Assembly (NCBI GenBank): GCA_001599295.1
Contig: BCGN01000003.1
Location: 186,001 to 250,000 of the forward strand
DNA length: 64,000 nucleotides
Direction: 5' to 3'
Origin: Sporopachydermia quercuum
Lineage: Eukaryota
Shown: positions 1 through 64,000 of the stretch, in pieces
Numbering within the stretch: the first letter of the stretch is position 1
Layout: the number at the start of each line of letters is the position of its first letter
The notes under the pieces: generated by a model
Told to the model about the DNA's origin: nothing
The model's database searches: none
Seen by the model: the letters and a program-made list of their open reading frames with translations, nothing else
Made by a program: the position numbers and the translations under genes

Positions 1-300
1 GCTGCCTTATCAATTGCTATCACAGTATTTGTTACCGAGTATTTTAGCATTGTAAAGGCAAAATCGTTCGAACTGTTGGGCTTTTTTATTGTCAATGCTA
101 TCATATTGGACATATTCAAGACAACAATACTATTACACAACAACAAACTAGTACAGTTTACCCATTATTTCCTGCAATTTTATTACTATCTTTTTACCTA
201 TCAAGCATCACGCATATCTACTATCTATCCATCAACCATATTAATGTATTAACTTGACTACCCAAGAATAGAACATTTCCAACACATTTCAACAATCAAA

Positions 301-3006
301 ATGGGACTCGGAACGGCATTGAAGAAAGGCTCACGGTTTCATTCGGGATCCAAATCCAACCAGCAATCTCAANCTGGAGCTGGTCCAAATGACCCAGAAA
401 CCGATGCCGGGAGAATAGGTACTGCAGGATCAGAGAATTCTCCCCCCAGTAGATTCAGAGCTATTACTTCTTTGTACGGTGACAGAGACAGTAATAATAG
501 TACAAATAGCAATAACAGCAGTAAGAATAATAACAATAACAACAGTAATCATAAAGAACCCAACAATGATAATAACAATGAGAACAGCCACAGCAATAAT
601 AATATCAACAATAATAATTCAAACCCAAATAGTTTTTCATCTAAACTTTCTGCACGATCGAAGCAAGCCAAGTCCATTCTGCAGGTTCATCGTTCAAGCA
701 TTAATAATTACGGGCCAAGCAGTATAAGTGAAAACAGGGCAGGGCAGGGGTCAGGGTCAGGGTCGAATTCGGGTTCGAATTCAGGTTCGGCTTCGGGTTC
801 AGGATCTGGGTCGTTTGCGCCCNGCGCAGGTCCTGATTCTTTTACAAAATATAAACAGAGTCGGGATAAATCGTATGATAGTAAAGAGAGACATTCAATC
901 AGCACATCAAGCAGTACANTAGATGACAAGCAAATTAAACAGGTGATTGGATCCGGCGGAAAGGCACGTTTTTCTCAGCAGAAATCTCCTTCGACCGCTC
1001 CGAAGGTGTCCCAAGGATCCTCGTATATTCCGTTTATTCCTCGGGATGGAAGTCCCTTGGGGAAAGGCTCCAGTACAGGTTTTACGCCAGGTGATAATTC
1101 TGGTACCAGCACTCGATTAGAGTCTCCGTCAACTCCAACTCCTGTTGCTTCTGCAGCNTCTACAGGCACCAAAAGTCCTATTTATTCCCCCTCCGACTCT
1201 CCATGTGGCTCTCCCACTGTTTCTTCCTGCCCCACTTCCTCTCCAAGCTTCCCCTCTCCGCTGAAGCCGCTGTTCCCGCTGAAAATTACTCCACCCTCGG
1301 ATCTACCCATATATTCTCCTCATTCGGAAGCAATAGCTCTCATATTATCGTTTATAGTTCCCCAGTATCTTCTTTTCCGCATGGATAAGCTGAATAGCGG
1401 AAAACCTTTCGTTGTGGGGATTTCCGGAATTCAAGGAATAGGGAAAACAGCAATAGCGGATATAATAGCTAATATACTAAATGGCACGCAGGAGTCGGAC
1501 TCTAATTTACTTAGGGATTCCAGCACCGGGAAGAGAAATACTTACAAGACAATTAGAATATCAATAGACGATTTGACGATGCCGGAGACTGAATTCCAAA
1601 AATTATTGAAAGGGCATTCTCGGAATACTTTTCTGCATTATCCGGGACTTATCGGAACGCACAATGTGAAGCTGGGGATGGACATTATGGAGAGATTGCG
1701 GAGCAACTCGACCAGCTCTACTAGCTCAACAAGCTCGGGCATATCTAGTGCTTCGGATAGAAGCGGAAGCGAATCAGCCCCAATGGAAGGAATCGGTGCC
1801 CCGGATTTACCCGAATCGGTACTAGTAGACCCTTCCGGACCTTCCGGCTCGTCCGGATCCACCCGAAGGAAGTCGGTAGTCAAAATCCCGAAATTCGATA
1901 AAACAACCGGTAAACAACTGCCATTTGAGCAATGGGAAGAAATAGTACTCCAAAGAGGCTCGAGAATTGGAACCGGACTAAACAGTATTCCTGAACACGG
2001 TGTTGAACACGGGATAAGTTCGGAACATGTCCACCCGAGTATTCCCATTCCGTCTACTGACGACAACCCGGTTGAAATAATCCTTCTGGAAGGCTGGTTT
2101 CTTGGGTTCCGGTCACTCGGAGGTGAAAAAATCGAAAGCATTTGTAACGAAGCTCGGTGCCTTCCGAAGTTCCGGTTTGCTCCTGGAATGATGACGGAAA
2201 AACACGCTTTCCATCGGAGAAAAAGTGGAAATCATGATCATACCAGTGGCAGTAGTGCTAGTAGTCATACCGGAAGTAATAGTTTTTCGGGTCCCTCTAA
2301 TTCTTCCGAGTCTTCCGGGTCTTCAGATCGCAAATACTCCAGCCTGTTATCAGATTGGACAGACTACCTGACTGGCGGCGACAAACCCAGCAAATCTAGT
2401 AAATCCGGAACCTCATCTAATGACCTGAGAGGTGGCCGAACCAGTACTCCTANTTTGCCTAATTTTCAAACGCCAAACCTTAGCAACAACCCGATTCCCC
2501 GCCCGAAATCTCCCCGAGATTACCCGAACCGGAAACTATACGAAAAGCAAACTCTATTATCAACGCTAGAGCCGCTAAATATATCCGATCCGGGTAATGT
2601 GGTGTCCATTGTGCCGTCCGCGGTTATTAAATATCCGGTTGACTTCCTGAAAGAGGTAGATGAACTCCTAAATAGGTATATGGAATTGTGGAAGTATATT
2701 CATGTATTTATCCATTTGGATGCGTTGGATTTGAGTTATGCGTATTACTGGAATAGGAATAAAAAGGTTCTTTATTGGGGTACGAAGTTGGAGGAGCATT
2801 CCGAGAAAGAAAGCGGGGAAAGTGAGGGAAAAGGGGAAACCGGAGATAATGTGGACTCTAGCCGGAAGCTTACTACGTTAATTATGCCATTCTATGAGCT
2901 TTATATCCCCACTTTGCGGAGCAAGCGGATGATGGCTGAAAGAGGGGTAACTTTAAGGTTGTTGATTGATAAGCAGCATCATGTATACGAAGCATTTATT
3001 CGGTGA
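301..3006 (+). CDS. Divergent TDA10/YGR205W-like P-loop kinase (glycerate/uridine kinase-like) with long Ser/Asn/Gly low-complexity N-terminus and insertions
   Basis: 901-aa ORF. PFVVGISGIQGIGKT P-loop, ISIDD, GTHN, IPKFDK, ILLEGWFLGF and IMPFYELY occur in the same order as TDA10-family motifs, several degenerate. Confidence 0.7.
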   Translation: MGLGTALKKGSRFHSGSKSNQQSQXGAGPNDPETDAGRIGTAGSENSPPSRFRAITSLYGDRDSNNSTNSNNSSKNNNNNNSNHKEPNNDNNNENSHSNNNINNNNSNPNSFSSKLSARSKQAKSILQVHRSSINNYGPSSISENRAGQGSGSGSNSGSNSGSASGSGSGSFAPXAGPDSFTKYKQSRDKSYDSKERHSISTSSSTXDDKQIKQVIGSGGKARFSQQKSPSTAPKVSQGSSYIPFIPRDGSPLGKGSSTGFTPGDNSGTSTRLESPSTPTPVASAXSTGTKSPIYSPSDSPCGSPTVSSCPTSSPSFPSPLKPLFPLKITPPSDLPIYSPHSEAIALILSFIVPQYLLFRMDKLNSGKPFVVGISGIQGIGKTAIADIIANILNGTQESDSNLLRDSSTGKRNTYKTIRISIDDLTMPETEFQKLLKGHSRNTFLHYPGLIGTHNVKLGMDIMERLRSNSTSSTSSTSSGISSASDRSGSESAPMEGIGAPDLPESVLVDPSGPSGSSGSTRRKSVVKIPKFDKTTGKQLPFEQWEEIVLQRGSRIGTGLNSIPEHGVEHGISSEHVHPSIPIPSTDDNPVEIILLEGWFLGFRSLGGEKIESICNEARCLPKFRFAPGMMTEKHAFHRRKSGNHDHTSGSSASSHTGSNSFSGPSNSSESSGSSDRKYSSLLSDWTDYLTGGDKPSKSSKSGTSSNDLRGGRTSTPXLPNFQTPNLSNNPIPRPKSPRDYPNRKLYEKQTLLSTLEPLNISDPGNVVSIVPSAVIKYPVDFLKEVDELLNRYMELWKYIHVFIHLDALDLSYAYYWNRNKKVLYWGTKLEEHSEKESGESEGKGETGDNVDSSRKLTTLIMPFYELYIPTLRSKRMMAERGVTLRLLIDKQHHVYEAFIR

Positions 3007-3887
3007 TTGGGGCAGGCGGAGGTCATTACTACTTGATTTGGTTATGTCGGATGGNCTCAATTTAAATATCTCGGGAACATAGATTTTATCTCCGCCACCC
3101 TGAACTATCCGATATTGTTTCCGATATCACTTCCCAATTCATGCCGATTCCGCTTGCAGATGTTAATCAATCCTTCTCGAGTCTTTTGGTTCTTCCCGGA
3201 GTGAGCACTTTATGCCTATCTCCGAGCGGTCTTTATCCGAGAACTAAGACTCAACTAATCTTGGAATCACAAATACACTTCCGAAGTTCTTCCGCCTCTC
3301 GAATACCGGGATCTGAAATAAATACAGATTTGTAACGGTTACACTTTTTAATGAATAAATGATGATATAATCTATAATCCATCCATCAAAACTAATTATT
3401 GTAGGAAGCTCGAAAGACCCAATTGCAATAATCAATCAATGTAATGTTTGTTATACACGCTATTTGAGATCTTATTTTTTATTATGACGGTTCAACTAGT
3501 AATCAATGCAACGCCAGTTGTAGTTTTTACGGTACTCAACAATTAATGAAAGAACGTATATAGACATTAGGTTTACTNTGCACAATTGTGAACCTTATCT
3601 TAATTATTTGAATCTAGAAATGTTTATTTGACTCAATGGCCATGCAATTACTACTNCTTCAACGATACAAGCAGCATTTATCTGAACTGATTTTCTTGCA
3701 TAAATTGATCACATTTTACACATTAATCTTTAAGAAATACTTGCTGCCAATAAACTCTTGAAAACGAGGAAATGAAGCCCCATTCAAGTGTGCATTTATA
3801 TTTATGTACCAGTTATACATAAAAGTTGGAATGGTAAAGCTATATGCGTCAACTCTTACATGGTTAGCTCGAACTTTAATTCTTAAA

Positions 3888-3917
3888 TCAATATTTGTCA
3901 ATATTTGTCAATATTTG
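3888..3917. repeat. 10-bp tandem repeat (TCAATATTTG)x3
   Basis: Read directly in the convergent intergenic region. Confidence 0.9.
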
Positions 3918-4541
3918 TCTCTGAAAAGACATTTTCTACAGTAAGTAATGCCATTACGTTAATCGTGTAGCGGCTGAAACGCATTTACGTTGATTGCTTT
4001 TACAATTAATTCTACAATTATGCCACAGGTTCATATTTTTTGTACCAGCAACAATTCAGTTGATGTAATTATACCACGTAACCCGCAAAAACAGCAATTN
4101 TNGTAAAAGCGGTCATCAATTACTAAAACACAGCATGCGGGATAATGAAAATTACAGAAATTCATGTCATTTCTGTAGCATAAGGCGGGATTCAATGTAT
4201 CTCGTAGATTGTCAGAGGAAATGACATGGAAACCTGATCAGCTTGGGTGAACTTTCTTGAGAGGATTCCCGATTTCTTCCGAGCTTTTCGGTACCTGCCG
4301 GAGATCGGAACTAATACTGAAAATAGAAATGATATTTCCCAATATGGTATTGAATACAGCCTTGGGTGTCAAAGTCCTCGCTTAGTTTTTGCCTTAATAA
4401 GCAGATTAATTTATGTGTACGGATTTTCTATCGCCCTCTTTTTCCCGTTTTCGGTCAGTGGATTACCTTTTCTGCCCATGCCTAACCGTGAGACCAGGAT
4501 TTCCAAAAGAGTAAGTTCATCCCCATTTATAGCCGTTGTGT

Positions 4542-7500
4542 TTACTCAGTTAGGAAACAATCGTCACTAGAAAGGATTTTGCGGCGTTTCTTATTGCTAG
4601 TTATAGTGCTATCAGTAACATTACCCTTTTCAGCGGTATTCATATCCAAAGCGGTAACATTGAAACTTGAATTGGGTGATGGCAGTTTATGCAAAATGTG
4701 ACGTGGTTTCCTATTTGCGGGTTCCATTTTCCGTCCCGGCTCCAGTCCCGGCTCCCCTGGTTTAAGCATTGAACTACCCAATCGGGCAGCTTGTGGCGCA
4801 ATACTGTTTACACTGCCACAGTTATTAATACGGCCCTCGCTAAAATCAGTAGTCCTTGTGGCTGAAATTCTACTACTTGCAGTAATTCGGCCATTATTTT
4901 CAACCGTATCATCCCTGGCCTTTTCGGTGTTATAATTANCATCAGTAACTGTATTAGTAGGCCGGTCGTTGGTATTCCCATCATTGGTACGCCACTTATC
5001 ATTAACATTGATGCTGGTGTCAGAGTTAGCAGCATAGTTAGCGATCTTATCAATAAGAGTGTCACCAGCAGCAGCATTAGCAGAGTGGCCAGTTTTACTG
5101 TTAGTAGTTCTAACAGTATTAATAGCTATAACAGTGCTATCAGTATTGACAATAGCACTATTCTTACTACTGTTACTATTGAAACTCACAGAATTATTAG
5201 CATTGTTGATGTCAACAGCCCTAACAGTGCTGTTTATAGTATCTATATTAGAATCAACAGCAGCAGCACCGTCATTTCTGGATATCTTCTCATTCTTATT
5301 ATCAACACTTCTGCCGTTCTTTGTGATCTCTGCATGATTTCCATAATAGCTACCAAACACATTCATATTAGAANCATTGAAACTTCTGTTTGCTGAAATT
5401 CTAGTACTTCCAGCTTTTCTAGCATTTCTAGCGCTTCCGTTCTCCTGTTGGTTGTTTTGCCCTTCGATATTTCTGGAATTATGATTATTGTTATGAACTG
5501 ATTCATTANATATGAACAATGTACTGAATGTCTGAGTATCTTCTGTTTTGATTTCAGGCAAATTGTCAGCAACTTTTTTATTCTTGGGGTTCTTACTGCT
5601 ATAACTATCAACCGTGCTGTTCTTCGGCTTATCATTAGAACTACCCACAAATTCTTCGACACGTTGAGATTTCTCACTGTTCTCACGGCATTCCTTCTCC
5701 TCCTTCCCATTTCTATTTCCATTTCCATTTCCTTTTCCTTTTCCCGTTCTCATTCGCAATTGGCTTCTTGTTATTCTTCTGTTCTCCGGAAAGTTTTGCA
5801 GGGTTTCATTTTCATTGGTTGAAATAAGTTTCCTGTTGTTTTTTGTTTTTGTTTTACTTTTCGTTGTAGTACCAAAAGGTTGGTTCAAATTCTTAGGAGC
5901 TTTTGCATTGTTATTGAAAATCGAAGCTGATGTTGCAGTTGATATCAAATTGGTAAAACTTCCAGAATTGACGATACTTTCATTAGTGTCAATAGAAGAG
6001 TCAAAAGTATCACCAGAATTATTAGGCACAGCATAATCATCAAAGGTAGTATCATAATTATTATCGTAGGTATCGTTATAATCATCAGTTATACTGTCAG
6101 TACTGCTGGCATCTGAACTATAACTATCCACACCATCCTTACCATCAATAGAAGAGGCGGTAGAGCTTCTACAGTTAAACATATCACCAGTATTATTTCT
6201 CCTGTTCCGTTTCTTATTGCTTCTACTGCTTTTATTCCCTCTATTCCTTCTATTCCTTCCATTCTCAACTCCATTAAAATGACCATCCATCATCAAATTC
6301 TGAATATTTGACTCAGTACGAAACAGGGAATTTACCATTATATTCTGATTTGATTCCAAGCTAACTAATCGTTCGTACACGTCTTCAGACGTTTTCATCA
6401 ATGCACTGAGGCTTTTCTCATAAGAAACAAGCTTGGTGTCCGTTAGTTTTACCATGTTGAGAGTTTCATTGTTGAGTTTTCTTGTTGCTGATGTGAATGT
6501 TTCTACTATTAGAAGAATTGTTAGTAGTTAGAATTTGAGTCGTTGATGAATGATCCAATCAATGAATGGATGAACGAAAAATAGGAACCAGCAAATATTC
6601 GATATGTCGGTAGCAAATCTTTGCATTATAACCAGGATGGTAGCAACGGGAGCCAGTAGTGATATGAATAGGCAAGTAGGGTAGCACTATAGCAACATAA
6701 CAGGGTGAACAGATGTTTCAAGATATTCTTTGATAGAACTGGCATTTACTCATTCAGTCGCTAGACGTCAGTGATAGACAGAAACAGCCATTTGTTGAGA
6801 ATTAAATCTTAACATCTAGTGAATAAAGGATAGGAAGTTCATGAAACAAATGTTGTGATTGTTGTTACTTCTTTTATTTGTTTATACCTATAGACGAGCA
6901 GAGCCGTTCAGTCAAACGGCGGTATTCAGTAATTGATATCGAATCAACTGTGGTAGTGGTAGTCACCATAAGTAATCCTAGAATCTCCAGCCAAATGAAA
7001 TCTTTTCACAATCGGTTCCATTCACAGTTTAAGTGCTATTTGATGAAGTACAACGAAGTTCTCCAGCTATAANCTAGGTCACTTGATCATAATAGCATAC
7101 AGTGACATGCTTTCCATGAGTCGTGAAATGTTGTAGCGCATCATGCAATTATTATCGTAACTACCAGTAATCAGTCCAACAATTACTAACAAGCACAATA
7201 AAATAATGGTAATTGCTATCACAAACAAATAATAATCATAATCATTATCATCAAATTGCGGTTCATTTTATCCAATTCACACAATTCATTAAGTTCTGTT
7301 TATTAACAATCAAATGGTATTCATACATTTAGCATTCACCTCATTGCTTAATTCATCAAAACGGTTGTTGAACTCATTCAGCCGCTTATTCAATCGTTCA
7401 TCAAACTCGTTCAGCCCATTCACTCGTTTCTCTATCACTTTTGTCCAGTTGTTCATTTCTTCCTTCATTTCTATCGTCAAGAGCTCAAGCCTTCTCACCC

Positions 7501-7693
7501 AAGATACCATACTGTCACAGTCATTGTCATGATACTTCATAGGATGAATAGTACTAGTGGCGGTATTAGCAGTGTTAGTACTAGTATTAGGAGAGGTAGT
7601 TGTTGATGATGGCTTATTAAGAGATAGTTGGGATAGAATATTTGATTGGGATTGGGTCAGTTGAGAGAGCTGAGAAAACAGTTGAGAGTTCAT
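4542..7693 (-). CDS. REC107: Meiotic recombination protein Mer2/Rec107 orthologue; exons 7693-7327 and 6505-4542 (776 aa); 821-nt phase-1 intron 7326-6506
   Basis: Exon 1 [15 protein letters not shown] resembles S. cerevisiae Mer2 [15 protein letters not shown]. Exon 2 has [13 protein letters not shown] and RRITRS. Donor GTATGA, branch TACTAAC (6526-6520) and acceptor TAG give an in-frame join. Position next to LSM8 and MDE1 matches S. cerevisiae YJR021C-022W-024C. Confidence 0.8.
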
Positions 7694-9068
7694 CTTGATG
7701 TAGATGTATATATGCTTTGCAGATGTGCTAAGTTTGTTTCTCGGTTTATTGAACCTGTTGGATTGTTAATATTCCTTCAGTCGAGTGACGGTGAGTCTTA
7801 AGAAGATTAGCTGTTCTATTAGATGTACTAGATACAGGAATGATTCAAGGTTTGTGAACATCTGCCAATTCTTTTATGGGGAAACTGTTTGATGTAATGT
7901 CAAGCAATAATTATTAGAAAATAACCATGTTCTATGCATGGATGAACACAGCACAGGATATTCTCGTAGCATCGTAAGTCCATAACAGCCTATGCATAGT
8001 GAACTCGGTGTAACACTATGCCTAACGCAAGTGTTTTGTCCAGTGTTTAGCTTATCTTTCTAAACACTTCATGATGTATATCGCAACGTATAACATCAAA
8101 CAGTCACCATCGAGTGCGAATCTCCTTGGATCAAATGGAACTGTGGATGACAAATCAAGAACACACAGCAAACAGAGAACCAAACAGAAAACAATAGAAA
8201 CGAGGTAGTCATACAGATCTTCACACTTTCTCACAGAAAGGCATCAACACAGCACCTTGTTTCCTACACAGTCGTCAGTGTAACAGCAACAACGGCGGTA
8301 ATATTAGAACTCAATTGGGGTCAGTTTAGATTGCTCTTGAAAGTCACATCAAGTAAACAACTAGACTAGGGAAAATCAAAAATGCCTTTAATATAAGTCA
8401 ATCTTTCCAACTGCTTGTGCTGGTAGTATATTTGTTATAGAATAACTGTCTATTGTCTAGATCGTCGCTTGATGGTCTTTCTGTAAGTTGTCTATCAGTT
8501 AGCTAACAGCGACAAGCACTACTTATNGTATCCTTCTATGCGAAAGAGTATAAAACATTGTTGTTCGAAAATCCCAGTAATTTCTTGTCTATCCTTACCG
8601 TTTTATGATGATTTTGTATACATTTCTTTTATTTGTTTGATAAACAATTAAGTAAACAACAAGGAAGAAGGAAGAAAATGTGGGGGAACAGGAAATTGTA
8701 TGGGAAATTAGAGTCTTGTGAATGACCCTCTGTTTTTCGATGGAATTGAGTTTGTGATTGTATTTATTGATTGTGATGTGATGACTGATACAATACCACA
8801 GAGAGTGAATTGAAATTATTTGCATAGGAACAGAACGTATCACAAAAAGGTGATACATATCTTGATTACAAAAACATAATAGTTTCAGTTACAATCACAT
8901 ACTTTCACCCACAAAAAGAAGCAGTACGTGCAATCACCGTTGTGAATATTGTATTGTGACTCTAGATACTACAGGCGCTTGCACCAAGCGATTCAAGTGT
9001 CTCATCATCATTAGCATTTAAGAAATTGCATAAGGACACGATATAATAAAACAGAACAATCAGATACA

Positions 9069-9634
9069 ATGTCCAGTTTAAATGCTTTCATTAATAGTAA
9101 GTAGAAGAAATATTGAAATTGAGCTTGAAAATTGTCGAGGCATACTAACGAATCAATAGAAAAGGTCACGGTCATAACTACTGAGGGAAGATTATTTGTG
9201 GTAAGTATTGGAAAGGATTAACTGATATATTCTCAAATCACTAGATCTGAGAAGAATGTGTGGAGACAATGAAGCTTGACTCCAATGTACTTCGCTTAGG
9301 ATCTTCTGACGCAAAGATGATCGAGAAAGGACATCCTGCCACACTCGCACTTCATCAGAAATTGACATTTCCTATAGCATACATGATACTAACAAGAATC
9401 GGACAGGGGAAACTAGAAGGGTATGACCAAGCTGTCAATCTAATACTATCGCAGACAGAGGAACGAATAATAACACCAGATTCTCCTGGTGAAATAATCA
9501 AACTAGGTGTATATCTTTTACGAGGGGATCTAGTAGTTCTATGTGGTCTCATTGATGAGGAACTAGATAATGAGATCAACTGGGAGAAAGTAAGAGGCCA
9601 AAAGCTGAAACCTTCAAGGAATCTGAACAAATGA
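9069..9634 (+). CDS. LSM8: U6 snRNA-associated Sm-like protein Lsm8; exons 9069-9096, 9160-9200, 9407-9634
   Basis: Spliced product MSSLNAFINKKVTVITTEGRLFVGKLEGYDQAVNLIL...LGVYLLRGDLVVLCGLIDEELD has Sm1/Sm2 motifs. Both introns are GTAAGT...TACTAAC...YAG. Confidence 0.93.
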
Positions 9635-9797
9635 AAAACTAATAATAATGATAAGAAAANCTGATAATAAAAAAATGGAACAACGACTAAAAAGCAGGTT
9701 CTACGACAAATCCACGAATTATAGATAGTAACACAAATCAACTTTCACACAACCACAATAACAGCAGTGATATACCATTAATCAATCAAATAATCAT

Positions 9798-10803
9798 TCA
9801 GTTGATAACTTGATTCACATACATTTTCTCCGCACCAATTGCACAGTCAGGAGGAATACCAAACTGCTTCATTTTGATCGCAAGCTCAAGCAAATAGTCA
9901 ATAGCTTCATTATAAATCTTAGCCTTCCACACAGTCTCTCCCCACACATANATACCATGACGACGCACGAGTACTGCTGTTGCTTGAGGATAATTCTTGA
10001 TGGCTTCTTGTAAACTATCGGTCAGATCTTCTTCATGTGCAGTGTTTTCAATAATAGGGATTTCTAGGGTATCAAAAAATCCAAGACTACCTGGTTCTGT
10101 TACTTTTGGAATAGCTTTAATTTGTTCAATATTAGCAATTCGAAACACTCTGTCGTACAGCAATGACACCATTACCGCGTTTTGTGAATGAGTATGAATG
10201 CAAGCTCCAGCATTACGCATTTTATATGCTGACATGAAAAGAGGTGTGCAGGCTGATGGTTTATACACTTTAGGTTTTCTCAGAATCTTCTCTGATTCAT
10301 AATCGAGAACAAACATATTTTCAGGAATCATTCGCTGGTCTGTTAGTGAATTTAGATGGATATTGGTGCTGGATTTCAATCTATGAGCATTGCGAACTTT
10401 AGAACCTTTCATATCTGTTCTCCATACTACTCCTGATCATTTCCAGCCTAGAATCTAGATTTACATACCTCTTTCTGAACTCCCGATGGAGCAATGAAAA
10501 TTTTGTCTCTAATAAATAATTTTTAGTACGCAAGTCTTCAGAATTCATAACTGGTCTGGCCCATTTAAGTCAACAAACTTCAGACATGAGTACGTACTCA
10601 CTGTCAATTGATACTTACTCTTCCCTAATACTGATTCCCCCACCAGTACCGGTGACCCAGCCATTGTTATAGAAGATCTTACACAATTCACAAATAAGAT
10701 TAGCAGGATGATTAGGGTCCTCTGATGTAATCAGAATATCTTCTTCCCTTTCTAAGTCGAAAGCCTCTGTAGGCTTTCCGTTATGATTGCATTTACAAGC
10801 CAT
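9798..10803 (-). CDS. MDE1: Methylthioribulose-1-phosphate dehydratase (methionine salvage); exons 10803-10619, 10508-10469, 10334-9798
   Basis: Spliced frame gives [33 protein letters not shown]...SACTPLF...ACIHTHS...VLVRRHG, the class II aldolase/APIP motifs. Confidence 0.95.
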
Positions 10804-11377
10804 TTTGAAGTCTGAGCCAAGAGATCCAACTAACTACGGAACTACAGAACGTTAATAATTACCACTGATCCAATCGCAAAATTGACTTCCAAAGTGCCTA
10901 CATTCTCTCAAAATACACCCGCAAATAACATACTGTCAGTATAATACACTTTTGGTTATTGGAATAGCAGCTAAAACGTATTTATACCGAGAATAGCTAG
11001 CAAACTGGAAAAACTATCAAGGGTATGTATGTATGATATAATTTTCATCACGAAAAGGGAACAATAAGGGCCATGTGGGTTGACGCAATAATATGCAACT
11101 AGATCTTCAAACGAAGTTGCTATGTCTTATAATATCACGTAAACATAATTATATACTCTAAGTCTGTGATTACGTAATCGGTAACATATCCTACAGTCTA
11201 TCTTAGCATGTCATAATGTGATGGTTTATTATTCATTTTAATGCAGCATTTCCCTATGTAAAATCGCCCTTTTTATGTCAATTATATGCAAGCTCCCATA
11301 CTCTTTTCAATGGCACCAAAACGCTCAAATTGGCTCACGATTTCATCGCAAAATCAGCATCGGTTTCAATCAATTCT

Positions 11378-11385
11378 TCACGTGA
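11378..11385. promoter_or_regulatory. Cbf1-type E-box TCACGTGA upstream of MDE1
   Basis: Perfect palindrome ~575 bp upstream of a sulfur-metabolism gene. Function is inferred. Confidence 0.35.
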
Positions 11386-11528
11386 TCGCTCAATTTCAAT
11401 TCGAACATCGAGCCAGTATATTTTCATCAATTTCCCTTTAATTCCTAATAAATCTTTCTATTCCTTTTAATTCCTTTATCTTCTGATAATTCAACCATCA
11501 TTTAACTTCATAATTCCCCCTGAACCTT

Positions 11529-14500
11529 CTAGAAATCCTCCTCCAATCCAAACGAGCTTGAAAACTCATCCTCATTCCAACCCTCAGTGCTGAGCTCCTT
11601 CATAATATTCTCCACTATAGGCTTCTTTGCTACCACCTTCTTGAAGTCTGGCTTGATAACTACTAGCTGTCTATTACTAGCTGACCTTAATTCACTTAAT
11701 ATATCTCTCGTAGCGCTTTTGCCCGTAATTTCCGGTCTCTGCTTCTCCTTCTGTTTCTCCCTGGCTGCCCTTGGCTTTCTAGGTGAATATTCAGAGATAC
11801 TAATACTACTGTCAATTCTCAACGGGATATCATATACTTCTTCAGCACCTTCAGGTAAATCGTAGAACCAGTTTTCTCTTTCAAATAATTCCAGGAACGT
11901 CTTGAACTCATCACTGCCCAATAGTGTCCTTTTAGATCCTATGATAATCAACTTACTCTTTGCTCTTGTCATTGATACATTCAGACGTCGCCAGTCTTTC
12001 AATAACTGTCCAACCTGTCGATTATCATTTGACCGTACTAACGAAATTATCATACATTCTTTATCTCGTCCTTGAAATTTATCTGCAGTCAGAATTTCAA
12101 TCTCGGGTTTATTATGCAATAACTGGTTCAATAGCTTGATTTGGGACTTGTAGACGGATAAGATGCCAATCTCTGTTTCCCGAACATCGCATAGACATAA
12201 AGCCTCAGTTAATTGCCTTACTAATTCTGCTTCAACTGGATTTTGGACTCTCTCACCAATAGTGATTTCGTTTGCTGGTAAGCAATCAGTATTGGCAAAT
12301 ATAACTTTATGGTGATCTTCCAACAGATGGTCAATCCAATGTTTGGAAGCGACTGATGAAATGTCATTCCTGATACAATTATCGGAAGCAGATTCAAATT
12401 NGCTCCTTTTATTACCATTATTCTTCTTTCGAATACTTCCTAGCTTCCATTTATTCTTAATAACCAGCTTTCTCCTCTTGATATCATCGTTCCCACATAT
12501 CAATTCTCCTTTATAAACCAAAGTGTTGCTGATCTTCATAATATCTTCACACATTCTATACTGATATCTTAGCTTGATAACATCACTAGGATGCTTCTCA
12601 CATAGCAATTTGAACAAACTGTCTTCCAGCCCTTCATTCTTGGCTTCATTGTTGATAACCAATGGCGAGAGCTGGAAATGATCTCCAACAAGAATGAATT
12701 TATCAGCAAATCGTAAAGGGCCAAGAGAAAACGGTAGTGTAAGCTGCGAGGCTTCATCAATTATACAGAAGTCGAATTTCCTTTCGTTGAAAAGCCAATG
12801 AGTTATTCCTAAGCATGTAGTTGCAACTATCGACGAAGTTTGATACTGAGAAAGAGGAGATGAAGTAGAACCCGAGGAGGAAGAGGAAGAAGAAGAAGAG
12901 GGAAGCGAAGAGGACAAGCCAGGAATGTATTTCCTTACTGCAGGATGAATATTACGCGATGATCCTAGTCTAATAAGAGACAATGGGAGCTTTGACTCGC
13001 ATTCAGAAGAGCCTTGGCTACCATCCATGCTACCACTATTGCTGGCATTGTTGCTGTTGCTATTGCTTTTACTATCATCGATTCCATCTTTCACGGTCAA
13101 ACCTTCTAACTTCGTGATGATATTATCAACAGCGGAATGAGTATAAGAGGTGAGTAAAACAGTGTTTCCTCTACTAATAAGGATTCTGATTAGTTCTGCG
13201 ATTGTCGTTGTTTTGCCTGTTCCTGGCATTCCTAGTATTAAGGCGTAGTCTTTAGCCTGTAGAACTTTGGTGAACAGGTTCTGTTGATCAGCATTGAACT
13301 TAGCTGAATTAGCTTTACTATCACCATCACCTTTCCTATCAACATTCTTATTCCCATTATTCCCATTTCCACCCTCACACTCAAACAGAGGCTTTTGCAG
13401 ATCGACAATCAGCTCCTTGTGTCTTTTATGCCCATTCTCACTTACCAACTCAAGCACATTATACCTTGCAAGTTGAAATCCAAACGTAAACTCATCTTTG
13501 TCAACGCGAAAAGTAACATCAGGAACTCGGCTGGTTACCTTCCTGGTTCTGTTTTCCCGCAAAACACCATGGAATATCTGGTTGTTGTTTCCATTGAACC
13601 CAGCACGTTTAAGCATCAGCTGATCAAGTCTTTTGTTGGTTGAAACAACTATTTCGTCTTCTTTTATCCGTTTGACGATTCCTTGACACAGTCCATAATG
13701 TCCTTCTTCATCAGATATGATAATATGATCGCCAATGCTTATTTGGCCCATGTTTATATTGAATGGTGATGTCACCGGACCGTTGATATTTCTGATGAAC
13801 TTGTAGATGTATCTATCACTGTATGTGATGTTAGGATCTGCAGGATTTGAGGGATTTGCCGTAGTAGGACTTGTCGTAAGAGCTGCAGTATTATTCTCAT
13901 TACCATCACTGCTATTACCATTGCCTGCACTCCCGTTTTTCAGCTCATTTACTGATCCCTGAGAATCAGGCTTGATAACCAGATTACTTATACACCTACC
14001 AATCAACTCCCGTTCTTTACTAGTTAACAACCATAGCTGCTTTCTGATTGATTTGATGCTTGACTCTTCTTTGCTGATTAATTTCTCCCATTTGAAGTAA
14101 AAGGCTGACGATAATTTAGTAGCAGTATCATCAGAATTTACACGACCATCATTACTAATATTGCTACTATTAGCATCAGCACTGTATAATGAGTTCAGAG
14201 TCATACACTCATCTTTGGCCCAGCAATATGAACACACACGTTCATCCTCAATCATTGGCGGCATAGCTATAGTATCAATCCTGTCCTTACTCTTAGCGTC
14301 TTTCGCTTTCTCTTTCTCTTTCTCTTTTCTTTCTTCTGACGCTTTATCTGCTATGCTCAAATAGCTTGCTAGTTCATTCCTGGCGATAATCAAACTTCTT
14401 AGTTCATGCCATTGGTTGTCGATCTTGAACACTTCGTTATGCTGTGAATAATACAATAAAGAGAAGTTGATATTCAAATTATAACGGTCATTTAATAGTA

Positions 14501-17024
14501 ATGAATAGAGCAACGTTTGGCCGCGATGCTCAATTGTTTGCCTGTTTCCAGTTTTAATTTCAAATGGGATAAGGTATTTATCACCAGAATTACTGTTGAT
14601 AGTACCGGNATTGCTGTTTCTGCTGGTATTCCTATTCCTCTTAATGTCTCCCTGTTTCATCGTTACTTCGGTCGTTGCGTCAATCATGCCTTTCAGTCCG
14701 AACATCGGAGACCAGATATTCTCTTCTACATCAATCACATTGGTAATAGAATATTGGGCATTTGACTTGCTTCCAGTGCCATTTCCAGCACCACTACTGG
14801 TACTATTCCTAGTATCAGTATCAAAATCAACGTACTTTTCACTCCATTGAACAATACTCTCAAACTTTGACTCAATATAACTTCTGACAGATTCAACCGT
14901 TTCGCCGCATAGCAGAATATCGATTTCGTAATCAGATAATTCACTCTCTAGCACTTGCTGCATCAATTGGAGATCGAATTTCTGCTGTTTGAAACAAAAC
15001 TGGATAATCAAATGGATTATGGTTCCATAAATCAAATATTTGCTTGTTCCTGATGGAAATGTAAATCTCTCTTTGATAAAACTTCTTCTTAAACAAGAAA
15101 ATGAGTCAGTGATATTTGTTGCTGATAATAGAATATCTGGCTCAAGTATTAACAAAGTATTATTGTTATCTTCGACAACAATAGTTGATGGTAAATTGCA
15201 TGTATTATTGTTGAGTGTAATAATATGGATTATGTCATTAATGTTATACAGTTGATACTTCCATTGGCCTTTCAGGATGATTTTGTAAAAGGTATTATTT
15301 TTGTCAATAGACATTAATGTTGTTTCTGAAGATGATTTGATTACATTGATTATTTTAAATCGTTTTAATTGTTGTCTGTCCGCTGCTAGATTTAATTCAC
15401 TAACAGAAGAAGATGAGGAATTCACGGTATTCATGGAATTAATGTTAGTAATTTTTGTAGATTTTGACGTACCCGCATTAATTAAGGCATCAATTTCTGT
15501 ATCAAAAACATCATCTAAATCGTCGAACTCATCGAGTTCGTCAATTGGTGTCGGTCCATTTGAATTTTTGTTCACATCCAAAGTTAAGGTGTTGCCTTCA
15601 TTAATAGTTTTTGCATCCTTTAACGACTTTTCATCAATGCACTTTTCATTAATGTCACTAAAGGAGAAATCATCAAATTCTTCTAATTCGTTGTGAATAT
15701 CAGTATTGCTAGTAGTGCTGTTATCAGCATTATTTATAGTGTTTTTCTTAGCAGACGATTCATTTGGTTCATTACTGATATCTTTTTCATCCTGATGAAC
15801 GGTCTGAGATAACTCCCACTCTAATATATCAGAATCCATTAAAGAGATTCCATAATCGCTGGAATCGTCCTTAATCGATGGTGAGCTGGTTTTAACGTAA
15901 TAATTGCTTTGAGCAACAGTTTTAGTAGCGGTGACAGCATTGATTGTATTACTATTGCTTTTATCATTATCATTACTATGTCGAACACTAATATTCTGCT
16001 TCTGAGATATTCTACCTCTTAAAGGACTATCAGATAGTAATGTAGTGCTATCATCTTCATCATTCCATTGATTATCAAACTCGTTTACCAAATTCACATA
16101 TTCATCATCTTGCCGCGGCAGTGGAACGTTTGACTGTTGATCCTGTAAAGCTGTTGAGGATTTAGTAATCAAATGGTTAAACGACCTTGATCGAGGTAAA
16201 GCTGATCTGTTATTCTTGTTTTTGTTCTTACTTTCATCTTGCCTATCAAAAAGATCATTCTCCGGAATAAATTTACCAACTAGCATTGATATTGGATCGA
16301 ATGTGCGTAATTCCTTATTAGTACTCTTATCTTTACTCATATCGTTAGAATTATCATCACTAATTTTAATACTTCCTTTGCTTCTTTCAGTTGAAGACGA
16401 TTGTGATGAATCTAACGGTGACGACGATGAGATGTTCAATGGAGTATGAGCCCAAGAAATTTGGCTATCGTTCAACTGATTATTCTTATTGTATGCTATT
16501 CTGTTGAATATATTTCTAATGGGTGTTCTCATTCCTGATTCTGGTGTTAGAAGTTTCCCTTTAGGAGTTTTCAATTGCTTAATTTCAGAAAATATGTTGA
16601 AACTCTCCGTTGTATCTTTCTTGTCATTTCTTGTCATTGGTGTAAAACATGGGGAAGGCAATGATGACACTTTTGATATACCAGGAGTTGCGAATGAAGC
16701 AGAAGTTGTGGCCTTTGAAATATTTGTAGTACTAGCTGCATTGCTACTAGGAATATCAAACTTATATTTGGTGATAGGTTTATTCTTGATGTTTCTGCTG
16801 ACATTTGATAGTCCAGCTAATCTTTTCTTGGATGATACATTCTTAGTATTATTTGACTTGGAATCTGATAATCGTTTCTTTGGTAATTCATCTTTTAGAT
16901 AGTCCGGTAAAACATTTAATGGTTCAGTATACTTGTTGCTAATACTCTTCCTAGCACTATTATCATTATTATTGGTAGTAATATCAACTGTCCTGTCATT
17001 GATATTGCTAGTATGATTTACCAT
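11529..17024 (-). CDS. DNA2: DNA replication helicase/nuclease Dna2
   Basis: EENIWSPMFGLKGMIDAT and PFEIKTG nuclease motifs; Fe-S cysteines (CLRR; CSYCWAKDEC); GMPGTGKT, DEASQ, TADKFQGRDK helicase motifs. First in-frame ATG is 17024 (the track starts at a TTG). Confidence 0.96.
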   Translation of the reverse strand: MVNHTSNINDRTVDITTNNNDNSARKSISNKYTEPLNVLPDYLKDELPKKRLSDSKSNNTKNVSSKKRLAGLSNVSRNIKNKPITKYKFDIPSSNAASTTNISKATTSASFATPGISKVSSLPSPCFTPMTRNDKKDTTESFNIFSEIKQLKTPKGKLLTPESGMRTPIRNIFNRIAYNKNNQLNDSQISWAHTPLNISSSSPLDSSQSSSTERSKGSIKISDDNSNDMSKDKSTNKELRTFDPISMLVGKFIPENDLFDRQDESKNKNKNNRSALPRSRSFNHLITKSSTALQDQQSNVPLPRQDDEYVNLVNEFDNQWNDEDDSTTLLSDSPLRGRISQKQNISVRHSNDNDKSNSNTINAVTATKTVAQSNYYVKTSSPSIKDDSSDYGISLMDSDILEWELSQTVHQDEKDISNEPNESSAKKNTINNADNSTTSNTDIHNELEEFDDFSFSDINEKCIDEKSLKDAKTINEGNTLTLDVNKNSNGPTPIDELDEFDDLDDVFDTEIDALINAGTSKSTKITNINSMNTVNSSSSSVSELNLAADRQQLKRFKIINVIKSSSETTLMSIDKNNTFYKIILKGQWKYQLYNINDIIHIITLNNNTCNLPSTIVVEDNNNTLLILEPDILLSATNITDSFSCLRRSFIKERFTFPSGTSKYLIYGTIIHLIIQFCFKQQKFDLQLMQQVLESELSDYEIDILLCGETVESVRSYIESKFESIVQWSEKYVDFDTDTRNSTSSGAGNGTGSKSNAQYSITNVIDVEENIWSPMFGLKGMIDATTEVTMKQGDIKRNRNTSRNSNXGTINSNSGDKYLIPFEIKTGNRQTIEHRGQTLLYSLLLNDRYNLNINFSLLYYSQHNEVFKIDNQWHELRSLIIARNELASYLSIADKASEERKEKEKEKAKDAKSKDRIDTIAMPPMIEDERVCSYCWAKDECMTLNSLYSADANSSNISNDGRVNSDDTATKLSSAFYFKWEKLISKEESSIKSIRKQLWLLTSKERELIGRCISNLVIKPDSQGSVNELKNGSAGNGNSSDGNENNTAALTTSPTTANPSNPADPNITYSDRYIYKFIRNINGPVTSPFNINMGQISIGDHIIISDEEGHYGLCQGIVKRIKEDEIVVSTNKRLDQLMLKRAGFNGNNNQIFHGVLRENRTRKVTSRVPDVTFRVDKDEFTFGFQLARYNVLELVSENGHKRHKELIVDLQKPLFECEGGNGNNGNKNVDRKGDGDSKANSAKFNADQQNLFTKVLQAKDYALILGMPGTGKTTTIAELIRILISRGNTVLLTSYTHSAVDNIITKLEGLTVKDGIDDSKSNSNSNNASNSGSMDGSQGSSECESKLPLSLIRLGSSRNIHPAVRKYIPGLSSSLPSSSSSSSSSGSTSSPLSQYQTSSIVATTCLGITHWLFNERKFDFCIIDEASQLTLPFSLGPLRFADKFILVGDHFQLSPLVINNEAKNEGLEDSLFKLLCEKHPSDVIKLRYQYRMCEDIMKISNTLVYKGELICGNDDIKRRKLVIKNKWKLGSIRKKNNGNKRSXFESASDNCIRNDISSVASKHWIDHLLEDHHKVIFANTDCLPANEITIGERVQNPVEAELVRQLTEALCLCDVRETEIGILSVYKSQIKLLNQLLHNKPEIEILTADKFQGRDKECMIISLVRSNDNRQVGQLLKDWRRLNVSMTRAKSKLIIIGSKRTLLGSDEFKTFLELFERENWFYDLPEGAEEVYDIPLRIDSSISISEYSPRKPRAAREKQKEKQRPEITGKSATRDILSELRSASNRQLVVIKPDFKKVVAKKPIVENIMKELSTEGWNEDEFSSSFGLEEDF

Positions 17025-17271
17025 CTTGATGTTAGTATTTATGATCGGATCGAATATGATCAATCATATATGCATATAATGACTGATGAGCTTTTGATGG
17101 ATAACTATAAAGCCGTAAAGCCATCACCATGAAATAAAAAAATGACTTCCTGAAAAGAATTTCGCTCATATAATCCAACTATGATCAATTATAAGGTGAA
17201 AATAGCTGTAAAACAATGCAATTGTAGATGATGATATATAATGATAGGCGACTAACTCTTCCATCCAATTC

Positions 17272-17541
17272 ACGCGTCAAGTGTAACGGTCTTCTCGTCT
17301 ATAATTAGCTCTCTGTACAAAGCAATACAACAACTAGCTCATATCAAATAGTAATATTTCAACCCCTAAAACCTTACACATTTTTTGGCCTCATCGATAC
17401 TCATAATGGACCACGATGGAGCACATATAATAAACATACCTATCAATCTCGCCTCTCACTGTCGTATTCTCTCAATTCTCTCATTATAAGAATAATTCTA
17501 CGCGTTTTCAGTCGAACGCGGGTTTTCAGACGCGTCACGTG
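17272..17541. promoter_or_regulatory. MCB (ACGCGT) cluster, G1/S promoter of DNA2
   Basis: ACGCGT at 17272, 17500 and 17530, ACGCGG at 17516, and CACGTG at 17536, upstream of a replication gene. Confidence 0.7.
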
Positions 17542-18158
17542 GAAAATAAATAGTTAGTCATGTGACATTGGCGTGATGGGAACTTTCCTAATTGGTGTGT
17601 GCCAATTTTATTCAGTAGATAAGGAAAACGGTGATGAAATGCTTTTATTGAGGTATTTTCTGTGGTCATGTTATGTAGTAAATGAAGAGCAGTAATAAAT
17701 TAGATGTAAGATTTGTTGCNTATTAGGTAGGGGAAGCATCCAATTGAGAATAGGGAAATTTGATGTCTAGATTGTTATTGTTTGTTTGTTTGGGTTGATC
17801 GTTTGCTTAGATAACTACTAGATTGGATTCCTCCCTTACTCTATGTGTATGAAGTAAGGAATATGATATGAATTGGATACCATCAATTGATTGTACGGAT
17901 TATATGGATTATAACGTACTGATACCGTACTGAAAAGAAGAAAAGTGTGAAATCGGGCGAAAGATTCAATTTGATAGAGGTTGATATACAGTTGTACATT
18001 CGCTAGCATTGTAATTATTGATTAGTTGTGCGATAGAAGTAGAACCAACCTGTTCTCAGGCTTTCAGTCAATCAGGTATTATAGGTATTCAGGTATTTGA
18101 TTCGGTATTTAATCAAGAAAAGACCAAAACCGAGCACTCAGCTGTTTACGTTAACACC

Positions 18159-20013
18159 ATGTCGGAATCTTTTGATGATAACTTGAACGTAAATTCAAGC
18201 GACTTCAGACTTCATAGAGCAATGTCAGTGTCAATGAAGTCTCATGCTAGTTGTAAATATGTTGTGGTAAGTTGCGTTTGGTAAAGGAATAAAGAAATGA
18301 AGCGTTCTGTTGATACTGTTGCTAGCACTGTGTCTCAGTGTTCAGTGTTCTATTTCAATTGCTATCTCAAACTGCTGGTTCTGACAATTTTGCTTATCTA
18401 GGGAGAAAGATTGGGCTCAGGAAATTATGCTGAAGTAAAAGAAGGGATGCATATCGAAACAAAAATGTATGTCAATACTTTGCATTTAACTGCTTTTCAC
18501 GGTAGACCAAAAATACAGTGAAGATTGAGATTAACTAACATACAATTAGTCATTATGCTCTGAAAGCTATTAAGAAAAAGCTAGTGTTTGGAAGAGAACA
18601 TATGGTAAGGATACTTGTGTTATTTATGCTCATTTTACTCTTTTTTCTTCCTCTTACTGCCAGTATCAACTTCCTAACAATCATCTACAATTATAGATTC
18701 AGAACGAAATCAAAGTATTGCAAAGAATATCTCAAGAGCACAAGCATTTGTTGACTCTTGTTGACTATTTTGAAACAGATGATCATCTATATCTCGTAAC
18801 TGATTTATGCTTAGGATCTGATTTATTCGATAGAGTATATACAGAAGAAACCATTGAGGAGAAATCAGTAATCAAGATCATAACAGCTGTTTTGAAAGGT
18901 ACGCAATATTTACACTCTCATGGAATTGTTCATAGAGACTTGAAAGCAGAGAATATTCTATTCAGGCAGAAGATAACAAAAAGTAAAGAGGGGGCAAACG
19001 TCTATAATGACGATGATATAGTTATTGCTGACTACGGATTAGCTAGAATCATTGATGTTCCAGGAACCATGCTCATGACAATGTGTGGTACTCCTGGCTA
19101 TATGGCACCAGAAATGTTATCAAGAAAAGGACATGGTAAGGAAGTCGATATATGGGCAATTGGCGTTTTGACGTATTTCGCTTTAGGAGGATACACACCA
19201 TTTGATCAAGAGAGTGTTTTAGCTGAACAAGACGCAATAATAAAAGGTGATTTTGATTTTCTACCCAATGAGTATTGGATTGCTGTTTCCAATGAATCAA
19301 GAGACTTCATTGCCAGATGTTTAACTGTTGATATAAAGAAGAGAATTACAGTAGTAGCAGCATTAGACCACCCCTTTCTCAATGTCAGCCATCCCAGAAC
19401 GTACATTCCCGAATGCGATCCTTCAGTACTTGAGTCTGCTGTTGGAAGCCTGGGAAATAATGACTTTTTAAGACGTCATAATAGTAGAATGTCTTCTACT
19501 ACTTTGTCGAGACATAATTCTAATGTATCACATGATTGGAGTTCGGAGAAACCTAACCTTGGATTCTCTACTAATAAACTGTTATCGTCAGATATTGAAC
19601 AGCCTATGGCGTCACCTAAGCAAATCACATCTCCCTTCAACGAAAGAACTAATTCGAGTACATCTATCAGTGATAAGTCAGGAACAAATACTCACCAGGC
19701 TCCTATAGCAATACCGGCAAAGATACCTAGATCAACAGTTGGCAATAAGCAGGCCGACCATCTAACTAAGGAACAGAAACTTAGAGGGAAGTTGTCTACC
19801 TCACCGGAGACTGCTGAGGACTTTATATCTTTGTTGGAATCTACAAGTAAGCGTCCGTCAATAACAGGGTCGATTTTACGTAAAGGTGATCATGAAACAG
19901 ACTCGATTCTATCGAGACGTTCTTCTAACAGGAAATCAAGAGAATTCTCTTTCAATAGGGGAAGCTCTTTTGGCAATGGCTTATTAGATATGACGTCTTT
20001 AGATAATGCATGA
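18159..20013 (+). CDS. TDA1: CAMK-group Ser/Thr kinase, Tda1/CmkB-like; exons 18159-18266, 18402-18466, 18550-18604, 18697-20013
   Basis: Spliced N-lobe CKYVVGERLGSGNYAEVKE...YALKAIKKK...GREHMIQNEI, then LVDYFET, HRDLKAENILFR, DYG, CGTPGYMAPE, VDIWAIGVLTYF..GYTPFD. Kinase identity is certain; the symbol is tentative. Confidence 0.75.
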
Positions 20014-20245
20014 AAGTATTTCATTATGTATAGTATACTACGAGAGAGTACAACGAACTGGTACATTTGGAGCACTCCATATAAGAAGATCCTGCGTAGG
20101 TGATGATATCAAACATAAGCAGAAGAATACAGTAACAAGGCTGGGCCTAGCAGTTTAAATAGTTGGCAAGTGGTAAATAACTTATATTTGAGAATGAAGA
20201 ACAAAAATAATAATAGAAAAATAAAATAAAAATGAAAAAAGATAA

Positions 20246-20328
20246 TGACGGATGCGAGATTCGAACTCGCGCGGACTCTGTCCAGCAGATCTTAAGTCTG
20301 CCGCCTTAGACCACTCGGCCAACCCGCC
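20246..20328 (-). tRNA. tRNA-Leu(TAA), copy 1
   Basis: GGCGGGTTGGCCGAGTGGTCTAAGGCGGCAGAC-TTAAGA-TCTGC, long variable arm, GTTCGAATC T-loop, T-rich terminator downstream. Confidence 0.97.
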
Positions 20329-20515
20329 TTAGTTGAGAAATGAAAGGTACTTTCCTAAATATGTTATACTCTATGCATTAATATGTAAGTGCATATCAAT
20401 TACGCATGTCTGTGCATAGATAGTGTGATGATAGACCTACATAGACATGCATTGATTGATCCTTCTCCACTAATAAGTGATCATTAAAGATAGTTCAAGC
20501 AATATATGTATCTCC

Positions 20516-20537
20516 ATATATATATATATATATATAT
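20516..20537. repeat. (AT)n microsatellite
   Basis: About 11 AT units between the two tRNA genes. Confidence 0.85.
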
Positions 20538-20858
20538 TTACTTGCTTAAATATATAGAAGCCACTTATGGCTTGTTGCTAGTCCATAGTGATCTCCAATA
20601 GATAGATGGCATATTTCTACTTCTCCTCTAAGCTGAAAATCAATGAATAACTCTTTGTATGTTCAATCGATATATCTGCTATATAAGAAGCAATGACAAG
20701 TTCCCAATCTGTGTATAAATAAATGAACTATACAACCGAAAGAGAAAAGAAAAAAAAAAAAAGCTGGTAAGCCTTTCGAGAAAAAATAAAATAAAATAAA
20801 ATAAAAAGATAAAAAGAAATAGAAATGAAAAAAATGAAAAAAATGAAGAAAAAGATAA

Positions 20859-20941
20859 TGACGGATGCGAGATTCGAACTCGCGCGGACTCTGTCCAGCA
20901 GATCTTAAGTCTGCCGCCTTAGACCACTCGGCCAACCCGCC
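20859..20941 (-). tRNA. tRNA-Leu(TAA), copy 2 (identical to copy 1)
   Basis: Same 83-nt sequence. Confidence 0.97.
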
Positions 20942-21970
20942 TTGGTTGTAAAATTCTTCTTTCAGGAATTGATAATATCAATTCTAATGAAGTTTACTCT
21001 TTCTTTAAGGTAGAAACTGATTGGTTATTTATTGATGAAATGAACTTAATATATATGTGGAATGATGATCAAATTACTGATAGTTTCTATCTTAAATTCT
21101 CGTATTACTGTTTTGCTTGTTTGTTAAGTGGAACCGGAACCCAAAAGAGTTTTTGTTGACAGATAATTTCTATTGCGCATGTTGATGAAATTCTATCAAA
21201 CGAAAGAATGAAGTGACAGATCGTAGCAATAAGACATGCAATCTCCAAACTATTCTACCAATTGATATTAATAGAGACAGATTTTTAATGTCGTAGTAAA
21301 TTTAAATTGTAAATTATTTAAATACTTTATCCACCTGATGTCCAAGTTTACCCTCATATGGTCCTTCTGGCAGATGCACATGATTTACTACCTCCCAACT
21401 ACCACTATTGGATCTGCTCACTTCAGAGTATAATGCCTTAGCATAANCATTGAAACCTATCTAACACAAAATGTTACAAATCAATTAAGAAAGGAAATAC
21501 AATACAAAGGAGGACTTATATTGCGGCTTTATCAACAAAAATCTAACGCTTTTCCTGTAAAAGATTGTATTTTCCGTTTCAACATATAAGCCATACCATG
21601 CAATAATCCTGCATAATCATGCAAGTAGACTTAAAACTTTTCACATGGAACAGCATTCTTTTCTTATTTCTTTCTGTTCTTCATCTTTCACCCTAATAAG
21701 CCTCAGTTCGATATTTTATCTATCAATACTTCATTTTTAAGCTGGATTTCCTTTTTGCTTTTTGGATTCACTAACAATATCAAATAAAGCGGCTTCAGAA
21801 AGATTAAAGATTAGAATATCAATTGCTTCTACCAATATACTAGCAATGACCATTACGGCTCAACACCATATCATATCGTCAACATAAATATCACCCACTT
21901 CTCTACATCAAGAGCACACTTTATTCTCTCTACTTGTTCACACTATTATAACTTAACGGATAGAGCAATA

Positions 21971-22400
21971 ATGGCTTCACGAGTAAGTTAATATTATTTT
22001 AGATACTACTATTGCAGTGCCACAAGTTGTCTCCTTCTTCTCATGCAACATATACTAACCAATAACCCACNAATAATAGAAACCAGGAACAGATCAAATA
22101 CTGTTCGTCAAGAATCTTCCATACACGTCTACATCACAAGAACTATTCGAACTTTTTGCAAAATTTGGAGCTATACGGCAGATCAGAAAAGGGACAGATG
22201 ATAATACTAAAGGCACTGCCTACGTTGTGTATGAAAAGCCACAGGACGCCAGGGTAGCCGTGGAAAGACTTTCAGGATTCAATTATAAAAATAGGTATCT
22301 GGTAGCCTTGTTTCATTCTGTCGATAAGATGAAAATGGATGATTTGAAGACTAGACAAGAAAGGCTAGAGAAAATTAAAACAGAAAATAATATAAAATAG
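21971..22400 (+). CDS. SF3B6: Splicing factor 3B subunit 6 (p14 branch-site protein); exons 21971-21982, 22080-22400; absent from the ORF track
   Basis: MASR|KPGTDQILFVKNLPY...ELFELFAKFGAIRQIRKG...TKGTAYVVYE...LSGFNYKNRYLVALF is the p14 RRM signature. Intron GTAAGT..TACTAAC..TAG. Confidence 0.92.
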
Positions 22401-24496
22401 TATCGGATTATCATTATGTGAATGGAGTGTCTAGGAGGATACGCTGACGAAAGTAGAGAAAAGATAAGAAGAGACAAAAAATTGTATATTATGTTGGACA
22501 AGACTGCAAGAGCGAGTATTATAAGTAGAAACAGTGAGAACCATGTTGTAGGGTCTAATGAGTAATATTGATTACAATGATTATGTTTCTTAAAGGTAAA
22601 ACTCTATTATAAAGTAATACTATCCTGACGGAAAACAAGAAACTGAAATAAGTAAGCATTTGATTATAGTACATCTGTGTGTAACTAAAAAGGGTATAAT
22701 TTACTTCAAACAAATTATTAGCTGATGAAATTGTTGTCAGAACTATGCCAGAAGCCAATGCATACATAAACTGTCCAATGCTTAGCCAGCATTTCATTTT
22801 AAGTAATTTAAATAGAGAAAAATGGCTACAGGCTCACTTGGGAATTAAAGTACAATGAAAATGTTTTGCCAGCTTTTATACTGTAGGTCTAAGTTCTATA
22901 TGAGCCATAATTCTATTCACTGAGAGAAGACCACAAGACAGAAAATAAAGCCAACAGTATAAGAAGCATTTTTCTTGTCACAGGAGACAATAAAACTTTT
23001 TCTCTAAGATTGAAATTCTTGTTTTCTAACTGCTAAAGAATCCAACAGAACCAATTAGAAACAGAACACCGAATTGGTTTTCCAATAGCAGCAATACAAT
23101 GCGGAGTTTTGTACAATATTACCATTTGCAAGAGTAAAAAAGAAAATGACTCACGGTTTTCTTACAGTCCCAGAACTCTGATTAGTAGTGTACCATAATC
23201 TGAACCAATAAACGCAATGTGTTTTTCAGCGCAGATCATTCATACTAAAGCTCTTGCGCTGGCTAAAGTTTATCCAGCTTCTTATAACCTAACTTACGAT
23301 ATTTCATTTAGGTAGATTAATATTTTTTCAAAGTTAAATTAAATGAAATATTGAAACCAAGCCTGTTTATTTCAACTAGCCTTCCAATTATCTGAGGATA
23401 TTGGCCATATCGTAGCATCTAGAAGCAACGAATACATTCTGTACATTCCATGGACTCAACTTATGAAGAAAGGTTAAGCGTAGGGATATCTCAATAATTT
23501 CTACTCTAACCACACAAGTGAATCCAAGCATCAAAAACTGTACTCAAAGCAACTGGAAAAGACTTCCGCTAAGATGTATTTACTCATTTAAGTAAGTATT
23601 TAACAGCCGTTGATGCGAAACGTTGATTTCTCGACTCACATGACTCACACGACTCAAGTACCTGCATATGTAAGACTATAACCTTATGAAAACGGGTATT
23701 TTTTACAAGTCATAGAAGTCATAGCCATTGAAGCTTATCTGGAAGACTCATACGATTGATATAAACTTCCTAATAAATCAAAAAGAAAAACTCTGATACT
23801 CTCGTTCTCTACGGTGATTGGTTGAACCTTGTTTTAGATTATGTGTCTACTGAAAAATTTGTGGAAGAATTTTAAGGTTAGGGGTAACTTTGTCTAATTT
23901 CCCTGACATTTCCTATTAGCACTTTAACCATTACCATCCATTTTATCGCTGTTCCATTTGCTCTCGATAGTCTATTCTTTAATTAGGTGTCAGAGATATC
24001 AATGAGATGTTTCTTTGATGCTTTTCTTACCAACTAACGTTTATTATTCATACGTCAGTTTTGATTACCCTTTTGCTTTCGTCTCTTCGCTTTTCACAAC
24101 TGCGAGGATCATTCATTCAATACATCTTTAACACATCAGCAATCGTTTTATAAAACAGGCATAGTTTGGATTAAGGAGACGCCCGGTAATATTTTTTCTA
24201 GTAAAGTTAAAATTTCATACGAAACTGGTAATTGAATATCTAAGGTTCATTACTAGAGTAAAGTATAATAGTTTGTTGGAAATATAAGAAACTAGTGACT
24301 GAATTAGACTGTCGCGGAAGACTATAAATTAAAGAGTCAACCCTGCTATCTTGTATTTTCTGTCAATCATCATCAAATTGGAAGAAATTTCATCAAGAAG
24401 CAAAAGACTATTCATTATACCGAGTAGCAAAAGTTGGGAATACCTCCAGACATTCAGCTATATATCTTTCATATCATATAACGCTCTCCAGCAATA

Positions 24497-26044
24497 ATGT
24501 CTTCGTCTAGCTCATCTATTGATGATCTACCGAAAGGTAACAAAATCAGCGTCGATGATGACCATTTTGAAGAAATTGAAGCTGGAACTGAAGTAGCCAC
24601 TGAAAAAGAATTAGATCGTATTTACAGGAAACTTGATTTAAGAATCATTCCTGCTTTATGGTGTCTATACTTTCTACAATCATATGGTAGTTCTGCCTAT
24701 GGAGTATCAATGACAATGAACAGCGAAAAGGGTAATTCTTTGATTCAACAATTAAATCTGACAAGCCATGACACTTCTACCGCTTCTGCTTTATACTACG
24801 TTGGTTATATCCTCTTTGATGTTCCAATGAACTTGATCATGACCAAAGTTGCTCCTCAAGCCTGGTTGAGTAGAATTATAACTACTGTTGGTATACTCTA
24901 CGCTTGCTATGCAGCTCTATCAAATGCTGGTGGTCTCATTGCTGTTAGATTCCTAACTGGTATCTGCGGTGCTGGCACTTGGCCTGGTATGGCTTATTAT
25001 ATTTCTCTATGGTATCCACATTATCGGACTGCCAAGAGAATTGGTTATTATTTCACTGCTGCTCAACTATCAGCTGCTGCTTCCGGCCTTATTTCTGCTG
25101 GTTTCCAGAAAATGGACGAAGACAGAGGATTAACTGGATTCCAATGGATGTTTCTGATCTACGGATGCGTCACTATTACCTGTGGTATCTCTTTATTATG
25201 GTGGTTACCTGATAGGCCTTTCAAGAACGATCAACCAACTTCATTTGTTGGTAGAGCTTTTGCTAAGTTGTGTCCTCCCCAGATCCCTCCTTTGAAATCT
25301 GAGTCCGATCGCGAGAAACATAGAGCCGATATAAGACAGCGATATGTCAATGTTAATTGGGGTATCAAAGACCTATGGACAGTTTTGAGGGACCCTAGAA
25401 TTTGGCCTTTGATTATGATGTATTTCGGTGTAGTTGGCACTGGGTATGGACTTGCAGTGTTTGGTACAACTATCATCAAAGTGAACAATCCATCTCTGAG
25501 CTCTATCAATATTTCCTTACTGTATGCTCCTATTTGGCTGTGTGATTTGGCAGGAATTCTATTGGTGACTCCTATTGCTGACAAGTTCAAGAAAAGAAGA
25601 GATTTGATATTCTGCCTATCAACGTGCGTTATTATTGTCGGTTTGATCGTTGCTACATTCGCCAAAGGTTCCTGGGGCCGATATGTTGGATTATTGGTTT
25701 GCGGGTTTGGCTTGGGACCTACTGTTCCAATTACTATGACTTTGACATCTGAGATATTTGTTGCCAGACATGGTGATATTGGTAGTGCTGCTAGTCTAGC
25801 TCTTGTTTCAGGTCTAGGTAACTTGGGTACTGTCACTTCAACTTATGCTTTGTTTACTGGATGGCCCAGCGATAGGGCGAATAGGTATAGAAATAGTAAT
25901 ATGGTGCTAGTTGGAATGCTTGCATTTAGTATATTTTCGGCTATTTGTTGCACTCTGTTGAGAAAGTATCTAGGAGATTTTGATGAAGCAACAAATGGAA
26001 GTGGAAATGGTGAAACCAAGAAGGAAGAGCAGCTTGGATTCTGA
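24497..26044 (+). CDS. MFS transporter, anion:cation symporter (Dal5/Tna1/Thi73-like) family
   Basis: 515 aa with about 12 hydrophobic segments; RKLDLRIIP, YISLWY, GLTGFQWMFLIYG and WLPD family motifs. Confidence 0.88.
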   Translation: MSSSSSSIDDLPKGNKISVDDDHFEEIEAGTEVATEKELDRIYRKLDLRIIPALWCLYFLQSYGSSAYGVSMTMNSEKGNSLIQQLNLTSHDTSTASALYYVGYILFDVPMNLIMTKVAPQAWLSRIITTVGILYACYAALSNAGGLIAVRFLTGICGAGTWPGMAYYISLWYPHYRTAKRIGYYFTAAQLSAAASGLISAGFQKMDEDRGLTGFQWMFLIYGCVTITCGISLLWWLPDRPFKNDQPTSFVGRAFAKLCPPQIPPLKSESDREKHRADIRQRYVNVNWGIKDLWTVLRDPRIWPLIMMYFGVVGTGYGLAVFGTTIIKVNNPSLSSINISLLYAPIWLCDLAGILLVTPIADKFKKRRDLIFCLSTCVIIVGLIVATFAKGSWGRYVGLLVCGFGLGPTVPITMTLTSEIFVARHGDIGSAASLALVSGLGNLGTVTSTYALFTGWPSDRANRYRNSNMVLVGMLAFSIFSAICCTLLRKYLGDFDEATNGSGNGETKKEEQLGF

Positions 26045-26743
26045 TACTTCAAGTTTGAAGTATAGATAGTAAAGTAAATAGGAAGCCAAGTAGTAGAAAA
26101 GTAGTTATCATGACTAATGAATAAATAATAACATATATGATTGAATAATAATGACATTTTGCACAACTGTTTAATGACTTATTTGAGAGTTATGCTTACA
26201 GTCAAATGAAGTGAAATCCTACGACATACATACATACATTCATTAAGGTATTCTAATGCTATCGTGTTATTCGCTTTTATTTACAGTAATCTTACTGATT
26301 ACATATAGATCAGTTGATAATATAATAGTGAACTAAATATATTGCTATGTGTCGAAGTATAACATATATATATATATATCATAGGCCATAGTATTGTTGA
26401 TTGATATTGCCATCTGAATCATTAATGAACTTTGGATATTTCTATTTTCAATTTCATTTTAATATAAAATACTATTTGATCATGAATAAGATTATAAGCC
26501 TACTGAAGATTGTTATATTTCAATCTTAGTGGTANCCTACTTGATATTCTCTGTGGATTAGTATATTTCACCTTTAGTCTTGTAGCATATATACAAATAA
26601 ATGCATCTATACGACAATATGCAACATANTATATTACATATCAAATATAAACTACTGCTTTGTACAATTCTATCAACAATACAACTGAAAAACTTGTATT
26701 CAGTGTCTTATAGAATACTCCTCCTACCTCCTTTTCTACCGCT

Positions 26744-28151
26744 TCATGGTTGAGCCACTTTAACAGATGTACCACCTTGCTTAGCACTTGATAATGCTGC
26801 ATCGATAATAGCCAAATGATGGAAAGCCTTTCTCACAGGAACAACTATCAATGACTTATCCTTCTTACTTAAAACCTCGTAGATGTTCTCATACTCAGCT
26901 ATAACACCATTAGTCTTCTTATCTTCCCCCTGGACCTCAATTATTTGAGCTTCACCAGCNTTCTGCTTGCTATCTCCTTCTTGGAGATTAATAGTAGGTT
27001 CTTTGCCAAATGCCCCATAGTCATATACAATTGACCCATTGGTACCAAATATTTGTATAAACTTCTTTTTCTCACAGGCACCATAAGTCGAGCAGTATGA
27101 ATAGTTTCCAATTACTCCAGATTTCAGCTTCATAGTAGCATACAGCATATCATCTGTACCAGATGTCTCTTGGAGCTGTCTGGTGTATCCAGCAACAGAT
27201 TCAACTTCTCCTAACAGTTCTGTAATAATAGTAACCTCGTGAACACCACCGTCTGAAATATAACCTCCAATATGTTTTGGATGAAGTCTCCAGCTTGTTC
27301 CCAGGTACTTTGACCCTTTATCGTAAGGGCCTGATGATTGATGGATGAATCCAACGACAGATCCAATNTTGGGCAATANTTTTTTAGCTTCAGCCAAGCT
27401 TTTCTTGAAGGCGAAATTCTCCATCACGAAAACAGGTGTATCAGGATATTTGTCAGCTGTAGAAATAATTTCTCTTGCTTTGTCAATGGTGATAGCAATA
27501 GGCTTTTCAATAGCAATTGGTTTGCCAGCAGAGAGAGCTTTCTCCACAACAGTTACATTCTCCTCAGTAGGAAGAACCGATACGACGAATTCAACATCTG
27601 GACTGCTGATGATATCGTCAACAGAGTCCAGAACGTTTGCTTCTGGAATATTTGCTTTCTTGGCGAATTCGATTGCTCTAGATTTTGTTCTGTTGGAGCA
27701 AGCGACAAGGGTGAATTTGTCAGAATCAGCCTGGATGGCAGGCAGATGATTATTGGTAGCGAAAATCTACAAGAAGACATGTTAGTAGAGGAATAGGAAT
27801 AGAATAGTGAGCACCAAGGATTAGTCATATTAATAGTTTAGAAAGCAGGAGATTCACTAATCAAGCAAGTCTAGATAGAGACATAGATCTACTGGTTGAT
27901 TGGTGAGACTATCGAAAAAGAACAGCAAGAACTGAATCGACTGAATTAATAGATCACAACAAACAAAGTATAGAAAACCAGNGCCGCAATCAACAATTCC
28001 CAAAATGCAATCAGCTGATTCAATCAAATATCTAATTGAAATTCCTTATAATCAAAAATAAAACTAATCCAATCCACCTGATACGCCAAAGCCTATGAGT
28101 CCTTTGAACACTTACACCCGTTCCNGCAATTCCTGTTTTAATTGGAGCCAT
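26744..28151 (-). CDS. Gfo/Idh/MocA oxidoreductase (YMR315W-like) paralogue A; exons 28151-28116, 27766-26744
   Basis: MAPIKTGIAGTG|IFATNNHLP...NRTKSRA...IEKPIA...GGYISDGGVH. Intron GTAAGT..TACTAAC..TAG, 349 nt. Confidence 0.9.
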
Positions 28152-29293
28152 TTTGAATATAAAGAGGGAAGAAAATGTTTATTAGTTAAATATCTTCTTG
28201 ATAGAGTTGAAATTGATATACCTATCAATTGATGATTGATCGGTATCAAATAGTGTAACCAGAGGTTGAAGGGCAAGCAGCCAGATCAATTGAGTTTGAG
28301 AGATCAACGAAGTAGCGAGCAGAGGAACAATTGAATGATTTGTCAGTCCAGTTGTTAAATACTTCAGTTGAACAGTTAAATCAAACAACCTAGTTATGAA
28401 TACTAAGTAATTTATGAGTAACAGGATAAGTTAATAGGAGATGAGTTGTCATTAGAAGAAAGAATGGAATGATGAAATATAAAGCGAACTTCGTAGAAAT
28501 AATGGTAAGAAAAAGGATAAATAAAGTTTGGGTTAGATTTAAAGTTTGGCAGGCAGAAATGCTTAAATTTGATCCTGACAAATAGTCCATGGTGATATTA
28601 GGTAGAAGTGTGTTTAGATATGGTTGATTCAAAGTAATGTAGAAGTAACTTGTAGCGCAGAAAAAAGCTCGAGACCGATCCAGTCAATGGATAATTGTTT
28701 GATTTCCGGAGTAAAACCAGCCGATTTGGTGATAAATACAAGGATGGGTTAGTGAAGGAAGGTAGTTCCGCAGTGGATGCACATATATATGCCCATAGAT
28801 TTACCCAAGTATGACAAATATATGGGAAAATATAAATGTACTGCAAGACCATTCTTCTACGGGTAATTAATGTCATTGGAGTTATCTGTGGCATATATAG
28901 ACTGTTTCCGTACATTCCGTTGTTTATTATATTTATGCACAATACTCTAATAAATAGCGCTACATTTTACTGTTCTTTTGTTGACATGTTCTTGAAACAT
29001 TAAGCCCATAAAGCGTTATACAACTGACAGTAAACAATTAAGTTCAGCATGGCGATGACATATTCAAGACACACATAAAACATACATAGTATATAAAACC
29101 TTATTCCAGAGCTCATTACGCTTACTGTTTCGCCGTATTCACAGTTGATCAANTCTTTTCCTAATTTTTTCATTTAATTCAATTGAACAAGTCTAAGCCT
29201 TATCTAGGCCTAATATTTACTATTTAGCAGAAGCTACTAACCACCTGAAAAAGGATATACAATCTCAAACTCGTCTCATGTTCATATCCATGA

Positions 29294-30355
29294 TTATGGC
29301 TTGACAACTGATACATATGCTCCATCTGCTCTTGAACTATCGACGATTGCATTGATCACCGCATAATGATGGAAAGGCTTTTCAATGGGAAGTTTCAATT
29401 TAGACTTGTCATTCGAAGAAATCGGATCATATAGAGCTTTAAATTCATTCTTAACACCAACCCAGTCATAGTCCTCATCCACTAACCTGTAAACAGTTGT
29501 TGGTGATAGTTCAGACGTATTAGGTCCAGTCGTAAGCCTAATACTAGGTACTTCAGGAGGATCTTGAGGATACTCGTAGACAATTGATCCTTCTAATCCG
29601 AAGACTTGCAGTCTATTCACAGGTTCACAGCCACCAAAACAACCGCCAAATTGAACTTGACCTACAACGCCTGATTCCATTTTGAAGGTAGCAAAGAATG
29701 TATCAGGAGAGCTTGATGTGGGTCTTAGCTCTTCAGTTACAGCCGACACTGATTTCACATTGCCAAGAATCTCTGTTAATAACGCAATCTCATGAACACC
29801 GGCATCAGCAATAACGCCACCAACATGATGGGGATTTGCCCTCCAACCAGTTGCTAAATATTTATTGGTATCGCAGTATGTAGTGGTGATTTGGTGAGTG
29901 AAACCAACTATCTTACCAATCTTTGGTAAAAGAGAGCGAGTTTTTTCCACACCTTGAAAATGAGCCCAATTTTCAAGGACCATAACAGGAATTGATGTAG
30001 AGTTTACCAGATCAACTATTTTCTTTGCTTCCTGTAAATTGGCAGAAATTGGTTTCTCTAGCACAATCGGTTTACCTGCTTTGATGCAGGCTTCAACCAC
30101 TTGATAGTTGAACTCCACAGGTAACAAAGCATCGATTAACTCTACTTCAGAATCACTTAGCAACGAATCAAGGTCATCATATACTTTATCAGGGTTGATT
30201 CCTGCTTTTGCAGCAAATATCTCAGCTTTGCTTTTCGTTCTATTATAGCAAGCAACTACTTGGTACTGATCAGGTAGTTCCTTCAACACTGGTACGTGTC
30301 TGTCTCTGGCGAAGATACCAGTACCAACAATACCTACTTTGATAGCTTTGCCCAT
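29294..30355 (-). CDS. Gfo/Idh/MocA oxidoreductase (YMR315W-like) paralogue B, intronless
   Basis: VGIVGTGIFARDRHVP, NRTKSKA, LEKPIS, GGVIADAGVH. Confidence 0.92.
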   Translation of the reverse strand: MGKAIKVGIVGTGIFARDRHVPVLKELPDQYQVVACYNRTKSKAEIFAAKAGINPDKVYDDLDSLLSDSEVELIDALLPVEFNYQVVEACIKAGKPIVLEKPISANLQEAKKIVDLVNSTSIPVMVLENWAHFQGVEKTRSLLPKIGKIVGFTHQITTTYCDTNKYLATGWRANPHHVGGVIADAGVHEIALLTEILGNVKSVSAVTEELRPTSSSPDTFFATFKMESGVVGQVQFGGCFGGCEPVNRLQVFGLEGSIVYEYPQDPPEVPSIRLTTGPNTSELSPTTVYRLVDEDYDWVGVKNEFKALYDPISSNDKSKLKLPIEKPFHHYAVINAIVDSSRADGAYVSVVKP

Positions 30356-32082
30356 GATGATTCAATTTGAACTGATATTAGGAAAGAGCAAAAATTCCTT
30401 TGTTTCTATTTTTCTAGAGTAAATATAAAGTGTTTATGATAAGAAAACCAATCCTTCTTTTCTCCCTTTCTTTCCTTCTTTTTACAATAATACTTTCAAG
30501 GCTTCTTTCCTCTATTTAAATACATTTACAACTTGCTCCATAAGTGTGGGGACGTCACACATCAATTGAGCCGTCAATTGAGCCGTGAATATGTACAGTA
30601 AACTATTCATAAGTTCAATACTAGCAATTTCCATCTATCTCTTCACCCTTATTCTTTTTACCCTGTTAATAACCTTGATTCAATTGCTATCGTAAATTGC
30701 AATAAATAGTCCCTGACAAATGAGATTTCCTTTCCTATTTAGTCAATTAGGAGTGGGACAAATACCCGAGCCGAATTGAGCCAATGCTGTTGAAACTGAA
30801 GGAAGAGATATAATGAATAAGCTAGTGAGGTTTGGGATAGTAGAGCTATTAGTGATTATAATAGAAGATTAGAATTAACACAGTGTTTATATTATTTGTT
30901 TCTTTAAGATTGATAACGATTTATTAACGATTGACTGAAGAGGATTGTCCTGTTAAATGTCTGTAAATGGAGATTAGCAAATTCAAAAGAAGCAACCCAA
31001 TTAGGAAACAGATCCGGGGTCGAAGAATTGTGTGGGGATTCTCTATGACGTAAGTTTTAATTAGTTGGGATTATGAAGATCGAACGAAACAAAACTTAGG
31101 GAACATAGAAGGTTCCAATCAATCTGCGAAAAAGGGTGTTGTGTTGATTTAATATTTTAAATGTTGTAAATATTCAGTTTTTTGATATTATAATTGCGAA
31201 GCTGAAATTCCAGTTCACGTAGGACAGTTTTGATGGTCAAAGGTGTCGCGCGGGTCAAGCTCTTTGGCTTTTTCCAGACATACATAGACTTGCATCCATC
31301 ATCTACCCCATATTCAACTCTCAATAAACATTTCACACTCCTCAAGTACCTCCGCCACTCAGAAGCAGAAATACATAGTTCTTTAGTAAGTCAAACTCCT
31401 TAGTCAATATTCATAAACTGCTGATTCTCATATTTTCTGTTTATTCAAAAATATACCAACTCGCAGATGTGGGAACTCTTTTCCTTTTCTCCTTCTATGC
31501 ATAATTATGCACGTCCCTGCATTAATAACATGCTCATGTACTTGACCGTTCTGAACTCAACTCAAATTATAGCGTCACTGTTTAATCATTTCTCCAACTC
31601 CTCAACGCCAAATCATACCAAATCATCCATTGAATATAAATCCTTTAAACTGGTTTATATATTAATTATTACATTCCGAACTCAACATTTTCATCTCTAT
31701 CATCTTATCATAAGCATTTGATTGAAACCGTTTAATAGCACTTCGTTCCTTTTGCCGTATATATTCCTATAGCTATTTCCTCATGAATTGCTACACTTCA
31801 CGTGGTTGAAAATTTCTTGCTATTTAAGTCATCAGCGACTAGTATCAAAGAATCAACCACAAAATCTACCAGATAGATTAAATCTGAGCAATGCGAAGAC
31901 AACAATCTTAAATTTCATTAATAACAAAAAAACTTCATAAGAAAACCACGTAGAAAGAAAACTAAATTAATAACAAAGTAAAAACAACCATTAAGGGAAG
32001 ATGTTTTCCCGTAGAATTACACAAGTCAACACGAAAGGTATGAAACAACTATTTTCACAGATCGTATTGATACATTAACTGA

Positions 32083-32541
32083 TTAATTACCGCTACCAGA
32101 AATAGTTGTTTTGAGCTTTGACCAGATACCGTTGTCCTCGTCATGATCAGCCTTCTTACCATGTCTCGCTGAGGTGGATCTTGATTTGGATCTTGACTTT
32201 GATCGTAATCTTGCTTGTTCTCTCGAAGTAACAGTAGTTAATTCATCACCTTCTTTGTAAACAACGTTCCCTGCGCCACCACGTCCAACGGAGTAAGTTT
32301 TTGGTTCTGTTTGGAGAGCTTGTTCAGCTTCAGCTAAATATTGCTCAGGAGTTTGAACATCACCCATCTCTGAGACCCTATGAACATTGCCTGCTCCTCC
32401 TCTTCCTGACCGGAAAACTTGATTTGGTGATGTGAAAGTTTGAACTGGAGCCAATGTTGTATCAATTTCTTCAGGATCTAATTTTGGTGATACAGCAACA
32501 TTTCCTGCTCCTCCTCTTCCAAATGTTCGATAGTTTGTCAT
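32083..32541 (-). CDS. PAR32: Par32/DUF3602-family protein
   Basis: Three GRGGAGNV repeats, characteristic of Par32/Amu1. Confidence 0.78.
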   Translation of the reverse strand: MTNYRTFGRGGAGNVAVSPKLDPEEIDTTLAPVQTFTSPNQVFRSGRGGAGNVHRVSEMGDVQTPEQYLAEAEQALQTEPKTYSVGRGGAGNVVYKEGDELTTVTSREQARLRSKSRSKSRSTSARHGKKADHDEDNGIWSKLKTTISGSGN

Positions 32542-35331
32542 TATGCTATTCTTTGTTTATATATCTTCCCAATGGTACGGTGATGTGAGTTGCGCCTTAT
32601 TAGTTATGGTGTCTGCTATAGATTATTCTGATAATGATGCCAAAATCTAAGCATATAAATCTTTCCAATAGAACATCTACTTCTCATGTAGTTACTCTAT
32701 CAAATATATTTAATCTAAATTATATTTTCCTTGCTTCTTTTCCCTCTTTTCCCTCTAGTTTGTTTTTCCTTCCGGGCTTTCAAGGTCTGAAAATTCTCTC
32801 CCTGACAAGAACCACTTCAGTATTTATAATGATGATATTTAAACTTTGTCAGGCATCAGAATAGAGTTTGAAGAACGTTGGCTTAAAATTAAACACCCCT
32901 ATAAACTTAATTAGAGTTATATTACCTTATTTTCGCCTTGCTGTGGTAATTTCCTTCTCTATTTCCTTAGACAATGGGAAGAGGAGATGGTGGATGATGA
33001 TCTGAGAGAAAGCTGACCGCTTTAGTGTACAGAACTAGAATAACAAGCTTGACTTGACTATGGAAATTGAATATGAGTGTTGGGATTTGGCTTGTATCTT
33101 CTCGATGCCTGGTGTTTTTCAGGAAATAGTTAGAACTGGTGTGTAATGAAGAATATTCCGATTGTGGGAAAGTGAGTGAATAGGAGTGATCCTACGAGGC
33201 TTGGCTATGAATGGGGAGAAATTAAGAGATTGGTTCAGATCGATTGGAGGGACCTGCAAATTCAATTTAAAGTAGGTGAAAACTTATGTGGAATAAGCGA
33301 AAGAAGGAGCTAAAATGACAGGGCTGTGAAAATTTATAACTAGTGTTTATGAAAGATTTTTGTTCCATCAGTGATAGAAGAAGAATATCACACTTTACCC
33401 ATTGTATAGATAGTATGCTAGCAAACTATTGCACTGTGAATCAAAATAATTAAAATACTGGAGAAGTAAAAAACTAACAAATACTAACTGTGTATCTACT
33501 ATCTACAATAAAGCCATTGGCACTCTTTCCAATTTGCTTTCTGTTCTTTCTCTTTACTTTTCCATCCATCCATTCATTCTTCGTGCTTCTCAAGCCTTTC
33601 TATACAATTTTCTCATACAAAATATTTTTTTCTTCCTCCAAGGTCATGGAGAATCCAAAAAAGGTTAAGGTTCTCTACCATACAGAGAAATCTAACTTTA
33701 TTCTCGTGTTTAATCAAGCTGATTATGGCTGACCTTGCTCCCGTTCAATTACTCATAGTCAAGAGATAAATTAATAGAAGGTTCATTTTCAAGTTAAAGC
33801 TTGCCAATATTTCTGGGCAGTTGATGAAATTTTCAGTTAATTCAAATATGGCTGCTGAAATTGCCGACGTAAACCGGCATCCATTAGATGATTCCAATAC
33901 GATTCGCACACCAAACTCTACTGTCATCATCATCATTCAATGCTTGGCAAGGGTGAACAGTAACAAGCAGTTGTAGGTTCAGCTGTTTATAGTAGAGTAC
34001 AAACTGAAAAAAGTAGTAACAACAGATTCACCTACATTTACGCACTATCTTAGTAGGAAACATACTCTTCTTTCACGTTCCTACAGTCTGATCCTTGAGT
34101 TGTTTGAAATGTTTCTTTCTGCAATTCTTAATTGGATTGTTCTCCGGTCAAACTCTATATGCACGAGTCTAACTTTAATTTGTCCTAAAGCCTGAAATCT
34201 GGGGAATGCCTAAGCTGAAAGATTTCCTTCATTTCGTCAATACTGCATATGTGGACGCATAAATAAGAAAGATTGGTACTATAATGTATAGCACTTCCTT
34301 TCAATTTGCCGAAAATCCATATATTATTTACTTAGGACATTTAAAACTCTCACAGATCAACTCTTCGTTTTCTTCTCCTTCTCATTTTCCTGATTTGAAA
34401 AAGAAGGTGGCTGTTCTGGATTCTATGCCCAGTAGAAAATACCACCTTTGACTTTAACTAATATTCTTGGACCATTGAATGNTCTTGACATACATTTAGA
34501 GTATTAGGTTTTATCTTGGTTATAGATATTTACATTTTTCAACGGTCTTCAATGTCTATCTATTCCCAGAGATTAAGAGCTAAGCTCCGCTGCGAAATCT
34601 CCAGAGCAAGAAAAGTCGGNACGATTTCTGATTATGTGATATGAAAATGACAGTTGTTGTTNCTCTGACGGCTCAACTACTGCCGTAATGTTGATGGAAA
34701 CAACACATTGACTATCTTCCNCTAATTCAAGGCAAAGAGAACAAAACAAAAGATCTTAATCAACACAAATCCACTAACTTCTCAGCTCTTCTCCTTCTAA
34801 TATTCAACAAAAACAATCACATACATTGTCCCTTGGCTCTTTCTTAAACCCCACTCCACGTACCAGGCACACCATGCACATCTTCTGTACCCTAATGCAT
34901 AATCCTGTACCCCTCCATGTACTCCGCTAATTATTTCCAAATATGGAACCAACTCAATATCACATGCCGCTACATGCATATAACTCAAACCTTAGTCATC
35001 ATAACTCAAAAATCACCTCCTTCTTCCTATCAACTTTTTGCAGTTTTTCTATCTTTCTGTTGTTCTAATTACGCCGATCAACTAGCTCTCCTGTTTATTT
35101 GGCCTTGTATTTAGACATTTGATTACTACAAAAGTTTCACAATTTGATTATTCAGTGGCATAGGCTTATAGAACAAACTCATAGCAGGTCAATGCAGAAT
35201 TTGCTCCAGAAAGACTATTCAGCAATCCCCACATTTCATCCAGCATACATTCTCTCACTGGGTGAAACATCTGCTATGACTATTCTAACTNGTCTATGAT
35301 AGCTGCTGAATTTAACCATTTGATATAAATC

Positions 35332-38300
35332 ATGAAGTTTGCCGAGTCTCTCAATGATAATTTGGTGCCAGAATGGCGGTCAAAGTACCTGGATTATAAA
35401 GCAGGGAAGAAAAAGCTGAAGAAACTGTTCAAGTCTAGCGATGTGGTTGTGCCTAATGATGATACTCCTGCAAGTACATTTAAGTATGATTCTCAAACAA
35501 GAACACCTTATACAGCGCTAGCAAAAAGTGCTACTGTTAACGTGGGAACCACTGGAACTGGAACTGGAGCTTTAACTGGAGCTTTAGCTGGTACTGCAGG
35601 CAATGCGACCGGCGTTTCGCCTATGGCTATCTACCATGGAAGACCAATATCGAGCATTCAACTGCCATCACCAGTTATTGACCCAGGTTCTCACATGGGC
35701 TCACACCACGAAAATTTCAACGGTGCCGGCCTCACTGATCGATCTCAACCTCATTCTCCATCTCCCTCCCAGTCTACAACTCCCTCTAGCGCCAATGATT
35801 TTGCAGACGTAGCTAGACACAGTACTCCTTATGTTGCAGGGCCCATTCCCAGCTCTCCTGACCAATCATCTATACCATCAATTCATTCACGTCCGTCGTC
35901 TCCACCGCCGGAGGAAACAAACGATGCCACACCTTTACTGAATTCGGTTAACCCATCTTATACCTCTCCTGACGGTAGAGTCGGTAGACAGAAGAGAACT
36001 GCTACTAATTCCAGCAATTCAAGCCGACGGAACTATTCCCCTGTTCATCCTTCAATGCTTAAACAGTCAATTCTATCAAATGTGCCTGAAGGGTTGCCCT
36101 TAAAGCGGGTAATGACGTTTAAATCGTCAGTCAAGAAAGTAAAAGACAATCTACTTCAATCTGGCTCAACTTTTGGTAATAATGGAGACAGTTCTAATGC
36201 TACTAATGGAGAAATGAGTAGAGCTGCAATCAATCAGTCCATACTAAGAGCTCGGCAACAGGAATTTATCAGCTGGGTCGATAAGGAATTCGATAAGATC
36301 GAGTCTTTCTACAAGCAAAAAGAAGAAGAAGCTATTGAGAGATTCCTTATTTTCCAAGACCAGTTATACCAGTTAAGGGAACATAAACTATCGATCAAAC
36401 GTAAGCAATTGGCTGCTTCTAAAGGTTCGGGATCCGCATCAACAGCGGTTGTCCCTTTTCATCTACCGGCCACTGCAAACACTAGAAGGTTCTTTCCCAG
36501 ACGATTTGAACTGCCTTCCTTGCCGAAATATCTAACTGGGAAAGATAACGATACGCATTTTGAGTATTCAGTTGAGATGAAGCGGAAGAAGAAGCAGGAT
36601 GACGAGGAGATCGAGATTGGGAATATACAGGCCGATAGCACTGGAGTTGGAAAGAGCAGTGAGAACGTGAATGAGGATGAAAGTACTAATGCTAATGCTA
36701 ATGGCCAATGGACTAAAAGGCGTATTAATAGGAACAGTGATGNTTATGGCGATGGTTATGATGATATTANCATTTCTGGCAATAATTCTACCCATGCTAA
36801 TACAATTGCCAACACCAACACCATTACTAATACCTCCAACTCTGAATCTGATTCGGATGATTCAAACGCAGGAAACGCTGAAATNCCTGATTCTAACTCC
36901 TTCCACGCCAGCCAGCTTCCTAACCATGAAGACCCCAACAGCAACTACAAGAAAAGAGACTACCAAAAGAAATACCCCCACTACGAAATCCCCTACATTG
37001 TCGCCAGAAGACAACTAAAAGCAGCCATGATTGAGTTCTATCGTGCTCTAGAACTACTTAAAAACTATAGAATGCTGAATAGAACTGCTTTTCGTAAAAT
37101 AGTAAAGAAGTTCGACAAGGTAACTCATGCTAGATGCTTGCCTGGCTATATGGAAAAAGTCAATACCAGTTATTTCGGCACCAGTTCAATTCTTGATGAT
37201 CTGTTCATAAAAGTAGAAGATTTATACAGCATTTACTTTGAAAACGGGAATAGAAAAATTGCGGTTGAAAAACTACGGTCAAAGATTAAACCAGACGAAT
37301 ACTATGAAGCAACTTTCTCGGGAGGGATGTTGTTGGGTATAGCATTACCATTGTTTATTCAAACTATTGTTATAGGGATTCACGATGCAACCAGTGGGAA
37401 CGACCAATGGGGCATGAAGTTCCTACTGCAGATTTGGGGAGGATTCTTTCTTATTGGATTCTTTCTATTGCTGTTCTCAGTAAATGCCCTTATATTCACC
37501 TCGTACAAAATCAACTACAGATTCGTATTTGAATTTGATCAACGAACCCAACTGGACTATAAACAGTATCTATCGTTGGTTGCATTGTTCATGATGCTGT
37601 TTTCAGTGTTCGCTTGGCTGTCAGTTCATAACTTTTGGTATGAAACGTTTCCTGGCCGGTTTATCCCGCTGATATTCCTTGGGATCTCGTTATTTCTCTT
37701 TCTCATGCCATTTGATGTGCTGTATCTAAGATCCAGAATCTGGACGCTGAATGCACTTTGGAGATTGATGTTTTCCGGGTTTTATCCTGTGGAATTCCGG
37801 GATTTTTTCCTCGGGGATATCTTTTGCTCTTTGACGTATTCCCTGTCCAATCTATCGTTTTTCTTTTGCTTATATGCTACCCATTGGCAAGGAGCATTGT
37901 ACAATAAAGATGAGACGAAATGCGGATCATCACATTCGAGAACTATGGGATTTCTTGCTTGTTTGCCGTCAATTTGGAGATTTCTCCAGTGTATTAGAAG
38001 ATACCTGGATTCTGGTGACTGGTTCCCTCATTTAGCGAACATGGTCAAGTTTGGCTGTGGGATTGCTGCTAATATGACGCTGAGTATTTGGAGAATCAAC
38101 AAAACTGTTGAGAACAAAGCATTGTTTATCCTCTTTTCCAGTATAAATTCCATTTATTGCAGTATGTGGGATGTCCTGATGGACTGGTCATTATTCCAGC
38201 CGGATTCAAAGAACTATTTGCTGAGAGATCAAATAGCATTTAAGAAACATTGGCCTTATTATGCTGCTGTTGTTACTGATGTTGTATTGAGATTCAATTG

Positions 38301-38940
38301 GATATTCTATGCAGTGTTGCCATCGTTCGTTCAGCAGTCTGCTTATTTGTCGTTTGTATTGGCAGTCTCTGAAGTGATCAGACGAAGTGTATGGGTAATT
38401 TTCAGAATGGAAAACGAACACTGTACTAATATCCTTTTGTCAAGAGCAGCTAGAGACTTGCCATTACCTTATCCTGTTATCAAACGAGTATCTTTGGCTC
38501 ATGGTGACACTGGACATAAAGGTAGTTCTAGGGATCTGCTCGAGGAAATTTGCCACGGCGAGGTCAGTGGTGAATCTCGTCCAGGGTTTGCAATGGGTTT
38601 TGATTCTGGACATGAAGAATTTCTTGGTGAAGGGAAAAATGAAGCGACGACGGAAAGAAGGGCATCATTTCGTGATAGTGATATGCATTCAATCCATTCA
38701 ATGGTAAGTGAAATGTCGCATATTTCNGGTGTTGAAGAGCCTGAAGAGGAGGGAGAGAATGAAGGTATGCCGGTGATGACATTATTACGTAGAGCCATGA
38801 CTCAAGCACACGCAAAGGACTTCCAAAGAAGAAAACCAGAACACCAAGATCATCAAAGTAATGATAGTTCAGATGATGAAAGAAGTGACGAAGATGAGGA
38901 AGAAGAAGTGATGTCTTATGATCCAAGCATGGGATGTTAG
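35332..38940 (+). CDS. SYG1: SPX-EXS protein Syg1 (XPR1-like phosphate exporter)
   Basis: MKFA..LVPEWRSKYLDYK and LNRTAFRKIVKKFDK SPX motifs; VEFRDFFLGD, WRFLQCIRRY and IFRMENEH EXS motifs. Confidence 0.95.
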   Translation: MKFAESLNDNLVPEWRSKYLDYKAGKKKLKKLFKSSDVVVPNDDTPASTFKYDSQTRTPYTALAKSATVNVGTTGTGTGALTGALAGTAGNATGVSPMAIYHGRPISSIQLPSPVIDPGSHMGSHHENFNGAGLTDRSQPHSPSPSQSTTPSSANDFADVARHSTPYVAGPIPSSPDQSSIPSIHSRPSSPPPEETNDATPLLNSVNPSYTSPDGRVGRQKRTATNSSNSSRRNYSPVHPSMLKQSILSNVPEGLPLKRVMTFKSSVKKVKDNLLQSGSTFGNNGDSSNATNGEMSRAAINQSILRARQQEFISWVDKEFDKIESFYKQKEEEAIERFLIFQDQLYQLREHKLSIKRKQLAASKGSGSASTAVVPFHLPATANTRRFFPRRFELPSLPKYLTGKDNDTHFEYSVEMKRKKKQDDEEIEIGNIQADSTGVGKSSENVNEDESTNANANGQWTKRRINRNSDXYGDGYDDIXISGNNSTHANTIANTNTITNTSNSESDSDDSNAGNAEXPDSNSFHASQLPNHEDPNSNYKKRDYQKKYPHYEIPYIVARRQLKAAMIEFYRALELLKNYRMLNRTAFRKIVKKFDKVTHARCLPGYMEKVNTSYFGTSSILDDLFIKVEDLYSIYFENGNRKIAVEKLRSKIKPDEYYEATFSGGMLLGIALPLFIQTIVIGIHDATSGNDQWGMKFLLQIWGGFFLIGFFLLLFSVNALIFTSYKINYRFVFEFDQRTQLDYKQYLSLVALFMMLFSVFAWLSVHNFWYETFPGRFIPLIFLGISLFLFLMPFDVLYLRSRIWTLNALWRLMFSGFYPVEFRDFFLGDIFCSLTYSLSNLSFFFCLYATHWQGALYNKDETKCGSSHSRTMGFLACLPSIWRFLQCIRRYLDSGDWFPHLANMVKFGCGIAANMTLSIWRINKTVENKALFILFSSINSIYCSMWDVLMDWSLFQPDSKNYLLRDQIAFKKHWPYYAAVVTDVVLRFNWIFYAVLPSFVQQSAYLSFVLAVSEVIRRSVWVIFRMENEHCTNILLSRAARDLPLPYPVIKRVSLAHGDTGHKGSSRDLLEEICHGEVSGESRPGFAMGFDSGHEEFLGEGKNEATTERRASFRDSDMHSIHSMVSEMSHIXGVEEPEEEGENEGMPVMTLLRRAMTQAHAKDFQRRKPEHQDHQSNDSSDDERSDEDEEEEVMSYDPSMGC

Positions 38941-39484
38941 GTACTTATTTGGTTGTATATATGTAGATATATGAGATAATTTATATATCTTACGATGTAA
39001 ATGTAACAGAAATACAGATTAATTAGAATAGAAGGCAGAAAGGAGAATTGTAGATTTGAGATTGGGAATCATTGGCACATATATCTGTATTTCATGCATT
39101 GTTAGTGTGTCAGTTTTGCAAGAAATATGTAATTATATGCAATATCAGCAGTTTCCAAGAACCTCGCATATCACTTCCAAGCTCCGTATTGGGTATCCTG
39201 GATATCTTGGATGAAACACTGTCATTGGATCATTATTTCAATACCTATTGACGTTCAACATTGAAAGTATCATTACAATATATAAGCTAGAGTCAATTAA
39301 CTACTGGAAATTCCCTTTCCTATATCAATAGATATAACATGTGATTGTCTATAAATCATCAATCCAGCTGATGAGAAGGCCAATACTGCTAGTCAATGAA
39401 CTGGAAAACATAATCCTTTAAGAATGGAACTGTAAGATTAACCAGAGGAGCGTGAAAAACATCCACAAACAATAATACTCAAGT

Positions 39485-40267
39485 CTATACATATAGTAAT
39501 CCACCGTTAGCATTGATTGTTGAACCACTGCACCAGCGGCATTCTTCAGTACATAAAAATGCAACCAAGGGAACAATATCTTCCACCTTACCAAGTCTCG
39601 CATCAGCTGCAGGACCAGGATTGGAGACGTACATATCCAATACGTCCGGTTCTTCGGGAGCTGTTTCCGTCCACATATCAGTATCAATAGGCCCAGGGTT
39701 TACACAATTCACAACGGTTCCTGCACATGATTCTTTTCTTCCCAGTTCTCTTGCCCATACCTTAGCAACACCTTCTAATGCAGCCTTTGATGCTGCATAG
39801 ACAGTAGAATATGGATACCCACCTCTAGCGGAGATTGATGATAAGAGCACTATTCTAGATTTCTTGTCAAGATAAGGTAAAACCGCTTGTTGAAGGAAAA
39901 TAATTGATTTAAGATTAATACCCATTTGAAGATCATAGAATTCTTCAGTTATGGCATCTAACGCTGCATCCGGGCCATAACCAGCATTATGGACAACAAT
40001 GTTAATTTTACCATCGGAACTTATCTTTAAAGCGGCATCTACAATCTTTGGAATTTCTGAAACCCTTGATAGATCTGCTCTAACAATGATAGCTTTGCTA
40101 CCGAGTTTTTCGATTTCTTCTTTAACTGCAGCAGCCTTGACTGCTGATGACTCTGACGTATAATTAATGACAACATTGGCACCTTTTTTTGCTAGGCCAA
40201 CTGCAATTCCAGCCCCAATACCTCTGGAAGATCCAGTGACAATTGCTGTTTTCCCCTCTAGACTCAT
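39485..40267 (-). CDS. Classical short-chain dehydrogenase/reductase (FabG-like)
   Basis: TGSSRGIG, NAG, YAASK, VNPGPIDT. Confidence 0.92.
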   Translation of the reverse strand: MSLEGKTAIVTGSSRGIGAGIAVGLAKKGANVVINYTSESSAVKAAAVKEEIEKLGSKAIIVRADLSRVSEIPKIVDAALKISSDGKINIVVHNAGYGPDAALDAITEEFYDLQMGINLKSIIFLQQAVLPYLDKKSRIVLLSSISARGGYPYSTVYAASKAALEGVAKVWARELGRKESCAGTVVNCVNPGPIDTDMWTETAPEEPDVLDMYVSNPGPAADARLGKVEDIVPLVAFLCTEECRWCSGSTINANGGLLYV

Positions 40268-41149
40268 GCTTGTTCTTGTAAAGATCTAGTACTAATGCTA
40301 ACTCTGTCACGGATAATATCTCACTAACAACAACAAAATATCAATTCAAACCGAAACCTATATCAACATATCTTCAACTAAACAGAAAAGAAAAAAAGAG
40401 AGAAACAGTATTCCCTGTCGGTAATTTTATATTACATACGGTCTCTTTTATATATTTATATATCATAGAACTATCGTTTATCCCATCCTCAATTGAAAAG
40501 ATAAGCAAAGTTGGAACGTGATAGCAGATGTTCCTTTTTCACTATAAAATTCCTTATCGGTAAATATCTTTCAACTTTTCATGCACGCTTATGCAGGATT
40601 AGGTTCCAACTTGCCAAATTCAAACTTAACGAGGAACTTGCCGTTTTAAGTAAGTAAATAGGCGTCTGCTCGGCGGTAATTTCAGTAGGAGAATCCAGGT
40701 TTTTACTGCTATGTTAGGGCATATTAGGCTATGGATATCACTATATTCTTATGACAATATGAGATTTTCAGTGTTTTGTACTCTATCAGCAATATCAGTA
40801 GGTATTAGTACAAAAAATGTGTATTGTTAATGTATTCTAAGGATTACTTGCATGATCAGTAAAATATGATATAATATTACTCTTGTAGTGGGTGATTATA
40901 TGCCCATTCACTATCTTAGGTCAGCGATGGAATTTGTTCCAAAATGTGATTGATATTATCATGCATTTATAGTATGCTTTTCTTCAAATTTGATAGTCTG
41001 TTTAACCTAACAAAGAAATTATCAGCAAAGCTGCGCAAATGAGGCGCACTACATTCATCTTTGTTCTTTCATTACTTTAAAAAGTGTTTGGAAACTTGGA
41101 AGAGATAAAACAGTTGNCAACTAAGACTTTAGCATAGATCGTGACTGTA

Positions 41150-42720
41150 TTACGTTGCTTCAAGTTTTGTTACTCTTTCTGTAAGATCTTGAACCCAGGT
41201 CTGAATTGTTTCTCGATTTTCTTGTCGTTTAGCAAATACTTCGACGAGCTTTTCCTGTACTACTCCAAGGCTTTTTGTCCAATCTTGAATACCCTTTTCC
41301 ATTGCTTCCATTCTATTCTCAACGGTCTTTGCCTCTGACAATACACCAACAGCATCAGAATGAATAATCTCCAAAGATTTCAGCCTCTCTGCAATCATGG
41401 GAATGCTTTTAGCTAAACTTTCAATCTGACCTTTCTTACTGGAAAGCTCCTCTATTTTAGTTGCCAGTGATTTGTTTATTCCAACAGTTTCTTCTGGCGT
41501 CTTCTCTACATTCTCCCCATTTGGAGCTGTTGAAACACCTTCGGTAAGAATATGGGAATTTATACTGCTAACTCTTGTTTTTGCTTGAGCTTGGGCTAAG
41601 GCACCCGATACAACTCTACGATTACTTCTTATATTCTTCATAGTATCAGCAAGATTTCTTGCACTCAACACCTTTTCAGCCTGTAGATTCAACTCCTGTA
41701 ACCTATCTGACACCTTTGATAAAGCTTCTGAGGATGTATCAATCATTTCTAATCTTCTTGAGATATCGTCGAGTTTCATTTGAATAGGGATTGCCTCAAA
41801 ATTCTCACCATTGCCTATATCTGAGAACTCTTCTGATGTACCAATCAATGATTCCAATCTGGTCAATTTCTTTTCAAGATCCAAGAATTTAGTTGCTGAT
41901 TCTGAGATGGATTTACTTTCTTTGGCCTTATCTATAGCTTGTTGGTTCTTGCTTGACCATGGGAGTTTGCTTGTATCAGGCAAAGGTCCTAGCTGTTCAA
42001 AGAATTTAATCGTCAGCTTTTCGCTCGATTTGTCTGATTGCTTTTTATCTAAATCTTCTAAATCTCGAGCAAGAGCCGATATGCTCTTCTTACTTTCAGA
42101 ACTGAGTATGCTTGAGTTCTCATAACTTTCCAACGCTTGAAGTTCTTTCAATTCTCGCTGCAACCGACATATACGAGCTTCAGCAGTTTCTTGTTCTGAA
42201 ATTTTGTGAACATGGAAACTTTGAGTTACGGGATCATAAGAATCTAGCAGGCTTTCTGAATAATTAGTGTCTTTTGATCTGACGATTGCGAACTCGATTT
42301 CTTTTCGAGATTGACTCTCGGTTATAATATCTGGATTTGAAGATTCTTCATTTGATTGTTCTTGTTCAGACTCCTTCAGAAGAATTACATGTCAGTAGAG
42401 GAAACATAAATAGTTATAGCTAATCGGTTATAACCCGTATAAATACCATGAGTTTATCGAGTTCACCGCACTTTAATTCATGCTTATACTCATAGCTAAT
42501 TATTGCTAAATACATACCTCAATGTCTTCTGTCTCGTAGACCTCTTTCGATTCCCAATCCTTATAAGTATTTGTTAGCTGTCTTTCTTCGACATACTCAA
42601 TTGAAAATAAGAAAATTCCCTATCAATCCTTTCCTATTCAACTTCCTGGATTCCATGTAATCTTTTTTTTCTACTTACAATCCCAGGTAGATCCTTGAAC
42701 TTTTCTACATTTGCTGTCAT
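41150..42720 (-). CDS. JNM1: Dynactin p50/dynamitin; exons 42720-42679, 42559-42518, 42373-41150
   Basis: Spliced N-terminus KFKDLPGIDWESKEVYET, then ETAEARICRLQRELKEL and IAERLKSLEIIH dynamitin motifs. Head-to-head with HER2, as for S. cerevisiae YMR293C/YMR294W. Confidence 0.88.
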
Positions 42721-42743
42721 CTTAGTATAGAGGAGTACGCGTC

Positions 42744-42767
42744 TGACCATTGACCATTGACCATTGA
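42744..42767. repeat. 7-bp tandem repeat (TGACCAT)x3+ next to an ACGCGT (42737) just upstream of the JNM1 ATG
   Basis: Read directly. Confidence 0.85.
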
Positions 42768-43377
42768 AGCTTACTTCAAGTTACGACCAACCTGCTATCA
42801 GACGCACTGCCTTCAACCCTTTCAAGTGCTATTCACTCTCCAGTTTCACAGTTGGACATTAACCGAGTACAGTGATGTATGCAACAAACAGACAAACCTG
42901 TTGTCGATACAAAGAATATGCTTGCGGGTTCCTATCGAATTGTCTCAAAACAGATAATTCATGGTACTGTATTATGGTTCTAGTCTTGTCTAAGCGTTAT
43001 GCAGATATATGCTCCATCTGCACTAAAAATCTTAGTGCTTGATTCTTGCATAGTCATGCAGTTTCGTCAAGTNNATAATAGGGACACTTTCGAAAGAAAC
43101 TGTCCGATTGCATACTCCTAGCATCTTTTATTGATGACGTAATAAATCACCTATAACTAAAGACGAGACGGGAAGTGTTCTCACCTTATTTGGCTCTATC
43201 ATCAGCTCGCCGGAAGTCATCATTCTCACTTTCATTCGGATGTTCCGATGGCTTTCTCGATGTCTTCTTCCTTCTTGATATAAGCGGGAAGGCTCTGAAG
43301 ACATTCACTAAAATCTCTCGATTGTAGCATTCTTTGCTTAAGTGTACTAGCTTTTGAACTGGAGTTCTCCCTCTACT

Positions 43378-45540
43378 ATGCATTTATCAAAAGCAATCTC
43401 CAAGCTGGGTTCTATCGAATCTATAAACAGCAAGTACAGAATATTTACTTACATTAGACCAACTGAAGCAACTAAAAAAGAATTCTTTAAGCAGAAAAAT
43501 GGAAAGGGTATGTTATTCTCGATGGATTTTGCGTTCGTTTGCTTTATTAGAACTGATCTATGATGGGTTCAAGCGTAACTATTGTACTTTAGTACTAACA
43601 TACGTTCGGTTCCTAGGTCCTTTGAAAGGTACAATAGTAGCTATAAAAGATAATATCTGTACCAAAGATGAACTTACGACTTGTTCATCAAAGATTTTGG
43701 AAGGTTTGTTTAGGATCTTTTTAAGTCAAGTTACCAAAAGACTGGACAATTAGATAATTATTGTGAATGAGGTATTGAGTTAATGAGTTAGTTACTCATA
43801 TTTTGCTCATATGACTTAACCTTGTCATTCACTGTATTATTCATCTTCTAACAAGGAAATACCAGATTATAAACCACCTTTCAATGCTACTGCCGTCGCA
43901 CTCTTAGAAGAAGCAAGTGCAACCGCTGTTGGTAAAACTAACATGGATGAGTTTGGAATGGGATCAGCAGGTCTCAATTCTGTCTACAAGCCAACTATCA
44001 ATCCTATTAGTGAAGAAGGAACGGAATTATCTGCTGGTGGATCAAGCAGTGGAAGTGCAGCTGCTGTCGCTGCTGATCTATGCGATTTGTATGTATCCTT
44101 CACTAGAAAGCACCAATAATGTCTTGTAACTTCTCTTCCAGTACTCTCTTAGTGCAGCTTCAGCATAGAACATTACCCACTCTCAAGTATCATTGTATCG
44201 TATCAACTAACAATTAACTTATAGTGCTTTAGGAACTGACACAGGAGGCTCAGTGAGACTTCCTGCTGCTTACTGCGGAGTACTAGGATTCAAACCTTCG
44301 TATGGAAGAATTTCTCGATGGGGTGTAATTCCCTATGCCGAAAGCTTAGACACCGTTGGAATATTATCCAAGAATCTCGATCTGGTAAAAAGCGTCTATG
44401 GTAAGTCGAATTTGAGCTTGTTAACAGATATCAATAATTGTCGTATTTCTCTTTCATTTTCTCCTTCCTTCCTTCCCTTTCCCTCGTTCTAACATTTACT
44501 CCTCCTCTATCTACAGATGTACTAGATAACCATGATGCTAAAGATCCAACATCTATCACTACCAAACTGCGAGAGGAAATAGAAGAAAAAGTCTCAAATT
44601 ATAAACCAAATAAATTACGAATTGGAGTCCCTTTGGAATTGAACTCTTTTAAACAAAACCCTGAAATCAAACAAGCATTCTCATATCTCCTCAAGAGGAT
44701 ACTCAAGAACAACCTGGCTGAAATCGTCCCTATATCATTATATTCTACAACATATGCCTTATCTGCTTATTATGTAATTGCTCCTTCAGAAGCTTCCTCT
44801 AGTCTTGCTAGATATGATGGTATAAGATATGGATATAGAGCTGAGGATGACCTTCAAGATGATGTATTATATGCACCTACTCGTACGGCATTTGGTTCTG
44901 AAGTAAAAAGGCGTATTTTATTGGGTACTTATAATTTAAGTGCAGAGTAAGTATTTAGTTATTATCATGGACATAATGCTTTTCATCATAAGTATTATGT
45001 CTATTACTACTACTATTTTTTTATTTTTTATTTTTTATTTTCGTTGTGATATTTTTATCAATATTAATATCATTCTAAATTAAGATACTAACGGACGAAT
45101 TCAGAGGATATGACAATCATTATTTGAAAGCGCAAGAGGTAAGAAGTGTATTAAGGACAGAATTGAACCACTATTTTGCTCTGCCAAATCCTTTCAGAAC
45201 TTATAACCATGAAGGAAAATCAACCGAATATACTGATTCCAGTGGTGAGTTCATATCATACTTCAAATCGGAGACAAAAGATAACGGTATTGATTTTATA
45301 TTACTACCTACTGCAGCAGATTTTGCTCCTACATTAGAAGATGCTGAAAACCAATCGCCGGAAGTTCAATTTTCAACTGATTTGTTAACAGTTATTTCAT
45401 CGTTGGCTGGATTGCCAACAATTAGTATACCATTAGCTATTGCTAATAGATCACCAAGTGGACAAACAGCAGGTGTCCAATTGATTGGCCAAGTTGGTGA
45501 TGATAGAAGAGTATTAGAATATGCAGAATGTTTGTTATAG
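43378..45540 (+). CDS. HER2: Mitochondrial Glu-tRNA(Gln) amidotransferase subunit A; exons 43378-43507, 43617-43703, 43866-44088, 44225-44400, 44517-44946, 45105-45540
   Basis: Amidase signature restored by splicing: [65 protein letters not shown]. Confidence 0.93.
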
Positions 45541-46241
45541 AACGCTGGGAGACAAATATTCGTCCTTGTAAATAGAAATTGTGTATGATTATACGAGAAT
45601 TATATGGGAATCATATTAATTGCAATAGTAATNGAATTCGTAATGACTATATATAAAAGAAGACGTTACCACGGTATCATACGAGATACTTTTGTCAAAC
45701 ATGTTCTTATTTGATTTCCTTTGTTTTGTTGATATTTGATGATGGTGGTGTTGATAGTACTATAGTCGTTGCTTTTACTATTGATATATAGCAAAATATA
45801 CTCACTTCATGCAATATTCCTTTCCATTCCTTATGATTATAAGTAGAATCCTTTGAAACGAACCACGAATAATTGATCTCTATAATCACGCCTTATGTTA
45901 TTCATTATTGAATTATTGTTATTCAATATTGGTCTTGAATCAAACAACAATGTCAGCAGCTACAAAGCTCCTAATAGCTTCATACAGTTGAATGCTAATG
46001 CAGCTTTGTCAAACACTTCATCATTCGCAATTAAATGATAAATCATACAAACCAGTGTCTTAGTTAGAGACTAAGATATATTATATTAGCTCACATACAC
46101 TACAACAAACCTATCAATACATAATACCATACTATATAATATGGTGTATAATATAGTACCATTGTAGAATATTATACCATATAGCATAGGTGTAAACCCA
46201 TCAATCATATTTATCACATCCCATATTATTTCATAAAAAAA

Positions 46242-49200
46242 TTATATAGTTGGGTCAATTTTTTCCAAAACTTGATGCAATTCTTTAATTAAAACATCAA
46301 CTAGTTCATTTCTATTCCATAAATCTTTCCCCTTAGTAAAAACAACATCAATCAGCTTNGAATTGATTATTTGTATTCTTTCAATAGAGCTATTGGTAGT
46401 CATACTCACCAATTCATCAAGCAAATAATGAAGTTTCTGTCCTGATAGTTGGAATTCTTCTTCCTCTTCCTCTTTTTCGTTTTCAGCATCATCATTCGCT
46501 GTTACAGTTGTATTCTTGGGAATATCAATATTTCCGTTACTCGCAGTGACTTCAACTATGTCTGATGATGTTACTTCTGCTTTGTTACTAATTGAATCCT
46601 CTGTTGCTTCTTCCATTTCAATATTATTTTCTTCTAGGGCTCCGTCTTTCAATAGATTTATGTCATTGTCATCTTGCTGTAAATCACCATTGATTGCAGT
46701 TGTAGTTGTGATGGTCTCACCTTCACCATTGGCCAATAATAATGCCGTCGTTTCTGTTTGAGCANCAATCAACCTACCATTATTTCCGACATCTTCATTA
46801 TCCGCGTCCGCTATCTCTTCCGCTTTTGCCGCCTCTTCGGCCTCGTCTTCCGTTTTTCCTCTTTCGGCATTCTTCCGATCTTCAATTTTCTCTCTCTGCC
46901 TCATCTTTTTACATTCAGCTATAAAATTAGGATCAATTGTCGAAACCTCATCAACAAGCACTTGAGCATTCGTATACATTTCAGACGCTTTCAAAATCCT
47001 CTCTCGATCTCCACTTTCTTTACTATCAGCATAAATTAACTCAATATCCTTTAAAAACTGCTTGGGCTCACTATAGAACCCATTCCAAAGCCTTTCCTCA
47101 ACTACATCTAAATCCATATTATAGAACTTCTTCCCCGTGCTGACTTCAAGTATCATTGTCCCGGTTTCATCTTTAACATATGGTTGCGGTGGTCGTAGAG
47201 GATCTTCCGGTTCGAATAGATGAACTAATAGATAATCATCAATTATTGGTTTTTTGAACTTGCGGTACCTTTTACTGAATAAATCCATAATGCCAGATAG
47301 TTTTACTTTCAAAAGATTTTTCAGCTGCATATCTCGTTTCCTCTGAGCTCTTAGTTCTTGTTCTGTCATTGGTTTCTCTTGTAAGACAGGCATTGGGACC
47401 ACTGGAAGCTCAGGAAGAGGTTTATGCCTTTTCTGTTTATTTGACAGTTCTATTGGCTTCATTCCAACAGCTTTAAGCAATCCCTGCTTGAAAAAAAGGC
47501 TTCGTTCGCTCTCATTCGGTTTCCCTAATCGGAAACAATTTTCCGATGAATACCCGAACATTCCTACAAGCTGCGGTGGCAAATCTTCTGCTTCACAATG
47601 GGCTACAGCTAGTACCAGTATTTCTTCTGAGGGGAGAATTGTTTGTAGCAGACCAGAAAAAGTGGCTCTTGCTGCTTCAGAAATCGTTCCAAACCACATT
47701 TCGACGTTTGGGATGTAAATAATNCTTGGTTTATGCCTTCTTGCTTCTACCATTAATTGGATAATAGCAGCTTCAGGTGTTCTGGTGACGTCTCCAAATA
47801 CTGTGGCCATATCTAAAGCTTGGACATGCATGCCTTCAAGTTTATGTAATAAAGCCGGTCCGATGAACTCCTGGCCTAATCCTGGTTCACCCGTGATCAG
47901 CATTCTTGGTCGAAACACACGGGCCGTCTGCATTTCTCGATGAGTTTCTTGAGATTTCCAGTCATTGTTGAGAGTTCCGTTGCTTCCCGAGATGATTTCC
48001 GAAACTCCGGAAAGACCCGCAGGGTTACTAACATTGGATTTCAATGGCCGAGCAACAATTCTCGATACTTTAATTGCTAGCTGAGTCACATATGACTCTA
48101 ACAACGGTTCTAGACCTTTCGGAAGTGGCTCAGCTAATGAAGCTATATTTCGAGCCGATGAAGGAACTATTTTCTCCACAGCTCGGAAAAAATCCCCCGC
48201 TTCAACATTAATCTTCTCTGGTTGAACTAATAGCTTTTGATCCGATCGGTATATCTGGGGATACGTCCTCTGTATAGAGTTTAATGCTGCTTCCGTGCAA
48301 AGCGCTCTCAAATCAGCTCCTCCGTAACCTTTCGTAAGCTCTGCTAATCGGTCTAATACCGCTCCGTCTAAGCTCGGCTGCCATTTTCTTGTATGAATGC
48401 TAAGAATCTCTCTCCGCGCCGCTAAACCCGGTAATGGGAAGTACATTTCTCGATCAAACCGGCCAGGCCTTCTTAAAGCCGGGTCAACAGAATCGGGTCT
48501 ATTAGTTGCACCGATAACAATCACCTGACCTCGGTTATCCATGCCGTCCATTAAAGCCAATAGGGTCGAAACTATAGAAGCGTGTATTTGTTCCTGCTTG
48601 CTCGATCTTACAGGGGCTAAGCCGTCTATTTCGTCGAAAAAGATTATACTGGGCTGTTCCTTTTTAGCTTCTTCAAATAGTAATCTTAATTGTCTTTCGG
48701 CTTCACCGACCCATTTAGATAAACAATCGGCACCTTTACGCATAAAAAACGTGATCTTCCGTCCAGGAGCAGAACAGCTAGCTGCCAAAGCTCGGGCCAT
48801 TAAGGTTTTACCAGTGCCCGGAGGTCCATGAAACAATACCCCGCGAGGTGGAGTAATTCCGAACCTTTGGTAAACCTCGGGATATAGTAAAGGTAGGGCA
48901 ACCATTTCTTTTAACTGATCGATGTAACCGTCCAAGCCCCCAACGCTTGTAAAATCAATATTCATGTCCACTCCCAATGGGTCTGAATCGGCCAGTGTGG
49001 CTTTTTTAGACCCAGTTCCGGTTCCAGTTCCGGTTCCAGTTCCGGTTCCAGCTGGCACTAGGGACACACCACCAGAAGTACCCGCGGGACCAGCTACAAC
49101 TGTTCCGACAATAGGATCATCATCGGAATCATCATCGGCTATAGCTCCAGGAGCCGAAGGGATGCCCGAGGAGTTAGTTCCCAAGATAGCAGTTACATCC

Positions 49201-50335
49201 GCTCCTCCGAATGGTCCCACTGTGGGGAACAGCCTTCTTATGCCACCAGTAGCAGTAAATCCAGCTGCTGCGCCACGGCCTCTTCTCGGCGTGGCTGGCG
49301 CTCTCTGTGCCGCAGGCTCTTCTACTATTGGATCGTCCGCAGTTAGTGGAGGGGGAATCTCGTAATTGATCTCCTTCCGAGCTCTTAAATGTAGTTTCCG
49401 AGTTGGCCCTTCTACTTCTTCCGCTTCTTGCTCCGAATCCGAAGCTAATGGTGGTGGGGATTCCGAAGATTGCAAATCCTCTAGCTCCTCTTCCAAAGTT
49501 AAGGTTCGGTCTTTCTCAGAATCTTCTTCGTCAGTTGACATTACTATGTTACCGGAGCGGGTTATTCCGGATTTACTCCTTCTAGCTGTTTTGCGGGATC
49601 CAGATTTGCCAAAACCCCTTTTTGTTTTGCCAGAAGAACCGGTCTTCCCTCGTTTCCTTTTCCGACTTCCGTTCTGACGGACATGGCGAACCCCTTCCGA
49701 CCAAGAATCTTCGTCATCGTCGATATCATCATCGTCTTTAGCAATAAATGAAGCAACTCTTTGCTTTCGGGTTCTTCCCGAAGGGGAATCGGCTAGATCG
49801 TCAATTGCATCCGAAAGCTCATCTAGATCCTCAGAATTAAATTCTCCTTCGTCAACATATTCCTCGTCATCGGAGCCTTTCAATCGAGAATCTCGACCTT
49901 TCCGACTTCTCCGCTGTCTTCCGATTCCAGCCATAGTTTCCTTTACGAGATCTTCCGTAGTTGTTTGCGCTGCGTCTATAGTAAAGAGAATATGTTAGTA
50001 GTTTGAACCAGAAAGTAAACGACATGACAATGCTCCCAAATGTATAGAACAGAACATTCATGATGACTATCAAATCGGTACTTACCGAAATCTTGAGCCT
50101 CATCTTTTAATCCCTGTAATTCTTCATTGTATTCTTCAACTGCTGCTTCGGTAAATTGACTGTCTCCATCTTTACTTGTAATATCTGTTTCGTCACCATC
50201 ATCAGACTCCACATAACTAGTAGCTTGTCTAGTTCTTTTCTTCGGGAGCTTGACCAAAGATTCTCCGAAGGAGTCCTCTGACCGGAGTAAACTTGGTGGT
50301 TTTAATGCTCGTTGNTGTTTTTTCTTTCCTGCCAT
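46242..50335 (-). CDS. YTA7: AAA+ ATPase/bromodomain protein Yta7 (ATAD2); exons 50335-50086, 49975-46242
   Basis: GPPGTGKT, FFDEIDG, SRH LRRPGRFDRE, second AAA domain and atypical bromodomain. Phase-1 intron GTAAGT..TACTAAC..TAG joins the 119-aa ORF in frame. Confidence 0.95.
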
Positions 50336-51519
50336 GATGCAATGTTATTATACTGTAGGTTGATGTCCGATATTATGATACTATTGTGGTGACTGTGATT
50401 ATGGTGTTGTTGTTTTCAAATGCTAGACTATGAATCTTTGGATTGATGACTCAATATTTATATTGTATGCTTTCCATACAAAAACGAAAACAGAAACAAA
50501 AAAAAGAAAAAAGAAAAAAAAAAGTACAAAACACCAGTGAGGAACAGTAGAGACGAAGCCAGTAATTGGTTGCACCGTGTTTCACCTCAGTTCAGACTGT
50601 AGCCTTGATTGCAATACTGCAATGAAAATGATACGCGTCCAAAGGTGATATAATAAACTGATAAACGTATTTTAACAGATCATTGATTCATTATTCATTG
50701 TACTATTGCTATTTTATTATCTATCAATAGAACGACAACACAATGAATAATATCATGTATTACAATCAACTCAATTAATAGTTACTCAGAAGCAAGTAAG
50801 GAACCACACAATGGCAAAGATAATTGAAAATAGCAGCCAGAAAATTAGAAAGCCGTCTTGTGTATCCTCAGAACGGTTGGCAAAGAAATGAAAAAGCAAT
50901 TGACGAGCGTCTCAAATCTAGATATGCTGTATTCTATCTGACAATTGATCTCACTGACNGTGATGAGATTGATGAATTGAAAGGTTCAAATGATCCATTT
51001 GTAAGGATTGAATGTGATTATATGTGGCGGAAGAGGGGTGATATAGAGACTTTTGGCTATAGGTATGGGTGCAGGTACGAGTATGTATTAATAGCAGGAA
51101 TGTGCAGGCAGGANCAGGGAGAGATGACAGGTTAGAGAGAAGGGGGAAGGAAGAATGAATACTGCAGATATGGCATTCTGAATATTATTAAAGGAGATAC
51201 TGAGTAGGAAGCGAATTTGGGTACGTGAAATGGAAAGGAAGTATCGGTTATTGTAGATGCGAAGTATGCAATGATTATGTGTAGTGAGTGCCCAAAAGAA
51301 GTGTAGAGATGAGATATAATTTCTTTCTGGACGAACATCAACCCTGAACTTGCACTCTCGCTTCTAAAAATGATGTTTCGATATTTGATTCAGTTTACTA
51401 ACAAATTATTTCATTTCGAAGTAGACATTTCTCAAATCAGTCTGAACTGTTCTCAATCACTCTACACACAGCTCTTCACATGATCTTGATAACCACTAGT
51501 GATATTGTTGTCACGTGCA

Positions 51520-51607
51520 GGCCCGATGGTTTAGTGGTATAATTCTCGCTTAGGGTTTACCTTGAGGAATTTGCGAGAGGTCCCGGGTTCAATTCCCGGT
51601 TGGGCCC
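51520..51607 (+). tRNA. tRNA-Pro(AGG) with 16-nt intron (51556-51571)
   Basis: GGCCCGA/TTGGGCC acceptor stem, CTCGC-TTAGGG^T-GCGAG anticodon arm, GGTTCAATTCC T arm, T-run downstream. Confidence 0.93.
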
Positions 51608-52443
51608 AGTTTGTTTTTACCGCTTGGTTTCTTTAAGTTTTTTAATTCAAATTAAACTGTAAGTTGTTTATAGTTTGTTCGACAGAATATTGCATGATGA
51701 AAAAGAAGTTAAAGCCTATTCTCCACACCAAGTAAGGGTTTCAATGTTTAAGGCAAGGCATACAAGGAATAATTGTGAAAGCCGCTCATAGTTCTCTATT
51801 CAAAAGATTCAGGTATCCTGTTGCAGTTGCATACATTTGATATAAGATTGCCCTGTGATTGGTGCTTGAATTAAACGGCTTGCCTGTTCCTTGTTTAACA
51901 AAGTGAACTTGAAAAGAGGAAACTTCATGTATGGTTATCAATTGATGATGTAGATCGTTACTATCGGATACTATCAGGCTTACTCTACTTCGCTGAATAC
52001 TTATTATTTAACGCATATTTCAGTTGTTATAATATAGAGTTTCGGTGGAGGAGAATTCACGTCTAGTACGACCCTAGAATTAACAGAAAGAAGGAACTCT
52101 GGGTATGTAATAGCTTGAACCGAGGATAATACAGATCCGCCAGTGTATTAACTGTAAATGGGACATTCTAGCATATAATTATATGATAGACACCAGCTGG
52201 ATTCGTGACCCCTTACTTCTGAATATCTACTATTATGCTCCGTCCTGCGGTTTACTTAGTTCATTGTTATAAATACCAATTAGTTTGCCTATATTCATCA
52301 CATCTAAAACTCTATATCATTTGAACTTTTTTGTTTTCCTTTGTCTTTCAATTGCTCTTCAGATGAAAGCTACGAGATCCACAACAGGAAAAATCTATTT
52401 CACACAGTATAATTACTGAATAATATCAAAAACAATATTAAAA

Positions 52444-53451
52444 ATGCCTATTTCAAAACACATATTATCTACAGATTCTGATTTGCCATCATTGGCAGAC
52501 ATTAAAGCAAAGAACGAAAAGGAAAATCCAGATCTTCCACCGGAAACTGCGTGGATCTGGGGTCCTGACGATGAGCTTGGAAGAGTTAATCTTCTTACTC
52601 CAGAAAGAGTTTTGAATGCTAAGAAGGAAATTGAATCAGGAACCGTGGCATCCTTAAATTGGTCAATTTTACTCCCTGATGCTCCTTCTTTTTCGCGTCC
52701 AAAAGCTACCTGGAAATTAAGACCCATGGGCCATTGGTTTGACGACGAGATCATAATGAATACTCAGTCAGGTTCTCAATTCGATGGGTTCAGGCATTTC
52801 CCTCATTTACCCACTAATATGTATTACAACAATTTGAAACCTGATGAAATTGATTCCGATTCAATTCGGTGTGGTATTCAAGCTATGGCGGAAAGAGGAA
52901 TTGCCGGAAGAGGNGTTTTGTTAGATTTTGCCTCTTGGGCAGAGGAAAAAGGTATTGAATATGATGCATTCACATCTTACAAAATTACTGTTGATCAGTT
53001 AAAACAAATTGCTGCCCATCAAGGAACTGAATTTCAAGTTGGGGATATCTTGCTTGTAAGATCAGGTTGGATGAAGAGTTACGAAGCGAAAAGAGATAAA
53101 GATCCTCGCTCAGTTAGAGGATCTCCTAATCCTAGTCATATTGGGGTGGGACAGGGCGAAGAAGCTAAAGAATGGCTTCATGATAATTATTTCTCCATTG
53201 TGGGTGGTGATTCACCATCATTTGAAACTTGGCCTTTTGGTTATGATGCAGGAACTGGAGCAGGTGCAGAGAATGCTTTGCACAACTTTTTGCTATGTTG
53301 CTGGGGTGTCTTGATTGGTGAGATGCTTGATTTGGAGGATCTGGCAGAGAAATGCAAGAAAGCGAAGAAATGGTCTTTCTTTTTCACTTCTGCACCTATC
53401 AATTCACCTGGCGGTGTAGCAACTCTGGCCAATTCATTAGCTATTCTTTGA
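52444..53451 (+). CDS. Putative cyclase / kynurenine-formamidase-like metal hydrolase
   Basis: WGPDDELGRVNLL, NTQSGSQFDGFRH, GIAGRxVLLD, GDILLVRSG, IGEMLDLEDL, FFFTSAP: fungal cyclase-family motifs. Confidence 0.85.
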   Translation: MPISKHILSTDSDLPSLADIKAKNEKENPDLPPETAWIWGPDDELGRVNLLTPERVLNAKKEIESGTVASLNWSILLPDAPSFSRPKATWKLRPMGHWFDDEIIMNTQSGSQFDGFRHFPHLPTNMYYNNLKPDEIDSDSIRCGIQAMAERGIAGRXVLLDFASWAEEKGIEYDAFTSYKITVDQLKQIAAHQGTEFQVGDILLVRSGWMKSYEAKRDKDPRSVRGSPNPSHIGVGQGEEAKEWLHDNYFSIVGGDSPSFETWPFGYDAGTGAGAENALHNFLLCCWGVLIGEMLDLEDLAEKCKKAKKWSFFFTSAPINSPGGVATLANSLAIL

Positions 53452-55997
53452 TTATTGATGTTTGGTCATTGGATTAGTGATATATTAAAATATAGCAACG
53501 GTCTCTTTTCCTTATATACGACTTATAGTTGACAATTACGATCAGGAATTATATGAATCATTGATTATCTTCAACGTAGCGTAGCTCTCAACTTGTCAAT
53601 TGACTTCAAAATAACGTTGTAAACCTTAAAGTTTAATAAGAATAAACACTGTAGGTTTCCTAAATCAGAAAGACTTGACTTTGAATTCAANAATGAATTC
53701 TTATGAGCTATCAAATTCAGTTTGCAAATTAGAGTTTAGTGTACATGAAAGCTACATTAAAGAACATGTTAAGACATTAAAGAGTGTGATCTTGTTAACT
53801 GTTTAATTGAAAGTTGAACAAAGTAACCAGCCTGTTATGTTAATTATTTCTCAATTAATTCCAGCTTTCCAATTCGTAGGACCGTAATAGTTTGTAGACC
53901 AACATACATATACTATGTAGTTATGAATAAAGTTTACAGTTTTCAAGTAGATGAGGAATGAAGATTACACATTAGACAATACAATGTATTGAAATCTATA
54001 AAGAAATAGGTTTCAATAATTACTATCTATCTTACTATTTTTTTTCATCACCCAAAGAGCTTTATTAGAACGTTAAAATGTAAGAGTATTGTATTACTCT
54101 GATTGTCAGCCATTGAAATTTCAACAATAATCGAAATGCATCAATAAAGCATTACAGTTTATATTGAAGTTTGAATTAGAAAGCTAAATAGAACTTAATT
54201 TGTTATCATTATCACAAAAGAAAAATTCTCTTAAAAAAAAATTCAATCAGTTATTCATGGGAAAAATTGTTTAGAATAAATCTATTGTTATTATTGTAAT
54301 GGCTAAAGCCTGTAAGCTGCACATAGCAGAGAACAATTAACTGAGGTTAGAAGGTAAGTAATGAGAACTACAGAGTTTTATTCATACTAAATCAAGAGCC
54401 AATTCACNAAGCTCATCAGAACCATCCTGACTTTCTATAGTAGTACTCTCGGAATACTGTTCATTGATTCTCCACAAAACATCATATCGTTGGGCTGCAT
54501 ATGCCTATTCAACAGGCTTTACTATATCAACTATTACCACTAGTATATTTGGTTAATTTCTCTTAGTTAACTCAATTCTTTATCAAATAGATTTAGCCAT
54601 CTAGTTCATTGTTTGATTGTCTTGATTTATGGTAAAAAGAGTGTTGGCTATAAAATGGGATATCTAATAAAATAAGAAAGAGACTTTACTAGGCTCTACA
54701 TGCTTGTGCATGTTTCATAGTTCAGACTTAACTGTTTAGATTACGTGAACCAAAATAGTAGGACTGAGAAGCAATGAAATTGCGGAGTTTCTATTTATCA
54801 ACGATGGATGGTCTTGTACATTTAACAGGTTTCAACAGATATCAAGTGGTGGTCAACAAGGACTGAAAAGCAAGGCGATGGAGACTTTGACAAACATACT
54901 TTCTTACGATATAGAAAGAGATCAATCAGCTAATAAACAACAATCTCTCTGTCTATCATTTATCGTTGGATTCCTATTCTTTGATTTTGGACTCAATTGA
55001 ATGAACTGGATGATTCATATGCATCGATATGATACAAAATACTATTTATTATACACTATGTAACTGTCTTTACTGATTTTTGATTTTAGTGAGACCATTA
55101 AAATGTTTATGAAGAGTGTAACCTTTTCAGAGCAAAGTTATGTAGAGAAAAAAGTGAAAACTGGCCTGAAAGCCATATACCCTCAAGTTGAGAGAGGGTA
55201 GATAAGACACCCGAACTAATATTTTTCTTATGATTAGTAAGAATGATATAATACCATATATATTAAGTATCTATGAAATTTTAACTAGATAGTCTTTAAA
55301 AAACCAGGCCAACGTGGCTAATCAAAATAATCTCTAAATTTCACATTTACCATGCAGATTATATTAGCAAACATCTCTCTCCAATTCGCTCCTCTATGGT
55401 CCGTCACCAGATCATGCTCCTGATATTTCGCACATGCATCTAGTAAATGCAAATAAATCAAATAAATCAATTTATCAATCACAATTCTCTAATAGGGGAT
55501 TGGATCCTCATATCTTTATAATTAAATTTCTCTCTTTAACAATTCCCTCTAGACTTCCCTTGTTTCTGTCATCAATTTATTCATTGTTATCATTCACCCA
55601 TACTTTTTGCTTTTCCCCATTAAAGATTTATCCGACTGCTGAAAATGTGGGGTAAACTTTAAACTAGTTGCTTGTTAGAAGACATTTGAGAAAAGAAACA
55701 CCAGAACAAAAGCAAGAGCAAATTAATAAAAGATGAGTAAACAGAAATATCGAATGAGCTGATATTGAAGTCGTTGGAGAGGAGAGTATATAAGTAGAAA
55801 GGATGCTAAAGTTTGGATGTAGTATGATAGAGAAAGGTTCTAACCATATGGGAGTATGGGAGATGGTGATTTGTAGACAATTGAGTACTAGGAGTGTAGA
55901 TCAATAAGGAGAGAATAGTGCAAAATAATTATCTGGATTCTTTGATGTATTATCACTATTACCTTTAGGAAGGTGTATCAGAATAAATCAGTATAAA

Positions 55998-57026
55998 ATG
56001 AGCACTGTTAATACGACAAAAGTTATTAAACCACCTCAAATAGGTGAGATGACAGAAGAGAATCATACAACCAATGTTCAACTGATCAATTCTAATCATG
56101 ATAACGAAAGATTAAAGTTTTTGTTGTCAAGAATTGTTGTTCATCTTCATGAGTTTGCAAGAGAGACCCTATTAACAACAGATGAATGGATGGCAGGTAT
56201 TGAATTTCTAACTCAAGTTGGTCAAATGTGCAGTGACATTCGTCAGGAATTCATTCTTTTATCAGATGTTCTTGGATTGTCAGTTTTAGTTGATTCATTA
56301 TCCCATCCCAAGCCTGATAATGCTACAATTGGAACATTATTAGGACCTTTCCATACAGAAGATGCACACGAAGTNGAATTAGGTGATACTATTATCAAGA
56401 ATCATCATACCACACAAAAGCCAGGTGAACCTTTAATTATATTAGGTACAGTTAAAGACACTGATGGTAATCCAATAAAAAATGCTAGTCTTGATATCTG
56501 GCATTGTGATACGGATGGACTATATGATACTCAATATGAAGATAGGGATGGACCTGATTTAAGAGGAATTTATAAAACTGATGACGAAGGAAATTTTATC
56601 ATTAAGTGTATTCGACCTGTTCCATACTCGATTCCTAGTGATGGTCCAGTTGGAAAGCTTTTGCATAAAATTGGTCGTCATACTTATAGACCTGCTCATT
56701 TGCATTTCATTATCGATGCACCTGGNTACGACCAATTGATCACCGCTTTGTATCATAAAGGTGACCCATATGAAAAAAGTGATGCCGTGTTTGGTGTTAA
56801 GAATAAGNTAGTTTTTGAGTTAGATAAGTGTGGCAAAGATGTGGCCTCTAAGTATGAGATGAACGAAGATGATTGGCTACTCAAGTGGGACTTCGTTTTG
56901 GTGAATGAAAGCGAAGCTGCTAAGATTAGAAAAGAAAGAGCTGAAAAGGTTGTTGAAGAGAACAAGAAGCATGATGTATACGTCAAGCTAGATGAAAATG
57001 GATTACCTGTTCTCGATCTTGATTAA
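55998..57026 (+). CDS. Hydroxyquinol/catechol 1,2-dioxygenase (intradiol ring cleavage)
   Basis: RQEFILLSDVLGLS, LGPF, and Fe ligands in GLYDTQY, PVPYSIP and RPAHLH; SDAVFGVK. Confidence 0.92.
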   Translation: MSTVNTTKVIKPPQIGEMTEENHTTNVQLINSNHDNERLKFLLSRIVVHLHEFARETLLTTDEWMAGIEFLTQVGQMCSDIRQEFILLSDVLGLSVLVDSLSHPKPDNATIGTLLGPFHTEDAHEXELGDTIIKNHHTTQKPGEPLIILGTVKDTDGNPIKNASLDIWHCDTDGLYDTQYEDRDGPDLRGIYKTDDEGNFIIKCIRPVPYSIPSDGPVGKLLHKIGRHTYRPAHLHFIIDAPXYDQLITALYHKGDPYEKSDAVFGVKNKXVFELDKCGKDVASKYEMNEDDWLLKWDFVLVNESEAAKIRKERAEKVVEENKKHDVYVKLDENGLPVLDLD

Positions 57027-57452
57027 ATTTATCATTATTGATTTAGTCCGTATGCCAATAAACCTATAAAGTGGATTATATGTGTAGTTTTAATGATTTA
57101 CAGGTTCAATTCATTCATGGCTTTCATTCTCATCTAAAGTACTTGACGTGCCGATTGATCTCGATCACAGAAGTTTACGAGTTACCAAAACTTTTAGATA
57201 TAAAAAGTGTAAATTAAAATAACATATACTAGCAATAAATCAATCCATTCTGATTTGAAGGTCAAATAGTTTATATACAAACAACAAGTATCAGTTGTAT
57301 TGCTGTACCATTCAAATCAATATGATACCAGCAGTGCATGAAGAGATGAGATGCAACTATGCAGAATATCAATACTTTTCATATAGTTCCTCTTCAACAT
57401 CCCAATTCAATTATCATGCCTTGATAAGTTCACATTAGATATCTTCGTCCAT

Positions 57453-57536
57453 TTATTTGCTTCCGCATCCACTGCAGCTGCATTCACCAGGCTTACAAGT
57501 GCAATCGCTATTTCCAGAACAGGTACAAGGGCTCAT
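57453..57536 (-). CDS. Copper metallothionein, Neurospora CMT type, 27 aa (absent from the ORF track)
   Basis: MSPCTCSGNSDCTCKPGECSCSGCGSK*: 7 Cys in CxC-x5-CxC-x4-CxCxxC, A at -3, TATATAA upstream. Confidence 0.9.
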   Translation of the reverse strand: MSPCTCSGNSDCTCKPGECSCSGCGSK

Positions 57537-57747
57537 TGTGTGATAGTTCTTAGATAGTAGTGTTTGAGAGATAGGTGTCTTTCAGACTTAAAGGTTTCTT
57601 TGTTTCTTTGTTTTTTTTTTGTTTGAAGTGTACGATAACTAAGTACTGTATTGTTCACTATGTGAGAGCTACTATGAAAATAAACAGCAAATCTATCACA
57701 AAATCAAATTCTGAAGATGAGAAGAAGACCGAGCCGCTTGATGCCCT

Positions 57748-57781
57748 TCTTATATATCAGGGGTTGCGCATTTTGTGCTGC
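57748..57781 (-). promoter_or_regulatory. TATA box plus Ace1/Amt1-like copper-response element of the metallothionein gene
   Basis: TATATAA on the minus strand (~57750-57756). TTTGTGCTG (57772-57780) fits the Ace1 HTHNNGCTG core. Confidence 0.45.
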
Positions 57782-59800
57782 TATTGAAAAAAAAAGTACT
57801 TATCTTTATGTGATAAAGTTCAGGATGACATGTGACAAAATAGTCTGAAGAGGACAAATGAACATCTTTTCAGGAAGTAAGGTCATGAGGATGAAGTAAG
57901 GGGATATTCTAAAGATATCAAGCTTCAATCTCAATTCACACATTACGGAATTGATATTCTTGTCAATCACATATTGTTTCCGTAATCAGAACATCCTCAC
58001 ATGTAAGTGCGGTAAAGAGAAGAACCTTGAGACGACCCAAGACGCGAAAGCCTGATAACATAACATGCATACTATAGCAATGTGGCAAGAAATTGAGCTG
58101 CACTTGATTGCGGAGCTAGTGAAAACACAAATCCAACAAATTCTCTATTAGGTAGGAATATTAGGGTATCAGTAATGCAAAACAATGGTAACTAGGGTAT
58201 ATTATAACAGATAGTAATAGAATTTTGTATGAATGAGTCAGGTACATTTTTGAAATTTAAAGAACAAGAAAGAACTATTGATAAGTACCGAACCGACANT
58301 CTTTCCCCTCTTCCTTTTCCAATGAGCTTCATTTCGATGACATCTCATGTTCGATAAATCACACTGATGTTATTAGTTTGTTAGTTTCTATTTTCTGTTG
58401 AGTGAATTTTTTTGGGTTCACTGTAATTCTATTCTTTTGCTGCGTAAACTGGCATTACTTAATTCGTCTAAACTGAAACATGAATTCGATATAATAATAT
58501 CACCTAACTGACTCGTATGAGGGTTCAAAGTCCAATAACTAATGTCCGAAAAGGATTGTAATGTTTGCCTATCTTTTGGGTTCATTTAACCATAGATACT
58601 GCTACCTAAATATTATTCTTTATTAACGCAATTCGAATAACTTGAAGCCAGTATTTAAATGAATCACCGCACTTCAACCGTCATAAGGCTTTTGAATGAA
58701 CGCAATATTCCGAAGTTCGGTGAATTACTCCTAATCCCATAATAAAACTAGTGTTCACGTTATCAATAATGACTCAATATTTCTCTCCTAATTCAATTTA
58801 AAATTGGATTCCTAATGCACCGACATGCATTATCTTCCACTCGGGTAAATAAATAAACCTTAAGATTACCACTCTATTATGACCATGTAACTATTTTCCA
58901 TACAATTAAGGTTTAGTAACCCTGAGTATACTTTCCTTGCGATGAGCCTACGCCTCATAAACTCTAAATTTCCCGGCAACTCAAATCTCTTTCTTCTTTG
59001 AAAACCAAGGTTTCTTTTCACTTTTATAAATTCAACGTATTCTATCTAACTATCAACAGTTTTATCCNACTCTCCTTCTACTTATAGGTTATTATAAATT
59101 GCAATCAATTTCTTGCTACAAGTACAGATTGAAGTACTATTTGCTCGCACACTCATTTCATTCTTCATTCAATGATTATCCGAAAAATCACATGAAGTTA
59201 ATACCTTATCAACTTAAATACAAACGCAAACTTAACAACCTCTTACCGAAGGCCGAGACCGGAACGAAAACCTGATCTTTGCTGTATTAGCGAACTCATT
59301 GAATAAAACAATTTTTTTATCTCATTCTATTAATACTANTTATTGTTGATCAATATTTCCTTTCTTCTCCATAAAACAAGAAGTTGGAATGGCATTATTT
59401 TTGAGTTTTATTAATATTTTATTGTTCTGAGCGAAAATTTATTATAAGAGTATCATACATTTTTATAGAATTTTACTACTAGGCTAGAAAGTCTAAGCAT
59501 TAAGCACACATATCATCGTCATCATCATAATCAAGATAGATAAATCAGATAAAGATCTCATAATGAGAAACGCGATATAATAGCTAGGAAAGTGTCAATT
59601 TAATTGAAAATAAACAACGAAACAAAACGAAACAAAAAGCTGGTAACAGGAATATCAGAATTTAAGACTGAAAATNTGCATGCTCTGACATCTTAATTCT
59701 AGAATCTGTTTCTTACCAAGTAGTCATTCGTTTCAACAACTTATAAAAGAATAGTAGATTTGTTTGTCATTATTACTGAATTGCCAGCAATTGATCCATA

Positions 59801-60952
59801 ATGCTATACTCTTCAACATTGGTATTGGTCTCAGCACCATCAGCATATACTGTCACAAGGCTATATGGCCCTGTTCTGCGGAAAGCTTTGGAGATCACAA
59901 TCCCTACTGGTCATTTGGANATAAGAATCATGAACAGCGTGAATAAGCTTATCAACTGCCCAGCTGATTTAGAAACATTATTGAAAGCTTTCTATATTGC
60001 CACCAAGAAAGAAATGTGTATTTTGGGTANCCGCTCCACTGTTAAAGTAAGAGTGTTTTTAGAAAAATCACATTTCACTCCAAGACTCAATGCCCAACTA
60101 CCTCCACAATTAGATGGAAAATGGGAAGTTGTTTGCGTTGGCAAGCAAGAATCCTTTTTAATTTCTGACTTCAGATTTGAGCAAACAGGTTCTGCTAACT
60201 CAACTTTTAACCTGCCAACGTTATTTCTAAACATGGGTGAAGATAACAGTACTGCAACTGGTGCAACAACTCCTACTATTGATGAAGATCCTGAAGCTGA
60301 AGCNGAAGCNGAAGCCGAAGCCGAATCAAGATTTGGTTCGTCTAACTCCTCAGGCTCAGAAATGTCAGATCTATCTCCTGTGTCATCATCACCTTATAAT
60401 CAACTATCAAGGAGAACTTCCCACGTGTCCTATTCACATCCTACTGTTGTGGTTGTGGGTCCTTTCCAGAATGATGACGATTTTACCAAGATACTAATAA
60501 CAGTTGCTGGATTTATGGCTACATCCAAACTAATAATAGGACCAACAACAGTGTCTAAAAATTCAGCTGGCAGTCAAACATCTCCTACTTCAGCGAGTAC
60601 TAAACTATCGAAGTCTGCAGCAACTAGTTTTGTTCGGTTTATTTATCCTAATTTAAACATCACAGTCACTTCCCAATCAAATCGTGAGAAGTATCTTAAT
60701 GAGACATCAAGAAATTCATCATTAATATCAAAAGTTCCGCATATGCTGTTAACTACCCTTTTATCCACTGAAGTTGATGCATTAGTTATATCAGCTCTTC
60801 ATGCTCATTTCGCTACTAAGATCAATGCTGAACGCGAAGCTTTAGGCTTATATCCTTTGATNATTTATACGTTAGCTTCTAAACCAGAGCGGAAACAATT
60901 ACCGAAAATCAGACCTTTGCAATGGAGATCTTTGCAATCTGTTATGGTATAG
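59801..60952 (+). CDS. Cab4/phosphopantetheine adenylyltransferase-like protein lacking catalytic motifs
   Basis: VVVGPFQNDDDFTKILITVAGFMATSKLIIG aligns to ALGGTFDHIHDGHKILLSVSTFITSQRLICG. EVDALVIS..KINAEREALGLYPL aligns to EIECLVVS..TVNKTRIEKGMSPL. Confidence 0.7.
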   Translation: MLYSSTLVLVSAPSAYTVTRLYGPVLRKALEITIPTGHLXIRIMNSVNKLINCPADLETLLKAFYIATKKEMCILGXRSTVKVRVFLEKSHFTPRLNAQLPPQLDGKWEVVCVGKQESFLISDFRFEQTGSANSTFNLPTLFLNMGEDNSTATGATTPTIDEDPEAEXEXEAEAESRFGSSNSSGSEMSDLSPVSSSPYNQLSRRTSHVSYSHPTVVVVGPFQNDDDFTKILITVAGFMATSKLIIGPTTVSKNSAGSQTSPTSASTKLSKSAATSFVRFIYPNLNITVTSQSNREKYLNETSRNSSLISKVPHMLLTTLLSTEVDALVISALHAHFATKINAEREALGLYPLXIYTLASKPERKQLPKIRPLQWRSLQSVMV

Positions 60953-61444
60953 TATTAAAGATAAGAATTAGAGTGGGAATGGACGTGAAATGGATAGGGA
61001 TTAGGATATCTGATCGAACAGGAATAGAATAGATGTGATCAAGCATTTTTTATGGAACAGTTATAGCATATAATGGACTACTGTAGAAGCTACAAGCCAG
61101 AAGTTCATCAAAGTGTTCAATCACATTACTACAGTATCAACTAAAAATTGGTACGGGGTAAAATAATTGAATTGCATTCAAACCATCTGAAGAACTAGAT
61201 CGTATCTTCGTGTTAACTGAACATAGAATAGAATATATTGANTTAAAGGTTTTATTAATTGGAAGGATTGGGGTAAAAGAAAAGGTGGAAAATGGAAATG
61301 GAAACGAAAGAACTAATTTTAATAAAGGAAAAAATAGAACAAATANTATATAAAAGGTTGGGATAAGTTTAATAATATTTAATAATAATAATGAGAATAA
61401 TAATCGGTATTAATAGACCTATTAGTTTTTTAACAATTATATAC

Positions 61445-61488
61445 TGCTAATAGTTAATGCTAATAGTTAATGCTAATAGTTAATGCTA
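61445..61488. repeat. 13-bp minisatellite (TGCTAATAGTTAA)x3 in a very AT-rich spacer
   Basis: Read directly; degenerate copies continue to ~61580. Confidence 0.9.
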
Positions 61489-61716
61489 TTATTTATTAAT
61501 AGTATTTAATGCTAATATTTTATAATAATTAATATTATTTGATGCTATTATTTAATACGAATATTCAATGCTAATAACACCCGTAGCAATGCACTGTATC
61601 ATTATTGTAGTAAAACTCTACAATTACAACTCATTTAATTACCAGTTTATTTACCTNTCCCTACCTCTGTTTTTCTGTTTTTCTGTTCTTCTTCCTTGTA
61701 TTCTTCTACTCTTCTT

Positions 61717-64000
61717 CTATTCTAACTCATTGACTATTCCATCAGTAACATCTACTATTGCTTCAATCGCCCATTGAACTCTTGTCTTACTTTTCCCAGT
61801 CAGCAACTCAGACTGCAGTAACTTCTCATGGAAAAAATATGTCATTCCTCTCAAAACTGACTTGTACTCTGATAATGCTCCTATCATTGAAATCACCCGT
61901 TTTTCGTCTTTGTTTTTACCAATCTTCTCTAATACAGATATGAAAAACACTTCTAAGAATAACTCTGCATCAGAGCTTCCAGAAACAAAATCAACATGCT
62001 TCAGTACTTCCAATGTTAATACATTTTCTTTCACCAATGCACCATAGAATTTAGATAGGTGGGCTAACCGTTTAATAGTCACATCCTCTGAATTGCCATT
62101 AGTTCCATTACTAATATCATCATCGGCATCAGCTTGAGGATCCATTCCTGACTCCAAATTGCCAATTAAATCCCAGAATTGGAATTGGAACACTTTCCAT
62201 AGCCATTTGAGATCTCTGCATAGTTGGACAGCTACAAGAGAATAGTAAGGATTATAAACAGGTTCTTTTCCACAGCAGTGAGTTAACACAGTTGCAATTT
62301 CTTTAGCTTGAGCCCGTTTCAAGCCTAGTTTGGTAATCCTATCAGCAGCATCAGCATAATCTTCCGCACTCATGACAGTAATGAATATTGCTCTTCTAAC
62401 ATCAGTGTTCATTCTCTGAGCTCTTGCTAGGGTCATCCAATCAACTTCGTTCGCATCTAAGGTTTCAGCAAACTCACTATTCGCTTTGTTCTTACTATCC
62501 CCACGATCGTTGCTATTCAGACCATCTGTAGCAGTCTCGCCAAAGCCTTCGCCTCTGAATGCACTGCCGACAAGCCACCATTTACCTCGTTTGTCAGCAT
62601 CACGTAAATCCTGAAGAGAAATCCTTAATGGCTCTTGCTTTTGACCTATTGAGCCAAGCACTTTTCTAAGCCTAGTCAGAGATTCGGTCACTGTGGCTAT
62701 GCCTAATTTATCCTTAGCGGTTATTTTGTTATTTTTCAACGCGGTAACACATTCAGTCAAGAACTGCATTCTTGCTGACGATCCAGTGCCAGGGACTTGA
62801 GCTTGTAGGTCATTCACCATTTGTTTCAAAGCGGTAGGATCCTCTGTTCGCAATTGAGGACCAGCCATTCGTATCACTGTAAGCATCAATTCTGTTCCCA
62901 GTTCTGTGCCTTTAGATATAAATTCTCTGACATAGCCATACAGAAGTTGGGGGCCAAATAACTGGAAGCTGTATAATCCACATAATAACGTTATTAGATT
63001 ATTAGGTTCTCTACTTGTCAAATCGGTTTTCTCTTTCCAAAAACCATCAAATGTTTCAACAACTGTTTGGAGAAGCATAGCAGAGAAATCTGTTCCAGTA
63101 GTTAGCCGAGTTAGGCCCGAAGCAGCAGCAGAATAGAGAATTGAGAATTGAGGCAATAAAGGACCAGGAACTGACACCGAGTCAATTATTGTTTTAATTA
63201 TGGCAGAATTGACAGTATGTCTAGGATGAGAAAGATATAAAGGGGTGAGAGCTGAAAGAATGGATGATATGTTTTGTTCAGATAAACGATTGAACAGACC
63301 TTTCACTTTAGCAGTTATCGCAGGGTCTAAGTCGTTTGACATCAAAGAGGAATTAGAATTGGCGTTGGAGTTGGCATTGATAGTAGCCGTAGTTGTAGTT
63401 GTGGTAGAAGCAGCTTCCATACGTTTTCTTAATGCTGGTGGAATATATTTGCCCGTTGTGGGAGCTGAGTAAGGGTCTTCTCTCGTTTTAGTAGAGTGGG
63501 TTGGTTGCTTTTCAGTAATGTCATTATCGTCTCCGTCTTCCTCTTCTTCTTCTTCTTCTTCTTCTTCTTTTTCTTCTTTTTCTTCAGCATCTCCATCATC
63601 TAACTCATTATCACTGTCAAAGTCTGAACTATCTAATTCATCATCTGACCATGGTAGCTTAATATCTTCTTCTATATCTTCTTCTTCTTCCTCAGTATCA
63701 AAATCGGAACTATTCAATTCATCGTCAGTCCAAGGTAACTTTTCTACCATCTCATTACCTTCTATCTCATCCTCATTATCATTGATATCATCTCCTTCGC
63801 TAATAACTTCACCGGAATAATCGTCGAGGAAATCCAATCCATCAAGTAAACCTCCAATGAAATCATCATCATTTTCTTTCTGCAGTTTTGTTCCTTTGAT
63901 TCCTAATTTTTCAGCATAATATGCAACATCCGCATCTTCAGCATGTAGTAGTTTCTTTGCTTTCTTATTCTTAGGTTCTTTACTCTTAAAACTGCTCTTG
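61717..64000 (-). CDS. SGD1: Nucleolar MIF4G/MA3 protein Sgd1 (NOM1), 5'-truncated by the window end
   Basis: GKYIPPALR, KGLFNRLSEQN, RGKWWLVGSA, ARAQRMNTDVRRAIF, YNPYY. The frame stays open from 63837 to the window edge. Confidence 0.94.
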   Translation of the reverse strand, partial: KSSFKSKEPKNKKAKKLLHAEDADVAYYAEKLGIKGTKLQKENDDDFIGGLLDGLDFLDDYSGEVISEGDDINDNEDEIEGNEMVEKLPWTDDELNSSDFDTEEEEEDIEEDIKLPWSDDELDSSDFDSDNELDDGDAEEKEEKEEEEEEEEEEDGDDNDITEKQPTHSTKTREDPYSAPTTGKYIPPALRKRMEAASTTTTTTATINANSNANSNSSLMSNDLDPAITAKVKGLFNRLSEQNISSILSALTPLYLSHPRHTVNSAIIKTIIDSVSVPGPLLPQFSILYSAAASGLTRLTTGTDFSAMLLQTVVETFDGFWKEKTDLTSREPNNLITLLCGLYSFQLFGPQLLYGYVREFISKGTELGTELMLTVIRMAGPQLRTEDPTALKQMVNDLQAQVPGTGSSARMQFLTECVTALKNNKITAKDKLGIATVTESLTRLRKVLGSIGQKQEPLRISLQDLRDADKRGKWWLVGSAFRGEGFGETATDGLNSNDRGDSKNKANSEFAETLDANEVDWMTLARAQRMNTDVRRAIFITVMSAEDYADAADRITKLGLKRAQAKEIATVLTHCCGKEPVYNPYYSLVAVQLCRDLKWLWKVFQFQFWDLIGNLESGMDPQADADDDISNGTNGNSEDVTIKRLAHLSKFYGALVKENVLTLEVLKHVDFVSGSSDAELFLEVFFISVLEKIGKNKDEKRVISMIGALSEYKSVLRGMTYFFHEKLLQSELLTGKSKTRVQWAIEAIVDVTDGIVNELE

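Follow-up and report, generated by a model that had tools for sequence, protein, structure and literature searches.

Mer2 is essential for the formation of meiotic DNA breaks, and its rapid evolution lets it escape sequence searches. In Saccharomyces cerevisiae, the protein is encoded by REC107/MER2 (YJR021C; locus L003; proteins P0002-P0015), and its SSM1 motif, required for double-strand break (DSB) formation and Mre11 binding, is followed by a tetrameric coiled coil of ~150 residues (about 77–227). The SSM1 residues W58, K61 and L64 have been described as "universally conserved" in Mer2 (eLife 2021, PMC8848140), and the available part of a preprint on S. cerevisiae Mer2 (bioRxiv 10.1101/2020.02.21.960245) assigns a role to S30 and DNA binding to the basic patch K265-R268 (KRRR). 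The excerpted text of Tesse et al. 2017 (PMC5695089) places S. pombe Rec15, Sordaria Asy2, mouse IHO1 and plant PRD3/PAIR1 in the same family and describes sequence divergence so extreme that short motifs alone survive. The MER2 intron of S. cerevisiae is, together with those of MER3, AMA1 and SPO22, one of the Mer1/Nam8-dependent meiotic introns, and the Mer1 enhancer, AYACCCUY, requires its CCC triplet, as stated in the accessible portion of PMC3082912.

Here, we analysed a 64,000-nt stretch of DNA from the budding yeast Sporopachydermia quercuum (hereafter, the window; 37% GC, standard code), to which all positions refer. A sequence-only reading of this window had proposed that two apparently orphan minus-strand ORFs, of 127 aa (7693-7310) and 637 aa (6455-4542), form one spliced MER2/REC107 gene with an intron of ~820 nt. 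Our analysis supports this proposal through the homology of exon 1, synteny and a unique set of in-frame splice signals, and we consider it likely that both ORFs are exons of a single gene, an ortholog of MER2/REC107, with an 821-nt intron between them. The candidate is very probably an overlooked ortholog of a known gene and not a new kind of system.

Gene model and splice signals

The features of the proposed gene are as follows.

7327..7693, minus strand: exon 1, starting with the ATG at 7693; 367 nt, that is, 122 codons and the first base of codon 123
7321..7326, minus strand: 5′ splice site GTATGA, directly 3′ of T7327
6506..7326, minus strand: intron of 821 nt, phase 1, 35% GC
6520..6526, minus strand: branch point TACTAAC, with the branch A at 6521
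6506..6507, minus strand: 3′ splice site, the first AG past TACTAAC, within the tandem TAGTAG
4542..6505, minus strand: exon 2, starting with bases 2 and 3 of codon 123 and continuing through codons 124–776 to the stop, with three N bases inside

The donor, the branch point and the tandem acceptor all lie where they had been placed by the sequence-only reading. GTATGA is the sole donor-like hexamer in the 127-aa ORF and differs at its last base from the GTAAGT/GTATGT donors of four nearby introns, located in LSM8 and MDE1 and checked against intronless orthologs; two further donor-like sites, GTTAGT at 7190 and GTATGC at 7100, are found within the interval between the ORFs. No branch-like motif other than TACTAAC occurs in 7320-6460, and the branch A of this motif is 15 nt from the acceptor G, compared with 8–14 nt in the four local introns. 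The heptamer is not rare in the window, with 18 matches observed and 7.47 expected, so that the branch signal by itself is no proof of an intron. Of the AGs that follow it, the first opens the longest reading frame, at 654 aa; the second runs straight into a stop, and the third, with an exon start at 6487, likewise keeps the frame. With the first AG, T7327 and TA (6505-6504) form a leucine codon, and the joined coding sequence encodes 776 aa, its only stop being the terminal one, exactly the join and length proposed earlier. Together, these signals go beyond what is expected by chance. Contigs of two sequencing runs match the window letter for letter (0 differences) and revealed no polymorphism; two further runs proved to come from unrelated organisms and provided no relative for comparison.

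Exon 1 corresponds to the N-terminus of Mer2

Among the 8 Pfam families listed for exon 1, Mer2 (PF09074) ranks best, with an E-value of 0.0028 and 17.9 bits over positions 1–76 of the 193-position profile. The score of exon 1 alone is below the Pfam gathering cut-off of 27.7 bits, and pieces of exon 2 do not match the family. The relationship is also detected by BLASTP against S. cerevisiae Rec107p (P0004; E-value of 3e-5, 17/53 identical), by hhalign against four Saccharomyces Rec107 proteins (E-value of 0.0013) and by an N-terminal block HMM, which scores exon 1 at 11.9 bits (0 of 500 composition-matched shuffles score as high). When exon 1 was searched by tblastn against 80 fungal loci totalling 685 kb, its top match was exon 1 of S. 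cerevisiae REC107. Two features of exon 1 are listed below.

7460..7519, minus strand: SSM1-like motif, residues 59–78, delineated by the BLASTP and hhalign alignments and the invariant columns of alignment A1
7589..7594, minus strand: S34-P35, a candidate CDK site with a presumed function, aligned by MAFFT with the SSP of L003 and L004

The S. cerevisiae SSM1 residues W58, K61 and L64 correspond to W65, R68 and L71, with a K to R replacement at the middle position, and E75, K77 and E78 occupy the positions of E68, R70 and E71; D52 is not kept. S34-P35 is located 31 residues before W65, and S30-P31 of S. cerevisiae is 28 residues before W58.

Searches of large databases were uninformative. Exhaustive HMMER with exon 1 against 1.84 billion representatives yielded a single, low-complexity match (P0001), and word-indexed searches for homologs, using exon 1 (for longer proteins) or residues 1–120 of exon 2, produced no matches. 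Both exons retrieved only generic helical clusters with scores <0.85 from the ESM Atlas, and the PDB sequence search with exon 1 gave no match below an E-value of 0.24.

Gene neighbourhood and intron position

Evidence of a different kind comes from the adjacent genes, which we compared with two fetched Saccharomycetaceae contigs, L003 (S. cerevisiae, given the 100% identity of its exon 2 with Rec107p) and L004 (a metagenome locus of another yeast).

9069..9634, plus strand: LSM8 ortholog in three exons, the divergent neighbour of the candidate, adjoining REC107 likewise in L003 and L004
9798..10803, minus strand: MDE1 ortholog (class II aldolase) in three exons, located beyond LSM8, again as in L003 and L004

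The order and relative strands of MDE1 (minus), LSM8 (plus) and the candidate (minus) are those of MDE1-LSM8-REC107 in both L003 and L004, the introns of LSM8 and MDE1 in the window being absent from the S. cerevisiae genes. This synteny is not universal, given that L002, the locus with the closest relative of MDE1, retains MDE1-LSM8 with no MER2 adjoining.

All three genes, namely, the candidate and REC107 of L003 and L004, have a phase-1 intron; that the S. cerevisiae REC107 intron is 80 nt long and in phase 1, as stated in the earlier reading, is correct according to the fetched DNA. The further suggestion that the intron is the same, ancient one agrees with the phase in all alignments but depends on the alignment with respect to position: the offset is 2–3 codons by BLASTP and hhalign (both extended), phmmer and MAFFT, the last of which puts the three split codons at columns 129, 130 and 131, whereas it amounts to 13 residues in the family-HMM alignment. 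The SSM1 tryptophan and the split codon are 58 residues apart in the candidate vs 48 in S. cerevisiae.

Exon 2 and the predicted helices at the junction

Exon 2 would begin with a predicted helix of 76 residues followed by an N/S/T-rich basic tail that is probably disordered. Two short segments of exon 2 had been put forward as evidence of Mer2 ancestry.

6357..6386, minus strand: residues 163–172, resembling the S. cerevisiae segment around V195
5748..5774, minus strand: ITRSQLRMR, residues 367–375, one of several basic patches in exon 2, resembling the [VI]TRSM basic patch of the Mer2 proteins of Saccharomyces and L004

The S. cerevisiae strings quoted for that comparison are essentially right when set against L003 and P0004; the exception is the last residue of the middle motif, for which L003 has V and S. 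kudriavzevii has L. Neither of the two matches is statistically supported. Block tests on exon 2 were not significant, with 109, 60, 130 and 500 of 500 shuffles scoring as high (60 for the segment resembling that around V195 and 130 for the basic patch), and [VI]TRS arises by chance in 882 of 20,000 shuffles. The family HMM scores exon 2 at -3.7 bits, four different pieces of exon 2 do not match Pfam Mer2, and hhalign aligns exon 2 with the wrong region of Mer2 at an E-value of 0.21. A C-terminal SSM2 of the IIPWEE type was not found in exon 2 by a block HMM covering the C-terminal 23 residues of four Mer2 proteins, all from Saccharomyces and L004, a model that could miss a diverged SSM2. Because no Mer2 similarity in exon 2 is statistically supported, we regard its motifs, ITRSQLRMR included, as suggestive, and the case for the join rests on the splice signals, the phase and position of the intron, the helices predicted up to the exon edges and the lack of alternative coding space. 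Regarding the last point, the minus strand contains no open frame >62 codons between the two ORFs, so that the remainder of Mer2 could come only from the 637-aa ORF. An alternative exon 2 hidden in the interval was considered and rejected, given that no frame there surpasses this length and none is coiled-coil-like.

Single-sequence AlphaFold2 models of the two exon pieces, obtained separately, predict a helix over residues 56–121 of 122 in exon 1 and over residues 2–77 in the exon 2 piece, both with pLDDT >90; the latter would take in 16 codons upstream of the first ATG of the 637-aa ORF. The predicted helices reach the junction from both sides and would span ~145 residues if joined, in agreement with the continuous coiled coil that the sequence-only reading had envisaged.

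Alternative explanations

The absence of significant Mer2 similarity from exon 2 is what would be expected if there were two genes, a possibility that we deem improbable: the 127-aa ORF would be a short or decaying remnant of the Mer2 N-terminus, and the 637-aa ORF would encode an unrelated low-complexity protein, expressed from a separate promoter and with a 5′UTR intron using the TACTAAC/AG acceptor. GTTAGT (7190) or GTATGC (7100) could serve such a separate intron, and DNA2 in the same window also appears to have a 5′UTR intron, of ~415 nt, so that long leader introns may occur in this region. Two genes, however, require several coincidences: the sole donor-like site of the first ORF would have to be located five codons ahead of the stop, in just the phase that continues through the acceptor into the long ORF, and at the place where Saccharomycetaceae MER2 has its phase-1 intron. 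Furthermore, the predicted helices extend to both exon edges, codons before the first ATG included; a 127-aa product would be devoid of most of the coiled coil, which is the core of Mer2 according to PMC8848140 and the available part of bioRxiv 10.1101/2020.02.21.960245; and just 120–230 nt would remain for a terminator and a promoter.

Alternatively, the ORFs could be spliced as proposed yet encode no Mer2 ortholog, with the exon 1 match reflecting generic coiled-coil similarity. Consistent with this, the Pfam score is under the cut-off, with several other coiled-coil families, among them ATG1 MIT (E-value of 0.0075) and ATG16 (E-value of 0.029), close behind, and neither the 1.84 billion representatives, with their one low-complexity match, nor the ESM Atlas offered anything useful. 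We nevertheless find this scenario very hard to credit, given that the match covers the non-heptad W, K/R and L of SSM1 at the published spacing (PMC8848140), along with the E, R/K and E that follow, that no shuffle out of 500 attains the score, and that the location beside LSM8 and MDE1 is independent evidence not derived from the similarity of the protein sequences.

Comparison with known Mer2 systems

Under the single-gene model that we favour, a minus-strand primary transcript running from upstream of 7693 to past 4542 would lose the phase-1 intron (GTATGA ... TACTAAC-N13-AG), giving rise to an mRNA for a 776-aa protein. This protein would consist of the S-P site, SSM1, one helix of ~145 residues across the exon junction, which may be the counterpart of the S. 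cerevisiae Mer2 tetrameric coiled coil, and a long, basic, low-complexity tail, the probable C-terminal part of Mer2. By homology, it would act as a scaffold joining Rec114-Mei4, the chromosome axis and Spo11, whereby meiotic recombination would be initiated. Translation of an unspliced transcript would end five codons into the intron, producing a 127-aa fragment; functional protein would therefore depend on the removal of a long intron with a non-consensus donor, a dependence shared with S. cerevisiae MER2.

With S. cerevisiae REC107, the candidate has in common the MDE1 and LSM8 neighbours and their relative strands, the phase-1 intron that separates two exons early in the coiled coil, the non-consensus donor and an unspliced frame that stops shortly within the intron; at the protein level, it shares the S-P site, the SSM1 residues, the long central helix (as predicted) and perhaps the basic patches after the helix. 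The differences are nonetheless substantial: the protein is 2.5 times longer (776 vs 314 aa), the donor is GTATGA rather than GTTCGT, SSM2 (IIPWEE) is undetected, exon 2 has no significant similarity, and the far-side neighbour is not TES1. The L004 gene displays the same synteny and intron phase and has an ITRS tetrapeptide in its basic patch, but its protein (266 aa) and its intron (64 nt, with a GTTAGT donor and a ATACCCTT enhancer) are much shorter, and L004 Mer2 can be aligned with the S. cerevisiae protein over its whole length, unlike exon 2 in the window. With the Mer2 family at large, the common ground would be SSM1, a central coiled coil and a disordered C-terminal part, by the description in the excerpted text of PMC5695089.

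ORF-based annotation of this locus would give two orphan ORFs. The gene model, if correct, would supply the Mer2 ortholog of a yeast probably outside the close relatives of S. cerevisiae, and the LSM8-MDE1 neighbourhood combined with a phase-1 intron could be used to locate Mer2 where similarity fails. Moreover, a sequence so divergent that it keeps only the S-P site, SSM1 and a long helix could point to the indispensable parts of the protein.

The long intron and the question of regulated splicing

At 821 nt vs 80 nt, the intron is about ten times longer than that of S. cerevisiae REC107, as noted from the sequence at the outset. Like the Mer1/Nam8-dependent introns, as characterised in the accessible portion of PMC3082912, it combines a weak donor with an enhancer-resembling element within 25 nt of the donor.

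7313..7320, minus strand: ATACCATT, intron positions +7 to +14, with one mismatch to the Mer1 enhancer AYACCCUY, in the CCC triplet; a lead only

The essential CCC of those introns (PMC3082912, same portion) is CCA here, and in place of an exact element, such as ATACCCTC of S. cerevisiae REC107, the candidate has ATACCATT. Exact AYACCCUY occurs 7 times in the window, in no case inside the 821-nt intron, and 117 of the 128,000 strand positions match it with at most one mismatch. Given the long intron and weak donor, one may ask whether the regulation of MER2 splicing came before the Mer1 system of S. cerevisiae. It is conceivable, but in our estimate doubtful, that the MER2 intron, comprising a weak donor and an enhancer-like element shortly after it, is an ancient splicing switch that predates the Saccharomyces lineage and has grown tenfold here. 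If so, the production of Mer2 and hence the start of meiotic recombination would be gated by the regulated splicing of this exceptionally long intron, perhaps through a Mer1-like factor that recognises the variant element ATACCAUU.

A comparison of the intron with the rest of the window and all fetched loci revealed no repeat or remnant of a mobile element, and an Rfam search of 4000-11000 gave no match, so that no intronic snoRNA was detected. The 821-nt intron is 4 to 13 times as long as the four checked local introns (63–206 nt).

Gene model and gene order

Two minus-strand ORFs of the window are very probably the exons of a single spliced MER2/REC107 ortholog, as the sequence-only reading had proposed; the similarity of exon 1, synteny and the splice signals all point to it.

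7693-7310, minus strand: ORF 1, 127 aa
6455-4542, minus strand: ORF 2, 637 aa

A GTATGA donor (7326-7321, minus strand), the sole donor-like hexamer that an interval scan found inside ORF 1, lies five codons ahead of the ORF 1 stop, and TACTAAC at 6526-6520, followed on the same strand by TAGTAG, is the sole branch-like motif of that scan within 7320 to 6460. On re-reading of the coordinates, these signals and the in-frame join proposed earlier were all recovered: a link from 7327 to 6505 restores a Leu codon across the junction, and the resulting 776-aa coding sequence has one terminal stop. Splicing to the first AG past TACTAAC leaves the longest open continuation (654 aa); use of the second runs into a stop at once, and use of the third, with the exon starting at 6487, would keep the frame at a cost of six residues. 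The 821-nt intron (35% GC) has no Rfam match and is not repeated in the fetched loci or in the rest of the window. The window holds 18 copies of TACTAAC against 7.47 expected from shuffles, none of which reached 18, an excess consistent with many introns; because the motif is so frequent, with two copies within the coding sequence of the candidate gene itself, it is weak evidence on its own. Several copies simply encode Thr-Asn within coding sequence that is rich in N and T residues.

Exon 1 is identified by sequence similarity as the Mer2 N-terminus. Its best Pfam family is Mer2 (PF09074; E 0.0028, with residues 29-110 aligned to positions 1-76 of the 193-position profile), with a score of 17.9 bits, under the cut-off of 27.7, and further coiled-coil families rank below. 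Large protein sequence searches with exon 1 and with the N-terminal part of exon 2 returned nothing useful, and reference genes were therefore taken from 80 fungal loci (685 kb) that the window's MDE1 retrieved in a metagenome scan. Among these, the top tblastn match of exon 1 lies about 800 nt downstream of MDE1 in L003, a S. cerevisiae locus whose REC107 exon 2 is 100% identical to S. cerevisiae proteins named Rec107p, which bear PF09074. Exon 1 matches Rec107p (P0004) with a BLASTP E of 3e-5 (identities 17/53) and four Saccharomyces Rec107 proteins with an hhalign E of 0.0013; with the block HMM built on residues 48-105 it reaches 11.9 bits, a score that 0/500 shuffles attain (best 8.3). 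In BLASTP and hhalign, W65, R68 and L71 align to W58, K61 and L64, termed universally conserved and mutated in mer2-3a in the account of Rousova et al. 2021 (PMC8848140). E75, K77 and E78 likewise align to E68, R70 and E71; in MAFFT, S34-P35 aligns to S30-P31, described as a CDK site in the Claeys Bouuaert preprint (bioRxiv 10.1101/2020.02.21.960245).

Synteny is evidence independent of the candidate protein's own similarity. The order MDE1(-), LSM8(+), candidate(-) recurs, with identical relative strands, in L003 (BNA1-MDE1-LSM8-REC107-TES1-ESS1-ILV3) and in L004, a locus of another yeast, where Mer2 shares 32-44% identity with the S. cerevisiae protein. L002, which has the MDE1 nearest to the window's (70% identity) with LSM8 adjacent, carries beside this pair (5691-8770) an unrelated 468-aa ORF, with no MER2-like ORF between; therefore, the MDE1-LSM8-MER2 block is not kept everywhere, and in that yeast MER2 was either relocated or lost. 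On the candidate's far side, at the place of S. cerevisiae TES1, stands a 901-aa ORF (301-3006, plus strand) without a Pfam family, and synteny stops there.

Local introns and intron position

Introns of the neighbouring genes were placed by reading the DNA against the intronless L002 orthologs.

9069-9634, plus strand: LSM8; introns 9097-9159 and 9201-9406, both GTAAGT...TACTAAC
10803-9798, minus strand: MDE1; introns 10618-10509 (GTAAGT...TACTAAA) and 10468-10335 (GTATGT...CACTAAC)

Both genes also lack introns in L003 and L004. These four introns use GTAAGT three times and GTATGT once, with branch sites TACTAAC (twice), TACTAAA and CACTAAC, and 8-14 nt from branch A to acceptor G; in the second MDE1 intron, the first AG, just 3 nt past the branch A, is skipped and the next used. 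The branch site of the candidate intron and its 15-nt spacing fit this local pattern; its donor differs from these in the last base, and it is 4 to 13 times as long. A 121-aa ORF at 9269-9634 is a mix of LSM8 intron and exon 3. The 1831-aa DNA2 ORF (17024-11529) starts directly after TACTAAC (17037-17031) and AG, with GTATGT upstream at 17439-17434. This layout is suggestive of a 5'UTR intron some 415 nt long (17025-17439, minus strand); MluI-box-like ACGCGT elements lie upstream of that donor, at about 17500-17560.

In the printed alignment with S. cerevisiae Yta7, CTG codons stand opposite Leu or Ile at 5/5 readable positions, and the code is therefore standard; the window has 37% GC and 67 N bases. 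Contigs from two DNA sequencing runs that cover it show no difference from the window. A catechol/hydroxyquinol-type dioxygenase (55998-57026, plus strand) and a putative cyclase (52444-53451, plus strand) are aromatic-catabolism genes of a kind not typical of Saccharomyces. Such genes, along with the LSM8 and MDE1 introns, suggest that this yeast is not closely related to S. cerevisiae.

REC107 introns of the reference loci:

L003, 11516-11595: 80 nt, donor GTTCGT, TACTAAC, phase 1 in codon 106
L004, 4454-4517: 64 nt, donor GTTAGT, TACTAAC, phase 1 in codon 97

The candidate intron is likewise phase 1, in codon 123; it is far longer than either and has a different donor. The distance between the tryptophan of SSM1, the conserved N-terminal Mer2 motif, and the split codon is 48 residues in L003, 48 in L004 and 58 in the candidate. 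BLASTP, hhalign, phmmer and MAFFT agree on a seven-residue insertion in the candidate helix, with which two tandem 11-residue LNE/LNxFN repeats also align in both proteins and the split codons fall 2-3 residues apart (MAFFT columns 129, 130, 131), whereas the four-sequence family HMM prefers an ungapped register that sets them 13 apart. Of the earlier claim that this is the same ancient intron, equal phase thus stands throughout, and equal position nearly so in the four alignments, not in the family HMM. Because of this equal phase and near-identical position, a common origin of the candidate and Saccharomycetaceae REC107 introns appears likely, although not proven. By intron length and by its 776 aa, the candidate differs in degree. 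A limited literature search found no title or abstract on MER2 intron conservation outside Saccharomyces, although print coverage may exist.

Exon 2 and the two-gene alternative

None of the sequence comparisons links exon 2 significantly to Mer2. The whole exon and three N-terminal pieces gave no Pfam Mer2 match, the family HMM scored -3.7 bits, hhalign matched the wrong region (E 0.21), and block HMMs were equalled or bettered by 109/500 (residues 107-167), 60/500 (168-215), 130/500 (252-275) and 500/500 shuffles (292-314). Two motif likenesses to Mer2 seen earlier in exon 2 consequently find no statistical support: the V195-region block HMM does match best the 10-residue segment then singled out (residues 163-172), not significantly, and [VI]TRS, common to the candidate and all four reference proteins, also occurs in 882/20000 shuffles; stricter patterns were chosen post hoc, after the match was seen, and are to be discounted.

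The two ORFs might instead be separate genes, ORF 2 having a leader intron of its own, as the lack of significant Mer2 similarity in exon 2 and two further donor-like sites in the interval, GTTAGT at 7190 and GTATGC at 7100, would allow. We consider this improbable, however, given the phase and position that the intron shares with REC107 in most alignments, and given AlphaFold2 helices that run to both exon edges: residues 56-121 of exon 1, reaching its last residues, and 2-77 of exon 2, from its first residues, with pLDDT above 90 and then disorder. The latter helix takes in 16 codons ahead of the first ATG of ORF 2. Joined, the helices, predicted on separate pieces, would span about 145 residues, close to the S. 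cerevisiae Mer2 coiled coil, placed at 77-227 in the same preprint. No minus-strand open frame between the ORFs exceeds 62 codons. Structure prediction and logic thus support exon 2 as the probable rest of Mer2 in the spliced gene.

ORF-based annotation would cut this gene into two orphans. Six 206-213-aa entries from Logan/ENA assemblies (P0012, P0013, P0016, P0017, P0021, P0025) are exon-2-only Saccharomyces REC107 calls, the same type of split annotation that the candidate would face.

Possible splicing regulation

S. cerevisiae MER2 is described as efficiently spliced only with Mer1, a factor that binds AYACCCUY no more than 25 nt from a weak donor, the CCC triplet being essential (PMC3082912). 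The L003 REC107 intron carries the enhancer ATACCCTC and that of L004 has ATACCCTT. None of the seven exact AYACCCUY matches in the window lies in the candidate intron, which at +7 to +14 has ATACCATT, with one mismatch, inside the CCC triplet; sites at this level number 117 per 128,000 strand positions, or about 0.02 expected per 25-nt span. ATACCATT and the non-consensus donor may jointly hint at Mer1-like regulation, as a lead, not a finding. The MER2-LSM8 intergenic region spans 1.37 kb, and within it, some 600 nt ahead of the MER2 start, lies the GC-rich TACCGCCG (8293-8300, minus strand), which we take to resemble the URS1/Ume6 core.

Follow-up and report, generated by a model that had tools for sequence, protein, structure and literature searches.

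A candidate Mer1-type splicing switch at the weak donor of a MER2-like intron in Sporopachydermia quercuum

The stretch of Sporopachydermia quercuum DNA analyzed here, hereafter called the window (64 kb), contains a MER2-like gene on the minus strand that is followed by LSM8 on the plus strand and MDE1 on the minus strand. The 17 bases on which this study is centred form the 5' end of the sole intron of the first gene, which is very probably the MER2/REC107 orthologue of this yeast. On the minus strand, the letters across the junction read ...GCT AAA T/GTATGA ATACCATT TGA (the slash marks the splice site). The initial annotation had proposed that a long intron opens in this way, and the intron proves to be real: the two exons (7693-7327 and 6505-4542) join in phase 1 over 821 nt, which makes this intron the longest of the 13 modelled in the window (the other 12 span 83-349 nt). 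The features of the locus are collected in the following table.

Table 1. Features of the MER2-like gene and of its neighbours; positions are those of the window
Feature	Position	Strand	Remarks
MER2-like exon 2	4542..6505	-	653 codons + stop
Tandem acceptor AG/TAG	6503..6507	-	read by eye, frame checked
MER2-like intron	6506..7326	-	821 nt, phase 1
Branch site TACTAAC	6520..6526	-	consensus; overlapping TCTAAC before it
Second intronic TACCATT copy	7205..7211	-	about +116
TGA, first in-frame stop on intron retention	7310..7312	-	terminates 127-aa ORF
Octamer ATACCATT	7313..7320	-	intron positions +7..+14
5' splice site GTATGA	7321..7326	-	preceding exon bases AAT
MER2-like exon 1	7327..7693	-	ATG 7693; 122 codons + 1 nt, phase 1
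LSM8 exons 2 and 3	9160-9200, 9407-9634 (span 9160..9634)	+	Pfam LSM
MDE1, three exons	9798..10803	-	TIGR03328, 154 bits versus cut-off 137

The spliced MER2-like protein has 776 residues. Exon 1 contains a T-T-S-P site together with the start of a coiled coil (SWVRRLELLTIEMKEE), and its unspliced frame corresponds to the 127-aa ORF 7310..7693. About 70 coiled-coil residues open exon 2 and are followed by a long tail rich in N, S and T, in which three X residues derive from Ns and the motif KKRRK is found 13 residues before the C-terminus. At the tandem acceptor, the first AG (6507-6506) keeps the frame (T+TA = Leu) and the second leads to an immediate TAA. The stretch 7080-7800 is identical, with 0 other letters, in contigs from three runs of two studies, one of which runs may be the source of the window itself; since the same letters recur in the three assemblies, the A at donor position +6 is not an assembly slip. 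The intron matches no Rfam family, shows no repeat of its sequence elsewhere in the 64-kb window and contains no ORF of at least 40 aa lying entirely within it.

The identification of the gene as MER2/REC107, already suggested by the initial annotation, is very probably correct on the basis of synteny, shared sequence motifs and a weak match to the Pfam family Mer2. MDE1 is the gene of methylthioribulose-1-phosphate dehydratase, while the top match of LSM8 among solved structures is LSm8 (3.1e-19); exon 1 of LSM8 was not located in the window. Two metagenome loci resembling Saccharomycetaceae, L002 and L003, present MDE1(+), LSM8(-) and Mer2(+), that is, the same arrangement as the window, and in both of them BNA1 adjoins the three genes, with L002 additionally carrying TES1 and ESS1. 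The order and strands of YJR021C, YJR022W and YJR024C, as given in the accessible part of the source, are equal to those of the MER2-like gene, LSM8 and MDE1 of the window. The MER2-like gene is thus found at the orthologous position, beside LSM8 and MDE1 and with order and strands as in Saccharomycetaceae. A third locus, L001, retains the MDE1-LSM8 pair with a different gene next to LSM8 and no MER2 there. LSM8 was detected (E < 1e-3) in 2 of the 80 metagenome loci that bear MDE1, and ORFs were read in three of these 80 loci (L001-L003).

The product of MER2 is a coiled-coil protein that helps to start meiotic DNA breaks. In our alignments, the TTSP of exon 1 corresponds to TSSP in L002 and LSSP in L003, and the coiled-coil start SWVRRLELLTIEMKEE corresponds to EWAGKLELESMELREN and EWAGKLEMESVDLREK, respectively. 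The S. quercuum protein shows the combination of an S/T-S-P site and, about 30 residues on, the W-x-x-(K/R)-L-E motif with which a long coiled coil begins; the S-S-P site of Mer2 is the CDK/DDK target. Scans with the Pfam profile (PF09074), which were run on the exons separately and not on the spliced protein, aligned residues 29-110 of exon 1 with positions 1-76 of the 193-position profile at E 0.0028 and 17.9 bits, short of the gathering cut-off of 27.7, and the start of exon 2 gave no match to this profile even at E 10. When a profile of the spliced L002 and L003 Mer2 proteins was searched against 607 sequences (105 ORFs of the window, 500 shuffles and two spliced forms), the exon-1 ORF ranked first with 14.3 bits versus 7.4 for the best shuffle, a score above background, yet low in absolute terms. 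Searched by tblastn against the 80 MDE1-bearing loci, exon 1 found L002 alone at E 0.023, the remainder being at 0.067 or more; the exon-1 profile matched only L002 and L003, both of which had been used to build it. Wider searches returned no relative of exon 1 among 1.84 billion proteins (phmmer; a single low-complexity match), no family for exon 2 and no homologue of it among 5.8 billion proteins, nothing at or above 0.9 in the ESM Atlas and no match below E 0.24 among solved structures. The Mer2 proteins of L002 and L003 combine a C-terminal basic patch (KRRR...) with an ARTIIPWEE-type motif, whereas the S. quercuum protein has its KKRRK and lacks the latter motif; an IIPWEE-like peptide is absent from the ORF and, in any frame, from the 1.5 kb downstream.

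The MER2 introns of the comparison loci provide a reference for that of S. quercuum. The intron of L002 (80 nt) has the donor GTTCGT and an exact ATACCCTC starting at +20, and that of L003 has the donor GTTAGT and an exact ATACCCTT starting at +15; GUUCGU is the published donor of S. cerevisiae MER2 (PMC7969001). All three introns are in phase 1, begin with a non-consensus donor and carry an enhancer-type element within 25 nt, although the donor deviates at +3 in L002 and L003 and at +6 (and +4) in S. quercuum. Further likeness to S. cerevisiae MER2 lies in a single phase 1 intron that splits the N-terminal coiled coil, has the consensus branch site TACTAAC and upon retention truncates the protein. 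The size differs considerably from the S. cerevisiae type represented by L002, both for the intron (821 vs 80 nt) and for the protein (776 vs 314 aa). The junction lies 57 residues past the conserved Trp in S. quercuum versus 47 in L002 and L003, and alignment of exon 1 brings the exon ends together, whereas full-length alignment separates the junctions by about 58 columns; judged from these alignments, homology of the intron position is not secure.

These comparisons also bear upon a reading without any intron, according to which the locus would hold two tandem genes, namely the 127-aa coiled-coil ORF and a separate ORF of 637 aa starting from ATG 6455. The gap of 821 nt does have the size of an intergenic region, and exon 2, for which no homologue was detected, has an ATG of its own 50 nt past the proposed acceptor. 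However, TACTAAC stands 15 nt ahead of the AG that joins the frames, 16 open codons lie between the acceptor and ATG 6455, the coiled coil continues over the junction, and the Mer2 genes of L002 and L003 are split in the same region and in the same phase; moreover, a protein of 127 aa would miss most of the Mer2 coiled coil. We consider the two-gene arrangement very improbable.

The strength of the donor was evaluated against the 12 other modelled introns, which have GTAAGT (8), GTATGT (3) or GTAAGG (1). T is present at +6 in 11 of these 12 donors and A is present in the MER2-like donor only, in agreement with the initial claim that this donor lacks the +6 T of its neighbours. By hand count against the 5' end of U1, the MER2-like donor (aau/GUAUGA) can form 4 of the 7 possible pairs with U1 (-1..+6) versus 5-7 in the 12 others, the fewest among the 13, and in a leave-one-out weight matrix (-3..+8) it is just third-lowest of 13. 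This census covers the introns with fixed junctions and omits intron 1 of LSM8, the first intron of the amidase gene, candidate introns at 3941 and 32585-33272, and possible 5' introns of DNA2 (GTAAGG 17377 or GTACGT 17919) and dynamitin (GTGAGA 43229). As a word, GTATGA is not rare (42 in the window vs 38.8 expected), and we rejected rarity as an argument.

An identical GUAUGA donor occurs in intron 1 of SUS1 of S. cerevisiae and relatives, where this non-consensus sequence is conserved across species and helps to determine the regulated retention of the intron (PMC3201862). The regulation of SUS1 is neither dependent on Mer1 nor specific to meiosis and is associated with a weak branch site, while the branch site of the S. 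quercuum MER2-like intron is perfect. In a synthetic library, GUAUGA reduces splicing in introns over 120 nt only, according to the available part of PMC8496845. It may be envisaged, then, that the weak donor and the long intron limit splicing by themselves, with modulation by neither a Mer1-like factor nor the octamer; candidates for such modulation are the U1 protein Nam8, or spliceosomes released when ribosomal-protein transcripts fall. This possibility, which we regard as unlikely, would agree with the finding that donor and intron are the weakest (by U1 pairing) and the longest, respectively, of the 13, with the lowered efficiency of long GUAUGA introns (accessible part of PMC8496845) and the Mer1-independent regulation of SUS1 (PMC3201862), with the action of Nam8 on PCH2 without Mer1 (PMC3082912) and with spliceosome competition tuning meiotic introns, as stated in the available portion of PMC5570110. 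Yet it leaves the enhancer-like octamer unexplained, and U is not conspicuously enriched behind the donor (10 U in 24 bases by hand count, versus 35% U over the whole intron).

The in-frame stop was considered by the initial annotation as an additional sign of a switch. The stop indeed lies within 17 nt and terminates the 127-aa product, but its value as a signal has to be dismissed, since 6 of the 12 other modelled introns have an in-frame stop within 21 nt of the donor (in phases that were chosen heuristically, with at least MDE1 intron 2 probably mis-phased).

The octamer ATACCATT shares 7 of its 8 letters with AYACCCUY, the consensus of the Mer1 enhancer, and has A in place of the third C, so that its RNA form directly behind the donor, AUACCAUU, is one letter off the consensus; the match claimed initially is thus upheld. 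The chance of AYACCCTY with no more than one mismatch is about 9e-4 per position and about 1.7% over the 19 starts from +7 to +25 of one intron named in advance (our own arithmetic), and in the same zone of the 12 other modelled introns the best matches carry 2-5 mismatches. The octamer falls inside the zone of about 25 nt behind the donor in which an enhancer of this type is expected, but an exact enhancer with intact CCC triplet is not present, the site having CCA. The seven exact copies of AYACCCTY in the window (5.24 expected) are all located elsewhere. The second intronic copy of TACCATT compares with an expectation of about 0.1 in the remainder of the intron (our own arithmetic), and the window contains 18 copies versus 10.95 expected.

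Mutagenesis in S. cerevisiae has defined both the AYACCCUY consensus and its critical CCC triplet, of which the third C is the most tolerant: CCU gives 89% splicing and CCG 41%, where the wild type yields 86-88% and splicing in the absence of Mer1 is 18% (PMC3082912). It speaks against Mer1 control that the mismatch of the octamer falls within this triplet and is a C to A change, which is absent from the S. cerevisiae mutants of that study. The position of the octamer argues in the same direction, because it starts at +7, abutting the donor and nearer to it than in known targets. The space right behind the donor is occupied by U1 snRNP proteins. Reviews place Mer1 enhancers within 18-25 nt of the donor.

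An ordinary explanation has consequently to be weighed, namely that this is a constitutive MER2 intron, with a donor at the weak end of the normal range and an octamer matching 7 of 8 positions by chance, any meiotic control being transcriptional. Matches to AYACCCTY with at most one mismatch are no commoner in the window (117 on both strands) than in shuffles (131 expected), and 26 of the 110 one-mismatch matches have the same change at position 6 (our own count). This intron-rich organism also uses loose signals in housekeeping genes, such as the branch sites TACTAAA and CTGAC and the donor GTAAGG; the MER2-like donor is not the lowest by weight matrix, the early stop is uninformative, and the first 246 nt of the intron, which carries an N, have no significant fold (z = -0.75). 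What an ordinary intron accounts for less well is that the coincidence would hit the only gene of the Mer1 regulon in the window, and that the same intron of 13 has both the fewest U1 pairs and the sole near-enhancer, with a joint chance that, assuming independence, we estimate at well below 1%. We thus take the ordinary intron as a serious possibility, to which we would nevertheless assign less than even odds.

The proposed arrangement resembles that of the other introns of the regulon, in MER3/HFM1, SPO22/ZIP4 and AMA1, in which a weak donor is combined with an intronic enhancer read by the KH domain of Mer1. In contrast with the S. quercuum octamer, the known Mer1 enhancers are exact matches in all four genes. 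Restoring a consensus donor in introns of the regulon abolishes the need for Mer1 (PMC3082912). The window includes none of HFM1, SPO22 and AMA1, and no KH domain was found among its 17 long ORFs.

The reach of MER1 among yeasts is of direct relevance to this question. Well outside Saccharomycetaceae, syntenic MER1 homologues have been reported from Phaffomycetaceae, Ascoideaceae and Saccharomycopsidaceae, and in Saccharomycodes ludwigii loss of MER1 accompanies the loss of introns in three targets, according to the accessible part of a preprint (bioRxiv 10.1101/2021.04.22.440946); Mer1-like KH domains are reported, in a figure legend, for Debaryomyces hansenii and Pichia pastoris. Conservation of the regulon, comprising Mer1, the four genes, the binding site and the weak splice sites, is stated for Saccharomyces sensu stricto only in the available portion of PMC5570110, and we found no paper examining the Mer1 enhancer outside Saccharomycetaceae. 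Regarding the organism of the window, its CTG codons fall at Leu or hydrophobic columns, which excludes a place in either the CUG-Ser or the CUG-Ala clade, and the EXS domain of its Syg1 shows 52-59% identity to Pichiaceae and CUG-Ser1 yeasts alike. No close relative is present in the databases, the best MDE1 identity among the metagenome loci fetched being 70% (L001). MER1 may therefore be absent from this CUG-Leu lineage.

Taken together, the gene identity, the donor with the fewest U1 pairs and the rare octamer support in part the switch proposed by the initial annotation, whereas the uninformative stop, the mismatch in the CCC triplet and the octamer abutting the donor weaken it. We favour Mer1-type meiotic activation of splicing with a probability of roughly 0.4. 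Following this mechanism, the MER2-like intron would be poorly spliced unaided; a Mer1-like KH protein made in meiosis would bind the octamer and help the U1 snRNP, with Nam8, to hold the weak donor, so that full-length Mer2 would be mainly meiotic, and the unspliced RNA would give a 127-aa stub or be degraded. The logic would be that of baker's yeast, with a relaxed enhancer abutting the donor and an intron ten-fold longer. Splicing of this intron in meiosis only is plausible from the sequence features described here.

In budding yeast, developmentally regulated splicing has its textbook example in the control of MER2 by Mer1. The present locus, from a yeast that is rich in introns and much more distant, offers a concrete test case for how old the regulon is and how its enhancer evolved. 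Should the switch fail here, the locus would be a useful warning that a motif matching 7 of 8 positions can arise by chance beside a weak donor. If it does work, the regulon predates intron loss and its enhancer tolerates both a change in the core and a position beside the donor. We tentatively suggest, while according it less than an even chance, that meiosis-specific MER2 splicing of the Mer1 type long predates the Saccharomyces group, extending to a deep, intron-rich CUG-Leu lineage with the relaxed AUACCAUU and an 821-nt intron; were this so, its role as the switch would explain why the MER2 intron was retained when budding yeasts lost introns on a large scale.

The gene that carries the candidate switch is very probably orthologous to MER2/REC107, an identity that is settled by its neighbours LSM8 and MDE1. 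Exon 1 matches the Pfam Mer2 family weakly (E 0.0028, 17.9 bits; cut-off 27.7), and large protein and solved-structure searches found no relatives of the protein. LSM8 comes next, on the plus strand (Pfam LSM; best solved-structure match LSm8, 3.1e-19), followed on the minus strand by MDE1 (TIGR03328, 154 bits; cut-off 137). Metagenome contigs were then scanned with MDE1 exon 3, yielding 80 loci, two of which, the Saccharomycetaceae-like L002 and L003, show the order BNA1–MDE1(+)–LSM8(-)–Mer2(+), equal to the window in gene order and strands; L002 continues with TES1 and ESS1. Baker's yeast YJR024C, YJR022W and YJR021C have the same arrangement, as far as the available part of the source goes. 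Exon 1 aligns with its L002 and L003 counterparts at a T/S-S-P site and a W..(K/R)LE......(K/R)E block, and reaches E 0.023 in tblastn against the metagenome loci. When 105 window ORFs, 500 shuffles and 2 spliced forms were ranked with a profile of the two spliced Mer2 proteins, the exon-1 ORF came top (14.3 bits; best shuffle 7.4). The window protein differs in being much longer than the L002 and L003 proteins, and their ARTIIPWEE-type terminal motif is absent from it. The three-gene block is not universal, since in L001 (5691-8770), the metagenome yeast nearest in MDE1 (70% identity), intron-less MDE1 and LSM8 are still adjacent and LSM8 is followed by a 468-aa gene that is not MER2.

The host is a budding yeast with standard CUG = Leu, 22 CTG codons of SYG1 falling at Leu or hydrophobic columns; no close relative was found in the protein collection, the top Syg1 identity being 58-59% for Ogataea and Candida alike. 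Its genes are intron-rich, with 3 exons in MDE1, at least 3 in LSM8 (one of only 41 nt), at least 4 in a kinase gene and at least 5 in an amidase gene. Signals are loose in the intron-dense regions (window 9100-10803, 18240-18720 and 43700-45120), where branch sites include TACTAAA, CTGAC, CCTAAC and TCTAAC, and no GT-AG pair resolves the amidase junction near 43700-43850. An SF3B6/p14 gene (21971-22400, plus strand; best solved-structure match p14, 2e-27) is interrupted after codon 4 by a 97-nt intron with GTAAGT and TACTAAC; as S. cerevisiae is not known to have SF3B6/p14, the host seems to keep a fuller spliceosome. The window also contains two equally scoring tRNA-Leu(UAA) genes 613 nt apart (20246-20328 and 20859-20941, minus strand), apparently a local tandem duplication, and two adjacent GFO/IDH/MocA oxidoreductase paralogues together with a putative cyclase beside an intradiol (catechol/hydroxyquinol-type) dioxygenase (26744-30355, 52444-57026), which may form an aromatic-compound catabolism neighbourhood.

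At the exon-intron border of MER2 the minus strand reads ...AAT GCT AAA T/GTATGA ATACCATT TGA.

Features of the MER2 intron and its unspliced reading frame (window coordinates)
Feature	Position	Strand	Basis or remark
Donor GTATGA	7326-7321	-	direct reading
Enhancer-like octamer ATACCATT	7320-7313	-	direct reading
In-frame stop TGA	7312-7310	-	direct reading
Unspliced ORF, 127 aa	7310..7693	-	ORF listing
Branch site TACTAAC	6526-6520	-	15 nt ahead of AG 6507-6506

Splicing 7327 to 6505 leaves the frame intact (T+TA = Leu) and adds 653 codons, for 776 aa in total, and coiled-coil character carries on beyond the junction; that there is no intron here is very improbable. The intron, of 821 nt, is by far the longest, other modelled introns measuring 83-349 nt. 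Its acceptor (6503-6507, minus strand) is a tandem AG/TAG, the second AG of which, if used, would give TAA at the junction, a possible second route to a dead message. The intron contains TACCATT a second time, at about +116 (7205-7211, minus strand); the window has 18 copies vs 10.95 expected, a number reached in 2 of 100 shuffles. The MER2-LSM8 intergenic region contains CGGCGG (8293-8298), some 600 nt ahead of the MER2 start codon, which resembles the early-meiotic URS1 core except for T at the core's last C. Positions 7080-7800 are identical in contigs assembled from three sequencing runs, belonging to two studies, although the window itself may derive from one of these runs; the +6 A of the donor is therefore not an assembly error. 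Single Ns, 67 in all, are scattered over the window, with one in the intron (7073) and three within exon 2, a pattern that suggests a consensus with ambiguous calls.

The initial annotation had noted that this donor lacks +6 T, and indeed the 13 fixed introns comprise GTAAGT in eight, GTATGT in three, GTAAGG in one and GTATGA in MER2, so that 11 of the 12 others are GTAAGT/GTATGT. Six unresolved candidate junctions stay outside this census: the first introns of LSM8 and of the amidase gene, 5' candidates in DNA2 and dynamitin, and two candidates that lacked support. The weakness claimed for the donor agrees with its possible U1 pairing, the lowest of the 13 (4 of 7 possible pairs at -1..+6; two introns have 5, the others 6 or 7, counted by hand against the canonical U1 5' end), but when scored with a small weight matrix (leave-one-out, -3..+8) it is only third-lowest. 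In the portions of the sources available, S. cerevisiae SUS1 intron 1, which is regulated, begins with the non-consensus donor GUAUGA (PMC3201862), and in synthetic introns GUAUGA reduces efficiency only where the intron exceeds 120 nt (PMC8496845). Control of a weak donor by means other than Mer1, the KH-domain splicing activator, is an unlikely reading of the MER2 intron.

The octamer matches the Mer1 enhancer consensus AYACCCTY at 7 of 8 positions, as had been reported, and its one mismatch falls on the third base of the CCC triplet. Matches with at most one mismatch number 117 on both window strands vs 131 in shuffles, and chance amounts to ~9e-4 per position, or ~1.7% over the 19 starts +7..+25 of a single pre-specified intron. 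The MER2-like gene is the sole Mer1-regulon member within the window, and the best matches of the other 12 introns over +7..+25 have 2-5 mismatches. What argues against a functional enhancer is the changed base itself and the start at +7, closer to the donor than in any known case. According to the accessible text of PMC3082912, SPO22 enhancer mutants GCC and CGC abolish the Mer1 response and CCG halves it (41% vs 88%), CUC (85%) and CCU (89%) are harmless, and C to A falls outside the mutant set. An ordinary intron carrying the motif by chance is only slightly less probable than Mer1-type activation. The stop right behind the donor is present but uninformative, since 6 of the 12 other introns stop in frame within 21 nt.

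The MER2 intron of L002 has donor GTTCGT and ATACCCTC from +20 within 80 nt, in phase 1, as published; the GUUCGU donor of MER2 was already known (PMC7969001). In L003 (4165-5029), which comes from a clearly different yeast, the 64-nt phase 1 intron has donor GTTAGT and an exact ATACCCTT from +15. A weak +3 U donor with an enhancer is therefore common to two quite different yeasts in these data. The window intron, in the same phase and region, is likely homologous to these; the Trp-to-junction distance is 57 residues in the window and 47 in both L002 and L003 proteins, and full-length alignment did not bring the junctions together. Regarding the reach of MER1, the available part of one study (bioRxiv 10.1101/2021.04.22.440946) reports syntenic homologues in Phaffomycetaceae, Ascoideaceae and Saccharomycopsidaceae, and Saccharomycodes ludwigii without MER1 and with introns missing from 3/4 target genes. 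Mer1-like KH domains are described in Debaryomyces hansenii and Pichia pastoris (PMC3082912, in part), and the accessible text of PMC5570110 states whole-regulon conservation for the sensu stricto group only.

With rough inputs (~1.7% for the octamer, ~15-25% for the weakest donor, a prior of 0.1-0.25 for Mer1 acting on MER2 here), a likelihood argument at face value favours Mer1; we discount it heavily because of the core mismatch, the odd octamer position and the guessed inputs. From sequence, Mer1-type activation of the MER2 intron is given a probability of about 0.4. The observation behind the proposed switch is confirmed and its interpretation partly supported. If true, the intron would represent a Mer1 switch with a variant enhancer, of moderate interest for the evolution of regulated splicing.
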